Assembly: GCA_031416075.1 (NCBI GenBank)
Contig: JANOSY010000002.1
Span: 9,606 to 73,605, forward strand
Direction of reading: 5' to 3'
Origin: Candidatus Tenderia sp.
GTDB lineage: Bacteria; Pseudomonadota; Gammaproteobacteria; Tenderiales; Tenderiaceae
Length of the DNA stretch: 64,000 nucleotides
Both the position numbers and the translations under genes were made by a program. Every line of letters starts with the position of its first letter. Position 1 is the first letter of the stretch. Positions 1 to 64,000 of this stretch are shown in pieces. A model generated the notes under the pieces. It ran no database searches. It worked only from the letters and a program-made list of their open reading frames with translations, and was not told the origin of the DNA.

Positions 1-204
1 GCCGAGGATGACGGTGTTGTGTTTGGAAAACTCAGTGGCCAGGGCGGTAAACTGGTTGGCCTCGATGGTGCAGCCGGGGGTGTCGTCTTTGGGGTAGAAG
101 TAGAGGACTACATTTTTTCTGCCGCGAAACTGCCCCAGGGTGACAGGGGTGTTGTATTGGTTGGGTGAGTTGAAGTCGGGAGCGGGTTGCTGTTTTGATA
201 ACAT
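1..204 (-). CDS. bcp: Peroxiredoxin Q/BCP (5' part; runs off window start)
   Basis: Hand translation MLSKQQPAPDFNSPNQ...VVLYFYPKDDTPGCTIEA carries the BCP FYPKDxTPGC motif; not in ORF track. Confidence 0.9.
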   Translation of the reverse strand, partial: MLSKQQPAPDFNSPNQYNTPVTLGQFRGRKNVVLYFYPKDDTPGCTIEANQFTALATEFSKHNTVILG

Positions 205-262
205 GGTGGCCTCGTCTGGATGGTGGTTAAAGTTGACGGCTAGTATACGGAATTTGCAGTGG

Positions 263-1093
263 TTAGTGCCAGCCGACGTGGTGACCGCGCACCAGCTGCA
301 CATTGGCATGGTGGCAGGCATCAGTAAAGGCATGGCTGTTGAGATAGTGAAACTCGTGTGTGCGGGCAGCGGCGATGGGGTCATCTGTGGTGTGGTGGGG
401 GGTGCCTGGATGGCACATGAAGAGTGCGCCGTCCTGGGCCTGTTGTAACCAGTAATGCATTAGCGCGGCATAGTTTTGTTGTGGTGAAAAGTCGTAGATG
501 CCACCAAAGTCCTGGTTGTGTGGCAACGAGTGGTGGTGAAGCGCCCGTTGCAGTGGCCGGGCACCTAACAGGCGGATGATCTGCGGTTTGAGTCCGGCGT
601 GGCCGCTGGCCTGAATGTGTGCCAGGTTGCGTATGTAGGGGCGACGGTGGGGAAACCGCTGTTGATAGACCGCCAGCAGTGCGGAGCGGACCACGGGCAG
701 TTGATGGATGTGTTGGTGGCCATCGATGAAGTCGGGTTCTCGTCCCATGCCGTCATAAAAACGGTCGAGCTGGATATTGAAGGCCTGGATGATGGTGTCT
801 CGGTTAAGCCTGCGTAGGTAGGCGGCGGTTATCAGCCCATTCAGGGTGGTGGCGGTGGTGGCCCCCGCCAGTGCGTGGGGGTCGAGAAACGGTTCGTTGA
901 TCAGGGTCAGGTGCAGTCCAACATCGATATCGGCGCTGCTGTTGCGTAGTTGCTGTGCATCTGTGGGCCAACCGGTGGCGGCGCTCATGCAGCTGGTGGC
1001 GCTGAGCCGTCCGTTGCCTGCCAGTTGCAGGATGGCTCGGCTGATGTTGCAGTTTTGGCCGTAGTCGTCGGCACAGAGTACGATCCGTTTCAT
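263..1093 (-). CDS. ChbG/YdjC/HpnK-family carbohydrate deacetylase
   Basis: CADDYG, GLHL, DGHQHIH and MCHPG motifs; likely start MKRIVL at 1093. Confidence 0.88.
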   Translation of the reverse strand: MKRIVLCADDYGQNCNISRAILQLAGNGRLSATSCMSAATGWPTDAQQLRNSSADIDVGLHLTLINEPFLDPHALAGATTATTLNGLITAAYLRRLNRDTIIQAFNIQLDRFYDGMGREPDFIDGHQHIHQLPVVRSALLAVYQQRFPHRRPYIRNLAHIQASGHAGLKPQIIRLLGARPLQRALHHHSLPHNQDFGGIYDFSPQQNYAALMHYWLQQAQDGALFMCHPGTPHHTTDDPIAAARTHEFHYLNSHAFTDACHHANVQLVRGHHVGWH

Positions 1094-1152
1094 GGTTGCC
1101 TTATGGGGATGTGGGTGAGGCTTGGCAGTGTAGTGTGCACGCAGCTGGCCGT

Positions 1153-1524
1153 TTAGCGAAAGGCCCATGCCCTGCTGAGCAGGAAGGTGATGGGGGTGAC
1201 GAGTATCAATACTAAAAACAGCGCGACCAGATAGGGCAGTGTTGTGTAGTGTAAAAAGAGGAAAAAGAGCAGCTCGTTAATGGCAAAGCTGGTGGCGGCA
1301 ATGGCCCAGAAGCGTGTGATGGCGCGACTGTGTGTCAGGGTGGCGCGGTTGTTAAAGGTCCAGAAGCGGTGGCCAATGTAGCTGATATTAAAGGCGCTGA
1401 TAAAACCGATGATGTTGGCCAGGAGTGGCTGCAACCCCAGCGGGACCAGCAGCGCCACGACCCCCATGTGTACAGCGGCAGCGGCGGTGCCGATGGTGCC
1501 AAACTTCAGTAGCTGCTGTTTCAT
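1153..1524 (-). CDS. GtrA-family flippase
   Basis: 123 aa, 4 TM, KFGTIG start, HRFWTF and WAFR motifs. Confidence 0.88.
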   Translation of the reverse strand: MKQQLLKFGTIGTAAAAVHMGVVALLVPLGLQPLLANIIGFISAFNISYIGHRFWTFNNRATLTHSRAITRFWAIAATSFAINELLFFLFLHYTTLPYLVALFLVLILVTPITFLLSRAWAFR

Positions 1525-1527
1525 GGG

Positions 1528-2490
1528 CTAGTGTGAGGGTGGGGTATCGCTGAAGCCGTGTTTGTGTGCAATCAGGTAGCGGGGTCGCTGTTTGACCTCG
1601 TTAAAGATGTTGCCGATGTATTCGCCGAGGATGCCGACGGAGAGCAGTTGCAGCCCGCCAAGAAAGGTGACGGCGACAACCAGGGTGGCCCAGCCGGGCA
1701 GATCGGTACCAAAAATGAGTGTGCGGGTGACAATAAACAGGGCGTAACAGAGCGAGATGGAGGCGACAATAAAGCCGATCAGCCCCCAGATCCGCAATGG
1801 AATGGTTGAGAACGAGACGATGCCGGAGAGTGCCAGCGAGGTAAGGCTGCGAAGGTTAAAGCGTGATGTCCCGGCGTGGCGTGGATGTACATCGTAGGGC
1901 ACACCGATGGTTTTAAACCCCACCCAGGCGTATAGCCCTTTCATAAACCGGTTGCGTTCCGGCATGGCCTTCAGTGCATCGACCACCTTGCGATCCATCA
2001 GTCGAAAGTCGCCAGCATCTGCCTGAAGCTTGATTTTGGAGAGCTTGGACATCAGGTAGTAAAAGGATTCCGAGCTGGTGCGCCGTAGCGGTGACATATA
2101 CGCACGGTTTTTTTGTGCGCCGTAGACCATATCGTAGCCGGTGCGCCACTGTGCCAGAAACTGAGGAATCACTTCGACCGGGTGTTGAAAGTCGGCGTCG
2201 ATCATCACCACCACATCACCGGCGGCGTGGTCGAGTCCCGCACTCAGGGCAATCTCTTTGCCAAAATTGCGTGAAAAGCTCATGAGTTTGACCCGGTACT
2301 GATCGGCAATCGCCAGCACGGTGGCGGCGGTCTGGTCGCTGCTGCAGTCGTCAACCACAATAATCTCAAAGCGGTCGCTGAGCTGTGCCAATTGCTGGTG
2401 CAGGGTTTTGATGAACTCGGCAATGTTGTCTGCCTCGTTGTAGGCGGGAACGACGCAGGAGATGTAGGGCGATGCCTCTCTGTTGTGCAT
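1528..2490 (-). CDS. GT2 polyprenol-phosphate glycosyltransferase (GtrB-like)
   Basis: VVPAYNE, VDDCSSD, SRNFGKE, DADFQHP, GDFRLMDR; two C-terminal TM; EVKQRPRY. Confidence 0.92.
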   Translation of the reverse strand: MHNREASPYISCVVPAYNEADNIAEFIKTLHQQLAQLSDRFEIIVVDDCSSDQTAATVLAIADQYRVKLMSFSRNFGKEIALSAGLDHAAGDVVVMIDADFQHPVEVIPQFLAQWRTGYDMVYGAQKNRAYMSPLRRTSSESFYYLMSKLSKIKLQADAGDFRLMDRKVVDALKAMPERNRFMKGLYAWVGFKTIGVPYDVHPRHAGTSRFNLRSLTSLALSGIVSFSTIPLRIWGLIGFIVASISLCYALFIVTRTLIFGTDLPGWATLVVAVTFLGGLQLLSVGILGEYIGNIFNEVKQRPRYLIAHKHGFSDTPPSH

Positions 2491-2494
2491 CGGA

Positions 2495-3853
2495 TTAGAG
2501 CTGTTTAGTGATCAGGCCCAGGGCGACATGTTCGTCGTTCCAGGGGATTTTGACGTGATGGCCACTGCCGGGGGCCACCTCTATGGGGCTGTTTTTGCTG
2601 TTTTCCATTGTTTCCAGGGTCAGGTAGTGGTTGCCCTGGGGCAGTAGGATCTCCAGTGTATCGCCCACGGCAAAACGGTTTTTCACCTCGATCTCCATCA
2701 TGCCGCGTGTTTTGTCGTAGCCGATGATCTCGCCGCAGAACTGCTGCTGATTGCTCTTGGAGTAGCCGGTCAGGTAGTTCTGGTGTTCGGCGGTGTGGTG
2801 GCGCTCATAAAAGCCGTTGGTGTAGCCGCGGTTGGCGAGGTTTTCCAGCACGCCGAGCAGCCCCATGTCGAAGGGTTTGCCTGCCACTGCATCATCGATC
2901 GCCTGACGATAGGCTTGAGTCGAGCGGGCGACGTAGTAGTGTGATTTGGTGCGTCCTTCGATCTTGAGTGAGTCGATGCCGATCTTCGCCAGCCGCTCGA
3001 CATGTTCGATGGCACGCAGATCCTTGGAGTTCATGATGTAGGTGCCGTGTTCATCTTCGAGAATTGGCATGAACTCGCCGGGACGGTTTTTCTCTTCGAT
3101 CAGATAGGTGCGGTCGGCCAGCGGGTGGCGTGGCAGGTCGCCACAATCGGAGATGCCACTGCTGAGGCTGCTCTGGTTCATCGCCTTAAAACCATCAAAT
3201 TCGATCTTCTGGATATCACCGGCGTCATTCTCGCTGGCGTTTGTGATGCCATACTCCCAGCGGCAGGCGTTGGTGCAGCTGCCTTGATTCGGATCGCGGT
3301 GGTTGAAGTAACCGGAGAGCAGACAGCGGCCGGAGTAGGCGATGCACAACGCGCCGTGCACAAACACCTCCAGCTCCATCTCGGGGCAGCGCTGGCGGAT
3401 ATCCTCGATCTCATCGATAGAGAGTTCGCGCGACAGAATGACACGCTCCAGCCCCATCGATTTCCAGAACTTTACCGCCTGAAAATTAACGGTGTTGGCC
3501 TGCACTGAGAGATGAATCGGCACCTCTGGCCATTTCTCACGTACCAGCATGATCAGACCGGGATCGGCCATGATCAACGCGTCCGGCTTCATCGCAATCA
3601 CCGGCTCCATATCCTTGATGTAGGTATCAACCTTGGCGTTGTGTGGCAGTAGATTGCTGGCGACAAAGAACTTCTTGCCCAGCGCGTGCGCCTCGCTGAT
3701 GCCGATGCTGAGATTCTCCAGCGTAAAGTCGTTGTTGCGCACCCGCAGGCTGTAGCGCGGCTGACCGGCATAGACGGCGTCCGCGCCATAGGCAAAGGCG
3801 TAACGCATGTTTCTGAGGGTGCCGGCGGGGGCGAGCAGTTCGGGGGCTTTCAT
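2495..3853 (-). CDS. trhP: U32 family tRNA 5-hydroxyuridine synthase TrhP (YegQ)
   Basis: PELLAPAG, YSLRVRNN, HGALCIAYSGRCLLS, QGSCTNACRW, KIEGRTKS. Confidence 0.93.
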   Translation of the reverse strand: MKAPELLAPAGTLRNMRYAFAYGADAVYAGQPRYSLRVRNNDFTLENLSIGISEAHALGKKFFVASNLLPHNAKVDTYIKDMEPVIAMKPDALIMADPGLIMLVREKWPEVPIHLSVQANTVNFQAVKFWKSMGLERVILSRELSIDEIEDIRQRCPEMELEVFVHGALCIAYSGRCLLSGYFNHRDPNQGSCTNACRWEYGITNASENDAGDIQKIEFDGFKAMNQSSLSSGISDCGDLPRHPLADRTYLIEEKNRPGEFMPILEDEHGTYIMNSKDLRAIEHVERLAKIGIDSLKIEGRTKSHYYVARSTQAYRQAIDDAVAGKPFDMGLLGVLENLANRGYTNGFYERHHTAEHQNYLTGYSKSNQQQFCGEIIGYDKTRGMMEIEVKNRFAVGDTLEILLPQGNHYLTLETMENSKNSPIEVAPGSGHHVKIPWNDEHVALGLITKQL

Positions 3854-3865
3854 GGTGTGCAGATC

Positions 3866-4528
3866 TTATGTGGGGTGGGCATTGCCCACCACAGGTGCAG
3901 AGGTGGCGGTCGAGGTGGGCGGTGCCCACCCTACGTTATTCTTTAGGACTTCGGCCAGTTTACGTAGCGCCCGGCCGCGATGACTCAACTGGTTTTTCAG
4001 CTCGGCGGACAGCTCTGCTGAAGCGCAATTATGTGTTGGCACATAGAAGACCGGATCGTAACCAAAACCGCCGTCACCTTGGGAGGCATGGAGGATGGTT
4101 CCCTCCCAAGTGCCCTGGCAGATGATAGGGGTCGGATCGCGGTCGTGTCTTATGAATACCATCAGACACTGGAAGCGGGCGGTGCGCTCACTATCGGGCA
4201 CCTCTTTCATGTCAGCCAAAAGCTTGGCGACGTTGTCGCTGCTGTTGGCGGTGATGCCGGCAAAACGGGACGAGTATATGCCCGGCGCCCCTTTGAGAAA
4301 GTCGACCTCGAGCCCTGAGTCATCGGCAATGGCGGGCAGTCCGGTGTGGGTCGCCGCATTGCGCGCCTTGATGATGGCGTTTTCGACAAAAGTGAGGCCG
4401 GTCTCATCCGCCTCCGGTACGCCGAACTCCGACTGCGGCACCACCTGCAACCCAAACGGGGCGAGGATCGCCTGCATCTCCTCCACCTTGCCCCGGTTAC
4501 CAGTGGCGAGCACGATGCGCTGGTTCAT
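3866..4528 (-). CDS. rdgB: dITP/XTP pyrophosphatase with REP-derived C-terminal tail
   Basis: ATGNRGK, ADDSGL, GFGYDPVF, SHRGRA; follows rph. Confidence 0.95.
   Translation of the reverse strand: MNQRIVLATGNRGKVEEMQAILAPFGLQVVPQSEFGVPEADETGLTFVENAIIKARNAATHTGLPAIADDSGLEVDFLKGAPGIYSSRFAGITANSSDNVAKLLADMKEVPDSERTARFQCLMVFIRHDRDPTPIICQGTWEGTILHASQGDGGFGYDPVFYVPTHNCASAELSAELKNQLSHRGRALRKLAEVLKNNVGWAPPTSTATSAPVVGNAHPT
3870..3934. repeat. Inverted REP doublet (GTAG family) inside the rdgB 3' end
   Basis: GTGGGGTGGGCATTGCCCACC ... GGTGGGCGGTGCCCACCCTAC. Confidence 0.85.
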
Positions 4529-4531
4529 GTT

Positions 4532-5248
4532 TTAGCCTTGCAGCACGTCGGTCTGTTTCTGGATCAGTTCGTTAATCCCTTTTTGCGCCAGTGCCAGCAT
4601 CGCCTGCAGCTCCTCCATGCGGAAGGCGTGGCCTTCGGCAGTGCCCTGCACTTCGATAAAGGCACCGGCTTCGTTCATCACTACATTCATGTCGGTCTCG
4701 GCATCGGAGTCCTCGGGGTAGTCCAGGTCCAGTACCGGTATCCCTTTGTAGATACCGACGGAGACCGAGGCGATCTGGCCGTGGATCGGGCTTTTTTTGA
4801 TCTTGCCGGTTTTGACCAAGTGGTTGCAGGCATCGACCAACGCAACATAACCACCGGTGATAGAGGCGGTGCGGGTACCGCCGTCGGCCTGGATTACGTC
4901 GCAGTCGAGGGTGATGACACGCTCGCCGAGGGCGTCCAGATCCACCACGGCACGCAGTGAACGACCGATCAGACGTTGAATCTCCATCGTCCGCCCCCCT
5001 TGACCATTGCTGGTCGCCTCGCGGCGCATACGTGAGCCGGTGGAGCGTGGCAGCATGCCGTACTCGGCTGTCACCCAACCCTGGCCTTTGCCTTTGAGCC
5101 ACTGCGGCACCCGCTCCTCGATCGAGGCGGTGCAGATCACCTGGGTATCACCAAACTCCACCAGCACCGAACCTTCGGCATGTTTGGTAAAACGGCGGGT
5201 GAGTTTGATCTCACGTAACTGCTCGGGGGCTCGTCCGCTTGGGCGCAT
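4532..5248 (-). CDS. rph: Ribonuclease PH
   Basis: MRPSGR start, [34 protein letters not shown]. Confidence 0.97.
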
Positions 5249-5584
5249 GGTTTGACCTCTTGAATGACTACTGGAAAAGGGCGGCAATTATAGCGGATTT
5301 GGTAGTCAGCAGGGTGTAATGGCGGCTGTTTTATCAATTTTTAAAGATTGCATGGGACTATTGTAGGGTGGCGTGTGGGTTTTTTTGCCAGTGGTGTATT
5401 GGAGGGGATGGCTGGCACCCTCTTTAAAATGGTGTACATTATTGTTTATGGTGTTAATTTTCTGCCTCTTTGGCCGCTGAACTCTAGGTGCCGTGTGACT
5501 TTTTGTAACAGAAAATGGACAGGGATTTTTAGCGTGTCCATGCGGTTGTTAATAAATATGGATTTTGATTGTGAGGAGGGATAG

Positions 5585-6325
5585 ATGGCAGCGCCTTCGG
5601 TACTGATTGTTGATGATGAAGCGTTTATGCGCCGGGTGATTCGCCAGACGCTGACCAGTCTCGGCTGCACTCAGGTGGGGGATGTAGGCTCGGTAGCGGA
5701 GGCGTTGGCGCTGTTGGGTAAAAACCATTTTGATCTGATCCTTAGTGATATTTACATGCCCGGCATGAGCGGGCTGGAGTTTTTGAAGCTGGTTCGCACG
5801 GGCAAGACAATATTGGCCAGGGATGCCCGGTTGATTGCGCTGACCTCTTTTTCCAATACTGAGATCCTCAATACCTCGATGATGCTGGATGTGAATGGGT
5901 TTATGGTGAAGCCGATTAAGGCTGAGCTGGTCAAAAAAAATATGCTCAAGGCATTAAAAGAGAAGATGTATCTACGTACTGAGGCGGAGTACGAGGCGAT
6001 TGCGATCAATCAGGGGTGGGCCAGTAAGGAGGAGGGTAAACCTATCTCCGTCGGGGGTGCAGCCCACGTCCCTAGGGCCGCACCCGCAGCGCCACCACCT
6101 GTGGTAAAGGCCCCGGAGCCGGAGGAGATGACAGTGCCGGGGGTTGTGGTGGTGGCGACGCATCAGATTCAGCCGAATTCGGTGTTGGCGGAGAAGCTGA
6201 TGGCCAAGGATGGCACGTTGCTACTGTCGGCGGGTCAGCGGCTGACACCACAGCTTATTAATCGCCTGCAGGATCTGCACTCAATTCTACGTTCCAACAT
6301 GATAAAAGTTTTACCGCCAGAATAG
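5585..6325 (+). CDS. CheY-like response regulator with a C-terminal non-DNA-binding domain
   Basis: LIVDD, LSDIYMPGMSG, KP; Pro/Ala linker; C-terminal LAEKL..DGTLLLSAG.RLT..LI.RL motif. Confidence 0.85.
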   Translation: MAAPSVLIVDDEAFMRRVIRQTLTSLGCTQVGDVGSVAEALALLGKNHFDLILSDIYMPGMSGLEFLKLVRTGKTILARDARLIALTSFSNTEILNTSMMLDVNGFMVKPIKAELVKKNMLKALKEKMYLRTEAEYEAIAINQGWASKEEGKPISVGGAAHVPRAAPAAPPPVVKAPEPEEMTVPGVVVVATHQIQPNSVLAEKLMAKDGTLLLSAGQRLTPQLINRLQDLHSILRSNMIKVLPPE

Positions 6326-6420
6326 GTGTGTCACGTGCTTACAGCGGCTTTGGTTGCTGGGGGCGTGTGGGGTCAGCCCCCTGTTGTCTATCTGTGAATA
6401 TCCCTGTTTGTGAATATCCA

Positions 6421-6581
6421 AAGAACCTCTGAATAACCCCGTTGGTCTTGAGCCTGTCGAAGGGGTGATGACGTAACGTATTGATTGTTAAGAGTCCTTC
6501 ATGAATGATTCGACAAATTCACCACGAAGAGTCTGCCCCACGAAGTGTTTTGGGCGCGGTGGAGTTACTCAGCTATTTCTT
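6421..6581. mobile_element. Degenerate MITE-like element with internal palindromic repeats
   Basis: Imperfect terminal inverted repeats AAGAACCTCTGAATAACCCC / GGAGTTACTCAGCTATTTCTT enclosing GAGCCTGTCGAA ... TTCGACAAATTCACCACGAA. Confidence 0.55.
6530..6554 (+). repeat. Mini-element copy 1 (AGTCTGCCCCACGAAGTGTTTTGGG)
   Basis: 23/25 identical to 44608-44632. Confidence 0.8.
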
Positions 6582-6630
6582 AAGCGCCCCGGTCTGTGGT
6601 TCGACATATTTGCCATAAACGGCGGTGTTG

Positions 6631-9600
6631 CTAACTTGCAATAAACTGCTCAATCCAGGCGATGGCTGCTGTGGCGTGGCTATTCAGTTGTGGTATCAGA
6701 CGGTCAATACTGTCCCGGTCGTCGGCCTTGCCGGCCATCTCCAGGGTCAGGCAGTACTCTGCCAGTGCTGTTGCGCCGGTGGTATTGGCGGAGGATTTGA
6801 GACGGTGACCCAAGCCACCGATGGGTTGATACTCCCCGGCGGCGTGGGCCTGGTTGACTTCGACAAGTGTCTCTTTGAGGGTGCTGAGAAAGTCCTGATA
6901 AAAATCACACAGCAGGGCGTGATCGTTCGAACCAATGGCATTGGCCAGTATCTCGGGATCGACAACACCATTGATCGGCAGGGGGGGGGCGGAGGTTGTT
7001 TGCGGCGACTCGGCGACGGGTTCCTCATCCTCATCGCCCCAGTCGTCCCACGCTTGCTCTTCATCTGCATTCTGTGAGGTCTCAGCGTCGGGCACCTCGA
7101 TGGAGACCTCTACGGGTATCTCGATGGGTATCTCGATAGGTTCTGGGAGCCAGCGTGAGAGCATGGCGTTGAGCTTTTCCACCTGTGTCGGTTTGGTGAG
7201 GTAGTCATCCATGCCGGCCTCAAGACAGTGGTTATGGGTGCCACTCAGGGCGTCGGCGGTGATGGCGATGATCGGCATGCGCTGCCCCTCTTTCTCCTCC
7301 AGGCGAATGGCGCGGGCCAGGTCGTAGCCATCGATTTCGGGCATGTGGCAGTCGGTGAGCAGGAGCGCAAACGGTTCTTTGCGCCAGAGTTCCAGCGCCT
7401 CTTTGCCGTCGTTGGCCACTTCGGCGGCGTACCCCAGCAGTCCGAGTTGATGGATGATGACCTTGACGTTGGTCTTGTTATCTTCGGCAACCAGTATCAG
7501 CTGGCCAGACTGGCGCGCCTGTTCGACGGTCATGGGGGTGCGGTGTGACAGGGGTGTTTTGTGGGTGGTGCGTTCGGTCTTTTCCACACGGCCCAAGGCG
7601 ATGCCGACGGTCTGGATCAGCTGGCTGCGGCTCAGTGAGTTCATCTGCAGATAAGAGACGTTTTTCTGTTCGACGGTCGGCGAGGTGGCAGTATTGCTGG
7701 TGATGATCAGCATCCGTATGTTTTTCAGATGGTTTTGGGTGCCGAGTCGTTCATAGAGTGTTTTACCGCCCAGCTGTGCCTGGCGGTCATCGATGATGAC
7801 GACGGTCTCATTGTTGCCTGTCGTATTGCTGACACGTTGGATGCAGGAGTCGAGGGTCATATCCAGCAGCACCTTGGCACCGGCATAGCCGAGATAGCAG
7901 GCGACAATGGCGCTAGCCACCTCATCAAATCCAACCAGGATGGTGGTGACACCGGCCAGCTCCTGGCTCGGTTTGGCGTTCTCTTGTGGCACGGTCTCCA
8001 GTTCAAGCGCCACGGTGAAGATGGACCCTTTGCCCTCTTCACTTTCGAGAGTGACGGTGCCGTTCATCATCTCCACCAGCCGGCGGCAGATGACCAGCCC
8101 GAGTCCGGTGCCGCCATAACGGCGGGTGGTGGAGTTTTCCGCCTGGGTAAAGGGTTGGAACAGCCGTTTTTGAACATCGGGATTCATGCCGATGCCGTTG
8201 TCACTCACCTGAATACGGATGCGTGCCAGATTTTTATCGGTGAGCAGCTCAACCAGATCGGCCCGGACGGTGACCTTGCCGGTCTTGTTGTTGCCGCTTG
8301 AGAATTTGACCGCGTTGCCCGCGAGGTTGAAGAGTATCTGACGGATGCGGATCGGGTCGCCGCTGAGGATCGGAATGCGTGGATCACAGAAGAGTGTCAG
8401 ATCGACATTTTTACTGACGGCAATGGGTTGCAGGGTCTCACCCACCCCTTCCAGCAGCAGGCCAAGTTCGGTGGGGATCTCTTCCAGGTCGAGCCGTCCG
8501 GCTTCGATCTTGGAGAAGTCGAGAATGTCGTCGATGATGCCCAGCAGGGCAAAGGCGGAGTCACGAATGGTGGTGGTGAGTTTGACCTGCTGATCATCCA
8601 GTTCGGTACGGTCGAGCACGTCAATCATGCCAATGACACCGTTCATGGGGGTTCTGATTTCGTGGCTCATGGCGGCCAGGAAGTTGGATTTTGAGCGGCT
8701 GGCCTCTTCTGCATCCTCTTTGGCGGCCTGTAGTTCGCCCATGATTTGGCGCAGTGCGGTGATATCACGTTCGAGAATGATGAATTTTTTGACCTCGTCG
8801 TTGTAGTCAAAGACGGGGGAGACCTCCATGTTGATCCAGTAGGGGCGTCCCGACTTGCTATGGGTCAACAGCTCGGTGGTCATCTTTTGCCCGGAGCTGA
8901 GTGTCTGGCGGATGCTGTCGATGGCCTGGGGATCGCTGTTGGTATTTTGCAACAGTTCAGCCAGGTGTTGGCCAAGCACATCTTCCATCAGATATTCGCT
9001 GCTGCTGGCAAAACCACGGTTGACCCAGAGGATCTGCCCCTCTTTATCGGTGACGATAACGGCGTTGTCGGTCTCCTGTGCCACCAGCGCTAACATCTGT
9101 AGCTCGTCGTTGAGCATGTTGAGCTGCTCTTCTACCTGCTTGTACTGGGTGACATCGCGGATCACACCGGTGAAGTAGAGGGTGTCGTCCAGCCGCATTT
9201 CGTTAACAATCACCTCGGCGGAGAACTCGCGGCCATTTTTGCGCAGCGCCTGCACTTCGCGGCCCGACCCCATCAGATTCATGCCGGAATCGACATGGTT
9301 TCTGATATAACCGTCGTGCTGTTCCCTGTCAGGGGCGGGCATTAAAATGCTCACATTCTGGCCGATCAGCTCTGCGGCTTTATAACCAAACAGCTTCTCA
9401 ACGGCAGGATTGATGCTGTCGATAATGCCCTTGTGATTGATGACCACAACCCCGTCGGCCAGTGTATCCACTAATCCCTGAACCCGTGTCTGTGACCGTT
9501 TCAGCTGTGCGCGGCTGCGGGCACTCATGACCACGAGTCCGGTCAGCAGCAGGGCGGTGAAGAGTGCAAAGCTGTACAACAGTGTGCGAAAGATGTGGAG

Positions 9601-10623
9601 TGGTTGATAGGCATCGGCCACATCCTGTTCTGTGGTCATGCCAAAGCCCATTTTTTCATTCCAGAGCCAGGCACCCACAACAGGGACCCCGCGGTAGTCA
9701 CGATACCCCTCCAGATCGATACCTCGTTCACCTCGGGCGGCTGCGGTGGCCATGTGGGTGAGTGGGCGCTGTGAGAGTGGCAATGCGGGCCTGTTGTGTT
9801 CGGTTAGATCGGTGCCAGGGTCGCGGATCTGGATCTTCTCCACGGCGCTTTCACCCTGCATTAGCAAGCCCACATGGTTGAGCTGGGTGGTAAAACGGCT
9901 CTCGCTTAACATGGCACCATCACGGTTGAAGATGTAACTTTCGCCGCTGCTGGAGATGCGTGCTGCCTGTAGTGTGGTGAAAAACTCTTTAACCGGGTCA
10001 ATTCTCAGGATCAGTAGTGCGACAACGCTGCCATTGCTACTTTTAATGGGTGCACCGACAAACATGGTAGGCAGATTGCTTTTAGGTACCCCTTTCTGAT
10101 CAGGCAGGGGCACGTCGCTGATCATCGGGTGGCTCATGGCCGATTCACCCGCCCAGAGTCGTTGCAGCAGCTCAGGCTGTTTGACCAGCGGAGTGGTGGC
10201 CCCGACATTGGCATCACGTGCTGATGAGAGGTTGATGTTATCCGGCGAGACGATGAAATACCCTTGGTATCCGCCTATTTTATAGAGCCAGACGAGCTTC
10301 ATGCTGCGCGGCTCCTGCTGCGCGGTTAGTAACGTCGCACGGTCACGGGGCAGTTTTAATAAACTGTCGGCAATCGCCTGTATGTCGGGAGAAGAGGCGG
10401 CAAATTCGGCGCGTCGGATATGTTCAAATGCCCACAGATTCATGGTGTTGTTATTGATATCAAGAATGGCATTTAATGAGCGGGCCAGATCTGTGCGGGA
10501 GCGTTTTTCAAAGGTGTGGTCTGCCCACCAGGTGACGATGGCAATGGCGGTTAGCACCAAGGCGAGCGCACTTAAGGAAGGTTTGTTAGCACTGATCCAT
10601 GCGCTTAGTTTTTTTACAGACAT
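6631..10623 (-). CDS. Membrane hybrid histidine kinase: periplasmic Cache-like sensor, 2 PAS, HisKA, HATPase, 2 REC (first degenerate), Hpt
   Basis: SHEIRTPMNG, NAVKF, DNGIG, GGTGLGL, LTDCHMP, HRLKSSA; PAS1 MPAPDREQHDGYI. Confidence 0.93.
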   Translation of the reverse strand: MSVKKLSAWISANKPSLSALALVLTAIAIVTWWADHTFEKRSRTDLARSLNAILDINNNTMNLWAFEHIRRAEFAASSPDIQAIADSLLKLPRDRATLLTAQQEPRSMKLVWLYKIGGYQGYFIVSPDNINLSSARDANVGATTPLVKQPELLQRLWAGESAMSHPMISDVPLPDQKGVPKSNLPTMFVGAPIKSSNGSVVALLILRIDPVKEFFTTLQAARISSSGESYIFNRDGAMLSESRFTTQLNHVGLLMQGESAVEKIQIRDPGTDLTEHNRPALPLSQRPLTHMATAAARGERGIDLEGYRDYRGVPVVGAWLWNEKMGFGMTTEQDVADAYQPLHIFRTLLYSFALFTALLLTGLVVMSARSRAQLKRSQTRVQGLVDTLADGVVVINHKGIIDSINPAVEKLFGYKAAELIGQNVSILMPAPDREQHDGYIRNHVDSGMNLMGSGREVQALRKNGREFSAEVIVNEMRLDDTLYFTGVIRDVTQYKQVEEQLNMLNDELQMLALVAQETDNAVIVTDKEGQILWVNRGFASSSEYLMEDVLGQHLAELLQNTNSDPQAIDSIRQTLSSGQKMTTELLTHSKSGRPYWINMEVSPVFDYNDEVKKFIILERDITALRQIMGELQAAKEDAEEASRSKSNFLAAMSHEIRTPMNGVIGMIDVLDRTELDDQQVKLTTTIRDSAFALLGIIDDILDFSKIEAGRLDLEEIPTELGLLLEGVGETLQPIAVSKNVDLTLFCDPRIPILSGDPIRIRQILFNLAGNAVKFSSGNNKTGKVTVRADLVELLTDKNLARIRIQVSDNGIGMNPDVQKRLFQPFTQAENSTTRRYGGTGLGLVICRRLVEMMNGTVTLESEEGKGSIFTVALELETVPQENAKPSQELAGVTTILVGFDEVASAIVACYLGYAGAKVLLDMTLDSCIQRVSNTTGNNETVVIIDDRQAQLGGKTLYERLGTQNHLKNIRMLIITSNTATSPTVEQKNVSYLQMNSLSRSQLIQTVGIALGRVEKTERTTHKTPLSHRTPMTVEQARQSGQLILVAEDNKTNVKVIIHQLGLLGYAAEVANDGKEALELWRKEPFALLLTDCHMPEIDGYDLARAIRLEEKEGQRMPIIAITADALSGTHNHCLEAGMDDYLTKPTQVEKLNAMLSRWLPEPIEIPIEIPVEVSIEVPDAETSQNADEEQAWDDWGDEDEEPVAESPQTTSAPPLPINGVVDPEILANAIGSNDHALLCDFYQDFLSTLKETLVEVNQAHAAGEYQPIGGLGHRLKSSANTTGATALAEYCLTLEMAGKADDRDSIDRLIPQLNSHATAAIAWIEQFIAS

Positions 10624-10789
10624 CAAGTTTCCCCACCCAAAACAGTCGTCAGAGCAGGTCATCGGCTGATCAAAAAATTAGATTACCTTCCTGTGAGTAA
10701 TTGAATGGTCAAAACGGTCTGGATAACCCATGGCCTCCCGGTTACCATAGCCATCCACTTCAGCCATGAACGTATATAAGGTATCTCTG

Positions 10790-11656
10790 ATGATATTAAG
10801 CATGACTTCGTTTGCGCGCCGTGAGCGTGAGACCCCCTCTGGCAGCCTGCGTTGGGAGCTGCGTTCAGTGAACCACCGTTATCTCGATGTGAGTGTGCGG
10901 TTGCCCGAGGAGCTGCGCGCCCTGGAGGTTCGGATACGCGAGCGCATGGGTGCACGGTTGAAACGGGGCAAGGTAGACGCGGGACTCCGTTTTCAAACCA
11001 TCGACACACAGAGCCGCTCCCTGGCGATTGATCATGATGCGGTCAAACGGTTGGCAGCAGCGGTGCGTGAGGCGACGATACATATTGCCAATCCCGCACC
11101 GTTGGACATGTTTGAAGTGCTGCGCTGGCCAGGGGTGATGCAGCAGGAGGAGGTCGATCTGGAGCCACTCTACGAAGCGGTGATGGCACTGCTGGATGAG
11201 GCGCTGGATGAGATGGTTGAAAACCGGCACCGTGAAGGGGATAAACTCAAAACAGTGATCCTGCAGCGCTGCGACACCATCGATGCCCTGGTGATCAAAA
11301 TGAATCTCCATCTGCCATTGTTGCGTGAACAGCTGGGCCGCAGATTGTCAGAGCGTCTGGCGGAGCTGAAAGGTGAACTGGACGTTGGCCGTCTGGAGCA
11401 GGAGATTGTCATCCTGGCGCAAAAGATGGATGTGGATGAGGAGCTTGACCGTCTGGCCGCACACGTCAGTGAGGTGCGCCATGTGCTGGAGTGGAATGAA
11501 CCGGTAGGACGACGCCTCGACTTTCTGATGCAGGAGCTGAACCGCGAGGCCAATACCCTCGGCTCCAAGTCCAACGACACCGAGGTGACACGTGTCAGCG
11601 TTGATCTCAAAGTGTTGATTGAGCAGATTAGAGAACAGGTTCAGAACATAGAGTAA
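10790..11656 (+). CDS. yicC: YicC/YloC endoribonuclease
   Basis: SMTSF, SVNHRYLD, GRRLDFLMQELNREANTLGSK, EQIREQVQNIE. Confidence 0.96.
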   Translation: MILSMTSFARRERETPSGSLRWELRSVNHRYLDVSVRLPEELRALEVRIRERMGARLKRGKVDAGLRFQTIDTQSRSLAIDHDAVKRLAAAVREATIHIANPAPLDMFEVLRWPGVMQQEEVDLEPLYEAVMALLDEALDEMVENRHREGDKLKTVILQRCDTIDALVIKMNLHLPLLREQLGRRLSERLAELKGELDVGRLEQEIVILAQKMDVDEELDRLAAHVSEVRHVLEWNEPVGRRLDFLMQELNREANTLGSKSNDTEVTRVSVDLKVLIEQIREQVQNIE

Positions 11657-11985
11657 TTACAGCAATAAAATTATGGGGTGCTGTGAAAAACCCCCGTGTT
11701 CAAAGTACGTATGGGGCGCAGATTCGACGAGGCGGGCTTATCACGCCACAGACGGGGGAGTTAATCAGTTCTTCCGGGGCTTGGTCTGGTTGACTCTCCT
11801 GTTTTAGTTTTCGATAAGTAACTGAGTATGAATTGCCGCAGTATCACTGCCGGTTGTACATGCGCCGGACCCCCCCCCTCACTATCTTGGCCCTTGTCGG
11901 GGCAAAGTCATCTTCATAAATGAGTGGTTCGGTTCTCAGCTCCCAGAAAATAGATCTGGCCTACCTGACAGTCTTAAATTTTCGG

Positions 11986-12011
11986 CCGCACCTCCCAAAT
12001 GGGAGGTGCGG
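11986..12011. other. Perfect hairpin CCGCACCTCCC-AAAT-GGGAGGTGCGG
   Basis: 11-bp perfect inverted repeat in a ~650-bp intergenic region. Confidence 0.75.
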
Positions 12012-12313
12012 AAAGAAAATCGCCTGAATAGACTCCCTACGACTGATGTGGAAAGCCCCTCGCGTTGCCATGCCGCTGTCGCTCCGGCAATGGGGCAGCC
12101 CCTCATTCAACGCCATTTTATGATTGTATTTCGTCTGTTCGCGTACGGTTTTTACATGGTCGGGGCAAGGGCGCTAGATAGGCAAAGCTGGCGCAAACGG
12201 AAGTGGTTTTTATGCAGTGGTTCGACCGTAGTCAAATCCATACACGAGTGGTGTGATTTGGCTGAATTAATGGGGTATGTATTTAGGCACGTTAGAGTCG
12301 GGGGACAGATCCA

Positions 12314-14530
12314 ATGAATTCGCTACGCAATATGTTTCGGTTGGTGGGATTGTTTTTGGTTGCTACGCTGCTCACCGCGTGCGGGGGTGGCGGTGGTGAT
12401 GGCGTTCCACAAACAGATACTGGACTTACGCCGTCGTCAATCACCGTAACCCCATCGCTAGGCGTCATAACTAACGCAACAGTTAGCATTTACAAGGCCG
12501 ACGGCACAACCTTTATTGGCAGCGGTGATCTCGGTTCATCAGGCAAAGTGACCATCAGCTTCAACGACTACTCCGGCCCCGTTGTTATCGAAGTAGCAGG
12601 CAATGCTGCCGCCCGCTATTTCGATGAAGCAACCAACGGTCTCGTGGCATTTCCCGCCGATAAAAAATTCCACGCCATCGCCCCCACCAGCAGCGGAACA
12701 TTCGCCGTTACCCTGCTGACGGAGTTGGCCTATCAACGTGCACTCGCCACCAACGGCTTCCCCTTGGTGGCCGCCAACGTCACCGCGCTCAATGAGAGCG
12801 TTCGCAAGGCGCTCATTCCAGAGATTGGCGATCTACTCACTCCCCCTACTATTTATAACTCCAGTACCACTGCCAACAGTCTTGGCAACGACGACGCTGG
12901 CAAATATGCACTCAAACTCGCCGCCTTAGCCCAATTTGGCAGCGGCCAGGCCGCGCCCGCGTTGGCCATCATGCAAATCCTCACGCAGGATATCGGGGAT
13001 GGCGTTATCAATGGCAAAGATTCTGCCAATGCCTCGATCAATGCGCCTTATAGCAACTTCTCCACTGAGCTGATGAGCAAGCTCACCTCAACAGCAGAAA
13101 GTTACGGTACGCCGGAATTAAAAACAGCGCTGGGTGGTTATCCTGCATTGGCACCGAATGTCGGTGGGGGTGGCAATGGTGCTGGAGGGAGTGGGTCACT
13201 GGCAATCGCCAATGCCCCGTCTTTCGTCGGAAACACCTTCATCGCCAGTAATAGCGAAATTGATAACTCAGATGCGTCAGAGCCATCGATTACGTGGATT
13301 AACGACAGCACCGTTATCGGCGTGGTTACAGATGGATTGACCAACAATGTCAAACTGATTGCTTTTTCTAGTTTATCATCATCGACATCAGGTGGGGCGG
13401 GGTGGGTATGCTCGAATGCTGTTGACTCCCCAATACCGTGCAGTGGAGTAACGTTGAACAGAAGCGCCGGCACCCTTACCTTGGCCAATACCAAGTTAAC
13501 GGGGGGTACGAACGGGGTGATCGCTACCTACCCAGATATTACGTTAAATGGAACGCTGACTTTTACTCCAAGCAGTATTGGTGGTAACACAGGTGGTAGT
13601 GGCGAAAGCGTTAATTCCACTACCGGTAACAACAGCGCCGTGCTGAGCGGCGCGGCCATTGGCAAAGGCACCACGTCCGTTGATAACCTTCGTAAGCAGA
13701 TCGCTGTGACTGTGCTCGGCCAGGGCACGCTCCCTCTCACCGTCGGCACTGCATACGCCACACGAAGCAGTACCAGCAGCTACTTAGACTACGCCTACAT
13801 CATCTTGCCGGTAACCAATACCGGAAACCAACTTTTATGCTATATAGAGCTCGCAGGGCTAACGTATCGCAATGCCAGTGGTGTGGCACTTGCGGATCCT
13901 GGCTACACCTACGTGCGTGGGTCGGTTGGAAAGCAATCAATCTTCAGCTCCAACTACTACACCAATAGCTGTCTTGCCCCCGGCGAAACGGGCTGGGTGA
14001 TCGACATCGAATCTATCTACTCGAACGTCGCGGCGATGGAGTTTACCTTCGAATCCAGTTCTTCGGCTTTGAGCGCCCCCACTGCACGTGTGATTCCACA
14101 GAGTTATACGGTCAATCCAATCGCAGATGGCGGAGGACAATCTTTGGCTGTCACCGTCACCAATATTGGCTCGGGTTCGGCACAGATTTCCGGATTTGGT
14201 AATCTGTTGGTGTTGTTTGACGATGCGATGCGACCACTGTTTTATGACGTTGCCAGTGACGTAATGCCAAGTAATGGACTCATCCCTGTGTCCGGTACAG
14301 CAACGCTTACCACAGACTACCTTGGAAGTTACTACGAAGGATCGGGGCAAAAACTGCTCGTCTTCGTAGATTTCGAGGACACCACCACAGCTAGTGCCAG
14401 GTCTTTAGCCGGCTCTATAAACCCAGCATCCGAAGAGTGCGATGCCGCTCTATCTCGAGACGAATTGAATATGTGCATCCTCGAGAGCAGAAATCGACGG
14501 ATAGCGGCACAGGAGGCTTCCATGCAGTAG
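12314..14530 (+). CDS. Large multidomain lipoprotein, unknown function
   Basis: Lipobox LLTAC-GGGGG; Gly-rich linkers; beta-rich C-terminal domains (VTNTG...CLAPGETGW). Confidence 0.85.
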   Translation: MNSLRNMFRLVGLFLVATLLTACGGGGGDGVPQTDTGLTPSSITVTPSLGVITNATVSIYKADGTTFIGSGDLGSSGKVTISFNDYSGPVVIEVAGNAAARYFDEATNGLVAFPADKKFHAIAPTSSGTFAVTLLTELAYQRALATNGFPLVAANVTALNESVRKALIPEIGDLLTPPTIYNSSTTANSLGNDDAGKYALKLAALAQFGSGQAAPALAIMQILTQDIGDGVINGKDSANASINAPYSNFSTELMSKLTSTAESYGTPELKTALGGYPALAPNVGGGGNGAGGSGSLAIANAPSFVGNTFIASNSEIDNSDASEPSITWINDSTVIGVVTDGLTNNVKLIAFSSLSSSTSGGAGWVCSNAVDSPIPCSGVTLNRSAGTLTLANTKLTGGTNGVIATYPDITLNGTLTFTPSSIGGNTGGSGESVNSTTGNNSAVLSGAAIGKGTTSVDNLRKQIAVTVLGQGTLPLTVGTAYATRSSTSSYLDYAYIILPVTNTGNQLLCYIELAGLTYRNASGVALADPGYTYVRGSVGKQSIFSSNYYTNSCLAPGETGWVIDIESIYSNVAAMEFTFESSSSALSAPTARVIPQSYTVNPIADGGGQSLAVTVTNIGSGSAQISGFGNLLVLFDDAMRPLFYDVASDVMPSNGLIPVSGTATLTTDYLGSYYEGSGQKLLVFVDFEDTTTASARSLAGSINPASEECDAALSRDELNMCILESRNRRIAAQEASMQ

Positions 14531-14568
14531 CCACGCCGTTTTCGCATTCCTACGTTGCAGGTTAGCCA

Positions 14569-14697
14569 GGTGGGCACGCTTTTTGTGCCCACGCAGACAA
14601 ACGCGGAAACAGATGAACATGACAAATAATAATCCGCTGTGGTTGATGATGGCGCACCGCGTGGGCAACCTAAAAAACGGATTGCTCACCGCACTAC
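14569..14697. repeat. ~130-bp REP-bounded element, copy A
   Basis: Aligns along its whole length with 17581-17710; terminal palindromes GTGGGCAC..GTGCCCAC and GTGGGCAA..TTGCTCAC. Confidence 0.85.
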
Positions 14698-14728
14698 TGA
14701 CGATAGGCATGGCTAAATGGGGGATAAA

Positions 14729-17575
14729 ATGCGCAACACAACAGGGTCGTTAGGTCATATGTTTCGTTTGGTGGTGTTGCTATTGGCTGCAACGCTGTTT
14801 GTTGCCTGTGGCGGTGGTGGTTCCGATCCTGCTCCGATTGCGCCTGATTCCGAACCTGCAACAGGGACGGTTTCAGGGTTGGTCGTCTCGGCCATCACCG
14901 GTGCGGCCATCCCCGGCGCAACCATTCGCGCAGGCACTGCCAGTGTGACGTCGGCGGCGGATGGGAGTTACACCTTAACGGCAGGCGTCAACGAACGCGC
15001 CATCATCTCTATCGCGGCAGTGGGTTTTGCGGAAACCTTTCAGGTGGCCCGCCTGGCGGACGGGCTGACGGCGGCACTCGAAGTACAACTGCTGCCTGTC
15101 GGGGTGACGCAGCCCATCACTATCGCGGCGGGCGGCACGGTTACGGTGCCGGACTCCAGCGCCCAGGTCACCATTCCCGCTGGCGGACTTGTGTCGGCAA
15201 CGGGTGGCGCGCCAGCGACCACGGTTAACGTATCACTCACGCCGATCAATCCGGCGATAGATTCCCGCGTCATGCCGGGAGACTTTACGGCGCTGCTCAC
15301 CGGCAGTGGTACCCCGGTCGCCATTGAAAGCTTTGGCGCACTGTTGGTGGATGTACGCGACGCCAGCGGCACACGCTACAACTTGGCGGAAGGACAAACC
15401 TCCACCATCCGCATCCCGGTGGGGTCACTCTCGGCATCACCACCCCCCACCATTCCTTTATTGATGTTTAACGAAACGACTGGCCGCTGGGTAGAGGAGG
15501 GCACCGCCACCCTCACAGGCCCCGCGCAAAACCAGTTTTACACCGGGACGGTAAAACAATTCGGTCGCTGGAACGCCGATCAGGCGATGAACACGGTGAT
15601 GGTCTCAGGCTGTGTCCGTGATACTGCCAATCAACCGGTGGAAAACGTGAGTGTTAAGGCCGATGGCGTCAACTACTCAGGGTCGGCTTCGACATATACA
15701 GCGGCAGATGGCGGCTTCCGGCTGGCGGTGCGTCGTGATGGTCTAGTGACGATCAGCGTAACGTTCTTGCTCAATGGCAAGCCAGTGACCGCCACCGTCA
15801 ACGCAGGCCCCTTTACCGCCGATACCACACTGCCATCCTGCATTGAGACAGTACCTGTGCCGCTGGCAATCACCGCCCGGTTGCTGCCAGCAGGCATCGT
15901 CGGCACACCCTATAACGCTAGACTAGCCGCCACCAATGGCACCAAACCCTATTACTGGAGCTTCTCCGGTGCTATGCCGACGGGTTTAACACTAGATCAA
16001 GCCACCGGCCAGATCAGCGGTACACCCACGACAGCGGCCACTTTTAGCGGCGGCTTCGAGGTACAAGACAGCTCAACGCCCGTACAGTCAGCGACCACGC
16101 CCTTCACCATCACCGTGACCGCACCTGCGCCATTGGCGATTATCACAGGCTCAACACTCCCGAATGGCAGCGTGGGCACCGCCTATAACGCCAGCCTGAC
16201 TGCCGCCAACGGCACACAACCCTATGCCTGGAGTTTCATCGCCGGTAACTTGCCGACGGGCCTGACACTGAGCACCACCGGCCAGATTAGCGGCACGCCA
16301 ACCGTCGCAGGCACCTTCCTGTTCACGATACGGGCGCAGGACAGTTCAATGCAGTCGGTGACTGCGCCGTTCAATATCATCGTGGCCGCGCCCGCACCGT
16401 TTGGCATTACCACATCGTTGCTCCCGGCGGGAATCGTGGGTAGCGCCTATAGCACCAGTCTGGCCGCCGCCAATGGTACGCAGCCCTATGTCTGGAGTCT
16501 CATCACCGGCGCCCTGCCAACGGGGCTGACACTGAGTTCAACCGGCCAGATCAGCGGCACACCGACCGTTGCGGGTGTTTTTCCCGTGACGATAGAGGCG
16601 CAGGACAGCACGACACCAGCAAAGTCGGCGAGCGCGTCGTTGAGCATCACCGTGACCGCGCCCGACACCACGCCCCCTACGGTTATTTCGACAACACCGG
16701 CCAACAGCGCTACCGCTGTGGCGATCAACAGCCCCATTAGCGCTACCTTCAGCGAAAACATGAGCGTTGCCACCCTCACGCCAGTCACATTCAGCGTGAA
16801 CGGTGTTGCTGGCACGGTGACCCATTTAGGCACCACGGTCACTTTCACCCCTTCCGGCCCACTGACCACTAATACTAGCTACACCGCGACTATTGCTACG
16901 GGAGTGAGCGACGCGGCCGGGAATGCCATGACCAGCGCTTACAGCTGGAGTTTTACGACACAACAGAGCGGCAGCGACTTAACAGAAAAAATTGGGGTAT
17001 GGGAAGGCGAAGGATTACAACCTGGATTTGGCACATGGACTATAAAAGTAACTATAAAAGCGGGAGAGCAGTTGATTGAATATCCGTCCCTGAGGTGTGG
17101 TGGAATTCTAACGTTGTCATCTGCCACCAATACACAACTCACCTTCAGAGAAAAGATAACCTTTGGTGGATGTGTAGATAATGGGTTTGTTGAGCTTGCC
17201 GATGAGTCGAGCAATAAACTTATCTATCGTTGGTATTATCCAGATACAAACAATAGCCAAGGAAGTTTGGGCGCGACTGGTAGTGTGACCCTAGTGACTC
17301 CAGAGGCAGATTTTTTGGCGTTGGCGAAAAAAAGCGGTTGTTTAGCTTGTCACTCCGTTGAGAAAACAGTTGTTGGTCCAGCATTGCGAGATGTTGCTAA
17401 CAAATACAAAGGCGATGCAGCAGCTAAAGCAGCTCTTGTTGCTAAAGTAAAAGCGGGTGGTAATGGTAACTGGACTGCGGTAACAGGTGGGGTTCCAATG
17501 CCACCCTACTCACCACGTGTTACTGATGCCAACATCGAGAAGTTAGTTGACTTCATACTTGGCTTGGCTGGGTAA
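14729..17575 (+). CDS. Lipoprotein: carboxypeptidase-regulatory-like domains, 3 putative Ig (He_PIG-like) repeats, Big_5-like Ig, unknown domain, C-terminal class I cytochrome c (c551/c552-like)
   Basis: Lipobox LFVAC-GGGG; 3x LPxG.VG..Y...L.A.NGT.PY.WS...G.LPTGLTL...GQISGTPT; DTTPPTVISTTP; CLACH...VGPA...GVPMPP. Confidence 0.9.
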   Translation: MRNTTGSLGHMFRLVVLLLAATLFVACGGGGSDPAPIAPDSEPATGTVSGLVVSAITGAAIPGATIRAGTASVTSAADGSYTLTAGVNERAIISIAAVGFAETFQVARLADGLTAALEVQLLPVGVTQPITIAAGGTVTVPDSSAQVTIPAGGLVSATGGAPATTVNVSLTPINPAIDSRVMPGDFTALLTGSGTPVAIESFGALLVDVRDASGTRYNLAEGQTSTIRIPVGSLSASPPPTIPLLMFNETTGRWVEEGTATLTGPAQNQFYTGTVKQFGRWNADQAMNTVMVSGCVRDTANQPVENVSVKADGVNYSGSASTYTAADGGFRLAVRRDGLVTISVTFLLNGKPVTATVNAGPFTADTTLPSCIETVPVPLAITARLLPAGIVGTPYNARLAATNGTKPYYWSFSGAMPTGLTLDQATGQISGTPTTAATFSGGFEVQDSSTPVQSATTPFTITVTAPAPLAIITGSTLPNGSVGTAYNASLTAANGTQPYAWSFIAGNLPTGLTLSTTGQISGTPTVAGTFLFTIRAQDSSMQSVTAPFNIIVAAPAPFGITTSLLPAGIVGSAYSTSLAAANGTQPYVWSLITGALPTGLTLSSTGQISGTPTVAGVFPVTIEAQDSTTPAKSASASLSITVTAPDTTPPTVISTTPANSATAVAINSPISATFSENMSVATLTPVTFSVNGVAGTVTHLGTTVTFTPSGPLTTNTSYTATIATGVSDAAGNAMTSAYSWSFTTQQSGSDLTEKIGVWEGEGLQPGFGTWTIKVTIKAGEQLIEYPSLRCGGILTLSSATNTQLTFREKITFGGCVDNGFVELADESSNKLIYRWYYPDTNNSQGSLGATGSVTLVTPEADFLALAKKSGCLACHSVEKTVVGPALRDVANKYKGDAAAKAALVAKVKAGGNGNWTAVTGGVPMPPYSPRVTDANIEKLVDFILGLAG

Positions 17576-17580
17576 GCCGT

Positions 17581-17710
17581 GTAGGGTGGGCGCGTTGTTT
17601 GTGCCCACGCAGTCAAATGTGGAGATGAATGAACATGGCAAATGATAATCCGCGTGTTTGATGTGGCGTACCGCATGGCCAACCCAAAAAACGAGTTGGC
17701 CATCGCGCTG
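17581..17710. repeat. ~130-bp REP-bounded element, copy B
   Basis: Begins GTAGGGTGGGCGCGTTGTTTGTGCCCACGC; aligns with copy A. Confidence 0.85.
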
Positions 17711-17906
17711 GGAGAGAGTGCGGAGTAGTTGAGTTTGACAAAGGTAGGCAGTGATAAGAAAGCGGCGGTTCGACAAAGTCGCCGCAAACGCTAACGCGTT
17801 TTAAAAAAACGATCAATTGTAACCAAAGTCACGGACAATTAGCGTGGCTGAATTGGTTTAACGGGGGGTGCTATGCACCATAAAATTCCAGGGAGACGTA
17901 CTTAAC

Positions 17907-18584
17907 ATGCTAAATATCAAAGGTGTTACTACCAAGATATCTATTTTTTTATTTATATTATTTGCGCTCTCTCCCCGAATTGTTTTTTCGGAAGATCGGC
18001 CAAAGGTGATGTTTATGATTGCCGAGCAAAATATCGGCGATAAAGTATTTACCTACTGGTGGAGCCGGTACAGCAGCAGCGTCGCCGTTGTAACCCCATT
18101 GACAGGTATTGTTGCCAGCGAGACGGGGGTTGTCAGGCAGACCGACATTCAACACCAGCGTTTCGATCTTTCAGTCGGAGAAGCCATTCTTAAAGAGGAG
18201 TTTTTGAATACAGGGTTTGATGTAATCGACATTGCCAGTGTGTCAGACAAAATCAAGGTGTCGGAGGCGTATAAGGTCATGGACCTTGCAAAAGATGCCA
18301 CGCTCGAAATCGGCAAAGATGTCGGTGCGGATATCATTGTTACAGGAAAGATCATCGCTAAACGCGGCCCAATTAATACAGGTAGCAACGTCGGCACCTA
18401 TATGGCTGACATCACCGCCACTGCATTTCAGGTAAAAGATGGTCTCGTGCTGGCTTCAGGTCGTGCAAACGATGTTGCTCGGCATGTTTCCGAAATAACG
18501 GGAGGGAGTCAGGCCATCGAAAGGGCGTCACAAAAGCTGGCAAAAAAAATGGTTGAGCAGATGAATGCAAAGCTAAAGCAGTAA
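17907..18584 (+). CDS. Exported protein with CsgG/FlgT-like (TolB-N-type) alpha/beta fold
   Basis: Signal peptide; KVMFMIAEQ, GFDVID, GADIIVTGK, DGLVLASG pattern. Confidence 0.55.
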   Translation: MLNIKGVTTKISIFLFILFALSPRIVFSEDRPKVMFMIAEQNIGDKVFTYWWSRYSSSVAVVTPLTGIVASETGVVRQTDIQHQRFDLSVGEAILKEEFLNTGFDVIDIASVSDKIKVSEAYKVMDLAKDATLEIGKDVGADIIVTGKIIAKRGPINTGSNVGTYMADITATAFQVKDGLVLASGRANDVARHVSEITGGSQAIERASQKLAKKMVEQMNAKLKQ

Positions 18585-18628
18585 CTTCATCACGTTAAAA
18601 ATAAAACAAGACTCTTGGGGAGTACGTT

Positions 18629-19405
18629 GTGAATAGACAAAAATTTAAAATGGCGTTGTTATTGGCAGTGACTTGGATTATTGCAGGTTGTGCGACGGCG
18701 CCCCAGATTGTTATGCCTTCCAACCCTGCCAATCCCATCAAGCGCGTCGCGATTCTTCCAATGCTGGATAACTCGGATGATGTTGATGCGCCGACTCGCA
18801 TTAGAGATGAGTTCTTCAACCGCTTGGGACGATACAATTATGATATCCAGCCTCTCGCAGAAACCAATGAATTACTGAATTTCCAGATGGGCATTACCAT
18901 GGGCAAGCAGTATGACCAGGCAACCCCCCAGGAGATCGGTAAAACATTGGGGGTGGATGGCCTGTTCTACGGTTATCTGCTTGATTTTGATGAGGTCACT
19001 ACCGGATTCGTCAATAGCTATAAAGTCCGTATGGGATGGAAACTGGTGGACACCAAAACCGGTAAAGTCTCGTGGGGGAAAGGGGTCGCGGTTCGAAGAA
19101 CGCAATCTATAGGGAATCTTGCCGGAGCAGCGCATGCAGTTGGGTCTGCAACGGATCAAGTAGGGCTTACTGAGTCAGAAAAAGTCGAAGTCATGCCTGG
19201 TTCCAAGGATCCTATGAATGAAATGCCAGGATTAGACAAGTGGATTTCAATGGGAGACAAGTCGTCTAGCCTTGCTGGAGGCATAGTCGGAGGGCTTATG
19301 GATAAGGTGGGGGGCGGCATCATGGGCAACAGTTTAAAAAATGAAATCAAATTTGCTTACGACAATCTGTTTCCTACCATGTTGGTTGGCCCAGTAGTCA
19401 AATAA
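18629..19405 (+). CDS. GNA1162/DUF799-like lipoprotein
   Basis: Lipobox IIAGC; RVAILPMLDNSDDVDAP; LGVDGLFYG; LVDTKTGKVSW. Confidence 0.7.
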   Translation: MNRQKFKMALLLAVTWIIAGCATAPQIVMPSNPANPIKRVAILPMLDNSDDVDAPTRIRDEFFNRLGRYNYDIQPLAETNELLNFQMGITMGKQYDQATPQEIGKTLGVDGLFYGYLLDFDEVTTGFVNSYKVRMGWKLVDTKTGKVSWGKGVAVRRTQSIGNLAGAAHAVGSATDQVGLTESEKVEVMPGSKDPMNEMPGLDKWISMGDKSSSLAGGIVGGLMDKVGGGIMGNSLKNEIKFAYDNLFPTMLVGPVVK

Positions 19406-19470
19406 CCTCTGCAAGTGATGTGGTGTCGGTATCCACTAATTTTTAAATAGATCCAACAAGGGAGCAATAA

Positions 19471-20430
19471 ATGGAAATTAATAAATCAAAGGCCTTCGGT
19501 TATTTTTCAGTGCTTATCATCAGCACTCTGTTTTTTTCTGGGTGTTCGAGTATGAGTGGCGAGGTTAAAAAAGATGTGTCGCTCACGGATCAGACCGAGA
19601 AGCTGGAAAAGGCGGGGGCAAATTACACAGGCCCCCAATATACAATCGGCATCATTACCTTGTTAAATAAAACACCGTCTAAGGTCTTGGGGATAGATGA
19701 AGCTGCAACAGATATTCTCAGAACAACCATCAAACAGGCGGGTCTCGAACCTGTCATGCTCACCAAGGATGAACTTAAACAGCATGATTCGATGGTCGAG
19801 CTGCAGCAGTCCGGGGTTGTGAAAACAGGGAAAAAGGATGCGGCGGAAGGCATGAATTCGATTGATTTTCGGGTGTCCGGCGCCATCACTTCCTATGCTG
19901 AGTTGGCTGAAGGTAACAATTTATTAATTGCAAAAACCAAAACGCAGATTGCACGTGTCGGTGTGGATTATGCGTTGGTCGACATCGCCAGCGGAAAAAC
20001 GCTGGTTGCAAAATCGGGCCTTGGAGAGTATCGCAAAGAGAATACAAAGTTTCTTGGTTTGGGGAACTCTTCATCTGCAGATGTCAGTTTGCGTGAAGGT
20101 GCGTTAAGAGATGCTATGAACAAAGCTGTCGAAGCCATGATTCTTGAGTTGAATAAGCTGCCCTTTCAGAGCAATATTCTGCTGGTCGATGGGGGTTCGA
20201 TTGTTTTCAAAGCAGGCACACGGTCCAAACTCGAATCAGGCGCTCGGTTGGCGGTCTATCGTCCTGGCGAAGAGTTGATTGATCCGGAAACGGGGCGGTC
20301 CTTAGGGAAGCGGGAAAAACGCGTGGGTGAAATTAAACTCTCGAGCCATACAAATAGCACCGTTTCAGAAGGAAGTGTGGCCGAAGGCTCTGGTTTTGTA
20401 AAAGGGGACATTCTACGACTCGTTCAATAG
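19471..20430 (+). CDS. CsgG/HfaB-like lipoprotein with FlgT-C-like C-terminal domain
   Basis: Lipobox FFSGC; YTGPQYTIGI; GAITSY; VDYALVDIASG; ELIDPETGRSLG. Confidence 0.7.
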   Translation: MEINKSKAFGYFSVLIISTLFFSGCSSMSGEVKKDVSLTDQTEKLEKAGANYTGPQYTIGIITLLNKTPSKVLGIDEAATDILRTTIKQAGLEPVMLTKDELKQHDSMVELQQSGVVKTGKKDAAEGMNSIDFRVSGAITSYAELAEGNNLLIAKTKTQIARVGVDYALVDIASGKTLVAKSGLGEYRKENTKFLGLGNSSSADVSLREGALRDAMNKAVEAMILELNKLPFQSNILLVDGGSIVFKAGTRSKLESGARLAVYRPGEELIDPETGRSLGKREKRVGEIKLSSHTNSTVSEGSVAEGSGFVKGDILRLVQ

Positions 20431-20462
20431 ACTTTTTCGTATCATCTGAGATTAATTAAGAG

Positions 20463-20500
20463 ACAGGCTGTTTGTTCATAAAAAACGGCCTGTTTTTTTT
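20463..20500 (+). terminator. Rho-independent terminator
   Basis: ACAGGCTGTTT...AAACGGCCTGT followed by a T-run. Confidence 0.7.
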
Positions 20501-20696
20501 ATGAACTATAATGAGGGGGGAGATTTGGGTTTTCCTTGCCAATCTAGGGTTGGTTGAGAAGGTTTCGCAAACACCATGGCGGTCGGCCAAAGGTTAAGCA
20601 GGATATAGTAGGATGGCATTTTCACTTAATCATGTTGTTGTGTGAGGGTGGCACTGTTTCTGCAGGTGGGTGATTGTCGGGGGATAGTCAAACGTT

Positions 20697-21839
20697 ATGG
20701 ATAGTGAAAGTTACGATGCGTTAGTTGAATCCATTTATGATGCTGCGCTAAATCCTGAACGCTGGGATACGGTTGTTTCAGGATTGAAGGATGCGTTTGA
20801 TTCCATCGGGGCCGGTTTTTTTGTGCAAACCGCAGATCAGCGGGGAGATGGTCACTATATTCATGGGCTTGATAGTCACGAAATGGATGTGTATGGCGAA
20901 CACTTCGCCAGCGTTAACCCTTGGTTCACTATTCCTGGTTTGATGAAGCCGGGGCGGGTGCTTACTGATCTCTCTCTTGAAAAAATACACAATGACAAAG
21001 GCGCTTTCCTCAAGACCGAAATGTATCAGGATTGGTGCAAAAAGCAGGATATTCGCCATCTCATGGGGGGAAGTTTGCAAGATATACATGGGAGCCTTCT
21101 GAATTTTTCTTTCTTTCGATCACAGCAGTCGGGCTACTTCACCGATGCTGAGATTAAGTGTTACCAGAGATTGTGTCGCCATTTGATAAAGGCAGTGGAG
21201 ATCAATGCCAGGACAATGGGGCTTGTGCCGGGGGCTGGCAGTCAGGAGGGGGCATTGGATTGCCTGCGCCTTGGGGTGGTTACGCTGGATGGTTTCGGTC
21301 GCATTGTGTTTGTGAATAAATATGCAGATGCGTTACTTAAGAGCAATAAAGGTCTTTGCGAAAAGGAGTTGCGCCTAAAGACGGTGGACCACAGCTCCCA
21401 GAAACTTCTGGATCAGGCACTTGATCAGGCGCTCAACGCACGTAAAAGTGCAGCGCTGACACTGTCACGCTCTGCGGCATCAGAGTTGTCACTCTGTGTG
21501 ATACCTGTCTCTGATAAGCGTGACTTTCTGGGTATGCCAAGCCGCTCTGTAACGATCTTCATCTCTGATCCAGATGACCGCGAGGTCGCTAACGTCGATT
21601 GTCTTGCCAAGCGTTGGCAATTGTCGCCTCTGGAGGCGCAGTTTGCCTTGCAGCTGCTCAAGGGGCTTAACGTCAAGGAGATTGCCGTAGCGCTGGAACT
21701 TACTCGTAGCACTGCACAGTGGTACTGCAAGCAGATCATGCAGAAGCTGGGGGTCAGGCGTCAGTCTGAGCTTATCCTTAATCTCACTAAAGACCTTTCG
21801 TTCTTTCTCGACCCCAGCTCCGCTTACCGGGGCAGGTGA
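20697..21839 (+). CDS. LuxR-type HTH regulator with N-terminal GAF-like and PAS-like domains
   Basis: IYDAALNPERW start; C-terminal LSPLE...GLNVKEIAVALELTRSTAQWYCKQIMQKLGVRRQSEL. Confidence 0.85.
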   Translation: MDSESYDALVESIYDAALNPERWDTVVSGLKDAFDSIGAGFFVQTADQRGDGHYIHGLDSHEMDVYGEHFASVNPWFTIPGLMKPGRVLTDLSLEKIHNDKGAFLKTEMYQDWCKKQDIRHLMGGSLQDIHGSLLNFSFFRSQQSGYFTDAEIKCYQRLCRHLIKAVEINARTMGLVPGAGSQEGALDCLRLGVVTLDGFGRIVFVNKYADALLKSNKGLCEKELRLKTVDHSSQKLLDQALDQALNARKSAALTLSRSAASELSLCVIPVSDKRDFLGMPSRSVTIFISDPDDREVANVDCLAKRWQLSPLEAQFALQLLKGLNVKEIAVALELTRSTAQWYCKQIMQKLGVRRQSELILNLTKDLSFFLDPSSAYRGR

Positions 21840-21913
21840 CACATCGGTATGGGGGCTTCATAATAATATTCCACCAAAGGCACTTCAGCCGCACACCCAA
21901 GACTGGAATATAG

Positions 21914-22564
<651 letters not shown>

Positions 22565-22636
22565 GGGGATTTTGCAGTGGCTGGTGTACAATCACCGGTT
22601 CTTGAGAACTTTGTCCTATATCTGGAGTGAATAGTC

Positions 22637-22939
22637 ATGGCCCGTGTGACCGTTGAAGATTGTCTGAGTAAGGTGGATAACCGTTTTGAGCTGGTACTGG
22701 TTGCCAGCAAACGTGCCCGTCAGCTGGCCAATGGCAAAGAGCCGCTGGTGCCTTGGGAAAATGACAAACCTACCGTGGTAGCGTTACGCGAAATTGCCGA
22801 AGATAAAGTGACCAAAACCTCACTGGTTGAAGATGCCCGCCGCGAAGCGGAACGTGCCTCCCGTATCTCTGAGGAGGAGGCGCGTATTGAAACTACCCAG
22901 GCGCTTTCAGTTGCAGATGAGGATGGCGACGACTTCTGA
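22637..22939 (+). CDS. rpoZ: RNA polymerase omega subunit
   Basis: [37 protein letters not shown]. Confidence 0.97.
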
Positions 22940-22948
22940 TCTTAGAGG

Positions 22949-25183
22949 TTGCTCATGAGCACACCTCATACCGTATTACCCCCGCTGGTTATCTCCCCGG
23001 AGAGCTTTGAACATCTGTTTGATGGGGTGCGGGCGGAGATTGACAAATACTTGGAGCCCGATCACATCGCTATAGTGCATCGGGCTTTTGTCTTTGGTGC
23101 CGACGCCCATATTGAGCAGAAGCGCCGCTCAGGTGAGCCGTATATTACCCACCCCCTGGCCGTGGCCCAGATTATGGCCACGATGCGTTTTGACGCCACC
23201 ACGCTGGCCGCTGCCATTCTTCACGACGTGGTGGAGGATACCCCCGTTACCAAAGAGATGCTGGCCGCCGAGTTTGGCGATGAGGTGACAGAGCTGGTGG
23301 ATGGGGTGACCAAGCTGACCCAGATCAGCTTTGAGAGTCGCGCCCAGGCAGAGGCGGAAAACTTCCGCAAGATGTTGCTGGCAATGGTGCGGGATATCCG
23401 CATCATGCTGATCAAACTGGCTGACCGTCTGCACAATATGCGGACCCTGGGTTTTATGCGCCCTGACAAACGCCGCCGTATCGCCCGTGAAACCCTTGAT
23501 ATTTATGTGCCTATTGCCAGCCGCCTGGGTCTGAATGCGATGCGTCTGGAGCTGGAAGATCTCGGTTTTGCGGCACTCTACCCGGACCGCCACCGTGTTT
23601 TGTCCGAGGCGATTAAGAAGGCACGGGGAAACCGCAGCGAGATTGTCGCCAAGATGGAGTCTGCCATCACCGAGCGGTTGCAGCAGGAGGGGCTGAATGC
23701 ACGGGTCCAGGGGCGCGAAAAGCATATATATAGTATCTATCAGAAGATGCGGCAGAAGGGGTTGCCCTTTGCTGAGGTTCATGATGTCTACGCCTTTCGT
23801 ATTGTGGTGGACTCTGTGGATATGTGTTATCGGGTCTTTGGTGCGGTGCACAATCTCTATAAACCGGTGCCAGGTAAGTTCAAGGATTATATTGCCATCC
23901 CCAAGGCCAACGGCTATCAGTCGCTACACACGGTGCTGTTTGGCCCCTATGGCGTGCCGATTGAGGTGCAGATTCGTACCGAAGATATGGATCGGGTGGC
24001 CGATGCGGGGGTGGCTGCCCACTGGCTGTACAAAGGTGGCGAAGACTCAACGAATAATTTTGGTGCCCACTTCCGTGTGCGGGAGTGGATGCGCAGCGTG
24101 CTGGAGATGCAGCAGAGCGCTGGCAACTCGTTGGAATTTCTGGAAAACGTCAAGATCGACTTGTTCCCGCGTGAGGTCTATGTTTTTACTCCAAAAGGCA
24201 AGATCATGGTGCTCAAACGGGGTTCAACCCCCGTCGATTTTGCCTACGGTGTGCATACCGATGTGGGCAACCGCTGTGTGGCGGCCAAGATCAACCGCCG
24301 TCTGGCACCGCTGCGTACGGAGCTAATGAACGGCCAGACGGTGGAGATTGTGACGGCCAATACTGCATACCCCAACCCCGCCTGGCTCAACTTTGTGGTG
24401 ACGGGCAAGGCGCGGGCTAACATCCGCCACTACCTTAAGAACCTGCGTGAGGATGAGGCGATCAATCTGGGCAAGCGGTTACTGGATAATGAACTGGTCT
24501 CCGTCGCGCTCTCGGTGGATAACTTGCCCCTGGAGCAGGTTGAAGGGTTGTTGAAAGATTTGAAGCTGGAGTCCCTGGATAAGCTGTTCGAAGAGATTGG
24601 CCTGGGGAACCGCATGGCCCTGCTGGTAGCACGCCGCTTTATGCCGGATAAAAAACCGGGGTCTCGTGGTGTGGGTATCAAAGAGGCGCTGATCCGCTAT
24701 GTACCGCTCTGGCTCAAAGGGGAGAAAGAGTCCTCTTCCAAGCCGCTGCTGATACGGGGTACCGAGGGTATGGTGCTCAACTTTGCCAAGTGTTGCCGCC
24801 CCATCCCAGGTGATTCGATTCTCGGTTTTGTCACTGCCGGGCGTGGCATTGTGATCCATACGGAGTCGTGCAAAAACGTGGCGGAGTATCGCAAGCTGCC
24901 CGATAAGTGGATCGATGTGCAGTGGGAGGAGGGGGTGCGGGGTGACTTCCCGGTAGAGGTGCGGATCGATCTGCTTAACCAGCGCGGTGTTTTGGCCACC
25001 GTGGCGGCGACCATCTCCGAACTGGGTGCCAATATCGACAACGTCAATGTTGAAGAGCGCGACAGCCGCAACAGCAGCATGACCGTGGTGCTGGAGGTGC
25101 AGGGGCGTCAGCATCTGGCCAATATTATGCGTCGGATTCGTTCCATTGAACCGGTGCTGCGTATTGTCCGCACCCGAGGATAA
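22949..25183 (+). CDS. spoT: Bifunctional (p)ppGpp synthetase/hydrolase
   Basis: SGEPYITHP, LHDVVED, KLADRLHNMRT, YQSLHT, TGS and ACT domains. Confidence 0.97.
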   Translation: MLMSTPHTVLPPLVISPESFEHLFDGVRAEIDKYLEPDHIAIVHRAFVFGADAHIEQKRRSGEPYITHPLAVAQIMATMRFDATTLAAAILHDVVEDTPVTKEMLAAEFGDEVTELVDGVTKLTQISFESRAQAEAENFRKMLLAMVRDIRIMLIKLADRLHNMRTLGFMRPDKRRRIARETLDIYVPIASRLGLNAMRLELEDLGFAALYPDRHRVLSEAIKKARGNRSEIVAKMESAITERLQQEGLNARVQGREKHIYSIYQKMRQKGLPFAEVHDVYAFRIVVDSVDMCYRVFGAVHNLYKPVPGKFKDYIAIPKANGYQSLHTVLFGPYGVPIEVQIRTEDMDRVADAGVAAHWLYKGGEDSTNNFGAHFRVREWMRSVLEMQQSAGNSLEFLENVKIDLFPREVYVFTPKGKIMVLKRGSTPVDFAYGVHTDVGNRCVAAKINRRLAPLRTELMNGQTVEIVTANTAYPNPAWLNFVVTGKARANIRHYLKNLREDEAINLGKRLLDNELVSVALSVDNLPLEQVEGLLKDLKLESLDKLFEEIGLGNRMALLVARRFMPDKKPGSRGVGIKEALIRYVPLWLKGEKESSSKPLLIRGTEGMVLNFAKCCRPIPGDSILGFVTAGRGIVIHTESCKNVAEYRKLPDKWIDVQWEEGVRGDFPVEVRIDLLNQRGVLATVAATISELGANIDNVNVEERDSRNSSMTVVLEVQGRQHLANIMRRIRSIEPVLRIVRTRG

Positions 25184-25185
25184 GT

Positions 25186-25252
25186 GTAGGGTGGGCATGG
25201 CCCACCATTCTTTCAACATTCCGCGTGGGCACAGAAAACGTGCCCACCCTAC
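25186..25252. repeat. Inverted REP doublet (GTAG family)
   Basis: GTAGGGTGGGCATGGCCCACC ... GCGTGGGCACAGAAAACGTGCCCACCCTAC. Confidence 0.88.
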
Positions 25253-25278
25253 CCAATTGAAACAGAGAGAGATTTTTC

Positions 25279-25665
25279 ATGGCACGTGAAATTATCCATA
25301 CCGACAACGCCCCCAAGGCGATTGGTACCTACTCTCAGGCGGTGAAGGTGGGGAGTACCGTCTACCTCTCGGGCCAGATACCCCTGGTGCCGGAGACCAT
25401 GCAGATGATTGAAGGGGATATGGAGGCCAATATCCGCCGTGTCTTTGATAATCTCAAGGCGGTGGCTGAAGCGGCGGGCGGTTCGTTGCAGGATATCGCC
25501 AAACTCAACATTTTTTTGATTGATCTTGGCCACTTTGCGCTAGTCAATCAGGTGATGGCTGACTACTTTCAGCAACCCTACCCGGCCCGCGCCGCCATTG
25601 GTGTGGCGAGCCTGCCTCGTGCCGCAGCGGTAGAGATGGATGGGGTAATGGAGCTGGCGGGATGA
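25279..25665 (+). CDS. ridA: RidA-family enamine/imine deaminase
   Basis: [31 protein letters not shown]. Confidence 0.92.
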
Positions 25666-25706
25666 ACGGCCGGTTTTGCCAGTAACTGCCCCGGCACCAT
25701 TCTCTA

Positions 25707-27803
25707 ATGAGCTTGGCGGCACCTCTCACCACCCTTAAAGGGGTGGGGCCACGGATGGCCGAGCGTCTCGAACGTCTCGGCCTGCGGGGCATTGAAGATC
25801 TGCTGTTCCATCTCCCCTACCGTTATCAGGATCGCACCCAAGTGGCAGTGATAGGTGCGCTGCGTCCCGGTAGCGAGCTGGTGGTGGAAGGGGAGGTTCA
25901 AGCCTGCGATATCAAATTTGGCAAACGGCGCTCGCTGCTGTGCCGGATCAATGACGGCACCGGCTCCCTGATGTTGCGCTTTTTTCACTTCAACGCCCGG
26001 CAGCAGGCGGGGCTGGTGCGGGGGGCGCGGCTGCGCTGTTTTGGCGAGGTGCGACGGGGCGCGGCGATGCTGGAGATGGTCCACCCCGAATATGAGCTGC
26101 TCGATCCGGAAGGGGATTCAGCACCGCTGGCGGGGGCGGCGACCGAGCCACATCTGACGCCGCTCTACCACGCCACCGATGGTCTGGCACAAAAGAGCCT
26201 GCGCCAGCTGACCGACCGTGCCCTGGAGCGGTTGGCCCAGGCGGAGCTGTTTGACTATCTGCCGCCCGAGCTGGTGGCAACCCTGGGGTTGCCCGGACTG
26301 GCCGAGGCGCTACGTTATGTACACCGGCCCCCGCCCGATGCCCCGGTGGCGGCGCTGCTGGCGGGAGAGCATCCGGCCCAGCAGCGGCTCGCCTTCGAAG
26401 AGCTGCTGGCCCACCACCTGAGCCTGCGGCAGTTGCGTCAACGTATTGAGATTAACAGTGCGCCAGTGATGGTGGTCCACGGGCGTCTGTTACAACAGCT
26501 CCGTGCCGGGCTGCCCTTTACCCTGACCGGGGCGCAGCAGCGGGTGATGGCAGAGCTGTTTGCCGATATGGCCAAACCCCATCCAATGCAGCGGCTGGTG
26601 CAGGGGGATGTGGGGTGTGGCAAAACCCTGGTGGCCGCCGCCGCGGCACTGCAAGCGGTGGAGGCGGGGTATCAGGTGGCGGTAATGGCCCCGACGGAGC
26701 TACTGGCGGAACAGCATCTGCGTAACTTTCGCCACTGGTGTGAGCCATTGGGGCTACAGGTGGCTTGGTTCAGCGGTAAGCAAGGGGTACGGGAGCGGCG
26801 CGACAATCTGGCACGGCTGGTGGCGGGCGATGCGGCGCTGGCGGTGGGGACTCACGCCCTGTTCCAGGATGAGGTGGTCTTTAACCGGTTGGGATTGGTG
26901 ATTGTTGATGAGCAGCACCGCTTTGGTGTGCATCAGCGGTTGGCACTGCGAGAAAAGGGGCGTGATGTCGATGGTCGGCTGCCCCATCAGCTGATTATGA
27001 CGGCGACACCGATCCCACGGACCTTGGCCATGACCGCGTATGCCGATCTTGATATATCAGTGATTGATGAGCTACCGCCGGGGCGCACGCCTGTTGAGAC
27101 AGTGGTGATCTCCGACAGTCGTCGTGCCGAGGTGGTACAGCGGGTGCGGAGTGCCTGCAGTGCCGAAGGGCGTCAGGCCTACTGGGTCTGCACACTCATT
27201 GAGGAGTCGGAGCTGTTGCAGTGTCAGGCGGCGGAGGCGGCGGTGGTCGAGTTGACTGAAGCACTGCCAGACCTGAACATCGGTCTGCTTCATGGGCGGA
27301 TGAAGTCCGCCGAAAAAGAGTCGATTATGGCCGCCTTTAAAGGGGGTGAGTTGCAGCTGCTGGTGGCGACCACGGTGATTGAGGTGGGGGTGGATGTGCC
27401 CAATGCCAGCTTGATGATTATTGAAAACGCCGAACGTTTAGGGTTGGCGCAGCTGCATCAGCTGCGGGGCCGGGTTGGGCGTGGTGACGTCAGTAGCAGC
27501 TGTGTTTTGATGTATCATAAGCCGCTTTCCGCTCAGGGGCGTGCCCGGCTGGCGGCGTTGCGCGAGACCAATGACGGTTTTGAAATTGCCCGCCGTGACC
27601 TGGAGTTGCGCGGCCCCGGTGAGGTATTGGGGACCCGGCAGAGTGGTTTGTTGATGTTGCGCATCGCCGATCTGGTGCGTGATCAGGCACTGCTGCCGCA
27701 GGTGGAGGCGGTGGCCGGGCAGCTGCTGCAGCGCTGGCCAGAGCGGGTGCCGCCGCTGATTGCACGTTGGCTGGGTGAGGCGCAGCGTTACGGTGATGTT
27801 TGA
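25707..27803 (+). CDS. recG: ATP-dependent DNA helicase RecG
   Basis: QGDVGCGKT, DEQHRFGV, MTATPIPRTL, QLRGRVGRG, DLELRGPGE. Confidence 0.97.
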   Translation: MSLAAPLTTLKGVGPRMAERLERLGLRGIEDLLFHLPYRYQDRTQVAVIGALRPGSELVVEGEVQACDIKFGKRRSLLCRINDGTGSLMLRFFHFNARQQAGLVRGARLRCFGEVRRGAAMLEMVHPEYELLDPEGDSAPLAGAATEPHLTPLYHATDGLAQKSLRQLTDRALERLAQAELFDYLPPELVATLGLPGLAEALRYVHRPPPDAPVAALLAGEHPAQQRLAFEELLAHHLSLRQLRQRIEINSAPVMVVHGRLLQQLRAGLPFTLTGAQQRVMAELFADMAKPHPMQRLVQGDVGCGKTLVAAAAALQAVEAGYQVAVMAPTELLAEQHLRNFRHWCEPLGLQVAWFSGKQGVRERRDNLARLVAGDAALAVGTHALFQDEVVFNRLGLVIVDEQHRFGVHQRLALREKGRDVDGRLPHQLIMTATPIPRTLAMTAYADLDISVIDELPPGRTPVETVVISDSRRAEVVQRVRSACSAEGRQAYWVCTLIEESELLQCQAAEAAVVELTEALPDLNIGLLHGRMKSAEKESIMAAFKGGELQLLVATTVIEVGVDVPNASLMIIENAERLGLAQLHQLRGRVGRGDVSSSCVLMYHKPLSAQGRARLAALRETNDGFEIARRDLELRGPGEVLGTRQSGLLMLRIADLVRDQALLPQVEAVAGQLLQRWPERVPPLIARWLGEAQRYGDV

Positions 27804-28386
27804 GGGTTCTATTCCAGAATATGGGCAGTATTGGATGAAGGGTGAACCGGCGTGGCGCAACGCCCGTCTGATCAGACGGGGTCAGGTACCCCCGCGGATT
27901 GCAGACTGGCTGCTCGACAACGGCTCCCTGACACGGCGGTTGCGGCAGGCCAGCGGCGGGGATTTTCGGGTTGAACTGCTCGGGCAGCATTGGGCCAGAC
28001 CGTTACGGTGTGAGCGGCAGGTATTGGGACTGGAGCCACGGGCGGTGGCGCTGATCCGTCAGGTGCGGCTCTGGTGCAACGGTGAGGCGGTGGTCTACGC
28101 CCGCACTATCTTGCCACGTCAGACACTGGTGGGGCGGCAGCGGCGGTTGGCGCGGTTGGGCGGCAGGCCGCTGGGTGAGCAGCTGTTTCGTGATCGCACC
28201 ATGTATCGTGGTGAGATGCAGGTGGCGCTGGTTGGCCCGGAACAGAGCGCGTACGGCGCAGTGGCCGGTAGCAGACCCCTCTGGGGACGGCGCTCGGTCT
28301 TTACTGTGGCTGGCCGGCCACTGCTGGTGAATGAGATTTTTTTGCCGTCATTAGTGACGGGCATGATTTATACGGTGATTGAATGA
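27796..28386 (+). CDS. ubiC: Chorismate pyruvate-lyase
   Basis: [39 protein letters not shown]. Confidence 0.93.
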
Positions 28387-29260
28387 GAGTGTTGGTTTGA
28401 TAATGCAACGGTTACGGCAATATATCCTGCTCACGCGATTTGACCGCCCAATTGGTATCTTTTTACTGCTCTGGCCAACCCTATGGGCGTTGTGGATAGC
28501 CTCAGAGGGGCAACCTGACCTCTGGGTGGCGACAGTGTTTGTGCTGGGGGTGGTGCTGATGCGTTCGGCAGGGTGTGTGATTAACGACTATGCCGACCGC
28601 GACATTGACCGCTACGTGGCCCGCACCAGCGACCGGCCACTGACGGCGGGGCGGGTGACAACCAGAGAGACGCTGCTGCTGTTTGCGGTGCTGTCACTGA
28701 CGGCGTTTGCACTGGTACTGACGATGAATCTGCTCACTATCCTGCTCTCCTTTGTGGGGGCGGCGCTGGCGGCCAGTTACCCCTACATGAAACGCCACAC
28801 CTATCTGCCACAGGTCTATCTGGGGCTGGCGTTTGGCTGGGCCGTGCCGATGGCCTTTGCCGCGCAGACCGGCGGTGTCCCAACAGTAGCGTGGCTGCTG
28901 CTGATCGCCACGGTGTTATGGGCCACCGCCTACGATACGATGTACGCCATGGTTGACCGCCCGGATGATATGAAGATTGGCGTCAAGTCGACGGCGATCC
29001 TGTTTGGTCCGGCGGACCGTGCCATGATTGCCATCATTCAGGCGTTGACGCTGGTGGTGCTGGTAACGGTAGGGGTTAAGCTGGAGCTGGGTGGATATTA
29101 TTATGCCGGGGTGGCGGTGGCGGTTTTTTTCATGTGTTACCAACAGTATCTGATCCAGAATCGTGACGGCATGCTCTGCTTCAGGGCGTTTCTGAACAAT
29201 CAGTGGGTTGGCGCGGCGGTGTTTGTGGGCATTGCACTGCACTACTACAAGGCCGGTTAG
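28379..29260 (+). CDS. ubiA: 4-hydroxybenzoate octaprenyltransferase
   Basis: [37 protein letters not shown]. Confidence 0.96.
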
Positions 29261-29473
29261 GGGTGCTGAGTCTGCCGGGGTTGATCCATCCGGGCGGTTT
29301 TGAGGCGGCGGTGCTGACCCGTGACTTTCCGTGGGTGATCGGCCTGACCCTGGCGATGTTCATGATGGCCTACGGCTTTCGTGGCCAGCGCAGTATTGGT
29401 CGCTGGGAAGGGGGCTTTGCTGCCCGCCTTTGGTGGGTATATGGTGTGGCGCTATATCAGTGCAATTGCATAA
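29254..29473 (+). pseudogene. yrbG: 3' remnant of a YrbG-like Ca2+/Na+ antiporter
   Basis: [12 protein letters not shown]...RDFPWVIGLTL...IGRWEG then frameshift to ALL.AFGGYMVW; position just upstream of kdsD matches yrbG; no start or N-terminal part. Confidence 0.7.
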
Positions 29474-29483
29474 GGAGAGGGTG

Positions 29484-29690
29484 ATGGCAGAAGAGCGGTT
29501 TATAGTCACAAACGTCAAATGTGGTGGCTGTGTCAGCAACATTAAGAACGGTCTTGGTCAGATGCCGGGGATTGAGTCTGTGAGTGTTGATCTGGCCACC
29601 AAACAGGTGGTGGTGAATGGCGCGGCGCTGGATCGCGGTGCGATTGCCGCCAAACTGGTGGCGCTGGGTTACCCTGAGGTAAAAGGTTAA
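29484..29690 (+). CDS. Heavy-metal-associated (CopZ-like) domain protein
   Basis: 68 aa, NVKCGGC metal-binding motif, LGYP; RBS AAGGAG. Confidence 0.85.
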   Translation: MAEERFIVTNVKCGGCVSNIKNGLGQMPGIESVSVDLATKQVVVNGAALDRGAIAAKLVALGYPEVKG

Positions 29691-30698
29691 TTGAGATCTG
29701 AACAGAAGACGATGGTATTGGCAGCGGCCGAGCGCGACAAACTGAAGCGCCTGGGGTTGGCAGTCATCGAAACCGAGGCACGTGCGGTTGCGGCATTGGC
29801 GGCGCGTATCGATGAGAGTTTTGTCCACGCCTGCGAATTGATGCTGGCGTGTGAAGGGCGCATTGTGGTGATCGGTATGGGCAAGTCGGGCCACGTTGGT
29901 GGCAAGATTGCCGCCACGTTGGCGAGTACCGGCAGCCCGGCCTTTTTTGTCCACCCCGGTGAGGCCAGCCATGGCGACTTGGGAATGATCATGCCCAAAG
30001 ATGTGGTGATGGCCTTTTCCAACTCAGGGGAAACCGATGAAATTCTGACCATACTGCCGCTGATTAAACGTATTGGCGTGCCGTTGATCACTTTGACGGG
30101 CAACCCTGGCTCCACCCTGGCCCGCGCCGCTGATGTGCACATTGATGTGACTGTGGCGGAAGAGGCGTGTCCGCTGGGACTTGCACCTACCTGCAGCACC
30201 ACGGCGGCCCTGGTGATGGGGGATGCGCTGGCTGTGGCGCTGCTGGAACAGCGCGGTTTTACGGCGGAGGATTTTGCCCGCTCCCACCCCGGGGGTCGTT
30301 TGGGACGGCGGCTGCTGCTGTTGATCCGCGATGTGATGCACAGTGGTGAGGCGTTGCCGCTGGTGACGGCGGAGGTCTCTTTGATCGATGCGCTGATGGC
30401 GATGTCGCGCAAGGGGTTGGGGGTAGTGGCCGTGGTGGATGACCAGCAGACCCTGCTGGGGGTCTTTACCGACGGTGATCTGCGCCGTGCAGTTGACCAG
30501 GGGGTGGATATCTATCACGCCAAAGTGGCGGAGCTGATGACCTGTGGTGGCAAAACCGTGGGGCCGGATGGGCTGGCCGCTGAGGCGCTGCGGCTGATGG
30601 AGACACATAAGATCAATGCCCTGCTGGTGGTGGATGGTGACCAGCGGGTGGTGGGTGCCCTGAATATGCATGACCTGCTGCGTGCCGGTGTGGTTTAG
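29691..30698 (+). CDS. kdsD: Arabinose-5-phosphate isomerase
   Basis: GMGKSGH, HPGEASHGDLG, SHPGGRLG, CBS pair. Confidence 0.95.
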   Translation: MRSEQKTMVLAAAERDKLKRLGLAVIETEARAVAALAARIDESFVHACELMLACEGRIVVIGMGKSGHVGGKIAATLASTGSPAFFVHPGEASHGDLGMIMPKDVVMAFSNSGETDEILTILPLIKRIGVPLITLTGNPGSTLARAADVHIDVTVAEEACPLGLAPTCSTTAALVMGDALAVALLEQRGFTAEDFARSHPGGRLGRRLLLLIRDVMHSGEALPLVTAEVSLIDALMAMSRKGLGVVAVVDDQQTLLGVFTDGDLRRAVDQGVDIYHAKVAELMTCGGKTVGPDGLAAEALRLMETHKINALLVVDGDQRVVGALNMHDLLRAGVV

Positions 30699-30725
30699 CC
30701 CCTTTAGCGATAAAACGGAGTCCCT

Positions 30726-31253
30726 ATGCAAGATATTCTCGCCCGTGCGGCGCGCATTAAACTGCTGATCTTTGATGTGGATGGTGTATTGACCGATGGT
30801 GGGTTGATCATGGACAAGGAGGGTCACGAGTACAAACAGTTCAACTCCCGTGATGGCCATGGCATGAAGATGTTGCAGGAGACGGGGGTTCCGATTGCCA
30901 TCATTACGGGCCGCAGCTCGGCAGTGGTGGAGCACCGGATGAATGGCCTGGGGGTGAAATACCTCTATCAGGGGCAGCATGATAAACGGGTCGCCTTTGC
31001 TCAGCTGCTGGAGCTTCTGGCGCTGCAGGCGGAGCAGGTGAGCTACGTGGGGGATGATGTGGTGGATCTGCCTGTGATGCAGCAGGTGGGGTTGGCGGTG
31101 GCGGTTCAGGATGCCCACGGCCTGGTTAAAAGACATGCCCACTGGCAGACCCCCTCTGCTGGCGGGCGCGGTGCGGCGCGTGATATCTGTGAGCTGATCA
31201 TGGAGGCTCAAGGCACCCTGGCCGGACAGATGGCCAAGTACGTGGCTGAGTGA
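30726..31253 (+). CDS. kdsC: KDO-8-phosphate phosphatase
   Basis: FDVDGVLTDG, RDGHG, VGDDVVD, GGRGAAR. Confidence 0.95.
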   Translation: MQDILARAARIKLLIFDVDGVLTDGGLIMDKEGHEYKQFNSRDGHGMKMLQETGVPIAIITGRSSAVVEHRMNGLGVKYLYQGQHDKRVAFAQLLELLALQAEQVSYVGDDVVDLPVMQQVGLAVAVQDAHGLVKRHAHWQTPSAGGRGAARDICELIMEAQGTLAGQMAKYVAE

Positions 31254-31265
31254 CCTCAATCCTAT

Positions 31266-31880
31266 ATGGCCGTTAGTGTAGGTGGGCATAAACGTTATAT
31301 CAGCATGGTTGTGGTGCTGGTATTGGCGCTGCTGAGCTGGTGGTTCCAGCGTCAGGAGAGTGCCACGGGGGTGGAGCAGCCGCGTGATAGCCATGTGGTT
31401 GACTACTCAATGCGTGATTTTGAGGTGATGGCCATGGATGAGCAGGGGCGTCCCCGCCACCGTCTGCGTGCAGTCTCGATGCAACACTATATGGACGACG
31501 GCAGTTCAACTCTGGAGCAGCCGGAGCTGCTGCTTTATCAGCCTGCTGGCCAGCCTGTTGGCCAGCCCGGTGGTCCGCAGGCCGTGGAGCGTTGGCAGTT
31601 GCGGGCAGAGCAGGCGCATATTGAGAGCAATGGCGCGGAGGCGCTACTGAAGGGTGCGGTCCAGGTGCAGCATATTGATGAAAAAGAGAAGGTGATGCAG
31701 GCGTTACATACACGCGATCTGCGGGTCTACGTCGATCAGCAGCGTGCCGAGTCCGGTGCGGCGGTGGAGATTCGTGAGCGCCATGGCGTTACCCGCGCCC
31801 AAGGGTTGAAGATTGATATTAAGGCGGGGCAGATAGAGCTGCTGGCCGCTGTGCGTGGTGAATATGTTCGGGAGCGGTAA
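31266..31880 (+). CDS. lptC: LPS export protein LptC
   Basis: N-terminal TM plus beta-jellyroll pattern; canonical position kdsC-lptC-lptA. Confidence 0.85.
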   Translation: MAVSVGGHKRYISMVVVLVLALLSWWFQRQESATGVEQPRDSHVVDYSMRDFEVMAMDEQGRPRHRLRAVSMQHYMDDGSSTLEQPELLLYQPAGQPVGQPGGPQAVERWQLRAEQAHIESNGAEALLKGAVQVQHIDEKEKVMQALHTRDLRVYVDQQRAESGAAVEIRERHGVTRAQGLKIDIKAGQIELLAAVRGEYVRER

Positions 31881-31881
31881 T

Positions 31882-32448
31882 ATGGGTAGCATCAAGCGGC
31901 GCATCGGTGTCGCCGGTATGGCGGTGGTACTGCTGGGCATTGGGTTGCCAGCGGGGGCGGAGGGGCCGGCAGCGCCATTGTCGCGGGACGAACCGATCTA
32001 TATAGAGTCCGACAGCCTTAAAATTGACGATGTAAAAGGCCTCAGCACCTATCAGGGCAGTGTGGTCTTTCGGCAGGGGGCGGCCACGCTCACCGCGGAT
32101 ACACTGGTGATACAGACCCGTAACCGTAGTGATGTCGAGACCATTGTTGCCAAAGGTACACCGGCCCGTTTTGAACAGCGCTCACCCGAACCCGATAAAA
32201 GCGCCTCGGGGGAGGCGCTGCGGATTGAGTATGTGGCCCCCAAGTCCCTGGTGATCCTGGATGGACAGGCCCGTTTCCGGCAGGGCGAAAACCAATTTTC
32301 CGGCAACCGTATTGAGTATGAAGCAGAAAAAAAGATCGTGCGTGCCGGCAAGTCGGTATCCCCCAATGGTGAGGGTGGTCGGGTGAATATCGTAATCCAA
32401 CCGCGCCGTACAACTAACAGTCCGGACAGAGATGCCGTTAAGCCATGA
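31882..32448 (+). CDS. lptA: LPS transport periplasmic protein LptA
   Basis: Signal peptide; [31 protein letters not shown]. Confidence 0.9.
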
Positions 32449-33170
32449 GTCGGTTAGGGGCGGAGAACATCTTCAAGGGGTATCGTGGCCGTTCGGTGGT
32501 CAATGGCGTATCGCTGGAGGTCAATAGCGGTGAAGTGGTGGGGCTGCTGGGGCCTAACGGTGCCGGTAAAACTACCAGCTTTTATATGATTGTGGGGTTG
32601 ATTCCCTGTGATACAGGACGACTCTATATCAATGACCGCGATATTACGGCGCTGCCAATGCATGCCCGCGCCCGTCTGGGGATCGGTTACCTGCCGCAGG
32701 AGGCGTCGGTTTTTCGCAAGCTGAGTGTGGTGGATAACATCATGGCGATCCTTCAGACCCAGCGTGGGTTAACTGTCCAGCAGCGTGATGAGATGCTGGA
32801 GGGGTTGTTGGGTGAGCTGCACATCGGCCACATTCGCAGCTCCTTAGGCATGAGTCTCTCCGGCGGGGAGCGGCGGCGTGTGGAGATTGCCCGTGCGTTG
32901 GCGATGAGGCCCGATTTTATTCTGCTGGACGAGCCGTTTGCCGGGGTTGATCCGATTTCGGTGATCGACATTCAGCGCATTATCAGTCAGCTACAGGAGA
33001 AGGGGATTGGTGTGTTGATCACGGATCACAATGTTCGGGAGACGCTGGGGATCTGCCAGCGGGCTTACATTATGAGCGAGGGGCGGGTGATTGCCCAAGG
33101 GACGCCGGACGAGGTTTTGGCTAACGAACAGGTGCGTAATGTTTATCTGGGTGAGCACTTTCGACTCTAA
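32445..33170 (+). CDS. lptB: LPS export ABC ATPase
   Basis: [41 protein letters not shown]. Confidence 0.97.
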
Positions 33171-33275
33171 AATTCTAGACTGTATCCTGCCGATAACTAC
33201 GGTAGACTCCGCTTCTTATCCGACGATTGTCCACTTTATGAGTGGGAAATCGCAGTATTGAGATAACGCTGACAC

Positions 33276-34805
33276 ATGAAACAAACACTTCAACTTCGTC
33301 TTGGACAACAGCTGACCATGACGCCACAACTGCAGCAGGCGATCCGCCTGTTGCAGTTGTCGACGCTTGATCTACAGGCCGAGATTCAGGAGGCGCTGGA
33401 GAGCAATCCGCTGCTGGAGGTCAATGAACATGCGGCTCCGGCAGATGGTTCAGATGACCATTGGGAGAATGGTGACATCCAGGAGAGTTCTACCGATTAC
33501 AACTCCGCCAGTGAACATGAGTCGTCGCCAGAGGTGCCCACCACAACGGCCAGCCAGGACTCGGCGGTGGATCTGCAGGCAACTGAAATGCCTGATGAGC
33601 TGCCTGTCGATAGTAACTGGGAAGATGTTTACGATAGCGTCCTGCCCAGTGGCAGCGCCAGCAGCTCGGGTGATGATGACTACCGTGGGTTTGAAAATCA
33701 AGGCGATGGCGGCGAAAGCCTGCAGGAGCATCTGTTATGGCAGATGCGACTCACCCCGTTTAGTGATCTGGATATGCAGATTGCCGAAACAATCATCGAT
33801 TCCATTAACGAGGAGGGGTATCTCAGTAGCACTCTTAAGGATATCTGCTCCAGCTTGATACTGGATGAGGGGATTGAGGTTGAGTTGGATGAGATCGAGG
33901 CGGTATTGCATCGCATCCAGAACTTTGACCCCGTGGGTGTCGGGGCCCGTGATCTGCGGGAGTGTCTGTTGTTACAGTTACAGACGCTGGATCGTGAGAT
34001 GCCGGAGGTTGAGGCGGCCATGGTCCTGGTCAGTGAGCATATCGATCTGCTTGGTGGTCGCGACTATAACCAGATTATGCGAAAGATGAAGCTGAGCCGT
34101 GAGCAGCTGCAGGAGGCAATCCTGGTGATACAGGGGGTCAACCCCCGTCCGGGCAACAGCATCGACACCACCAAGGCGGAATATATCGTCCCCGATGTTT
34201 TTGTAAAAAAGGTCAATGAGACCTGGCGGGTTGAGCTGAATGTGGATGCGATGCCACGCCTGCGTGTGAATGCCCAGTACGCCGGGCTGATTCGCCGGGC
34301 GGATAACAGCAGTGACAATACCTACCTGCGTAATCAGCTGCAGGAGGCGCGCTGGTTTATTAAAAGTCTCTCCAGCCGCAATGAGACACTGCTCAAAGTG
34401 GCCACCGCGATTGTTGAGCGGCAGCGCGGTTTTCTGGAGTTTGGCGAAGAGGCGATGAAGGCACTGGTATTACATGCCATTGCTGAAGAGCTGGGCATGC
34501 ATGAGTCGACCATCTCGCGGGTGACCACTAAAAAATATATGCACACCCCGCGTGGTATTTTTGAGTTGAAATACTTTTTCTCCAGCCATGTCAGCACAGC
34601 CGAGGGGGGCGAGTGCTCCTCCACGGCAATTCGTGCCTTGATCAAAAAACTGGTGGCGGCTGAAAATCAGGTTAAACCACTGAGTGACAGCAAAATTGCC
34701 CAGATTCTGGAGGATGAAGGGATTCACATTGCACGTCGAACAGTTGCCAAGTATCGGGAGGCGCTCTCGATTCCACCCTCTAACGAGCGAAAGCGGCTGG
34801 TATAG
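33276..34805 (+). CDS. rpoN: Sigma-54
   Basis: [23 protein letters not shown], RpoN box [10 protein letters not shown]. Confidence 0.98.
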
Positions 34806-34832
34806 CGCGGTATAGCAGGTAAAAAGAGCAAA

Positions 34833-35315
34833 ATGGAAATCTCAGCATTATTGACCGTCCCGAACATCCATTGTGACGTGGCCGTTAGCAGTAAAAAGCG
34901 TGCGATGGATGTATTGAGTGCGCTGTTGGTGGGTGCGGGGGCGCCCTTGTCAGAGTCGGATATATTTAACGGTCTGATTGCCCGCGAGCGGTTGGGCAGC
35001 ACCGGGTTGGGCCATGGCATTGCCATTCCCCATGGCCGCTTTGGTACGCTGACACAGGCGATAGCCATACTGGTACGGTTTGCAGAGCCGGTGGATTACG
35101 ACGCGGTTGACGGTGAGCCGGTTGATCTGGTGGTGGCGCTGATGGTGCCGGAGCAGTCCACGGAGGAGCATCTGCAGCTGCTGGCGGCCCTGGCAGAGAT
35201 GTTCAGCGACGCCGCCACACGTCGCGAACTGCGCCAGACAACCACACCTGCGGGCCTCTCTGCCGTGGTGGAGAAGTGGTCGTCGGCACACCGTCAGGCA
35301 GGTCAGCAGGCATAG
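34833..35315 (+). CDS. ptsN: PTS EIIA(Ntr)
   Basis: RERLGSTGLGHGIAIPHGR. Confidence 0.92.
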   Translation: MEISALLTVPNIHCDVAVSSKKRAMDVLSALLVGAGAPLSESDIFNGLIARERLGSTGLGHGIAIPHGRFGTLTQAIAILVRFAEPVDYDAVDGEPVDLVVALMVPEQSTEEHLQLLAALAEMFSDAATRRELRQTTTPAGLSAVVEKWSSAHRQAGQQA

Positions 35316-35321
35316 TCGCCT

Positions 35322-35897
35322 ATGGCTCAACAACCCATTTTTGTCCCCCCAGTGGGCGAGGTCGATGAGGTTGCCACGCTCCACGGTACACTGGTTGAGG
35401 TGTTGGGCATGGGGGTGCTGCTGACCGGTAGCAGTGGTTGCGGCAAGAGCGATCTGGCGCTGGGACTGGTGGATCGGGGGCACCGTCTGGTCGCCGATGA
35501 CCAGGTGGCTTTCAGGGTTGTTAACGGTCAGCTGGTGGGGAGTAGCCCGCTAGGCGGGGCTGGTTTTATCGAGATTCATGGCCTGGGGGTGGTAAACTTG
35601 GCGCGCCTTTACGGCGAACAGGTGCTCTGTCAGGCGTTGCCGCTGGGGCTGGTGCTGGCACTTAAAACGGCGGATGATGTGCCACGGGTGCTGGGCGAGC
35701 GCCTCCATTGTCAGCAGCGTGACTGGGCATATTTGGGAGTCAGTGTGAAAGAGGTGCTGTTACCCTGTGGTCGGGGCCGTGATCTGCCACTTTTGGTTGA
35801 GACCACGGTGCGCCTGAGTCGCCACTGGCAGCAGGGACATGATGATGCAGCTGAGTTTGAAGTGAAGTTGAGTGCCTTTTGGGAGGGGCGGCCATGA
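35322..35897 (+). CDS. hprK: Short HPr kinase/phosphorylase (catalytic domain only)
   Basis: LHGTLV, Walker A GSSGCGKS, HRLVADD, IEIHGLG. Confidence 0.85.
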   Translation: MAQQPIFVPPVGEVDEVATLHGTLVEVLGMGVLLTGSSGCGKSDLALGLVDRGHRLVADDQVAFRVVNGQLVGSSPLGGAGFIEIHGLGVVNLARLYGEQVLCQALPLGLVLALKTADDVPRVLGERLHCQQRDWAYLGVSVKEVLLPCGRGRDLPLLVETTVRLSRHWQQGHDDAAEFEVKLSAFWEGRP

Positions 35898-36751
35898 AAC
35901 TGGTGATTGTTAGCGGCCTGTCGGGTTCTGGTAAAAGTGTGGTTTTACACACCCTGGAAGATCTTTCGTTTTACTGCATCGACAACCTGCCGCTGAGCCT
36001 GCTGAAAGAGTTTGCCACCCAGATGGCGCAAGGTGCGCTGGGTGAGTATCAGCGTGCTGCGGTGGGGATTGATGCCCGTAACCTGAATAATGACTTTGGC
36101 AGTTTTGCGGATCTTATATCGCAGATTCGCGGCTTGGGGCTGGCCTGTGAAATCATCTTTTTACAGGCGGATGACAATACACTGATCAAACGGTTTAGCG
36201 AAACACGCCGTAAACACCCACTCACCAAGGCGGGAATATCCCTGGCGGAGGCGATCAAGCAGGAGCGCAAACTGCTGGGGGGGGTATCGATCAACGCCGA
36301 TTGGTGCATCGATAGCAGCAGCACCAACATCCACCAGCTGCGCGACATCATTCGCGCCCAGATGTTGAGTGACAGTAAAAGCCTGACCTTGACCTTCCTC
36401 TCCTTTGGTTTTAAACACGGTATTCCGGTGGATGCGGACTTTGTCTTTGACGTCCGCTGTCTGCCCAATCCCCATTGGGATCCGCAGCTGCGGGCGTTGA
36501 CCGGGATATCCAGGGAGGTACAGCTGTTTCTTGATAAAGAGCCTGATGTGAATGAGATGTATCAGGATATTCAACGTTTTCTGGAGCGCTGGATACCGGC
36601 GTTTCAGGCCGATAACCGCACCTACATGACCGTTGCGATTGGCTGTACCGGCGGTCAGCACCGTTCGGTCTATCTTGCCAAACGGCTGCATGACCACTTC
36701 TCTTCATTTGATTTTGATGTGCTGCTGCGGCATCGAGAGTTATCGCAGTGA
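35894..36751 (+). CDS. rapZ: RNase adapter RapZ
   Basis: SGLSGSGKS, RFSETRRKHPL, SFGFKHG, GCTGGQHRSV. Confidence 0.96.
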   Translation: MKLVIVSGLSGSGKSVVLHTLEDLSFYCIDNLPLSLLKEFATQMAQGALGEYQRAAVGIDARNLNNDFGSFADLISQIRGLGLACEIIFLQADDNTLIKRFSETRRKHPLTKAGISLAEAIKQERKLLGGVSINADWCIDSSSTNIHQLRDIIRAQMLSDSKSLTLTFLSFGFKHGIPVDADFVFDVRCLPNPHWDPQLRALTGISREVQLFLDKEPDVNEMYQDIQRFLERWIPAFQADNRTYMTVAIGCTGGQHRSVYLAKRLHDHFSSFDFDVLLRHRELSQ

Positions 36752-37146
36752 CCACCGGACTGTTGATTATCAGCCACGAGACGGTGGGTGGCTCATTAGC
36801 CGATACCGCATCACTGATGCTGGAGATGTGCCCGATGGCACTGGAGCTGCTGCCGGTTTCGCCTGGTTGTGTTCCGGAGTCGCTTTACGACAAGGCGCTG
36901 GCGGCGGTGCGACGTCTCGAACGGGGCAGTGGTGTGCTGGTATTGACTGATATGTATGGCTCAACGCCCAGCAACGTGGCTAACCGTCTTGCCAGTGAGT
37001 CCAATGTGATGGTGGTTGCCGGATTAAATCTGCCAATGTTGGTGCGGGTGTTTAACTATCCGGATCTGCCGCTGATGGAGTTGGCACATAAGGCGCTCAG
37101 TGGTGGCCGAGACGGTATTTTTATTTGTGAAACGGATAGCCTGTGA
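36748..37146 (+). CDS. PTS EIIA mannose-type component
   Basis: LIISH, LTDMYGSTPSN, AGLNLPML. Confidence 0.9.
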   Translation: MTTGLLIISHETVGGSLADTASLMLEMCPMALELLPVSPGCVPESLYDKALAAVRRLERGSGVLVLTDMYGSTPSNVANRLASESNVMVVAGLNLPMLVRVFNYPDLPLMELAHKALSGGRDGIFICETDSL

Positions 37147-37412
37147 TTAATAGAACGGTGGAAATAGTAAACAAGTTGGGGTTGCATGCCCGTGCCGCCT
37201 CTAAGTTTGTGAAAACGGCATCGGGGTTTGCCAGTGAAATTACCATGTGTAAAGGGAGTCGTAGTGCTAATGGTAAAAGCATTATGGGGGTGATGATGCT
37301 TGCTGCCAGTCGTGGTTCGATGTTGGCGCTGACGGCGGATGGCCCGGATGAAGAGCAGGCGATGGCGGCACTGGAACAGCTGGTAGCGGAGCGTTTTGGA
37401 GAGGCGGAGTAG
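37143..37412 (+). CDS. ptsH: HPr/NPr phosphocarrier
   Basis: NKLGLHARAA (His15), GKSIMGVMML (Ser46). Confidence 0.9.
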   Translation: MINRTVEIVNKLGLHARAASKFVKTASGFASEITMCKGSRSANGKSIMGVMMLAASRGSMLALTADGPDEEQAMAALEQLVAERFGEAE

Positions 37413-37611
37413 TTGAAGTTAAGTTAAGAATGGTTTAATAATGCACAGCTATTGCTGAGCACCTAAGGGGCACACATGGATTATCAGGGATCTGGGTCGT
37501 TGCCACTTTGTAGTAATGCCGTGTTGTGGCTCCATGGCGATTGTGAAGGGGGAGCTATCCCCGCTGCCTGTGAAGTTGGGTTGTTTCTAATCGTGCGTCA
37601 GGGTTAACGGG

Positions 37612-39351
37612 GTGGCGACACTTGGCCTTAAAGGGGTAGGGGTCTCGCGTGGCATTGCCATGGGCCAGGCGCATCTACTGCAACGTAACCAGCCCAGTAC
37701 ACGTGAATACCTGATTGAAGCGCACCTGGTTGAGGCGGAGGTTGACCGTTTTAACCGGGCCCTGGCGGTCGCGCAGCAACATCTGATCACGATACGTGAC
37801 AGAATGCCGCAGAACACACCTGTTGATATCGCCTCTTTTTTTGATACACATCTGCTGATGATGGCGGATAAGGCCATCTCCCAAAAACCTATCGAAGTGA
37901 TTCGTCAACGTGGCTGTAACGCTGAGTGGGCACTGAAGTTGCAGCGCGATGCGCTGGTGGCGGTGTTTGAGGCGATGGACGATCCCTATCTACGCACCCG
38001 TAAGGATGACGTTAACCATGCGGTTAACTGCATTCAGCGGATCCTGCTGAACCAGAGCGAACGTCTGCCCAGTGCCGGTGATGGGCGTCTGGAGGGACGT
38101 ATTGTTATTGCTGATGATCTGGCCCCGGCGGATACGGTCATGCTTCAGCATGAAGGGGTTGTGGCCTTTGTAACCGAGTATGGCGGCCCCACCTCCCATA
38201 CCACGATTTTGGCGCGCAGCTTGGGCATTCCTGCTGTGGTGGGGGTTAAAAATGTGCTGCGTTACCTGGGGCAGGGGGAGCATCTGGTGGTAGATGGCCA
38301 CCATGGTGTGGTGATTGCTGGTGCTGATGAGCGCAGCATCCGCCATTACCGCCATCGCCAGACCCAGGAGCGTCACGATTCGGCCGAACTGAACAAGTTT
38401 AAGGAGCTGCCTGCCGTCAGCCACGATGGTGTGGTGGTTACGCTGCTTGCCAACGTTGAGTTACCTGAGGATATGGTGATGTTGGCGCGGGTGGCGGCAA
38501 AAGGGGTGGGGCTGTACCGCACTGAATATCTCTTCATGAACCGAACTGAGTTGCCTGATGAAGAGGAGCAACTCAGCTCCTATCGTAATATCGTTTTGGC
38601 GCTTAAGGGTGCGCCGTTGACGATCCGCACCCTTGATCTGGGGGTGGACAAAGAGCTGCACTCGGAACGACGTGGCGTCGTGCCGACCATTTCAGCGCTG
38701 GGGTTGCGGGCGATTCGCCTCTGTTTGCGTGACCCCGCGCTCTTCAAACCACAACTGCGGGCAATTTTACGGGTGGCGGCCGAGGGGCCGGTGAGCATGA
38801 TGCTGCCGATGTTGTCGAGTATGCAGGAGCTGCATCAGGCGCTGGAACTGGTCGAGCAGGCCAAGCAGGAGCTGCGTCGCGAGGGCAAATCCTTTGATGC
38901 CAATATTGAGATTGGTGGCATGATCGAGGTGCCTGCGGCGGCGCTCTGTGCCGATGCCTTTGCCAGATATCTCGACTTTTTCTCTATTGGTACCAATGAT
39001 CTGGTGCAGTATACGCTGGCCGCAGACCGTCTTGATAACGCGGTTAACTATCTCTACCAGCCCACCCACCCGGCGGTATTGCGGTTGATCAGCATGGCGA
39101 TCAAAGCGGGGCATAAAGCGGGTATCCCGGTCTCCATGTGTGGGGAGATGGCGGGGGAGCCGCGTTATACCCGGTTGCTGTTAGGGTTGGGATTGCGCCA
39201 TTTCAGCATGCAGCCAGTGATGGTGCCGGAGGTGAAGCGCATTGTGCAGGAGAGTGATGTTGGTGAGCTGGCCAAAAAGGTGCGGGGTGTACTGCAGCTC
39301 CCCTCCATGGTTGAGGTTGAGACGTTGGTAGAGCGCCTGAACAGCCGTTAA
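37612..39351 (+). CDS. ptsI: PTS enzyme I (no GAF domain)
   Basis: GGPTSHTTILAR, GLYRTE, SIGTNDLVQY, MCGEMAG. Confidence 0.93.
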   Translation: MATLGLKGVGVSRGIAMGQAHLLQRNQPSTREYLIEAHLVEAEVDRFNRALAVAQQHLITIRDRMPQNTPVDIASFFDTHLLMMADKAISQKPIEVIRQRGCNAEWALKLQRDALVAVFEAMDDPYLRTRKDDVNHAVNCIQRILLNQSERLPSAGDGRLEGRIVIADDLAPADTVMLQHEGVVAFVTEYGGPTSHTTILARSLGIPAVVGVKNVLRYLGQGEHLVVDGHHGVVIAGADERSIRHYRHRQTQERHDSAELNKFKELPAVSHDGVVVTLLANVELPEDMVMLARVAAKGVGLYRTEYLFMNRTELPDEEEQLSSYRNIVLALKGAPLTIRTLDLGVDKELHSERRGVVPTISALGLRAIRLCLRDPALFKPQLRAILRVAAEGPVSMMLPMLSSMQELHQALELVEQAKQELRREGKSFDANIEIGGMIEVPAAALCADAFARYLDFFSIGTNDLVQYTLAADRLDNAVNYLYQPTHPAVLRLISMAIKAGHKAGIPVSMCGEMAGEPRYTRLLLGLGLRHFSMQPVMVPEVKRIVQESDVGELAKKVRGVLQLPSMVEVETLVERLNSR

Positions 39352-39451
39352 ACAGGTTCGTAAACAATCTTCTGTTTCTTAATTAAGGGGTGGCGCTAAG
39401 CGTCTATTCCCCTTAGAATTCCGGCAACCACTTTGCCTTCTGACGTGATGA

Positions 39452-40819
39452 TTGCCGCTGATGCCTGACTCCCCTGATAACGAACAGTCACAGACGCGCC
39501 TGCAACGGTTTGCCAAGGCGTTGGCGAGTGGCCGTCTGGTCAATATCAGGCGCATGGTCAACGAACTCTACCCTGCTGAAATCGCCCACCTGCTGGAGTC
39601 ACTGCATCCCAGCGAGCGGGAACTGGTCTGGGAGCTGGTGGAGCCGGAGAAGGATGGTGAGGTACTCACTTACGTCAATGATGATGTACGCGCCAAACTC
39701 ATCCGGCAGATGGCACCGGCCGAGCTGGTGGCTGCTGCCGAGACCATGGAGACGGATGATCTGGCCGATCTGCTCCAGGATCTGCCCGACATTGTGATCC
39801 AGGAGGTGCTGGCCTCGATGGGCAGCCAGGATCGTGAGCGGCTGGAGACGATGCTGGCCTATTCAGAGGACACCGCGGGGGGTCTGATGAATATCGATAC
39901 TATCACCGTGCGCCCTAATGTGACGCTGGACGTGGTGCTGCGGTATCTGCGGCTGCGTGGTGAAATCCCGCCCATGACCGACTATCTGGTGGTGGTCAAC
40001 CGGGCTGACCGTTATATCGGCCTGCTCTCCATCTCTGACCTGCTGACAAAAGATCCAAGTCTGAGTGTGGGGCGGGTGATGGAGAAGGATATCGATCCTA
40101 TTCCCGCCCTGATGACAGCACGTGAGGTGGCAGAGATATTTGAGTTCCGCGACCTGATCTCCGCTCCCGTAGTGGATGATGATGGCAAACTGCTAGGCCG
40201 TATCACCATCGATGACGTGGTTGATGTGATTCGTGACGAGGCCGAACACTCGATCATGAGCATGGCCGGTATGGATGAAGAGGATGACATCTTTGCCCCG
40301 GTGGTCACCAGCTCACGGCGGCGTGGTATCTGGCTAGGCATCAATCTGCTCACCGCCTTTCTCGCCTCCTGGGTGATTGGTCTCTTTGAGGCCACCATCG
40401 AACAGATTGTGGCGCTGGCGGTACTGATGCCAATTGTGGCCAGTATGGGCGGCATTGCCGGCAGTCAGACACTGACTCTGGTGATCCGTGGGATGGCCTT
40501 GGGTTATATTGACTCTGCCAACGCTAAACGGATATTGATCAAAGAGTTGGCTGTAGGGGCGTTAAATGGTCTGCTCTGGGCGCTGGTGGTTGGGGTGGTG
40601 GCCGGGTTCTGGTTTAGTGATATCAGGATTGGTCTGATTATCGGTGTTGCAATGATGATTAATCTGGTCATGGCGGCGCTGGCGGGGGCCACAATCCCGC
40701 TGTTAATGCGCCGTTTTGGTGTCGATCCGGCACTCTCCTCATCAGTGGTATTAACCACCGTGACGGATGTGGTGGGCTTCTCCGTCTTTTTAGGTTTGGC
40801 AACACTGCTGCTGCTTTAA
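39452..40819 (+). CDS. mgtE: Magnesium transporter MgtE
   Basis: EDTAGGLM, CBS pair, ASMGGIAGSQ, DPALSS..LTTVTDV. Confidence 0.95.
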   Translation: MPLMPDSPDNEQSQTRLQRFAKALASGRLVNIRRMVNELYPAEIAHLLESLHPSERELVWELVEPEKDGEVLTYVNDDVRAKLIRQMAPAELVAAAETMETDDLADLLQDLPDIVIQEVLASMGSQDRERLETMLAYSEDTAGGLMNIDTITVRPNVTLDVVLRYLRLRGEIPPMTDYLVVVNRADRYIGLLSISDLLTKDPSLSVGRVMEKDIDPIPALMTAREVAEIFEFRDLISAPVVDDDGKLLGRITIDDVVDVIRDEAEHSIMSMAGMDEEDDIFAPVVTSSRRRGIWLGINLLTAFLASWVIGLFEATIEQIVALAVLMPIVASMGGIAGSQTLTLVIRGMALGYIDSANAKRILIKELAVGALNGLLWALVVGVVAGFWFSDIRIGLIIGVAMMINLVMAALAGATIPLLMRRFGVDPALSSSVVLTTVTDVVGFSVFLGLATLLLL

Positions 40820-40930
40820 TCTGGTCTATATATGTGGACCACCCTGTGGCGGGTGAAAAACCGTTGGTGAATTGTCTGATTTGGCCGATACCTTGAGTAC
40901 GTCAGTGGCCATTAAAGAACGGATGATCGA

Positions 40931-42142
40931 ATGCCTGATATTTTTATTGCCCGTCAACCTATCTACAACCGTACACAACATGTGCTGGGTTATGAGCTGT
41001 TGTATCGCTCCGATGATGAAAATCGTGCCAAGCTTCCAGAAGGGGATGTGGCAACCTCACAAACACTGCTTAACGCCTTTACCGAGATTGGCGCCGACAG
41101 CCTGGTGGGCAGCCGACTGGCGTTTATTAACCTCTCCCGCGGTTTTTTGATCGGTACCTATCCGTTACCCCTGCCAAATGATCGGGTTGTGATTGAGGTG
41201 TTGGAGAGTATTGATATTGATGACGAGTTGATTGAAAGCATCAAACGGCTTGCCCAACAAGGGTATACCATTGCACTGGATAATTTTGTCTACCGTGAAG
41301 CGGCCCTGCCACTACTGGCGCTGGTGCATATTATCAAGATCGATATTCAGGCGATGTCTGAAGATACGCTCCGTTACCACGTGGTTGCGCTCAGTGACTA
41401 CCCCCATCTCAAGCTGCTGGCTGAGAAGGTGGAAGCGTACGAGGAGTATGAGGTTTGTCGTGATCTGGGTTTTCACTACTTTCAGGGCTATTTTTTCTCC
41501 CGCCCCAAAATCATCAAACGCAAACGGCTGCCGGGTAACCAGATAGCGCTGATCAAGCTGCTGGCCGAGCTACAGCATCCGGATGTCACCGTTCCTAAAC
41601 TTGAAATCTTAATTAGCCACGATGTTGGGCTGAGCTATAAACTGCTGCGTTATATCAACTCCTCGTTTTTCGGGCTGCCAAAACCCATCGACTCAATCCA
41701 GCGTGCGGTGGTTTTTTTGGGCACCAACGTGATCAAACGCTGGGCTACTCTGTTAATACTGTCACGTTTTGATGATAAACCGGTGGAGCTGATGGTGACC
41801 GCCGTTGTCCGTGCCAAGATGAGTGAACTTCTGGCCAAGGCTATGGGTTATCCCTCTGATGATCTCTGTTTTACCGTGGGGCTGCTCTCCGTGCTGGATG
41901 CCTTGCTCGATATGGAGATGGAGAACGTGCTTGAAATGCTCTCTATGTCTGAAGAGGTAAATAGTGCCCTGGCCAGCCATGAAGGGATTCCCGGCAATAT
42001 CCTGGCCATGGTACTGCACTACGAGTCGAGCGAGTGGGACGAAGTACTGCATAGCGAACTGCCACGGGAAGTGATTATGGACGCCTATCTGCAATCGATA
42101 GCCTGGGCCACCGAGACCTGTCGCATCCTCATTGGTGATTAA
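40931..42142 (+). CDS. EAL + HDOD domain protein (YuxH/CdgJ-like)
   Basis: ARQPI, YELLYR, ALDNF, LLAEKVE, FQGYFFSRP, LLRYINS. Confidence 0.9.
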   Translation: MPDIFIARQPIYNRTQHVLGYELLYRSDDENRAKLPEGDVATSQTLLNAFTEIGADSLVGSRLAFINLSRGFLIGTYPLPLPNDRVVIEVLESIDIDDELIESIKRLAQQGYTIALDNFVYREAALPLLALVHIIKIDIQAMSEDTLRYHVVALSDYPHLKLLAEKVEAYEEYEVCRDLGFHYFQGYFFSRPKIIKRKRLPGNQIALIKLLAELQHPDVTVPKLEILISHDVGLSYKLLRYINSSFFGLPKPIDSIQRAVVFLGTNVIKRWATLLILSRFDDKPVELMVTAVVRAKMSELLAKAMGYPSDDLCFTVGLLSVLDALLDMEMENVLEMLSMSEEVNSALASHEGIPGNILAMVLHYESSEWDEVLHSELPREVIMDAYLQSIAWATETCRILIGD

Positions 42143-42314
42143 CGGCCGCCACGGTGCAGCAGATCTTCGAAATCCGCCAGCTACATCCATCCCGCTTTAC
42201 CAATAAAGCTAAGCGTGCGTTATGCTCCCACAAACCAAAATCCTATCATGCAGCCACGTAATGTTGGCTGCCGCTGCATTTGTCTGTGAAATTATTTAGG
42301 AAAGGTAGCGCAGG

Positions 42315-42727
42315 ATGATTGACAACTACTGTGAACGACTCGGGCCGGGCCTGTGGGCAGAGCCACTTAATGCGCTGAGTAATCTGTCGTTCCTGATCGC
42401 CGCGTTTGTGGCGTGGCGACTGTTGCAGCGCGGTGCGGCGGTAGATGGCAGCCATAAAATTCTGGTGCTGCTCATCGCCACCATCGGTATTGGCAGTGGC
42501 CTGTTTCATACCTACGCCACAGTGTGGGCCAAGTGGTGGGTGGTTTTCACTATCTATCAAATCAGAATGGACGTTTATCACTACTGCTTGGTGCGGCAGT
42601 GTTTTGTCTCTCGCTGGGGTTTAGAACCGCAGATGCAGCCATGTGTGAATCGATAGCCGTCGGCACGCACTTTATGTGGCATCTATTAAACGGTGTGGTG
42701 TTGTATCTGTTTGGTGGTTGCGCGTAG
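42315..42727 (+). pseudogene. Ceramidase-like (CREST family) membrane protein, internally deleted and frameshifted
   Basis: N-half YCER..GLWAEPLNALSN...GSGLFHT in one frame; C-half SLGFRTAD..C...GTHFMWHLLNG in another. Confidence 0.75.
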
Positions 42728-42750
42728 AGCGGCGTAGGTTGTAAAGCCAC

Positions 42751-43073
42751 TAGGATGGGTGGAGTGCAGCGTAACCCATCATTCCCGATAACAGGTCACG
42801 CAAACCATTGGTCATGGTGCTTCAATATTCATCCTGTATATTTTGATGTCAGTGCTGATGGGTTACATTTCATTTCACCCATCCTACGCGCTTCATTTGA
42901 TACGACCTGGCACCGATAGATGTTGATGTTTAAGAAAGTAGAAGGATAGTGTTGCCGCAGAAATAGGATGTGCCGACGCAGGAGGCGCATCAGTCGAGTA
43001 ACTCGAACGATGCGCTTCGTACCTCAGCGCATCCTATGGACTATCCCGGATTCCGTTTCACTTCATCCGGGCT
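42751..43073. repeat. Cluster of three REP-like palindrome types
   Basis: TAGGATGGGTGGAG..AACCCATC / GATGGGTTAC..CCCATCCTAC pair; TAGGATGTGC..GCGCATC / GATGCGC..GCGCATCCTA pair; CCCGGAT..ATCCGGG. Confidence 0.75.
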
Positions 43074-43096
43074 TGCTGTGGATTGATAACGGGTAA

Positions 43097-44149
43097 TTAA
43101 TTTGCAGTACGGCGATCCAATGATTCCACATAGGCCGTAGGCCGCGCATTCAGGATTGGATCAGCGCTCGGCGCAAGCCCAGCGGGTAACGCGGTGGGTA
43201 AAAATGTTTCCGTGTCACAGGCCTGATCGGTAACACGATCAATCACTAAACGACCCATGTTGACCTCTTCACGATCGGCGGGCCACGGCTCCGTCGGATC
43301 GGTCAGTTGATCACTGGGCTGGGCAAGTTGGGCGATGACATTAAAAACCACCGGGCCTTTAGTGAGCCGCTCGGCAAGCTCAGCACGCAAGAAATCACCA
43401 CCCTTGGCCTTGGCCTCATCGTCCGTCAACCCAAGACGTCCCGCCACCGGTTCAAAGCGCCAGCGCAAGGCTTGGGTTTTGCCGCGTGCATTGGTCGCGA
43501 TGAATGCATTGGTACTCCAATAAGGCAAGGCACCGTAGCTTGCCGGCACCGGTTGGCTGTTGAGATACGCGCTCTGCTTTGTGGTGGCGGGGTTTGCTTT
43601 TGAATAGGCCGCGACTACGTCAGGATTTGCTTTGCCGGTGGCTGGATCAGGTACGCGTGCCTTTAAGAAACTCACAAATTGTTCAGGTGTTTGTGCGAAG
43701 AATTGCGGGGCGGAAATAAAAACCCATTCCAGACGCTCATTGCCATCACTCGCACGTACCGCAATACCCCGTACACTCTTGGCGTTATCGGGCGCTTTGG
43801 GGTTGCCGCCGCCCACTGAAAAGCGACCAATGATGGGAGTACGTTTATCGGCCTGAAATAGCGCGGCCTGGGTAAGGGTGGCGGCACTGGAGGATGCTTC
43901 GAGTTGTCCGGCGATGCAAACCCCTTTGGCACCTGAGGCGCGGGCCTTGTGTTTGCCAAACACGCCGTTAAGAGCATCGACCAACTCGGTAGGCGATGTC
44001 TGACTCATGGCGACCTGCGGCTTTACGTCGGCCATGGCAGGTTGTGGCGCCATGCTGTTGGACTGCATGGTGGTAGCGCAACCGGCGGTGGCGCCGACGA
44101 GGGTGGCGACGAGCACATTACGCGTGGTAGCCGATGTGATTTTATACAT
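43097..44149 (-). CDS. Small catalase-related heme protein (SrpA-like), lipoprotein
   Basis: Lipobox TAGC; AKGVC, GRFSVGGGNP, DPTEPWP, SADPILNARPTAY. Confidence 0.85.
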   Translation of the reverse strand: MYKITSATTRNVLVATLVGATAGCATTMQSNSMAPQPAMADVKPQVAMSQTSPTELVDALNGVFGKHKARASGAKGVCIAGQLEASSSAATLTQAALFQADKRTPIIGRFSVGGGNPKAPDNAKSVRGIAVRASDGNERLEWVFISAPQFFAQTPEQFVSFLKARVPDPATGKANPDVVAAYSKANPATTKQSAYLNSQPVPASYGALPYWSTNAFIATNARGKTQALRWRFEPVAGRLGLTDDEAKAKGGDFLRAELAERLTKGPVVFNVIAQLAQPSDQLTDPTEPWPADREEVNMGRLVIDRVTDQACDTETFLPTALPAGLAPSADPILNARPTAYVESLDRRTAN

Positions 44150-44467
44150 ATGAATTCTCCAGTGTTGGGTTGATGTTTTTGATCTCGCCGCCCCTATCAG
44201 CAAGAGCCGGGGAAGATAGCTCAATCACCAACATGGTCGCCGCGTGGGGAAATTCCTTACACTGAGCGAATATAATTTGCAGAAAATATCGTTTTACAGC
44301 CGCTTGCCCTGAGTTTGCCGATGAACCCAATCGCCGGGTCGTAGCTGTGCGGCGCGCGAAGAACAGGAAAAATAAACGCCATACTATCCCCTGATAAAAA
44401 GTATCCCCCCTCTAATTGGACGATCTAAAACCGGGGTTCCAGCCATCCGTAGCGAGATTGGGAGCCG

Positions 44468-45035
44468 CGGATTCAACTCGTAAATGCAACTCACAGGTCA
44501 AGGTAGAAGGGCAAGCTGCGGTATTATCGTAGCTCCCTCCACCGACCAAAGTATGAGGAGCACCAATGAGAGAACACAGACAGCTCGCCCAAGAGGAACG
44601 ATACCAGAGCCTGCCCCACGAAGTGCTTTGGGTATTTACGCGTTATGTAAAGCTGGTCATAACCAGACAGGGATAGCGGAACAGCTCGGTAGGCATAAGT
44701 CGACAATTAGTCGAGAGTTCCGGCGTAATCGAGGGCTTCGTGGGTACCGACCCGCTCAGGCACAAAAACTTGCCGATAATCGTAAACAAGAAAAAACTCG
44801 GCCTCGCATCTCCGATGAGGTGTGGCAATGGCTAGACCTCCTGATTGCGGAAGAGTGGAGTCCCGAACAGATTAGTGGCTGGCTCCTTAGTGAGGCGTTG
44901 GGCAGCATCAGCCCGGAGTGGATCTATCAGTATGTTTATACGGACAAGCGTAATGGTGGCGACCTCCACCGTCACTTACGCTGCCAGAAGGCACGGAAAA
45001 AGCGCTATGGCAGCTATGATCGCCGTGGCCAGTGA
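44468..45035 (+). mobile_element. IS30-family element, 5' fragment (transposase pseudogene)
   Basis: IRL-like GGATTCAACTCGTAAATGCAAC; MREHRQLAQEERYQ/IYAL...RHKSTISRE.RRN...WSPEQI; frameshifted by a 26-bp insert and truncated before the DDE domain. Confidence 0.88.
44608..44633 (+). repeat. Mini-element copy 2 (26-bp insertion in IS30 transposase)
   Basis: Removing AGCCTGCCCCACGAAGTGCTTTGGGT restores ERYQ-IYAL in frame. Confidence 0.85.
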
Positions 45036-45036
45036 G

Positions 45037-45066
45037 GTAGGTCGGGTTAGCGCAGCATAACCCGAC
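45037..45066. repeat. GTAG-type REP
   Basis: GTAG-GTCGGGTTA-GCGCAGCA-TAACCCGAC. Confidence 0.8.
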
Positions 45067-47029
45067 ATTTCTGATTGAGCAGCAGATTCCCAAACCCATC
45101 CACCACACAACGCCACCCCTCATCAATAAACGTAGTGGCTACGGTCTCGATGATCAATGCCGGGCCGGTGATCTGTTGCCCGGCCATTAATGTTGCGCGT
45201 TGCCACACATTAACCTTGCCACTGATGCCAAACAGCTCAACCTTCTGCTGTGGCATTGATGCTGTTGTGGTGGTGAGGGGTGGCAGTTCGATTTTGGGTG
45301 CTGGCCCTTCGGCACGAATGCGAATGTTGACCAGCTCTACTGCTTGATGCAGGCGGTGGCCGTAGCGTTGTTGGTGGGCTTGGTGAAATTCATCCTGACT
45401 GTTGTTCTGCCACGGGATGTTGAGGGTATGGGATTGGCCGCGATAGCGTAGATCGACGCTGCGTTTGATGGTGATTGTATTGATGGCGATGCCTTCTTGT
45501 TGTAATGCCTGTTGGGCGGTGGCTTCCAGTTCACTGAAACAGTTTTCCAGTGTTGTGCTCTCTACGGCGTCGAGGTTGCTGGCGATGGTGCGTGAGAGTT
45601 CGCGGCTGCGGCGTGCGACTAACATGCCGAGGGCGGAGAGTACGCCGCCATGTACGGGCACCAGTGCTTCTTGTAACCCCAGTGTTTCAGCGAGGGCGCA
45701 GACGTGCAGGCCACCGGCACCGCCAAACGGCATGAGTGTGAATCCTTGGGGATCGATACCGCGCTGGATGGAGATGAGTCGCAACGCCTGGGCCATGTGT
45801 TCGTTGGCGATCTGGATGATGCCTTGGGCGGTGGCTTCGATACTGAATGCTAATGGTGCGGCGAGGGTGGCGACGGCGTTGCGCGCGGCGTCGGCATCGA
45901 GTTGCATCTTGCCACCGAGGAAGGCGTCGGGGCGCAGTCGGCCTAGCACTAGATTGGCGTCGGTCACTGTGGGTTGTTGTCCGCCGCGACCATAACAGGC
46001 GGGGCCGGGTGCGGCACCTGCGGATTGTGGCCCGACCTGTAACAGGCCTCCTTCATCTATATAAGCGATGGAGCCGCCGCCCGCGCCGATGGTGTGCATG
46101 TCGACCATCGGCACTGATACGGGCCAGGGGCCGATCTGGCCGCTGTTGGTGAGGCGTGGTTCGCCGTCGATCAGCGCGACATCGGTGGAGGTGCCACCCA
46201 TGTCGAAGGTGAGCAGTTTGTCGCGTCCGGCACAGCGGCCAATAAAACGTGCACCCGCCAATCCACCGGCAGGACCGGAGAGCAGCATCTGCACCGCCCG
46301 CGCCCCGGCCAGTTCGGCGGCGATGGTGCCGCCGCTGCTCTGCATGACGCTGATCTGTGCTGCGGGCAAGTTTTGCTGCAACCGTTGCAGGTAGCGTTGT
46401 ACCAGTGGCCCGACCCAGGCGTTGAGCCAGGTGGTGATGCCACGTTCATACTCTTTATATACGGGCAGGATTGCGGAGGAGCGTGAGACAAAGATGTTAT
46501 CCGGCACAATCGCCTCGATCGCCTTTTCGTGGCTGTCGTCAAGAAACGAAAAGAGCAGGTTGATGGCGACGGCTTCGGGTTGGAGCTGTTGCAGCTGCTG
46601 GCGCAACAGCGCGAGATCATCGGCGGTGAGTGGTTCGATGGTGCTGCCATCGGCGGCGACACGTCCGCCTGTTTCCAGGCACAGCTGCTGCGGCACCGGT
46701 GGTGCAACTGGTTTGGGTTGCAGGTTGTAGAGTTCACGGCGTGCCTGGCGGCCGATGGTGAGCATGTCACTAAGACTGTGGTTGGTGATGAAGGCGGTGC
46801 GTACCCCCTTGCCTTCGAGTGCGGCATTGGTGGCGACGGTGGAGCCGTGCACGACACTCAGCGTGGTGGTGTTCAAACCCATATCGGCGATGCCCAGCAA
46901 GATCGCCTCTTCCGGGGCGTGCGGGGTGGAGAGCCGTTTGTGTACGGTGAGTGTTGTGCCATCAAACAGCACAAAGTCGGTGAAGGTGCCGCCGGTATCG
47001 ACGCCGAGTAAAATATTACGCGGGTTCAC
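45047..47029 (-). CDS. Hydantoinase A / 5-oxoprolinase ATP-binding subunit
   Basis: GVDTGGTFTD, HGSTVATNA, SGPAGG, DMGGTSTD, GAGGGS, FGGAGGLH. Confidence 0.93.
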   Translation of the reverse strand: MNPRNILLGVDTGGTFTDFVLFDGTTLTVHKRLSTPHAPEEAILLGIADMGLNTTTLSVVHGSTVATNAALEGKGVRTAFITNHSLSDMLTIGRQARRELYNLQPKPVAPPVPQQLCLETGGRVAADGSTIEPLTADDLALLRQQLQQLQPEAVAINLLFSFLDDSHEKAIEAIVPDNIFVSRSSAILPVYKEYERGITTWLNAWVGPLVQRYLQRLQQNLPAAQISVMQSSGGTIAAELAGARAVQMLLSGPAGGLAGARFIGRCAGRDKLLTFDMGGTSTDVALIDGEPRLTNSGQIGPWPVSVPMVDMHTIGAGGGSIAYIDEGGLLQVGPQSAGAAPGPACYGRGGQQPTVTDANLVLGRLRPDAFLGGKMQLDADAARNAVATLAAPLAFSIEATAQGIIQIANEHMAQALRLISIQRGIDPQGFTLMPFGGAGGLHVCALAETLGLQEALVPVHGGVLSALGMLVARRSRELSRTIASNLDAVESTTLENCFSELEATAQQALQQEGIAINTITIKRSVDLRYRGQSHTLNIPWQNNSQDEFHQAHQQRYGHRLHQAVELVNIRIRAEGPAPKIELPPLTTTTASMPQQKVELFGISGKVNVWQRATLMAGQQITGPALIIETVATTFIDEGWRCVVDGFGNLLLNQKCRVMLR

Positions 47030-47162
47030 GGTGGCGGGGGCAGGAACTTTTGGTGATTTGTGTCATCATATGCAACGAATTATACGGCCCCTGTTTAGAT
47101 TTGTCGTTGCAGGCGGGTGGCTCTTCCCTCAAGTACAAATTTTCATTCAAAAAACTGTGGCC

Positions 47163-48131
47163 ATGACTAGTAGCGATAATACGTTGATTCAGGTGGAGCA
47201 GGTGAGTCGTTATTACGGCCATCTGTGTGCGGTGGATAACATCAGCTTTGAGATGCGCCGGGGTGAGGTATTGGGGTTTCTTGGCCCCAACGGTGCCGGC
47301 AAGTCGACGACGATGCAGATGTTGAGTGGCAATCTTGCGCCGACGGCGGGGCGGATTCTGATTAATGGCATTGATCTGCTTGATCGCCCCAAAGAGGCCA
47401 AGGCGCAGCTCGGTTATCTGCCCGACCATCCGCCGCTCTATCGTGAGCTGACGGTGGATGAGTATCTGCTCTACTGTGCCCGGCTCAATCGTATCGCTAA
47501 ATCTAAATGCCGTGAGGCGGTTAACAGTGCCAAGGAGCGTTGTGGTCTGACTGAGGTTGGCAAACGGTTGATTGGAAATCTCTCCAAGGGGTTTCGCCAG
47601 CGTATAGGCATCGCCCAGGCGATTATTCATTCGCCAGCGGTGGTTATTCTTGATGAGCCGACGGTGGGGCTTGACCCGATCCAGATCCTTGAAATCCGCG
47701 CCTTGATTCGTGAGCTGCGGAGTGAACACAGCGTGATTCTCTCTACCCACATCTTGCCGGAGGTGCAGGCGGTGTGTGATCGGGTGCAGATTATTAACAA
47801 GGGCAAGCTGGTCTTGAGCGATACCATCAGTGGTTTACAGCAGCGAATGCAGGGGGCGAGTTTGCAGGTGGCGCTGCGGCAGCCACCGACGTTGGAGGTG
47901 TTGCAGGCGCTGGACGGGGTGGCAGAGGTGACGGCGCTGGCCGATGGCCGTTTCCGCCTTGCCATGGCGCAGGGTGATGATCTGGCGGAGCGGTTGGTGC
48001 AGCTCTCAGTACAAAATGGCTGGGGGCTGTACGAGCTGGCACCGGAGCGTATTACCCTGGAGCAGGTGTTTGTGGATATCACCACTGAAGAGAGTACGGA
48101 TGTGAGTGAAGCAACGGAGACAGCGGCATGA
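47163..48131 (+). CDS. ABC ATPase (GldA-like)
   Basis: GPNGAGKST, LSKGFRQR, LDEPTVGLDP, STHILPEV. Confidence 0.9.
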   Translation: MTSSDNTLIQVEQVSRYYGHLCAVDNISFEMRRGEVLGFLGPNGAGKSTTMQMLSGNLAPTAGRILINGIDLLDRPKEAKAQLGYLPDHPPLYRELTVDEYLLYCARLNRIAKSKCREAVNSAKERCGLTEVGKRLIGNLSKGFRQRIGIAQAIIHSPAVVILDEPTVGLDPIQILEIRALIRELRSEHSVILSTHILPEVQAVCDRVQIINKGKLVLSDTISGLQQRMQGASLQVALRQPPTLEVLQALDGVAEVTALADGRFRLAMAQGDDLAERLVQLSVQNGWGLYELAPERITLEQVFVDITTEESTDVSEATETAA

Positions 48132-48886
48132 TGATCTTTACCATTGCGGGGCGTGAGTTGCGAAGCCTGTTTCTGTCGCCACTGGCGTGGTCGATTCTGG
48201 CGGTGGTGCAGTTGATTATTGCCTACCTCTTTTTGAGCCAGCTGGATGGGTATATGGAGGTGCAGTCGCAGCTGCTGGGTATGGCCGGTGCGCCGGGTGT
48301 GACGGAGATTGTGGTGACGCCGATCTTTGGCAACGCCACGATTATTCTGCTGCTGGTGGTGCCAATGTTGACGATGCGGTTGGTGAGTGAGGAGCGCCGC
48401 AGCCAGACGCTGGCGCTGCTCTTTTCGGCACCGCTCTCCATGAGTGAGATTGTGATTGGCAAGTTTTTGGGGGTGATGGGCTTTCTGGTGATCATGGTGG
48501 CGATGATTACATTGATGCCACTGTCGTTGCTGCTGGGCGGCACGCTCGATTTTGGTTTGCTGGCTTCAGCGCTGCTGGGGTTGTTACTGTTGCTGGCCTG
48601 TTTTACGGCGCTGGGGCTGTTTATGTCGACACTGACCGATCAGCCCACAGTGGCGGCCATCAGCACCTTTGGTGTGTTGCTGATGTTGTGGATCATCGAT
48701 TGGGCGGGCAGTAATGAGGCGGGTCATATCAGTGGCCTGTTTGCCTATCTCTCGATCCTGCGCCATTTTGAGTCGCTGTTGCGCGGGGTCTTTGATAGCA
48801 GTGATGTTATCTACTACCTGCTGTTTGTCACGGTTTTTCTCGGCCTGAGCATCCGTCGTCTCGATGCCGACCGTCTGCAGCACTAA
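48128..48886 (+). CDS. ABC-2 permease (GldF-like)
   Basis: RELRSLFLSPLAW, TMRLVSEERR; 6 TM. Confidence 0.88.
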   Translation: MMIFTIAGRELRSLFLSPLAWSILAVVQLIIAYLFLSQLDGYMEVQSQLLGMAGAPGVTEIVVTPIFGNATIILLLVVPMLTMRLVSEERRSQTLALLFSAPLSMSEIVIGKFLGVMGFLVIMVAMITLMPLSLLLGGTLDFGLLASALLGLLLLLACFTALGLFMSTLTDQPTVAAISTFGVLLMLWIIDWAGSNEAGHISGLFAYLSILRHFESLLRGVFDSSDVIYYLLFVTVFLGLSIRRLDADRLQH

Positions 48887-48898
48887 GGAAGTGAAGTC

Positions 48899-50275
48899 AT
48901 GAAGGTAACTGTAAAATCACGACGTCAGATCAGGCTGCAAAACATCCTGTTTGTGGTGTTGTTTGTAGGGTTAATTGGTGTGTTGGCGTGGCTGAGTACC
49001 CGTTACCACTATCAGTCTGACTGGACCGCCAATGGTCGGAATTCGCTTTCTGAGGCGAGTGTGGCGGCGTTGGCGGAGATTAAAGAGCCGCTGAAGGTGA
49101 CGCTGTTTGTTACCGAGATGGGGCCGATGAAACAGCGTATCAGTGAAGTGCTGGCGCGTTATCAACGTCACAAGCAGGATATAACGGTAGAGGTTGTTAA
49201 TCCTGATACGGCCCCGGATCAGGTACGCAAACTTGCTATCACCATTAACGGTGAGATGGTGTTTGAGTATCAGGGCCGTAGTGAAAAGTTGGCGGCGATT
49301 GATGAGCAGAGCATCACCAATGTCCTGCAGCGGTTGAGTCGTGGCGAAGAGCGTTGGTTGGTCTTTTTGGAAGGGCACGGTGAGCGCAACCCCTTTGGGC
49401 AGGCGAACCACGATATTCAGACCTGGGCCAAGGAGCTGGAGGCAAAAGGGTTGAAACTCAAGGGGATCAATCTGGCAACACAGCCCCTGATTCCTGACAA
49501 TACCGCCGTTCTGGTCGTTGCCGGACCGCAGGTCAATTATCTGCCTGGGGAGGTAAAGGTCATTAATGAGTATCTGCAGCGGGGCGGTAATCTGCTGTGG
49601 CTGGCAGATCCCGATGGTCTGTTTGGGCTTGATGCCGTGGCGGACCAGCTGGGTGTGACGTTGCAGCCGGGGGCGATTGTTGATCCGACAACCCAGGCCT
49701 ACAACATTAATAACCCCACCTTTGCCATCATTGGCGAGTATGGCCGGCACCCGGTGACGCAAGGCTTTAATATGTACACCATCTTCCCGATGGCGGCGGG
49801 ACTGATGTTTGAAGCGCGCACCGGTTGGCGTGGTGATGCGTTTTTGACCACATCCGAACATAGCTGGTCTGAAACCGGTGTGCTAGCCGGTGAAATTGAC
49901 TTTGATGCCAGTCAGGACATCTCTGGCCCGTTAACGCTGGGCGTTGGCATTACACGTACGTTGGATAGCGAGAAGGAGCCGGAGCACTCTGAGCTGCCAC
50001 TGAGGGAGCAGCGGGTGGTGGTGATTGGTGACGGCGACTTTCTCTCGAACGCCTATCTTGGCAATGGTGGCAATCTTAATCTTGGCATGAACATTATCAA
50101 CTGGTTAAGCCGTGATGATCAGCTGTTGTCGATTCCGGCCAGAACTGCGCCGGACACCTCGCTGGATCTATCAAAAACAGACTCAGTGATCATCGGCTTC
50201 GGTTTTTTGCTGGCATTGCCACTGTTACTGCTGACGACTGGGTTGGTGATCTGGCTGAAACGGCGTAAGGCGTGA
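48899..50275 (+). CDS. ABC auxiliary protein (GldG-like)
   Basis: DWTANGRNSLS, EGHGER, VIGDGDFLSN, NWL; TM at both ends. Confidence 0.85.
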   Translation: MKVTVKSRRQIRLQNILFVVLFVGLIGVLAWLSTRYHYQSDWTANGRNSLSEASVAALAEIKEPLKVTLFVTEMGPMKQRISEVLARYQRHKQDITVEVVNPDTAPDQVRKLAITINGEMVFEYQGRSEKLAAIDEQSITNVLQRLSRGEERWLVFLEGHGERNPFGQANHDIQTWAKELEAKGLKLKGINLATQPLIPDNTAVLVVAGPQVNYLPGEVKVINEYLQRGGNLLWLADPDGLFGLDAVADQLGVTLQPGAIVDPTTQAYNINNPTFAIIGEYGRHPVTQGFNMYTIFPMAAGLMFEARTGWRGDAFLTTSEHSWSETGVLAGEIDFDASQDISGPLTLGVGITRTLDSEKEPEHSELPLREQRVVVIGDGDFLSNAYLGNGGNLNLGMNIINWLSRDDQLLSIPARTAPDTSLDLSKTDSVIIGFGFLLALPLLLLTTGLVIWLKRRKA

Positions 50276-50279
50276 TCCG

Positions 50280-51149
50280 ATGGCATTAAACAGACGTACC
50301 GCACTGAATCTGGGACTGTTGCTGCTAGTAGCCCTGCTGGGCACGGTGGTCTGGCTGGAGCCGGGCCTGAAAGAGCCAGCGCAGCAGGAGACACCGTTAA
50401 CGGCACTTACCTCGCAACAGGTGCAGCAGCTGCGGTTGAAAAATGGACATGGCGAGCTGTTGTTGCAGCGCCAGGGCGACGGTTGGGCGCTGAGTGAGCC
50501 GTTGACAGTGGCGGCTGATCCGTTTCAGGTGGAGCAGTTACTACAATGGTTGACGGTTGCCAGCCTGCAGAGCTATGCCGCAGAGGGGTTGGATCTGGCC
50601 AAATTTGGCCTTGAACAGCCGCAGGCGACATTGAGCACAGAGGGTCTGGAGTTACGTTTTGGTGGTCTGGATCCACTTAATCAACGTCGTTATCTGCTGA
50701 TTAATGGCGTGGTACATCTGGTTGCCAAGAACGATTTGACGGATGTGACTTCTGGCTGGAGCCAGTTTGTATCACCGGTGGTGATTCCGGCTGCGGCAAA
50801 AATCGAATCACTAACCCTTCCTGGTTTAGGTGTGGTCATGCAGGGAGAGAAGGGCTGGCACTATGAAGGGCCGACCCCTCCCGACTCTGCCGATGCCATG
50901 CAGATATTGGTAGATGGCTGGCGCAGTGCCAGGGCCATCTCCGTTGAACCGGCGGTGACTGCGGGTGGTGAGCGGGTGACAATCACGTTTGCCGATGACC
51001 ATCCGCCGCTGTTGTTGATGCTGAGCAGAACGGATGACACCTTGATACTACGACCTGAGAGTCTAGGAATTGAGTATCACATGGCTTTGCAACAGGAAGC
51101 CATGTTGTTCAAATGGAGTGCCTCTGCAATAGATGGGGAAAAACAGTAA
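50280..51149 (+). CDS. DUF4340-like exported protein
   Basis: N-terminal TM; DLAKFGLEQP, FGGLDP..RRY; typical position after GldG. Confidence 0.75.
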   Translation: MALNRRTALNLGLLLLVALLGTVVWLEPGLKEPAQQETPLTALTSQQVQQLRLKNGHGELLLQRQGDGWALSEPLTVAADPFQVEQLLQWLTVASLQSYAAEGLDLAKFGLEQPQATLSTEGLELRFGGLDPLNQRRYLLINGVVHLVAKNDLTDVTSGWSQFVSPVVIPAAAKIESLTLPGLGVVMQGEKGWHYEGPTPPDSADAMQILVDGWRSARAISVEPAVTAGGERVTITFADDHPPLLLMLSRTDDTLILRPESLGIEYHMALQQEAMLFKWSASAIDGEKQ

Positions 51150-51964
51150 TGCCGGAGTTGCCAGAGGTCGAGACCACCCGGCGGGGCATAGCGCCCCATG
51201 TTGAAGGGGGTGTGGTGACTGATGTGGTCTTGCGCCGTCGTACGTTGCGCTACCCCATACCGCCATCGCTGCTGACCGACTTGCCGGGCAAGGTGATCGA
51301 GCGGGTTGAGCGGCGGGGTAAATATCTGCTGCTCTGTGTGGCGGAGGGCGCGGTGATTATCCACCTCGGTATGTCTGGCAATCTGCGCCTGGTTGATCAT
51401 GCCACTCCGGTGGAAAAACATGATCACGTCGACATTATTATTGATTCTAAAAGAATTTTACGTTTTCATGACCCACGCCGCTTTGGTGCAATCCTCTGGT
51501 GCGGTGGCAATATACTTGAACATGCCCTGCTGGCCACCTTGGGCCCCGAGCCGCTGGAGGAGAGTTTTGATGGCGACTACCTGTATGAGCGCTCCCGCAA
51601 ACGTAAACAATCGATCAAACAGTTCATTATGGATAGCCATGTGGTGGTGGGGGTGGGGAACATCTACGCCAGTGAGTCACTATTTCTCTCGGGCATCCGG
51701 CCACAGACCGCTGCAGGCAAGGTGACTCGGCCACGCTGCCAGCAATTGGTTGCTGCGATTCAGCAGGTCTTGCAAGCGGCCATTAAGCAGGGCGGCACAA
51801 CCTTGCGTGATTTTGTTGATGGCGAAGGGCGTCCGGGCTACTTTCAGCAGCAACTCAACGTATATGGGCGTGAAGGTGAGCCGTGCCATCAGTGTGGCAC
51901 GGCAATCAAGCAGTTACGTCAGGGGCAGCGGGCGACCTATTACTGCCCACACTGCCAGCGTTAA
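51149..51964 (+). CDS. mutM: Formamidopyrimidine-DNA glycosylase
   Basis: MPELPEVE, HLGMSG, GVGNIYA, zinc finger CHQC...CPHCQ. Confidence 0.98.
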   Translation: MPELPEVETTRRGIAPHVEGGVVTDVVLRRRTLRYPIPPSLLTDLPGKVIERVERRGKYLLLCVAEGAVIIHLGMSGNLRLVDHATPVEKHDHVDIIIDSKRILRFHDPRRFGAILWCGGNILEHALLATLGPEPLEESFDGDYLYERSRKRKQSIKQFIMDSHVVVGVGNIYASESLFLSGIRPQTAAGKVTRPRCQQLVAAIQQVLQAAIKQGGTTLRDFVDGEGRPGYFQQQLNVYGREGEPCHQCGTAIKQLRQGQRATYYCPHCQR

Positions 51965-53388
51965 AGTATCGGGCTACTCTGTTTGGTTGAATCCTGTTCT
52001 TTATGCAGTGCGCGGAGGATGACCCCGTTGGGCTGCTGAATCAGTGTTTCAATATCCTTATTCAGCGTGGAGACCTGATCCCGGAACTGCTTGTGTTTGG
52101 GGTCAAACGGGTCAAAGACAATAAAGTCGATGGTGCCAATATTTTTCAGTAGCTCCTCAGCGGTGTCGAAGTTCGGCGGTAGTGGAAATACCGGGCGTTT
52201 GAGCGCCAACATGGTGCGTGCAGGCCACTGGCTGATGGTGTAAAAGTCATCTTTGATCTCTTCGGTTTCAATCGCCAGAGAGCGGATAATGTCGTCGTGC
52301 GGTTCAAGAGTATTGTTGATAACGCCGCTGCGGTAACTGCGATCACCCATCATAAACAGTGTCGCCACAATAAAAACGGCGGCCATCACAATGCCCCGTT
52401 GCCCGGCAAAACCCTGGCCGCCAAGTTTGTCATTGGCAGCAATCAGCAGCTGTACGCCGTAGTATAACGTCAATGCCAGCACAATCAGTGCCCAGCTGTA
52501 GTCAGCCGCAACCAATCCCACAAGCGTGGCCAGCAGAAGCATTCTTGGCAAAAAATTGGATACCAGCTGTCGGCGCTGGAAAAAAACAACAGCACATACT
52601 AGCAGGGCAGGCATAATGCCGGAGACCCACTCAACGGGTTCGGGGTCTCCAGGTGTTTTGCCCAAGGATGCCGCACCCAGTGTAGTGAGTGGGTTGAGCA
52701 GCCACTCCAGTGCCGGCCTGCCCAATAGATAACTAAAGAGCAATGTAAAGATTACCGTCAATGCAATTCCGATGTGAAACTGACGTTGCTGGGTGGTACT
52801 GATGGGATTGGTACGCCACTCCCAAGCAAGGGCCAAAGGATAGGCGAGTCCAGCAGGGTGGATGCTAACCAATGTAAGAACCAGCAGAAGCTGACAGAAA
52901 TACCAGCCACTTAGCGGTTTGCCAGAGGTGCGGTACTTATTGTTGAGCCAAAAACCGACCGCAAAACCGAGTAGTAAAAAGGGACCGGCACCCACGGAGT
53001 TTATTTGCATCAATGACAGCGGAGCGATCAGCAACAGCCCCGATGCGATGAGTGCGGCCTCGCCATCTTGATGCTGCTTGCTCCAGCGGTAGAGCAGTGT
53101 GGTCGCTGCAAACAGCACCGCCAACATAAAGACCTTGACAGCTATAAAGCTCCCAGTCCAGTAGGCACCCAGCGGCAAAAATAACAGCGCGCGCAAGTCA
53201 GGTACTCCCAAGGTGACAATGGGATTCACCACGCGGTCAGAAACACTCCAGTTTGATAATAATGCACGTGCCGCAGACTCATCGATGCCATATGCATCAA
53301 AGCGCAATAGGTTAAAGCCAAGCGCCAGCCCCCCCCAAACCAACAGGACAGCTACACCCCAATAACGATAAAGCCTTGAAACATCCAT
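51961..53388 (-). CDS. Polytopic membrane protein, possibly GT-C fold
   Basis: ~11 hydrophobic segments, acidic DAYGIDE in first loop, soluble C-terminal domain. Confidence 0.6.
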   Translation of the reverse strand: MDVSRLYRYWGVAVLLVWGGLALGFNLLRFDAYGIDESAARALLSNWSVSDRVVNPIVTLGVPDLRALLFLPLGAYWTGSFIAVKVFMLAVLFAATTLLYRWSKQHQDGEAALIASGLLLIAPLSLMQINSVGAGPFLLLGFAVGFWLNNKYRTSGKPLSGWYFCQLLLVLTLVSIHPAGLAYPLALAWEWRTNPISTTQQRQFHIGIALTVIFTLLFSYLLGRPALEWLLNPLTTLGAASLGKTPGDPEPVEWVSGIMPALLVCAVVFFQRRQLVSNFLPRMLLLATLVGLVAADYSWALIVLALTLYYGVQLLIAANDKLGGQGFAGQRGIVMAAVFIVATLFMMGDRSYRSGVINNTLEPHDDIIRSLAIETEEIKDDFYTISQWPARTMLALKRPVFPLPPNFDTAEELLKNIGTIDFIVFDPFDPKHKQFRDQVSTLNKDIETLIQQPNGVILRALHKEQDSTKQSSPIL

Positions 53389-53682
53389 TATTATCTCTCT
53401 GTCTAGAGGATTGATAGCACACAAAAAATCAAGCGCAGGATCATAACGTAAATCAATAGTCGCTGCACCCCGATCAGACTATTAATAATGGTGCGCTGAT
53501 GTGGTAGGATGTCGCCAGCAAAAATAATCGGCAGGGGTAGTGCCCTATCTGTGTGTCTCGCTGGCTGTAGTGCTTGCATTAAAGTTTGTGGTCATGCTAT
53601 ATATCCGGTTTAGCAATGAAATGTTGTTAATAATATAAAATAGATTAGATGGTTGGTTCGTTAATTTTAAGGGGAGGCAAAC

Positions 53683-53775
53683 ATGGTAGAAACAGGTGAT
53701 GTGATCACGTTATATGTGATTTGGTTTGTATTTGCATTTGCGTTGGCTGGGTTTGTTCTTAAAAAGAATTCCTGA
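53683..53775 (+). CDS. 30-aa single-TM microprotein
   Basis: RBS GGGGAGG; MVETGDVITLYVIWFVFAFALAGFVLKKNS. Confidence 0.6.
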   Translation: MVETGDVITLYVIWFVFAFALAGFVLKKNS

Positions 53776-53917
53776 AATTTTGGCATAGTGCCTGGATGTT
53801 AGGAAAGTTAGATAAATGGGGATTTAGGGTGTTCTTGACGTGGCTCTGTGCGTGGGTGTAGTGTTCGGTGCCAAGAACTACTTGAAGAAAGATAAGAAAT
53901 GGGAGGGCGTCTTTGTT

Positions 53918-54685
53918 ATGCGCAATTATTTGATTAAGTTGGGGTCGGCTTCAGTGGTCGCTCTGTCGATGATGTTGGCTCCATTGGCACATGCAAGCGG
54001 TAACGCTGGCAATATTGACCGCGTTAATGGAAAGTCAATTTTTGAAAAGGGTAAAGGGGATGTGCCGGCGTGTAACTCATGCCACGGTGCTGATGGTATG
54101 GGCAACGATGATATGGGCACGCCTCGGCTAGCCGGTCAGATTTACGTATTTCTGGTTAAGCAGTTGCACGATTTCGCCACTGATAAACGCCAAGACACTA
54201 CCATGTACGTCATGAACGCTAACGCAAAAGGGCTGAGTGAACAGGATCGTCGTGATGTTGCGGGCTACCTTAATTCGCTGGGCCGTGCTTTCGAAGGTAA
54301 GCACTTGCAAGAGACCTCTGGTGGTTCCGATATGGCTGCTCTAAAAGAGTCAGGCACCGAGGTTGGCAAGAGTCATCTTGGAAAAGTGATAGTTAATTTT
54401 GGCGTGCCCGAGCGTGGCATTCCTGCTTGCCTTTCCTGTCATGGCCATGCAGGTCGTGGTGTGGAGCCGATGTATCCACGTATAGGCGAGCAGAAATTTG
54501 TTTATCTGGTCAGTCAGTTGAAAAAGTGGCGTGACGGTAGTCGTGCCAACGACCCTATGAAACAGATGCAGATTGTCGCGGGCAAAATGACTGATGAAGA
54601 TATCCTCAATGCTGCAACATATCTGACTCAGGCACCTCAGACTACGATGGGCAACAGCCGTATTCCGGTTGAGCATTTGCCATAG
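53918..54685 (+). CDS. Periplasmic diheme cytochrome c4 (Cyc1-like)
   Basis: Signal ending AHA; CNSCH and CLSCH; PRLAGQ..LVKQL and PRIGEQ..YLVSQL; Met ligands. Confidence 0.92.
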   Translation: MRNYLIKLGSASVVALSMMLAPLAHASGNAGNIDRVNGKSIFEKGKGDVPACNSCHGADGMGNDDMGTPRLAGQIYVFLVKQLHDFATDKRQDTTMYVMNANAKGLSEQDRRDVAGYLNSLGRAFEGKHLQETSGGSDMAALKESGTEVGKSHLGKVIVNFGVPERGIPACLSCHGHAGRGVEPMYPRIGEQKFVYLVSQLKKWRDGSRANDPMKQMQIVAGKMTDEDILNAATYLTQAPQTTMGNSRIPVEHLP

Positions 54686-54732
54686 GTTAGAAGTTTTACC
54701 GGGGTGCAGAAAATCTTGGTGACTTAAATAAT

Positions 54733-54760
54733 GGGGCGGCCTTGGCCGCCCTTTTTTTTC
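54733..54760 (+). terminator. Rho-independent terminator
   Basis: GGGCGGCC-TT-GGCCGCCC followed by T8. Confidence 0.85.
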
Positions 54761-54796
54761 TCTGGCAATAAAGCTGTTACGTGAGTGGTAGAAGGT

Positions 54797-55399
54797 ATGG
54801 CTAGTAAACATGCGTTAAAGCAGGGTGAGAAGGTTTTGTTTGGTGTCTTTGGCGCTTTTATAGTTGCTGCGGTGCTCGGTTATATTGTGCTGGAGGTTGT
54901 GCGCCATAATCTTGATAAGCCTATGTATCAGGTAACAACCCACTTCGCGTTGTCTGACGATGGGCTGAAGGGGTCGGTAGTATTTCGCGAAGGGCGTTGT
55001 ACTGCGTGTCATAGGGCTATGCGTAATGGCACAAATATGGGGCTATCACTGGATGGTTTGGGCAGCAAGCGCACGGTTGATTGGATATATGCCTTTTTAC
55101 GCGACCCCGAAAAAATGTATGGTTCGACCACGCTTGATCATGGGGAGTTTCCAAAAGAGGCTGCCTATGTTGCAAAAATGCCAGAAGCCGAGTTGAAGCT
55201 AATCGCAGTATTTCTCTCTGAGTTAATATCAGATCAGGGCTCCCCCTCTTCCCCAGTGCCTCCATCTGGCGAGTCGGGATTTATTGATGGTGCGTTGAAA
55301 ATGGTTGCCCCTCCGGATTGGAAGGATAAGTATAAAGACGTGCGTGAGCAAGGTGGCGTGGAAATATTGGATGTAGAAAAAAATGCAACAGAGAGGTGA
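54797..55399 (+). CDS. Membrane-anchored monoheme cytochrome c
   Basis: N-terminal TM; CTACH; LDGLGSKR..DWI..FLRDP. Confidence 0.85.
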   Translation: MASKHALKQGEKVLFGVFGAFIVAAVLGYIVLEVVRHNLDKPMYQVTTHFALSDDGLKGSVVFREGRCTACHRAMRNGTNMGLSLDGLGSKRTVDWIYAFLRDPEKMYGSTTLDHGEFPKEAAYVAKMPEAELKLIAVFLSELISDQGSPSSPVPPSGESGFIDGALKMVAPPDWKDKYKDVREQGGVEILDVEKNATER

Positions 55400-55916
55400 T
55401 GTGGTGAACGAGCCGTGGACGCAGGATAAGGTGTATATTCGTTATACACTGTGGTTTGTTTATTGCTGCATAATCTATAGCATTATTGGATTTTCCTGGG
55501 GTGCCTTGATGGGAGGGATCTCTGAGTTTAGGCACTTTGTTGATCATCGGTTGCATGGAGATTTGATTGTGCGTGCTCATACCCATATCAATCTGTTGGG
55601 TTGGGTTGAAATGGCAATTTTTGCTGCTGTTTACTACATAATTCCACGTTTGGTACGGCGTCCCATATATAGCATTACTTTGGTTAAGGTTCATTTTTGG
55701 ACGCATAATATTGGCCTGATTGGGATGGTTTTGCTGTTTACTATCGCAGGTGTCTTGGGCGGTATGGCTAGTGTGGCAATGGCACCGGATGAAGTGGAAA
55801 AAATTGTGAAGCCGTGGTTGGCCGCAATGGGTCTGTTTGGTACCGTGGTGTTAATCGCTAATTTAATATGGGCTTACAACTTGACCAGAACTTGTTTGGG
55901 ATGGGAGAAAGATTAA
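55383..55916 (+). CDS. Single-unit (4-TM) heme-copper-oxidase homology protein
   Basis: AHTHINLLGW, VYYIIPRL..RPIYS, VHFW: match helices IX-XII of CcoN; start uncertain. Confidence 0.8.
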   Translation: MQQRGDVVNEPWTQDKVYIRYTLWFVYCCIIYSIIGFSWGALMGGISEFRHFVDHRLHGDLIVRAHTHINLLGWVEMAIFAAVYYIIPRLVRRPIYSITLVKVHFWTHNIGLIGMVLLFTIAGVLGGMASVAMAPDEVEKIVKPWLAAMGLFGTVVLIANLIWAYNLTRTCLGWEKD

Positions 55917-56422
55917 TGCTGAAAATGAGCGTGTTTTCTTTGGTGTTGATTTCGTTCCTGATGGGGTGTGGCGCGGTACCTGTAGGTATGTTGCAAGTAG
56001 GGTCAGAAGCCCCGCGCATTAAAACGAAAACACTGGCGGATGTAGATGGAGACTTTAGTCGCATCACTAGTTATCGTTATCCAGATGAGCGCATGTATGA
56101 GTATTCTTTAGATGACGCTCTGAAGACAGGTAAGCCGATAGTCTTGGAGTTTGCAACCCCAGGACACTGTACGGTGTGTGATGTGCAGTTACAGATGTTA
56201 AAGGGTTTGTTGGCTGAGTACGGGGAGGATGTAATATTTCTTCACATGGACCAATACCAGAATCCTGAAGCATTTAAAGCGTTTAAGGTGATGGGGGATC
56301 CTTGGACGTACATCATTGACGGTGAGAATAAGGTGCAATACAAACAAGCGGGCAGAATGCTTTATGGTGAGCTCGAGTCTGTGATTAAGCGTGTCTTGAA
56401 TGTTGAGACTGGCAATGGCTAA
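55916..56422 (+). CDS. Thioredoxin-fold lipoprotein
   Basis: Lipobox FLMGC; FATPGHCTVC; GDPWTYIID. Confidence 0.8.
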   Translation: MLKMSVFSLVLISFLMGCGAVPVGMLQVGSEAPRIKTKTLADVDGDFSRITSYRYPDERMYEYSLDDALKTGKPIVLEFATPGHCTVCDVQLQMLKGLLAEYGEDVIFLHMDQYQNPEAFKAFKVMGDPWTYIIDGENKVQYKQAGRMLYGELESVIKRVLNVETGNG

Positions 56423-56873
56423 GAGCGAAAACTATGAGTTACTACCGGACAAGCAAGGAGCCTTGTGGGATGTCGTGATGTATGTCCCGGTGGTGGTTGT
56501 TTTGGCCTCGCTGGCATTGCAGCTCTGGTATGGAGGCACGTACAAAAACTTTTCATATGTTCTTATTTTTGCGGCGAGCTTTATCTTTCTTATTGGCGCG
56601 AATCGAGTGTTAAAAAGCCGTCTAATGATACTGCCAAGTGCGCCTAGGTCTTTTGAAATAGACAAAAAATTGGTTGTGGTCATATTGCGGAATGGCGAAC
56701 GGGTTGAGCTGGTGAGGGAACTACGTTATTTTTCCGATTATGCCGGAAAGTCATTTGGATTGACGGGTGTCGATTTGTCGGGCAAAAAACAGCAGTTTGT
56801 CTTCCATAAGGCGCAGTTTGGTGGCGGATCTGACTTTAATGATATTAGGTCTCGTCTAGCCGTTTATAAGTAG
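56415..56873 (+). CDS. Hypothetical membrane protein (2 TM + soluble domain)
   Basis: ORF overlapping the upstream gene; two hydrophobic segments. Confidence 0.75.
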   Translation: MAKSENYELLPDKQGALWDVVMYVPVVVVLASLALQLWYGGTYKNFSYVLIFAASFIFLIGANRVLKSRLMILPSAPRSFEIDKKLVVVILRNGERVELVRELRYFSDYAGKSFGLTGVDLSGKKQQFVFHKAQFGGGSDFNDIRSRLAVYK

Positions 56874-56882
56874 GGGGGGTTA

Positions 56883-57083
56883 TCACTGGCGAGGCTTTTT
56901 ACGCTGCCTAATTATGTCCCATGCCATAAGCGCCATGGTAACGGCGGCAACAATGCAGCCTATTATGATGGCAGCAATTTCTGTCTCCGGACTGACAAGT
57001 CCTCCTATAAACATATGAATTGAATAGCCAAAAACAGTCAGGCCAGCGATTGCTGCGATGGTGTAGATTATTATTTCTTTCAC
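56883..57083 (-). CDS. Small 2-TM hypothetical protein
   Basis: 66 aa; YSIHMFIGGLVSPETE between two TM helices; basic tail. Confidence 0.7.
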   Translation of the reverse strand: MKEIIIYTIAAIAGLTVFGYSIHMFIGGLVSPETEIAAIIIGCIVAAVTMALMAWDIIRQRKKPRQ

Positions 57084-57431
57084 GAATTTGCTTTGTGTTG
57101 TATCAATGGAATAAAAAATTACAAGTTTTCATTCTATCGATTTTCACCTTTGGTTTGTAACATTTTTTGTGGGTTAGGTATGGTGATGTATAGTTGATTG
57201 ATTTGGGCGGTTATGTAGGCGTTTTGTTGTTCTCGGGAATTGAAGCAAACACCTTAAAAAGACTTGACTGTCATTGTTTCTTTATGCAAACATCTCCAGT
57301 CGGAGTTGGCTTCTATGAAAGCTTTCCCAGATGTGTCTAACCAAGGGGGCTTGGGTTGGATGGGGAGTAGAAGTTAGGTCAAAACGGCATCATAAAATTT
57401 TTAGTCTGTCAATTTGTTGAGGAGGGGAATC

Positions 57432-57722
57432 ATGGTTAATAACCTGACGCCGGGTAAAACGTTTATTCTGAGTTTAATCTCTGGGTTTGTCACAGGAATG
57501 GGCAATGGGAGCGTTTTTGGTGCGGCCTTGATGTGTGCGCTGGGGCGAGCTCGATTTGAGGATTGGGGTGGCTGGGGCGCACAAGCGTATGACCCTACGA
57601 CATTCCAGGGTTTTGTTGACTGGTGTATGCTTGTATTCGGTGCGGCTTATGTTGTCATTATGATGGTGGCTCTCAATCGTCATGGAGAGTTAGAGGCTGT
57701 AGCTGCGCGTAAAGGGCATTAA
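57432..57722 (+). CDS. Hypothetical membrane protein
   Basis: RBS GGAGGGG; Gly-rich TM segments. Confidence 0.75.
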   Translation: MVNNLTPGKTFILSLISGFVTGMGNGSVFGAALMCALGRARFEDWGGWGAQAYDPTTFQGFVDWCMLVFGAAYVVIMMVALNRHGELEAVAARKGH

Positions 57723-57801
57723 AAAATCTGTATAAATAATTACAGCAGTGACGCATATTTGTGTTGGTTGTGAAATATATACGTTTTGGAGGGGTACGGT
57801 T

Positions 57802-57894
57802 ATGGTAATGATAGCGACAATCTTGGGGATTCTCCTTGCACTTTCTAGTATGTGGTTTTCTTGGTATCTGTTGATGCCCGGTGAGCACAATTAG
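57802..57894 (+). CDS. 30-aa single-TM microprotein
   Basis: RBS GGAGGGG; MVMIATILGILLALSSMWFSWYLLMPGEHN. Confidence 0.6.
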   Translation: MVMIATILGILLALSSMWFSWYLLMPGEHN

Positions 57895-57951
57895 GCGTTG
57901 AACAGCGGATTTTGGATTTATTTGTAATAAGATAAGGGGAGGTTGTAAACC

Positions 57952-59358
57952 ATGTTTAAATATCTGTTTGCGAGAAACGAGGATATTCCGCCAGGAACAG
58001 CGGCGGTCTATTTTGGTTTTTCGTCGATTCTTTGGTTTGTTATCGGTACAGGCCTAGGCTCGTTTAACGCGGCCAAGCTTGCGTTTCCTGATTTTGTAAC
58101 AGGAAGCGAACTGTTTTCGTTTGGCCATATGCGCCAAGTTCACGTATTGGCAGTAATTTTTGGTTGGATTTCCATGGCGTTTGCGATGGCGATGATGTAC
58201 ATCACTCCGGCCTTGGGTAATACCAAGCTGTGGTCTGAAAAACTGGGTGTATGGAATTGCTTCTTGTGGAATTTTGGGCTTTCAACAGGCCTGACATTGC
58301 TATGGTTTGGTGTCACGTCTGGGCGTGAATATTCAGACTTTCCGTGGTTCATTGATTTGTTCATTGCGTCGTTTATTGCTCTGCCTTTAGCGATCAATGT
58401 GTGGATGACCATTCTGACTCGTCGTACGCAGGGTATATACACGACCAACTGGTTCTTTGGTGCTGGTGTGTTCATGATTGCCATTGTGTTCATAGTTGGC
58501 AACAGTCCTGAGTGGTTCAACTTGACCGGTTTGAGTGAGGCCTACCTGACGTGGTGGTTTGCTCATAACGTGCTGGGGCTGTGGATTACGCCAATTGCGG
58601 CTGCCATTGCATATTATACGGTTCCAAAAGTGACCGGTAATCCGCTTTATTCACACCGTATTGGACACCTTCATTTCTGGTCAGTTGTAGTGTTTTATTC
58701 TACTCCAGCGGCCCATCATTTGATGTCTGCCCCATTGCCTGAGTGGTTGAAATCTTTTGCATCGGTAGAAGGTGTTTTGATACTTGTGCCTGCAATTGCC
58801 TTCGTCTCTAATTTGCTACTCACTATGCAGGGCAAGTGGCATATGTTCGTGGAAAACGTTGAAATCAAATTTACCATCACCGGTGTTTTGATGGCTATCC
58901 CGTTAAATATGCAGGGTGGTTTTCAGCAAACCCGTGCGATTAACTGGTATGTGCATGGTACTGGTTGGATTGTTGCCCATGCACACTTGGCGTTATTGGG
59001 CTTTTCAACATTCTTGGAAGCGGCAGCGGTATATTACGGTCTTCAGACGATTTTGCGCCGTAAACTGTTTTCGTTGGCACTGGCCAATTTCCACTTCTGG
59101 TTCTTGTTGATAGGGTTCTCAATTTATTGGGTCTCCATGACTATCGCAGGTCTTATCCAAGGGGCAGGTAAAATTTATGAAGTTCCCTACATCGACGTTG
59201 TAATTGCCGAACACCCGTACATGATTGCGCGCTGGGTTGGAGGCACGATGGTATTCACGGGTAATATTGTGTGGTTATACAATATGTACATGACTGCTAA
59301 GGCCGGTACTGAGATACCAGAAGGTCGTCTGCCTCACGAGCTGGCTTACGAACGTTAA
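57952..59358 (+). CDS. ccoN: Family C (cbb3-type) heme-copper oxygen reductase subunit I, divergent clade
   Basis: RQVH, WWFAHN, HFW.....Y.....HH, WIVAHAH: six His plus helix VII Tyr. Confidence 0.9.
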   Translation: MFKYLFARNEDIPPGTAAVYFGFSSILWFVIGTGLGSFNAAKLAFPDFVTGSELFSFGHMRQVHVLAVIFGWISMAFAMAMMYITPALGNTKLWSEKLGVWNCFLWNFGLSTGLTLLWFGVTSGREYSDFPWFIDLFIASFIALPLAINVWMTILTRRTQGIYTTNWFFGAGVFMIAIVFIVGNSPEWFNLTGLSEAYLTWWFAHNVLGLWITPIAAAIAYYTVPKVTGNPLYSHRIGHLHFWSVVVFYSTPAAHHLMSAPLPEWLKSFASVEGVLILVPAIAFVSNLLLTMQGKWHMFVENVEIKFTITGVLMAIPLNMQGGFQQTRAINWYVHGTGWIVAHAHLALLGFSTFLEAAAVYYGLQTILRRKLFSLALANFHFWFLLIGFSIYWVSMTIAGLIQGAGKIYEVPYIDVVIAEHPYMIARWVGGTMVFTGNIVWLYNMYMTAKAGTEIPEGRLPHELAYER

Positions 59359-59381
59359 TAGTAGTAGGGGAGGAATTTTAA

Positions 59382-60332
59382 ATGGCTTTTAGAGAGTATA
59401 AAATCGGAGCGAGGTTGTTTGGGGTAGCTCTTGGTGGTTCCATGGTGATTACGCTGTATTTTCCTACCGTAAACATGACCTCGGTGGCGGTTACCGAGAT
59501 TGGTTTGAAGAAGCAGCTTTCTTATGGACGTATCAGTGGTTTCTCTTACGAAGATCCATTTCTTCGGGGGGAAGGGAAGCCAAAGACTGTAATGCTAAAC
59601 ACAGATCCAAAGACTGGTGCTCAAATTGACCCCATAGAGGCGTATGTCTATGAGGCGGGGGTTCCTTTCCCGAGCGGGGTTAATCATCCCCGTACACTTG
59701 GACCAGGTGTTACACAGCTAAGTGTTGATAAGGGCATGATAGGTGAAGCCAATAAAGGTGCGGGTGCAGTCTTTGTGGTTAGCCGCGGGACTAGCCAGGG
59801 TGAGACGGTTACTTACATCGAAAATGCCAGTGCGACACGCGGCTGGCAACCTAGTGATGTACTGACAACAGCTGGTGATGCCAATACCAAGTTGGTTGGT
59901 TCCGGTAAAATCATGTTTGTGAGGGAAGGGTGTTGGTGGTGTCATACACTGTTGCCTGAGCAGACCCAGGACTGGCAGTATTTTGGTATACCTCCTCGTT
60001 TAGGAGATTTCAATGGTGAGTCCCCAACTGCGTTTGGTTCGGACCGTAAGGCTCCTGATTTGCTGCATGTTGGGTCCCGTAACTCCTCCAAAGAGTGGAT
60101 GATGATGCATTTCTTTAATCCACGTTTGGTGCAGCCGCATTCAATCATGCCACGGTATGACTATTTGTGGGGCGAGAAGGATGCTTCTGGTAAGAGTATC
60201 GATTTTGCTGCTTGGAGAACTGCATACACTGAGTATCAAAAAGGCAAAACAGTTTACCCACCAGAAGTACCGGATTATGCCGCTGATAGCGAGATTCGTT
60301 ACTTGATAGACTTTGTTTTAAGCCTTAAGTAA
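59382..60332 (+). CDS. ccoO: cbb3-type subunit II, extended
   Basis: FVREGCWWCH, FGSDRKAPDL.HVG, HFFNPR...SIMPRY. Confidence 0.88.
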   Translation: MAFREYKIGARLFGVALGGSMVITLYFPTVNMTSVAVTEIGLKKQLSYGRISGFSYEDPFLRGEGKPKTVMLNTDPKTGAQIDPIEAYVYEAGVPFPSGVNHPRTLGPGVTQLSVDKGMIGEANKGAGAVFVVSRGTSQGETVTYIENASATRGWQPSDVLTTAGDANTKLVGSGKIMFVREGCWWCHTLLPEQTQDWQYFGIPPRLGDFNGESPTAFGSDRKAPDLLHVGSRNSSKEWMMMHFFNPRLVQPHSIMPRYDYLWGEKDASGKSIDFAAWRTAYTEYQKGKTVYPPEVPDYAADSEIRYLIDFVLSLK

Positions 60333-60346
60333 GAGGGGATACAATT

Positions 60347-60976
60347 ATGGCATGGAAATTTGATAAACCGCTTCACTCGATGTCTGATGCTGAGCAAAAC
60401 AAAAAGGCTTGTGGTGTATGGGAAGGGGAGAGCTTGGGTGGCATTGCTGAAAATAACAACCGTGTTCCACGTGCCGTTATCTGGCTGATGGTAATGACGA
60501 TTGTTACGGCATTTGCCGTGACTAATCCATTGTGGGGGCAGCGTCCTACAGCATCTTTGTATGTTGATTATGTAAAGCTAATGGATTCCCCTCAAGTGCA
60601 GGCAATTGCCACGGACAAGGGCAAGATGGAGTACATCGTTAATAATGCCAAGTCTAGTGACTCTAGGACCTTGGGGTTGCAAGATCGTCATCCTTTGACA
60701 ATGGATGATCTGCATGTCATCAAAGACCAAATTATTGAACTGGAAAATAAGGGTGTAGACCTTGAAGAATACACAATTATTGGTCCTCATGTTCAGTTGG
60801 CAAACTTTGAGGGTGAGCCTAAGGCTGATGGTACGCCGACACGCAAGCAACCTTTTTGGGATAAGGGTTACACAATTGATATATTTTATGTAGCCTATTT
60901 CTGTATTGCTATGCTGATAGTTATTAAGCGGTTGCCAGATTACAGCTGGAAACCTGATCATAGTGTGGCCCACTAA
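60347..60976 (+). CDS. Heme-less CcoP-N-like membrane protein
   Basis: GVWEG....IAENNNRVPR..IWL resembles the CcoP N-terminus; no CxxCH; second TM near the C-terminus. Confidence 0.65.
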   Translation: MAWKFDKPLHSMSDAEQNKKACGVWEGESLGGIAENNNRVPRAVIWLMVMTIVTAFAVTNPLWGQRPTASLYVDYVKLMDSPQVQAIATDKGKMEYIVNNAKSSDSRTLGLQDRHPLTMDDLHVIKDQIIELENKGVDLEEYTIIGPHVQLANFEGEPKADGTPTRKQPFWDKGYTIDIFYVAYFCIAMLIVIKRLPDYSWKPDHSVAH

Positions 60977-60994
60977 CAAATAAAGGAGTCAGTC

Positions 60995-61120
60995 ATGATT
61001 GATATTGATAACCCGCCTCTAGTTCTGCTAGGGATTATTATAGTGGTGTTTGTTGCACCATTTATCTACAGTTTCTTCATAGATGACTATGATAAGGGTA
61101 AGCCGCAGATTAAATCATAA
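60995..61120 (+). CDS. 41-aa single-TM microprotein (possible CcoQ-like subunit)
   Basis: RBS AAAGGAG; MIDIDNPPLVLLGIIIVVFVAPFIYSFFIDDYDKGKPQIKS. Confidence 0.7.
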   Translation: MIDIDNPPLVLLGIIIVVFVAPFIYSFFIDDYDKGKPQIKS

Positions 61121-61167
61121 CCTGCTTTTTTGCGGGCCAGATGGGCTCGCGATATGTGATTGATTTT

Positions 61168-61196
61168 AATGCCGCTCATTGAGCGGCATTTTTTTT
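61168..61196 (+). terminator. Rho-independent terminator
   Basis: AATGCCGCTC-ATT-GAGCGGCATT followed by a T-run. Confidence 0.85.
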
Positions 61197-61240
61197 CTGT
61201 ATAATGAGTTACTTACTTTGGCTGGGGTGTTGAGGATTAC

Positions 61241-61573
61241 ATGTTATTAGATGCACTTGAAGCAATGATGCCAATAAATATTGCTGTTTCTACCAATACT
61301 GGTTCGATTACTGATGGCCAGTGGGGTGTGGAAGGGCTTTATAGCCAGCAGTTTAGTGTTGGGATTTTTGTGTTCTTAATGATTAGTATCGTGGTTTTTA
61401 CCATTATTGTTATAAAGTTTATGGTAAGTGGCTCCAGTAGTGGTACTGTGGCTGGCGGTAATCAAAAAAAGCTTAAAACTGGCGAGAAGGTCATGTTTTT
61501 TTGGATTTTCTTGGGTATTGCGGGTGCAGTTGTTATGGCGGCCATGCAGTTGCTTCAGGGGTATCTCTTTTAA
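61241..61573 (+). CDS. Hypothetical 2-TM protein
   Basis: RBS GAGGA; two hydrophobic segments. Confidence 0.75.
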   Translation: MLLDALEAMMPINIAVSTNTGSITDGQWGVEGLYSQQFSVGIFVFLMISIVVFTIIVIKFMVSGSSSGTVAGGNQKKLKTGEKVMFFWIFLGIAGAVVMAAMQLLQGYLF

Positions 61574-61579
61574 AGGAGT

Positions 61580-61846
61580 TTGGATATGAATGTGGATAAT
61601 TGGCAGGATGGTTGGACTATCTATATTTGGTTGATTGCGGGGGCAATGATTATCCTGGCTGCGATTGTTGCTTTGCGCTGGGCAAGTAAGAACGAGCAGT
61701 TTGATGAGGATATCAAGTATCTGGTTTTTGATGAAAATGATAAGGATAAGATGTCGCCTGAGGAATTTAAGAAGAGCCAGGAAGTAATGAAGGCGCAGCT
61801 GCAACGTCGTGAAGAAATTCTGAAAGAAAAGCAGGAAAAACCTTAA
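61580..61846 (+). CDS. ccoS: cbb3 oxidase assembly protein CcoS-like
   Basis: TM followed by WASKNEQFDED (CcoS-type WA.K.GQFDD motif). Confidence 0.75.
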   Translation: MDMNVDNWQDGWTIYIWLIAGAMIILAAIVALRWASKNEQFDEDIKYLVFDENDKDKMSPEEFKKSQEVMKAQLQRREEILKEKQEKP

Positions 61847-61850
61847 TATA

Positions 61851-62363
61851 ATGCGTAAAGGTGAGAAGGGTATATTGGCCGCGATAGCGGTGTTTGTTGT
61901 GTTGTTTACAGTTATTAACATGTATCGACAAAACCAGGATAAGTCTCCTGATGAAGGCATTCCTTTTTATACTACTGCTTCTCGTGAGTTGCAGGACAGT
62001 GGTGCCCAGCTGATTCGCGACTTAGAGTGCCGTAAATGTCATACATTGTGGGGTATTCGTGACCCTATGCAGTCTGTGCCTTCACCTTCTTTAGATGGTA
62101 TTGGTGCATTATATGATGAGGAGTGGTTTTATAACTACTTGTCAGCAGCAGACCCTCAGACGATAGTGCCTTCGCGGCTTAAGGCGGAATATCAAATGCC
62201 TTCTTATTCGACTCTTCCTGAGATCGAGCGGCGTCTGTTGGCAGAATACTTATCTCATCTTAAGGTTAAGGAGTGGTACCTGCCTGAAGTGCGTAAAACT
62301 GAGTATGAGAAATTGACTGGAAAAGAGTATACGGACGGAGATGAACGTGCTGATCAGCAGTAA
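61851..62363 (+). CDS. Membrane-anchored monoheme cytochrome c
   Basis: N-terminal TM; CRKCH; PSLDGIG; QMPSY. Confidence 0.88.
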   Translation: MRKGEKGILAAIAVFVVLFTVINMYRQNQDKSPDEGIPFYTTASRELQDSGAQLIRDLECRKCHTLWGIRDPMQSVPSPSLDGIGALYDEEWFYNYLSAADPQTIVPSRLKAEYQMPSYSTLPEIERRLLAEYLSHLKVKEWYLPEVRKTEYEKLTGKEYTDGDERADQQ

Positions 62364-62808
62364 GTTTATGCCGGCATTGATGGCGATTGTTGCGATTACT
62401 GCTGGTGCGCTGGTTAACTATGCGGGTGACCGGCTATTAGGGATCCGGCTGGAACTTTTCTGGGGTGTTTCTACCTTTTCGCCTCTCTGGTCTTTAGATC
62501 TTTTTGTGGTGCCATTTATTGCCGGGATGGTTGTTTCGATGATTTATGGCTTAGGGGGGAAGTTGCTGTGTTATTTTGCTCCGATTCTTGTGCGTGGGAT
62601 CAGTTATATTCAGATGGCCAATTATGAAGGTCTTCCTGATGGGGTAACTCTTCTTCCGTTGGGGTATTGGGTATTAATACTGATTGTGGCAGTTGAGGCG
62701 GCTGCCTTTGGTGGTGTGTTTGGTGAGATTTTGATTAAAAAGGTCTATGGACGCCAGCCGAAGCATCTGCTTTACAAACAGTCATCCGGCAGTAATTCAA
62801 AAAAATAA
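62341..62808 (+). CDS. Hypothetical 4-TM protein
   Basis: Hydrophobic segments; overlaps the upstream gene. Confidence 0.75.
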   Translation: MNVLISSKFMPALMAIVAITAGALVNYAGDRLLGIRLELFWGVSTFSPLWSLDLFVVPFIAGMVVSMIYGLGGKLLCYFAPILVRGISYIQMANYEGLPDGVTLLPLGYWVLILIVAVEAAAFGGVFGEILIKKVYGRQPKHLLYKQSSGSNSKK

Positions 62809-63872
62809 TGGCTAGTAATCTTAAAAAATCCAAGCCGCTGAGTCAGTTAGAGCGGACTAAACGCAGCCGCTACCTCTCCGCCACGCTAGTTACCTGTGCT
62901 GCGTTGGCGGTAGTGGGAGGCAGTATGCATGTCATTGATATTGGCCATGGTCGTGTTTTTGAAGAGATGCGTAATAAGGCAACGTATGATCTGGAGAATA
63001 TGAAGGACCGTATTCGGGCGGCCGGGGAGGACTCAACACGTAATAAAATGAATGAGGCCGGTCTTCAGAAAGCCGAACCAGATTCGCCAGCTGTTGTGGC
63101 GAGTATGTTGACCGCGGAGCAGTGGCGTGAGATTGATACTTTGGTTGCGATTCCGGGGGGCGAGTTTAAGATGGGGTCTGATCAATTACGCACCAGCTCT
63201 CAAAATAGCCCTGAGCACAAGGTGTTACTTCCTGCATACCGTATCGACAAGTACCCTACAACCAATGCCCAATATGCCCGTTTTGTTGCGGAAGCTAAAT
63301 ATCGCCCACCTGCCGATTGGGAGGGTGGTAAGTTGCCTAAAAATGAGGCGTTGCGTCCGGTGACCATGGTCTCTTGGTATGACGCGAGTAACTATTGCAC
63401 ATGGGCGGGTAAGCGATTACCCAAAGAGTCTGAGTGGGAGAAGGCCGCACGTGGTGTAGATGGTCGCCGCTGGCCGTGGGGCAATGATATGGATGCAAAA
63501 CGGCTAAATACTTATTACAGTGTGGGTACTGCCACCGATGTTACCACTTATCTGGATGGTGCCAGCCCGTATGGTGTAATGGATATGGCGGGCAATGTGT
63601 TTCAATGGGTTGAGGATGATTTTTTACCATATGATGGCTCGACTGCGCCGGGCGAGTTGTTTCAAGGCAAGGTTGGCGTGGCAAATACACCACAAGACCG
63701 GGCTATGAAGGTGGTCGACCTTGTTGGAGTGGATGCGAAGTATAAAGTGTTGCGTGGCGGTTCATGGAAAAGTGACCCATTTTCAACGGCGACCTATCAT
63801 CGTAATTATTCATGGCCAAATTATGCGTCGGATTTTTTTGGTTTTCGTTGTGCGGCTGACGTAAATAAATAA
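62808..63872 (+). CDS. FGE-sulfatase-fold (SUMF1/PvdO/NirV-like) membrane-anchored protein
   Basis: FKMGS, RLPKESEWEKAARG, DMAGNVFQW, RGGSW, GFRCA. Confidence 0.9.
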   Translation: MASNLKKSKPLSQLERTKRSRYLSATLVTCAALAVVGGSMHVIDIGHGRVFEEMRNKATYDLENMKDRIRAAGEDSTRNKMNEAGLQKAEPDSPAVVASMLTAEQWREIDTLVAIPGGEFKMGSDQLRTSSQNSPEHKVLLPAYRIDKYPTTNAQYARFVAEAKYRPPADWEGGKLPKNEALRPVTMVSWYDASNYCTWAGKRLPKESEWEKAARGVDGRRWPWGNDMDAKRLNTYYSVGTATDVTTYLDGASPYGVMDMAGNVFQWVEDDFLPYDGSTAPGELFQGKVGVANTPQDRAMKVVDLVGVDAKYKVLRGGSWKSDPFSTATYHRNYSWPNYASDFFGFRCAADVNK

Positions 63873-64000
63873 GGTAATCCCCCGGCTTAGCCGGGGGACT
63901 CACTAGGTTTGACCGAGCGCTACGGTCAGCCTGATTCAAGGGGAAGAGTGCGATATCAATAGCGAGACGATTTGCCGGGAAGACCAGGAATTTCAACGGT
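63873..64000 (+). mobile_element. IS200/IS605-family derivative: end hairpin fused to an internal tnpA fragment (runs off window)
   Basis: GTAATCCCCCGGCTTAGCCGGGGGAC hairpin; 63938-64000 translates KGKSAISIARRFAGKTRNFNG. Confidence 0.8.

Follow-up and report, generated by a model that had tools for sequence, protein, structure and literature searches.

An adhesin-like lipoprotein stalk joined to a c551-type cytochrome in a Tenderia-like bacterium

The window analysed here, the whole 64,000-nt stretch of DNA, comes from a bacterium of sediments whose relatives include electrode-eating microbes. A single stop-free frame on its plus strand (14717/14729–17575; 952 aa when read from the first ATG, 948 aa when read from the one at 14729) runs from a lipobox to a cytochrome, uninterrupted as the initial annotation had read it. 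Residue numbers are counted below from the ATG at 14717 and the length of 948 aa from that at 14729. The gene joins an adhesin-like lipoprotein stalk to a c551-type cytochrome, and the fusion is real. The locus is laid out as follows.

11657–21913, no strand: accessory insertion between yicC and gmk, holding the gene (genome comparison)
12314–14530, plus strand: upstream haem-free C-GGG lipoprotein that draws on the same module toolkit (it has a TLNG-type domain and shares its C-terminus with P0127)
14729–17575, plus strand: whole gene, lipoprotein stalk, beta-barrel and c551-type cytochrome (ORF, sequence, Pfam; junctions bridged by contigs)
14729–14809, plus strand: lipoprotein signal peptide ending in the lipobox FVAC (sequence)
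14810–14830, plus strand: P2'–P8' GGGGSDP, a match to the T2SS/GspN surface-lipoprotein sorting motif (PMC12802150; motif enrichment count)
14867–15865, plus strand: conserved stalk base of CarboxypepD_reg, a middle beta domain and a second CarboxypepD-like domain (Pfam)
15866–16666, plus strand: three He_PIG Ig-like repeats spaced 264–273 nt (Pfam, E 5.7e-27)
16664–16960, plus strand: Big_5 Ig-like domain (Pfam, aa 650–748, E 8.8e-25)
16970–17305, plus strand: low-GC soluble 8-stranded beta-barrel with two Cys (structure model, composition)
17309–17572, plus strand: class I c551/c552-type monohaem cytochrome (Pfam Cytochrom_C, aa 870–950, E 2e-8)
17585–17709, plus strand: REP-like hairpin repeat 3' of the gene, with an 80% copy at 14569–14695, 3' of the upstream gene
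20697–21839, plus strand: PAS/LuxR-type regulator (Pfam; a 70%-identical gene adjoins a stalk gene in L098)

The predicted lipidated residue is Cys31 (14807–14809), and the same type of signal is found in the upstream gene (D5) and in the stalk relative P0008. In the stalk, CarboxypepD_reg matches two stretches, the best at aa 51–125, and the middle beta domain of the base bears a weak likeness to the FAM171 N-terminal domain (E 0.0038, below the cut-off). The 'four Ig-like repeats' of the initial annotation are indeed Ig-like but resolve into three He_PIG repeats plus one Big_5, and its domain list passed over the 112-aa barrel between stalk and cytochrome. The mature protein has a mass of ~93 kDa as computed from sequence. 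Counts of promoters and terminators around the gene were at or below those of shuffled sequence, and Rfam gave no match. A look for RNA datasets containing the gene found none among those listed.

Third-position GC falls sharply from 0.69 in the stalk to 0.38 in the barrel and 0.34 in the cytochrome, and a chimeric join was therefore tested. Contigs from runs X1 (15270–18254) and X2 (12574–17540), either of which may be the source of the assembly itself, span the joins with 0 differences. In a second study, the stalk/barrel join (16854–17118) is crossed by contigs of runs X3 and X4, and the barrel/cytochrome join (17266–17447) by those of X3, again with 0 differences; contigs from 4 of the 9 listed runs were covered. 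The contigs of two studies rule out an assembly chimera, and calling the architecture a tethered redox head on an adhesin-like stalk is fair.

The stalk is one member of a large lipoprotein family, with 412 relatives matched. By regex labels, the tips of the best 120 of these comprise 84 TLNG-type, 11 WHxF, nine RCC1, three Kelch, three other propeller, two barrel, one cytochrome and seven others. The closest relative, P0008, is 97% identical over the base and ends in an RCC1 propeller, the query departing from it at about Big_5. Tips are swapped within the family: in a tree of 46 rows the tip label changes 14 times, and the query is sister to P0008. A cytochrome is an uncommon tip, seen in 2 of 121 stalks among the matches listed. 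The second genome of the genus to carry one has it on a stalk placed apart from that of the query, and a single clade for the two cytochrome-tipped stalks is rejected (AU p 2.7e-41). The gene is also accessory. G001 and G002 lack the insertion at this site, G003 lacks almost all of it, and G004 has another insert in its place; the flanks in G003 are 94–96% identical to the host in nucleotide sequence, and the query gene is missing.

The cytochrome is complete, as first reported, with an N-terminal CxxCH (CLACH, 17339–17353), the only haem-binding motif in the protein, then VGPA and a distal Met ligand in the MPP motif (Met928, 17498–17500), in a helical domain of ~80 residues. It aligns over its whole length, CxxCH and Met ligand included, with PDB 2D0S, 1A56, 1AYG and 351C (E 1.7e-18 to 2e-14). 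Class I c551/c552 proteins are free periplasmic carriers of ~80 residues, whereas here the domain closes a lipoprotein of 948 residues, of which it makes up the final 88, the fusion point lying near the place where free relatives lose their signal peptide. Compared with 80 free relatives (80 of 81 rows), the query shows a median pS of 0.80 and pN of 0.13, a contrast that may predate the fusion. It keeps 42 of 45 near-invariant columns; K884T, W890L and K916N each occur in 0 of the 80, and these changes would fit a new partner and slackening selection equally. An origin by copying of the c551 on host contig C19 is unlikely, the two being 82% identical in protein but with a pS of 0.79 between them and a third-position GC of 0.34 in the query versus 0.64.

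The initial annotation had not recognised the architecture, but the design is not unique: judged from sequence, it recurs in other uncultured bacteria, and any function is putative. The same module occurs in 15 other modular proteins, in one to four copies each, among PKD, Big_5, FG-GAP, TSP3 and weakly PPC-like domains. The axial Met is kept in all 33 fused modules extracted, in searches that favour intact copies and so would under-count decayed ones, and P0001 and P0003 each retain four modules at 68% identity, P0003 having no usable Atlas match. Fused modules have fewer Lys than free ones (median 6 versus 11) and a lower net charge (+1 versus +4), as would be expected if docking to periplasmic partners had been lost. 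Within the order, the module lies in an ORF of >400 aa in 2 of 17 genomes. Of the 80 best genome loci, none is fused. A match in a 511-aa frame of G180 was not counted, since a re-scan gave no CxxCH protein of at least 150 aa. A quick tree of 143 cytochrome modules is largely unresolved, and several independent origins of the fused module did not emerge, all 16 fused rows fitting one clade (AU p 0.19, 45 of the 143 rows).

The barrel is modelled with eight strands (pLDDT 92). It has no Pfam match, no PDB sequence match under E 1 and Atlas scores of at most 0.82; it was found in 2 of 401 genomes, and forms the C-terminal end, without a cytochrome, of P0006 and P0044. Its best natural structural match, tied with a giant-haemoglobin chain, is the barrel domain of the quinohaemoprotein amine dehydrogenase alpha subunit (PDB 1PBY; Z 11.1, rmsd 2.7, 100 aligned, 15% identity). 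As many unrelated barrels score alike, the model suggests a shared fold only. The 1PBY subunit likewise joins cytochrome c, barrel and Ig-like domains, but it is dihaem, has the opposite domain order and is part of a periplasmic enzyme. Slam (T11SS) substrates have a C-terminal TbpB/fHbp-type barrel and a Slam transporter; here the barrel is non-terminal and scores Z 7.3–7.8 to TbpB/fHbp, and the best PF04575 match has 20.6 bits, under the 22-bit cut-off. The protein differs from Cyc2-type fused porin-cytochromes in its C-terminal haem and its small, internal barrel, and from an OmcN-type multihaem wire on an adhesin stalk in having one CxxCH.

The residues after the lipidated Cys bear on where the protein would be held. 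The initial annotation had read the Gly at +2 as outer-membrane sorting; the Cys–Gly is there, but GGG at P2'–P4' is reported both as a motif of T2SS/GspN surface lipoproteins and, for Pseudomonas, as a signal for avoiding Lol (PMC12802150), so that plain outer-membrane sorting is too simple a reading. Surface lipoproteins of this kind, such as the InvL adhesin of Acinetobacter baumannii and PulA, share with the query GGG at P2'–P4' and a G/S/D-rich P2'–P8'; the accessible part of that paper names no c551-tipped cargo, and the query host is a distant gammaproteobacterium. The GGGGSDP of the query has 6 of 7 G/S/D/N residues. The motif of this class is GGG or ND(N/D) at P2'–P4' with a G/S/D/N-rich P2'–P8'. 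Counted as at least 5 of 7 G/S/D/N at P2'–P8', it occurs in 83 of 92 stalk proteins; the figure is 6 of 10 for modular cytochromes, but 4 of 58 for flexibly tethered c551s and 14 of 105 for crude host lipoprotein candidates. The host genome has GspD, a gsp cluster and GspN. GspN is also present in G002, G003 and G004, though the stalk gene was not found in G003 or G004. On this evidence, C-GGGG favours surface display or an inner-membrane anchor and makes a place on the periplasmic side of the outer membrane less likely. Elsewhere, removal of the Gly run is reported not to have blocked surface display of fHbp (PMC5500766).

The genomic setting is in keeping with extracellular electron uptake. 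Host contig C91 carries a Uet-like electron-uptake cluster with an 11-haem protein, the window holds a Tenderiales-type cbb3 region, and RuBisCO and CcmF-, CcmC- and CcsA-type haem-maturation genes are present; DsrA and SoxB gave nothing over the cut-off. The gene had been placed in a genome with an iron-oxidiser-like respiratory island, and the setting agrees, but the gene is not in that island and lies ~36 kb away. A motif scan restricted to Met-started ORFs, as distinct from a profile search, detected no Cyc2, and most Tenderiales lack it (10.1101/2022.05.06.490989).

In titles and the starts of abstracts, from a search that left most subscription journals outside, the architecture of the query was not found. 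The closest known system is PgcA (GSU1761) of Geobacter sulfurreducens, described among 'heme-tethered redox strings' (PMC10570954, PMC5732950) and compared here by architecture, not sequence kinship. Both are lipoproteins with monohaem domain(s) held far from an N-terminal non-haem part, and PgcA is exported beyond the periplasm. According to the accessible parts of those reports, PgcA has unstructured Pro-Thr linkers and three low-potential domains (-48 to -106 mV), two of them described as His/Met, reaches ~20 nm, and is cleaved and released to serve oxide reduction; homologues carry 1–6 haems. The query has instead a folded Ig/CarboxypepD/barrel spacer and a c551/c552-type head with one haem, and its host looks like an autotrophic electron-uptake organism. 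PgcA-type strings have several cytochrome domains on unstructured Pro/Thr or Ala/Pro stretches, a pattern that P0002 and P0235 approach more nearly than the query does.

Our preferred reading, held tentatively, is that the protein tethers a redox head at the cell surface for one-electron exchange with minerals or cells. It would be exported by Sec, lipidated at Cys31 and given its haem by Ccm in the periplasm, and it is very probably haem-loaded. Its C-GGGG would let it avoid Lol, after which T2SS/GspN would move the folded holoprotein to the cell surface, and display there is predicted as probable. Some nine beta domains, by estimate roughly 30 nm if straight, would carry a single His/Met haem out past the LPS. 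Since no chain of haems runs along the stalk, it cannot be a wire. The head would take electrons from Fe(II), reduced minerals or a neighbouring cell, and would bend to hand them to another head or to a conduit at the surface, the Uet undecahaem/porin. A c551 haem would lie near +250 mV, and electrons passed from it to typical multihaem wires would go uphill. A net role in extracellular electron exchange is putative and possible; against it stand the accessory gene, the rare tip, the single haem and that uphill step.

An unlikely alternative is near-neutral domain shuffling, in which the surface-lipoprotein toolkit took a barrel and c551 block from a low-GC donor, the protein being possibly made and haem-loaded but its haem useless. 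The fast swapping of tips on a 97%-identical base, the sharp GC break, the island missing from close relatives and the three changed near-invariant residues would all follow, and the host already has two free c551 copies and one flexibly tethered one (C8:59240–60037). Shuffling accounts less well for the capture of cytochromes by two unrelated stalks in one genus, for the 15 other modular proteins, some with three or four diverged modules that keep the Met ligand, and for a frame intact in runs of two studies. It is rather less likely that the protein is a surface adhesin or sensor with no net electron flow, its haem domain a binding tip for metal oxides, an electrode or partner cytochromes, perhaps according to redox state. 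Every other tip in the family is a binding-type fold, the lone haem is not wired back to the cell, and PgcA is reported to bind Fe(III) oxide, not magnetite (PMC5732950); however, relatives with two to four c551 beads look built for handing electrons on, like the domains of PgcA (PMC10570954), and the query has no signalling domain.

Other lipid-tethered c551s share the cytochrome subfamily and lipid anchor of the query but sit on low-complexity, flexible linkers of 40–170 aa, with a charged N-terminus and no adhesin domains. They work like Rhodobacter cytochrome cy. That the query is itself a periplasmic tethered carrier, kept in the inner membrane by C-GGG, with the stalk raising the c551 to where the Uet conduit ends in the periplasm and electrons passing on to the cbb3 oxidase or bc1, is improbable: the Lol-avoidance signal, a head that reaches 86% identity with free periplasmic c551s and the commonness of tethered c551s (58 of the best 150 matches) speak for it, but those proteins differ at the N-terminus, with K at +3 in 23 of 60 as against 0 of 92 in the stalk family, one of them is already encoded by the host, and the other tips of the stalk family look extracellular.

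Being accessory and rare, this gene is not the core mechanism, but read as a surface redox head, a c551 on a swappable adhesin stalk would be a small, expressible candidate for the first contact of electroautotrophs and neutrophilic iron oxidisers without Cyc2 with solid electron donors. It would also mean that the T2SS lipoprotein motif, only recently described, has cargo that bears haem, and redox heads could be displayed on it as on a natural scaffold. More broadly, and doubtfully, Tenderia-like and related lithoautotrophic Gammaproteobacteria may have turned a periplasmic c551 into a plug-in for T2SS-displayed 'redox adhesins', in which one to four c551 beads are set between domains of Ig, PKD, PPC-like and propeller type, and which would reach tens of nanometres out to take electrons from Fe(II) minerals, electrodes or partner cells and feed the Uet conduit. 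If so, they would form an undescribed class, the oxidiser-side, folded-stalk counterpart of PgcA.

The stalk-cytochrome gene (14729-17575, forward strand; hereafter the query) holds the reading frame, lipobox, Ig-like domains and cytochrome motifs where the initial annotation had placed them, although its four Ig-like repeats are actually three He_PIG domains and one Big_5. The stalk runs in the order CarboxypepD_reg, a middle beta domain, a second CarboxypepD-like domain, three He_PIG and one Big_5, and a domain of 112 residues, overlooked earlier, lies between Big_5 and the cytochrome. This domain is modelled as an eight-stranded barrel (pLDDT 92, from a four-row alignment), with a designed barrel as best structural match (Z 12.9) and the amine dehydrogenase alpha subunit at Z 11.1; as it is similar to many barrels, soluble and membrane, a fold can be assigned but not a function. 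The C-terminal 88 residues match 19 PDB sequences of solved c551/c552 proteins (best E 1.7e-18). GC3 falls from 0.69 in the stalk to 0.34-0.38 from the barrel onward, from which we infer that barrel and cytochrome were acquired as a block from a lower-GC donor. The gene was checked for a chimeric junction in the contigs of four of the nine public runs that contain part of the window. Two possible source runs (X1 and X2) cover the 3' half with zero differences, the stalk/barrel join is bridged by two runs of a second study (X3 and X4), and X3, which has 43 letters on its shorter side there, also bridges the barrel/cytochrome join. At the DNA level the fusion is real.

Scoring 8000 candidates of 523-1666 aa against the stalk base, the CarboxypepD-type region shared by the family (aa 45-385), yields 412 relatives at E 1e-10, Nitrospira being among the named members. 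The tips of the best 120 of these 412, labelled by regex, are 84 TLNG-type, 11 WHxF, 9 RCC1, 3 Kelch, 3 other propeller, 2 barrel, 1 cytochrome and 7 other. The commonest (P0085-P0234) is an unannotated, highly variable two-Cys domain ending TLNGTLxFTPF; it includes Nitrospira members and is also present in the window gene at 12314-14530. In a 46-row tree, built from the query plus 45 of the best 120 relatives, the query is nested among RCC1 and Kelch tips, as sister to the RCC1-tipped P0008, whose base is 97% identical. The other cytochrome-tipped stalk, P0138 (base, one He_PIG and cytochrome; near-identical to a gene at locus L003 in G002, another genome of the genus), branches elsewhere, and grouping both in one clade was rejected (AU p 2.7e-41). 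The cytochrome tip was thus acquired twice on this stalk family, recently in the query's line.

The c551 module occurs in 16 of the 17 genomes of the order, inside an open reading frame of >400 aa in two of them. Across the class, 41 of 400 genomes have it. Every form at the best 80 genome loci is free or flexibly tethered. Fifteen modular c551 proteins besides the query (10 chosen by eye, for their folded spacers, from the best 150 of 3063 representative matches, four from a separate six-match search, and P0138), two being fragments, carry one to four modules amid PKD, Big_5, FG-GAP, TSP3 and weakly PPC-like domains. Extraction of fused modules, the query's included, required CxxCH and Gly-Pro and gave 33, one divergent module of P0346 being left out. 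The axial Met, alone unconstrained by this rule, is kept in all 33, and Lys is scarcer in fused than in free modules. P0001, P0003, P0236, P0237 and P0245 form a family with two to four c551 beads alternating with PPC-like beta-sandwiches, and in P0261 and at locus L117 894-1733 a Polyketide_cyc2 (START-like) domain is fused to the same module. By a crude rule, 58 of the best 150 of the 3063 matches count as lipoproteins with one haem and a linker of at least 40 aa. Lipid-anchored c551 on long low-complexity linkers is a widespread class, often with Lys at +3 (host copy at C8:59240-60037), on which a literature search surfaced no paper.

The query's head is at most 86% identical to its free relatives. 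Against 80 of them its silent sites are saturated (median pS 0.80), with pN 0.13. It retains 42 of 45 near-invariant columns, the altered positions being K884T, W890L and K916N (counted from the ATG at 14717); Leu at the second is also present in the solved c552 1A56, and Thr at the first in four of the 33 fused modules. The head appears capable of haem binding.

The gene is part of an insertion, 10 kb long, that separates yicC from gmk. These genes directly adjoin in G001 and G002, G003 (flanks of 94-96% nucleotide identity) retains only a 3' piece resembling the insertion's LuxR-type gene, and G004 has a different insert (L113 1197-3269), which from its sequence type we take to be DNA methylase-like. 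The query gene is accessory, since the insertion is absent, nearly all missing or different in these four other genomes of the genus, and the G004 insert upstream of gmk marks the site as an insertion hotspot. The neighbouring genes encode a lipoprotein that draws on the same module kit but has no haem, three lipoprotein-like proteins and a regulator:

14569-14695 and 17585-17709: hairpin repeats GTAG-GGTGGGC...GCCCAC, after both stalk genes
17868-20430: three low-GC lipoprotein-like genes (DUF3280/DUF6175-like, GNA1162-like, CsgG-like), same island as the query
20697-21839; elsewhere L098 308-1423, L017 8651-9787 and host contig C92:19440-22377: PAS/LuxR-type regulators adjoining C-GGG lipoprotein genes

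No homologues of the three low-GC genes were found in the other loci examined. The REP-like hairpin pattern has 26 matches genome-wide, lies also near the stalk gene in L017 and could help exchange of modules. The pairing of regulator and lipoprotein in several loci suggests a mobile regulator-adhesin cassette.

According to the passages of PMC12802150 used here, T2SS-dependent surface lipoproteins have GGG or ND(N/D) at P2'-P4', which is required but not sufficient; comparable Gly/Asp motifs occur in Shewanella and Burkholderia, and GGG/GDD are cited as Lol-avoidance signals in Pseudomonas. An excerpt of PMC5500766 shows that fHbp can do without its Gly run. The lipidated Cys of the query is followed by GGGGSDP. 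At our own threshold, and with related proteins that are not independent, the motif is present in 83 of the 92 stalk proteins and 6 of the 10 modular cytochromes for which a lipobox was called. Its counts are 4 of 58 among flexibly tethered c551s and 14 of 105 among crude host lipoprotein candidates. The host has two GspD over the cut-off, a gsp cluster and GspN, the last found in four of five other genomes tested, stalk present or not. A second, divergent T2SS cluster (C28:1089-11016), in which GspN had no match, adjoins a gene of 2013 aa. The cell surface is the best inference for the location of the query protein.

The host genome (3.49 Mb, 53% GC) comes with public runs from freshwater sediment as those best covering the window. 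Its contig C91 has the gene order tetrahaem, isomerase-like, barrel-like, three trihaem, two propeller-like, 11-haem and Ccs, matching the electron-uptake (uet) cluster in the Figure 2 legend of 10.1101/2022.05.06.490989. The cbb3 region (53840-63872), including truncated CcoN, thioredoxin-like and mono/dihaem genes, has the order described as conserved in an excerpt of that paper; this Tenderiales-type region is already described. The query gene, some 36 kb away, is not linked to this region. In the cytochrome tree the host's free c551s are placed beside Candidatus Tenderia sp. sequences. RuBisCO was found in the host, DsrA and SoxB were not found over the cut-off, and no Cyc2 was evident in a motif scan of Met-started ORFs.

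With a single haem on about nine insulating domains, the stalk cannot conduct along its length. The haem head would be a tethered contact moving between donor and acceptor: Fe(II), a mineral or another cell would give it an electron, which it would hand to a surface conduit. Electron uptake by such a surface-tethered head is tentatively the simplest use, given a Uet host without evident Cyc2. The haem of c551 is likely of high potential, which is the chief obstacle to its passing electrons on to a multihaem wire. Neutral shuffling of domains is somewhat unlikely, and a tip that binds without electron flux is unlikely. A periplasmic tether is improbable.

The system closest to the query in its way of working is PgcA, as far as excerpts of PMC10570954 and PMC5732950 describe it, although that class has unstructured linkers and several haems (PMC10570954) and the query has neither. 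The candidate systems in iron oxidisers named in an excerpt of PMC5566968 are Cyc2, multicopper oxidases and porin-cytochrome conduits, and nothing in that excerpt resembles the query protein. A literature search of incomplete coverage found no description of c551 on an Ig stalk. Our verdict is that the query is a real, recurrent and undescribed variant among surface lipoprotein cytochromes, with a predicted function and an accessory gene.
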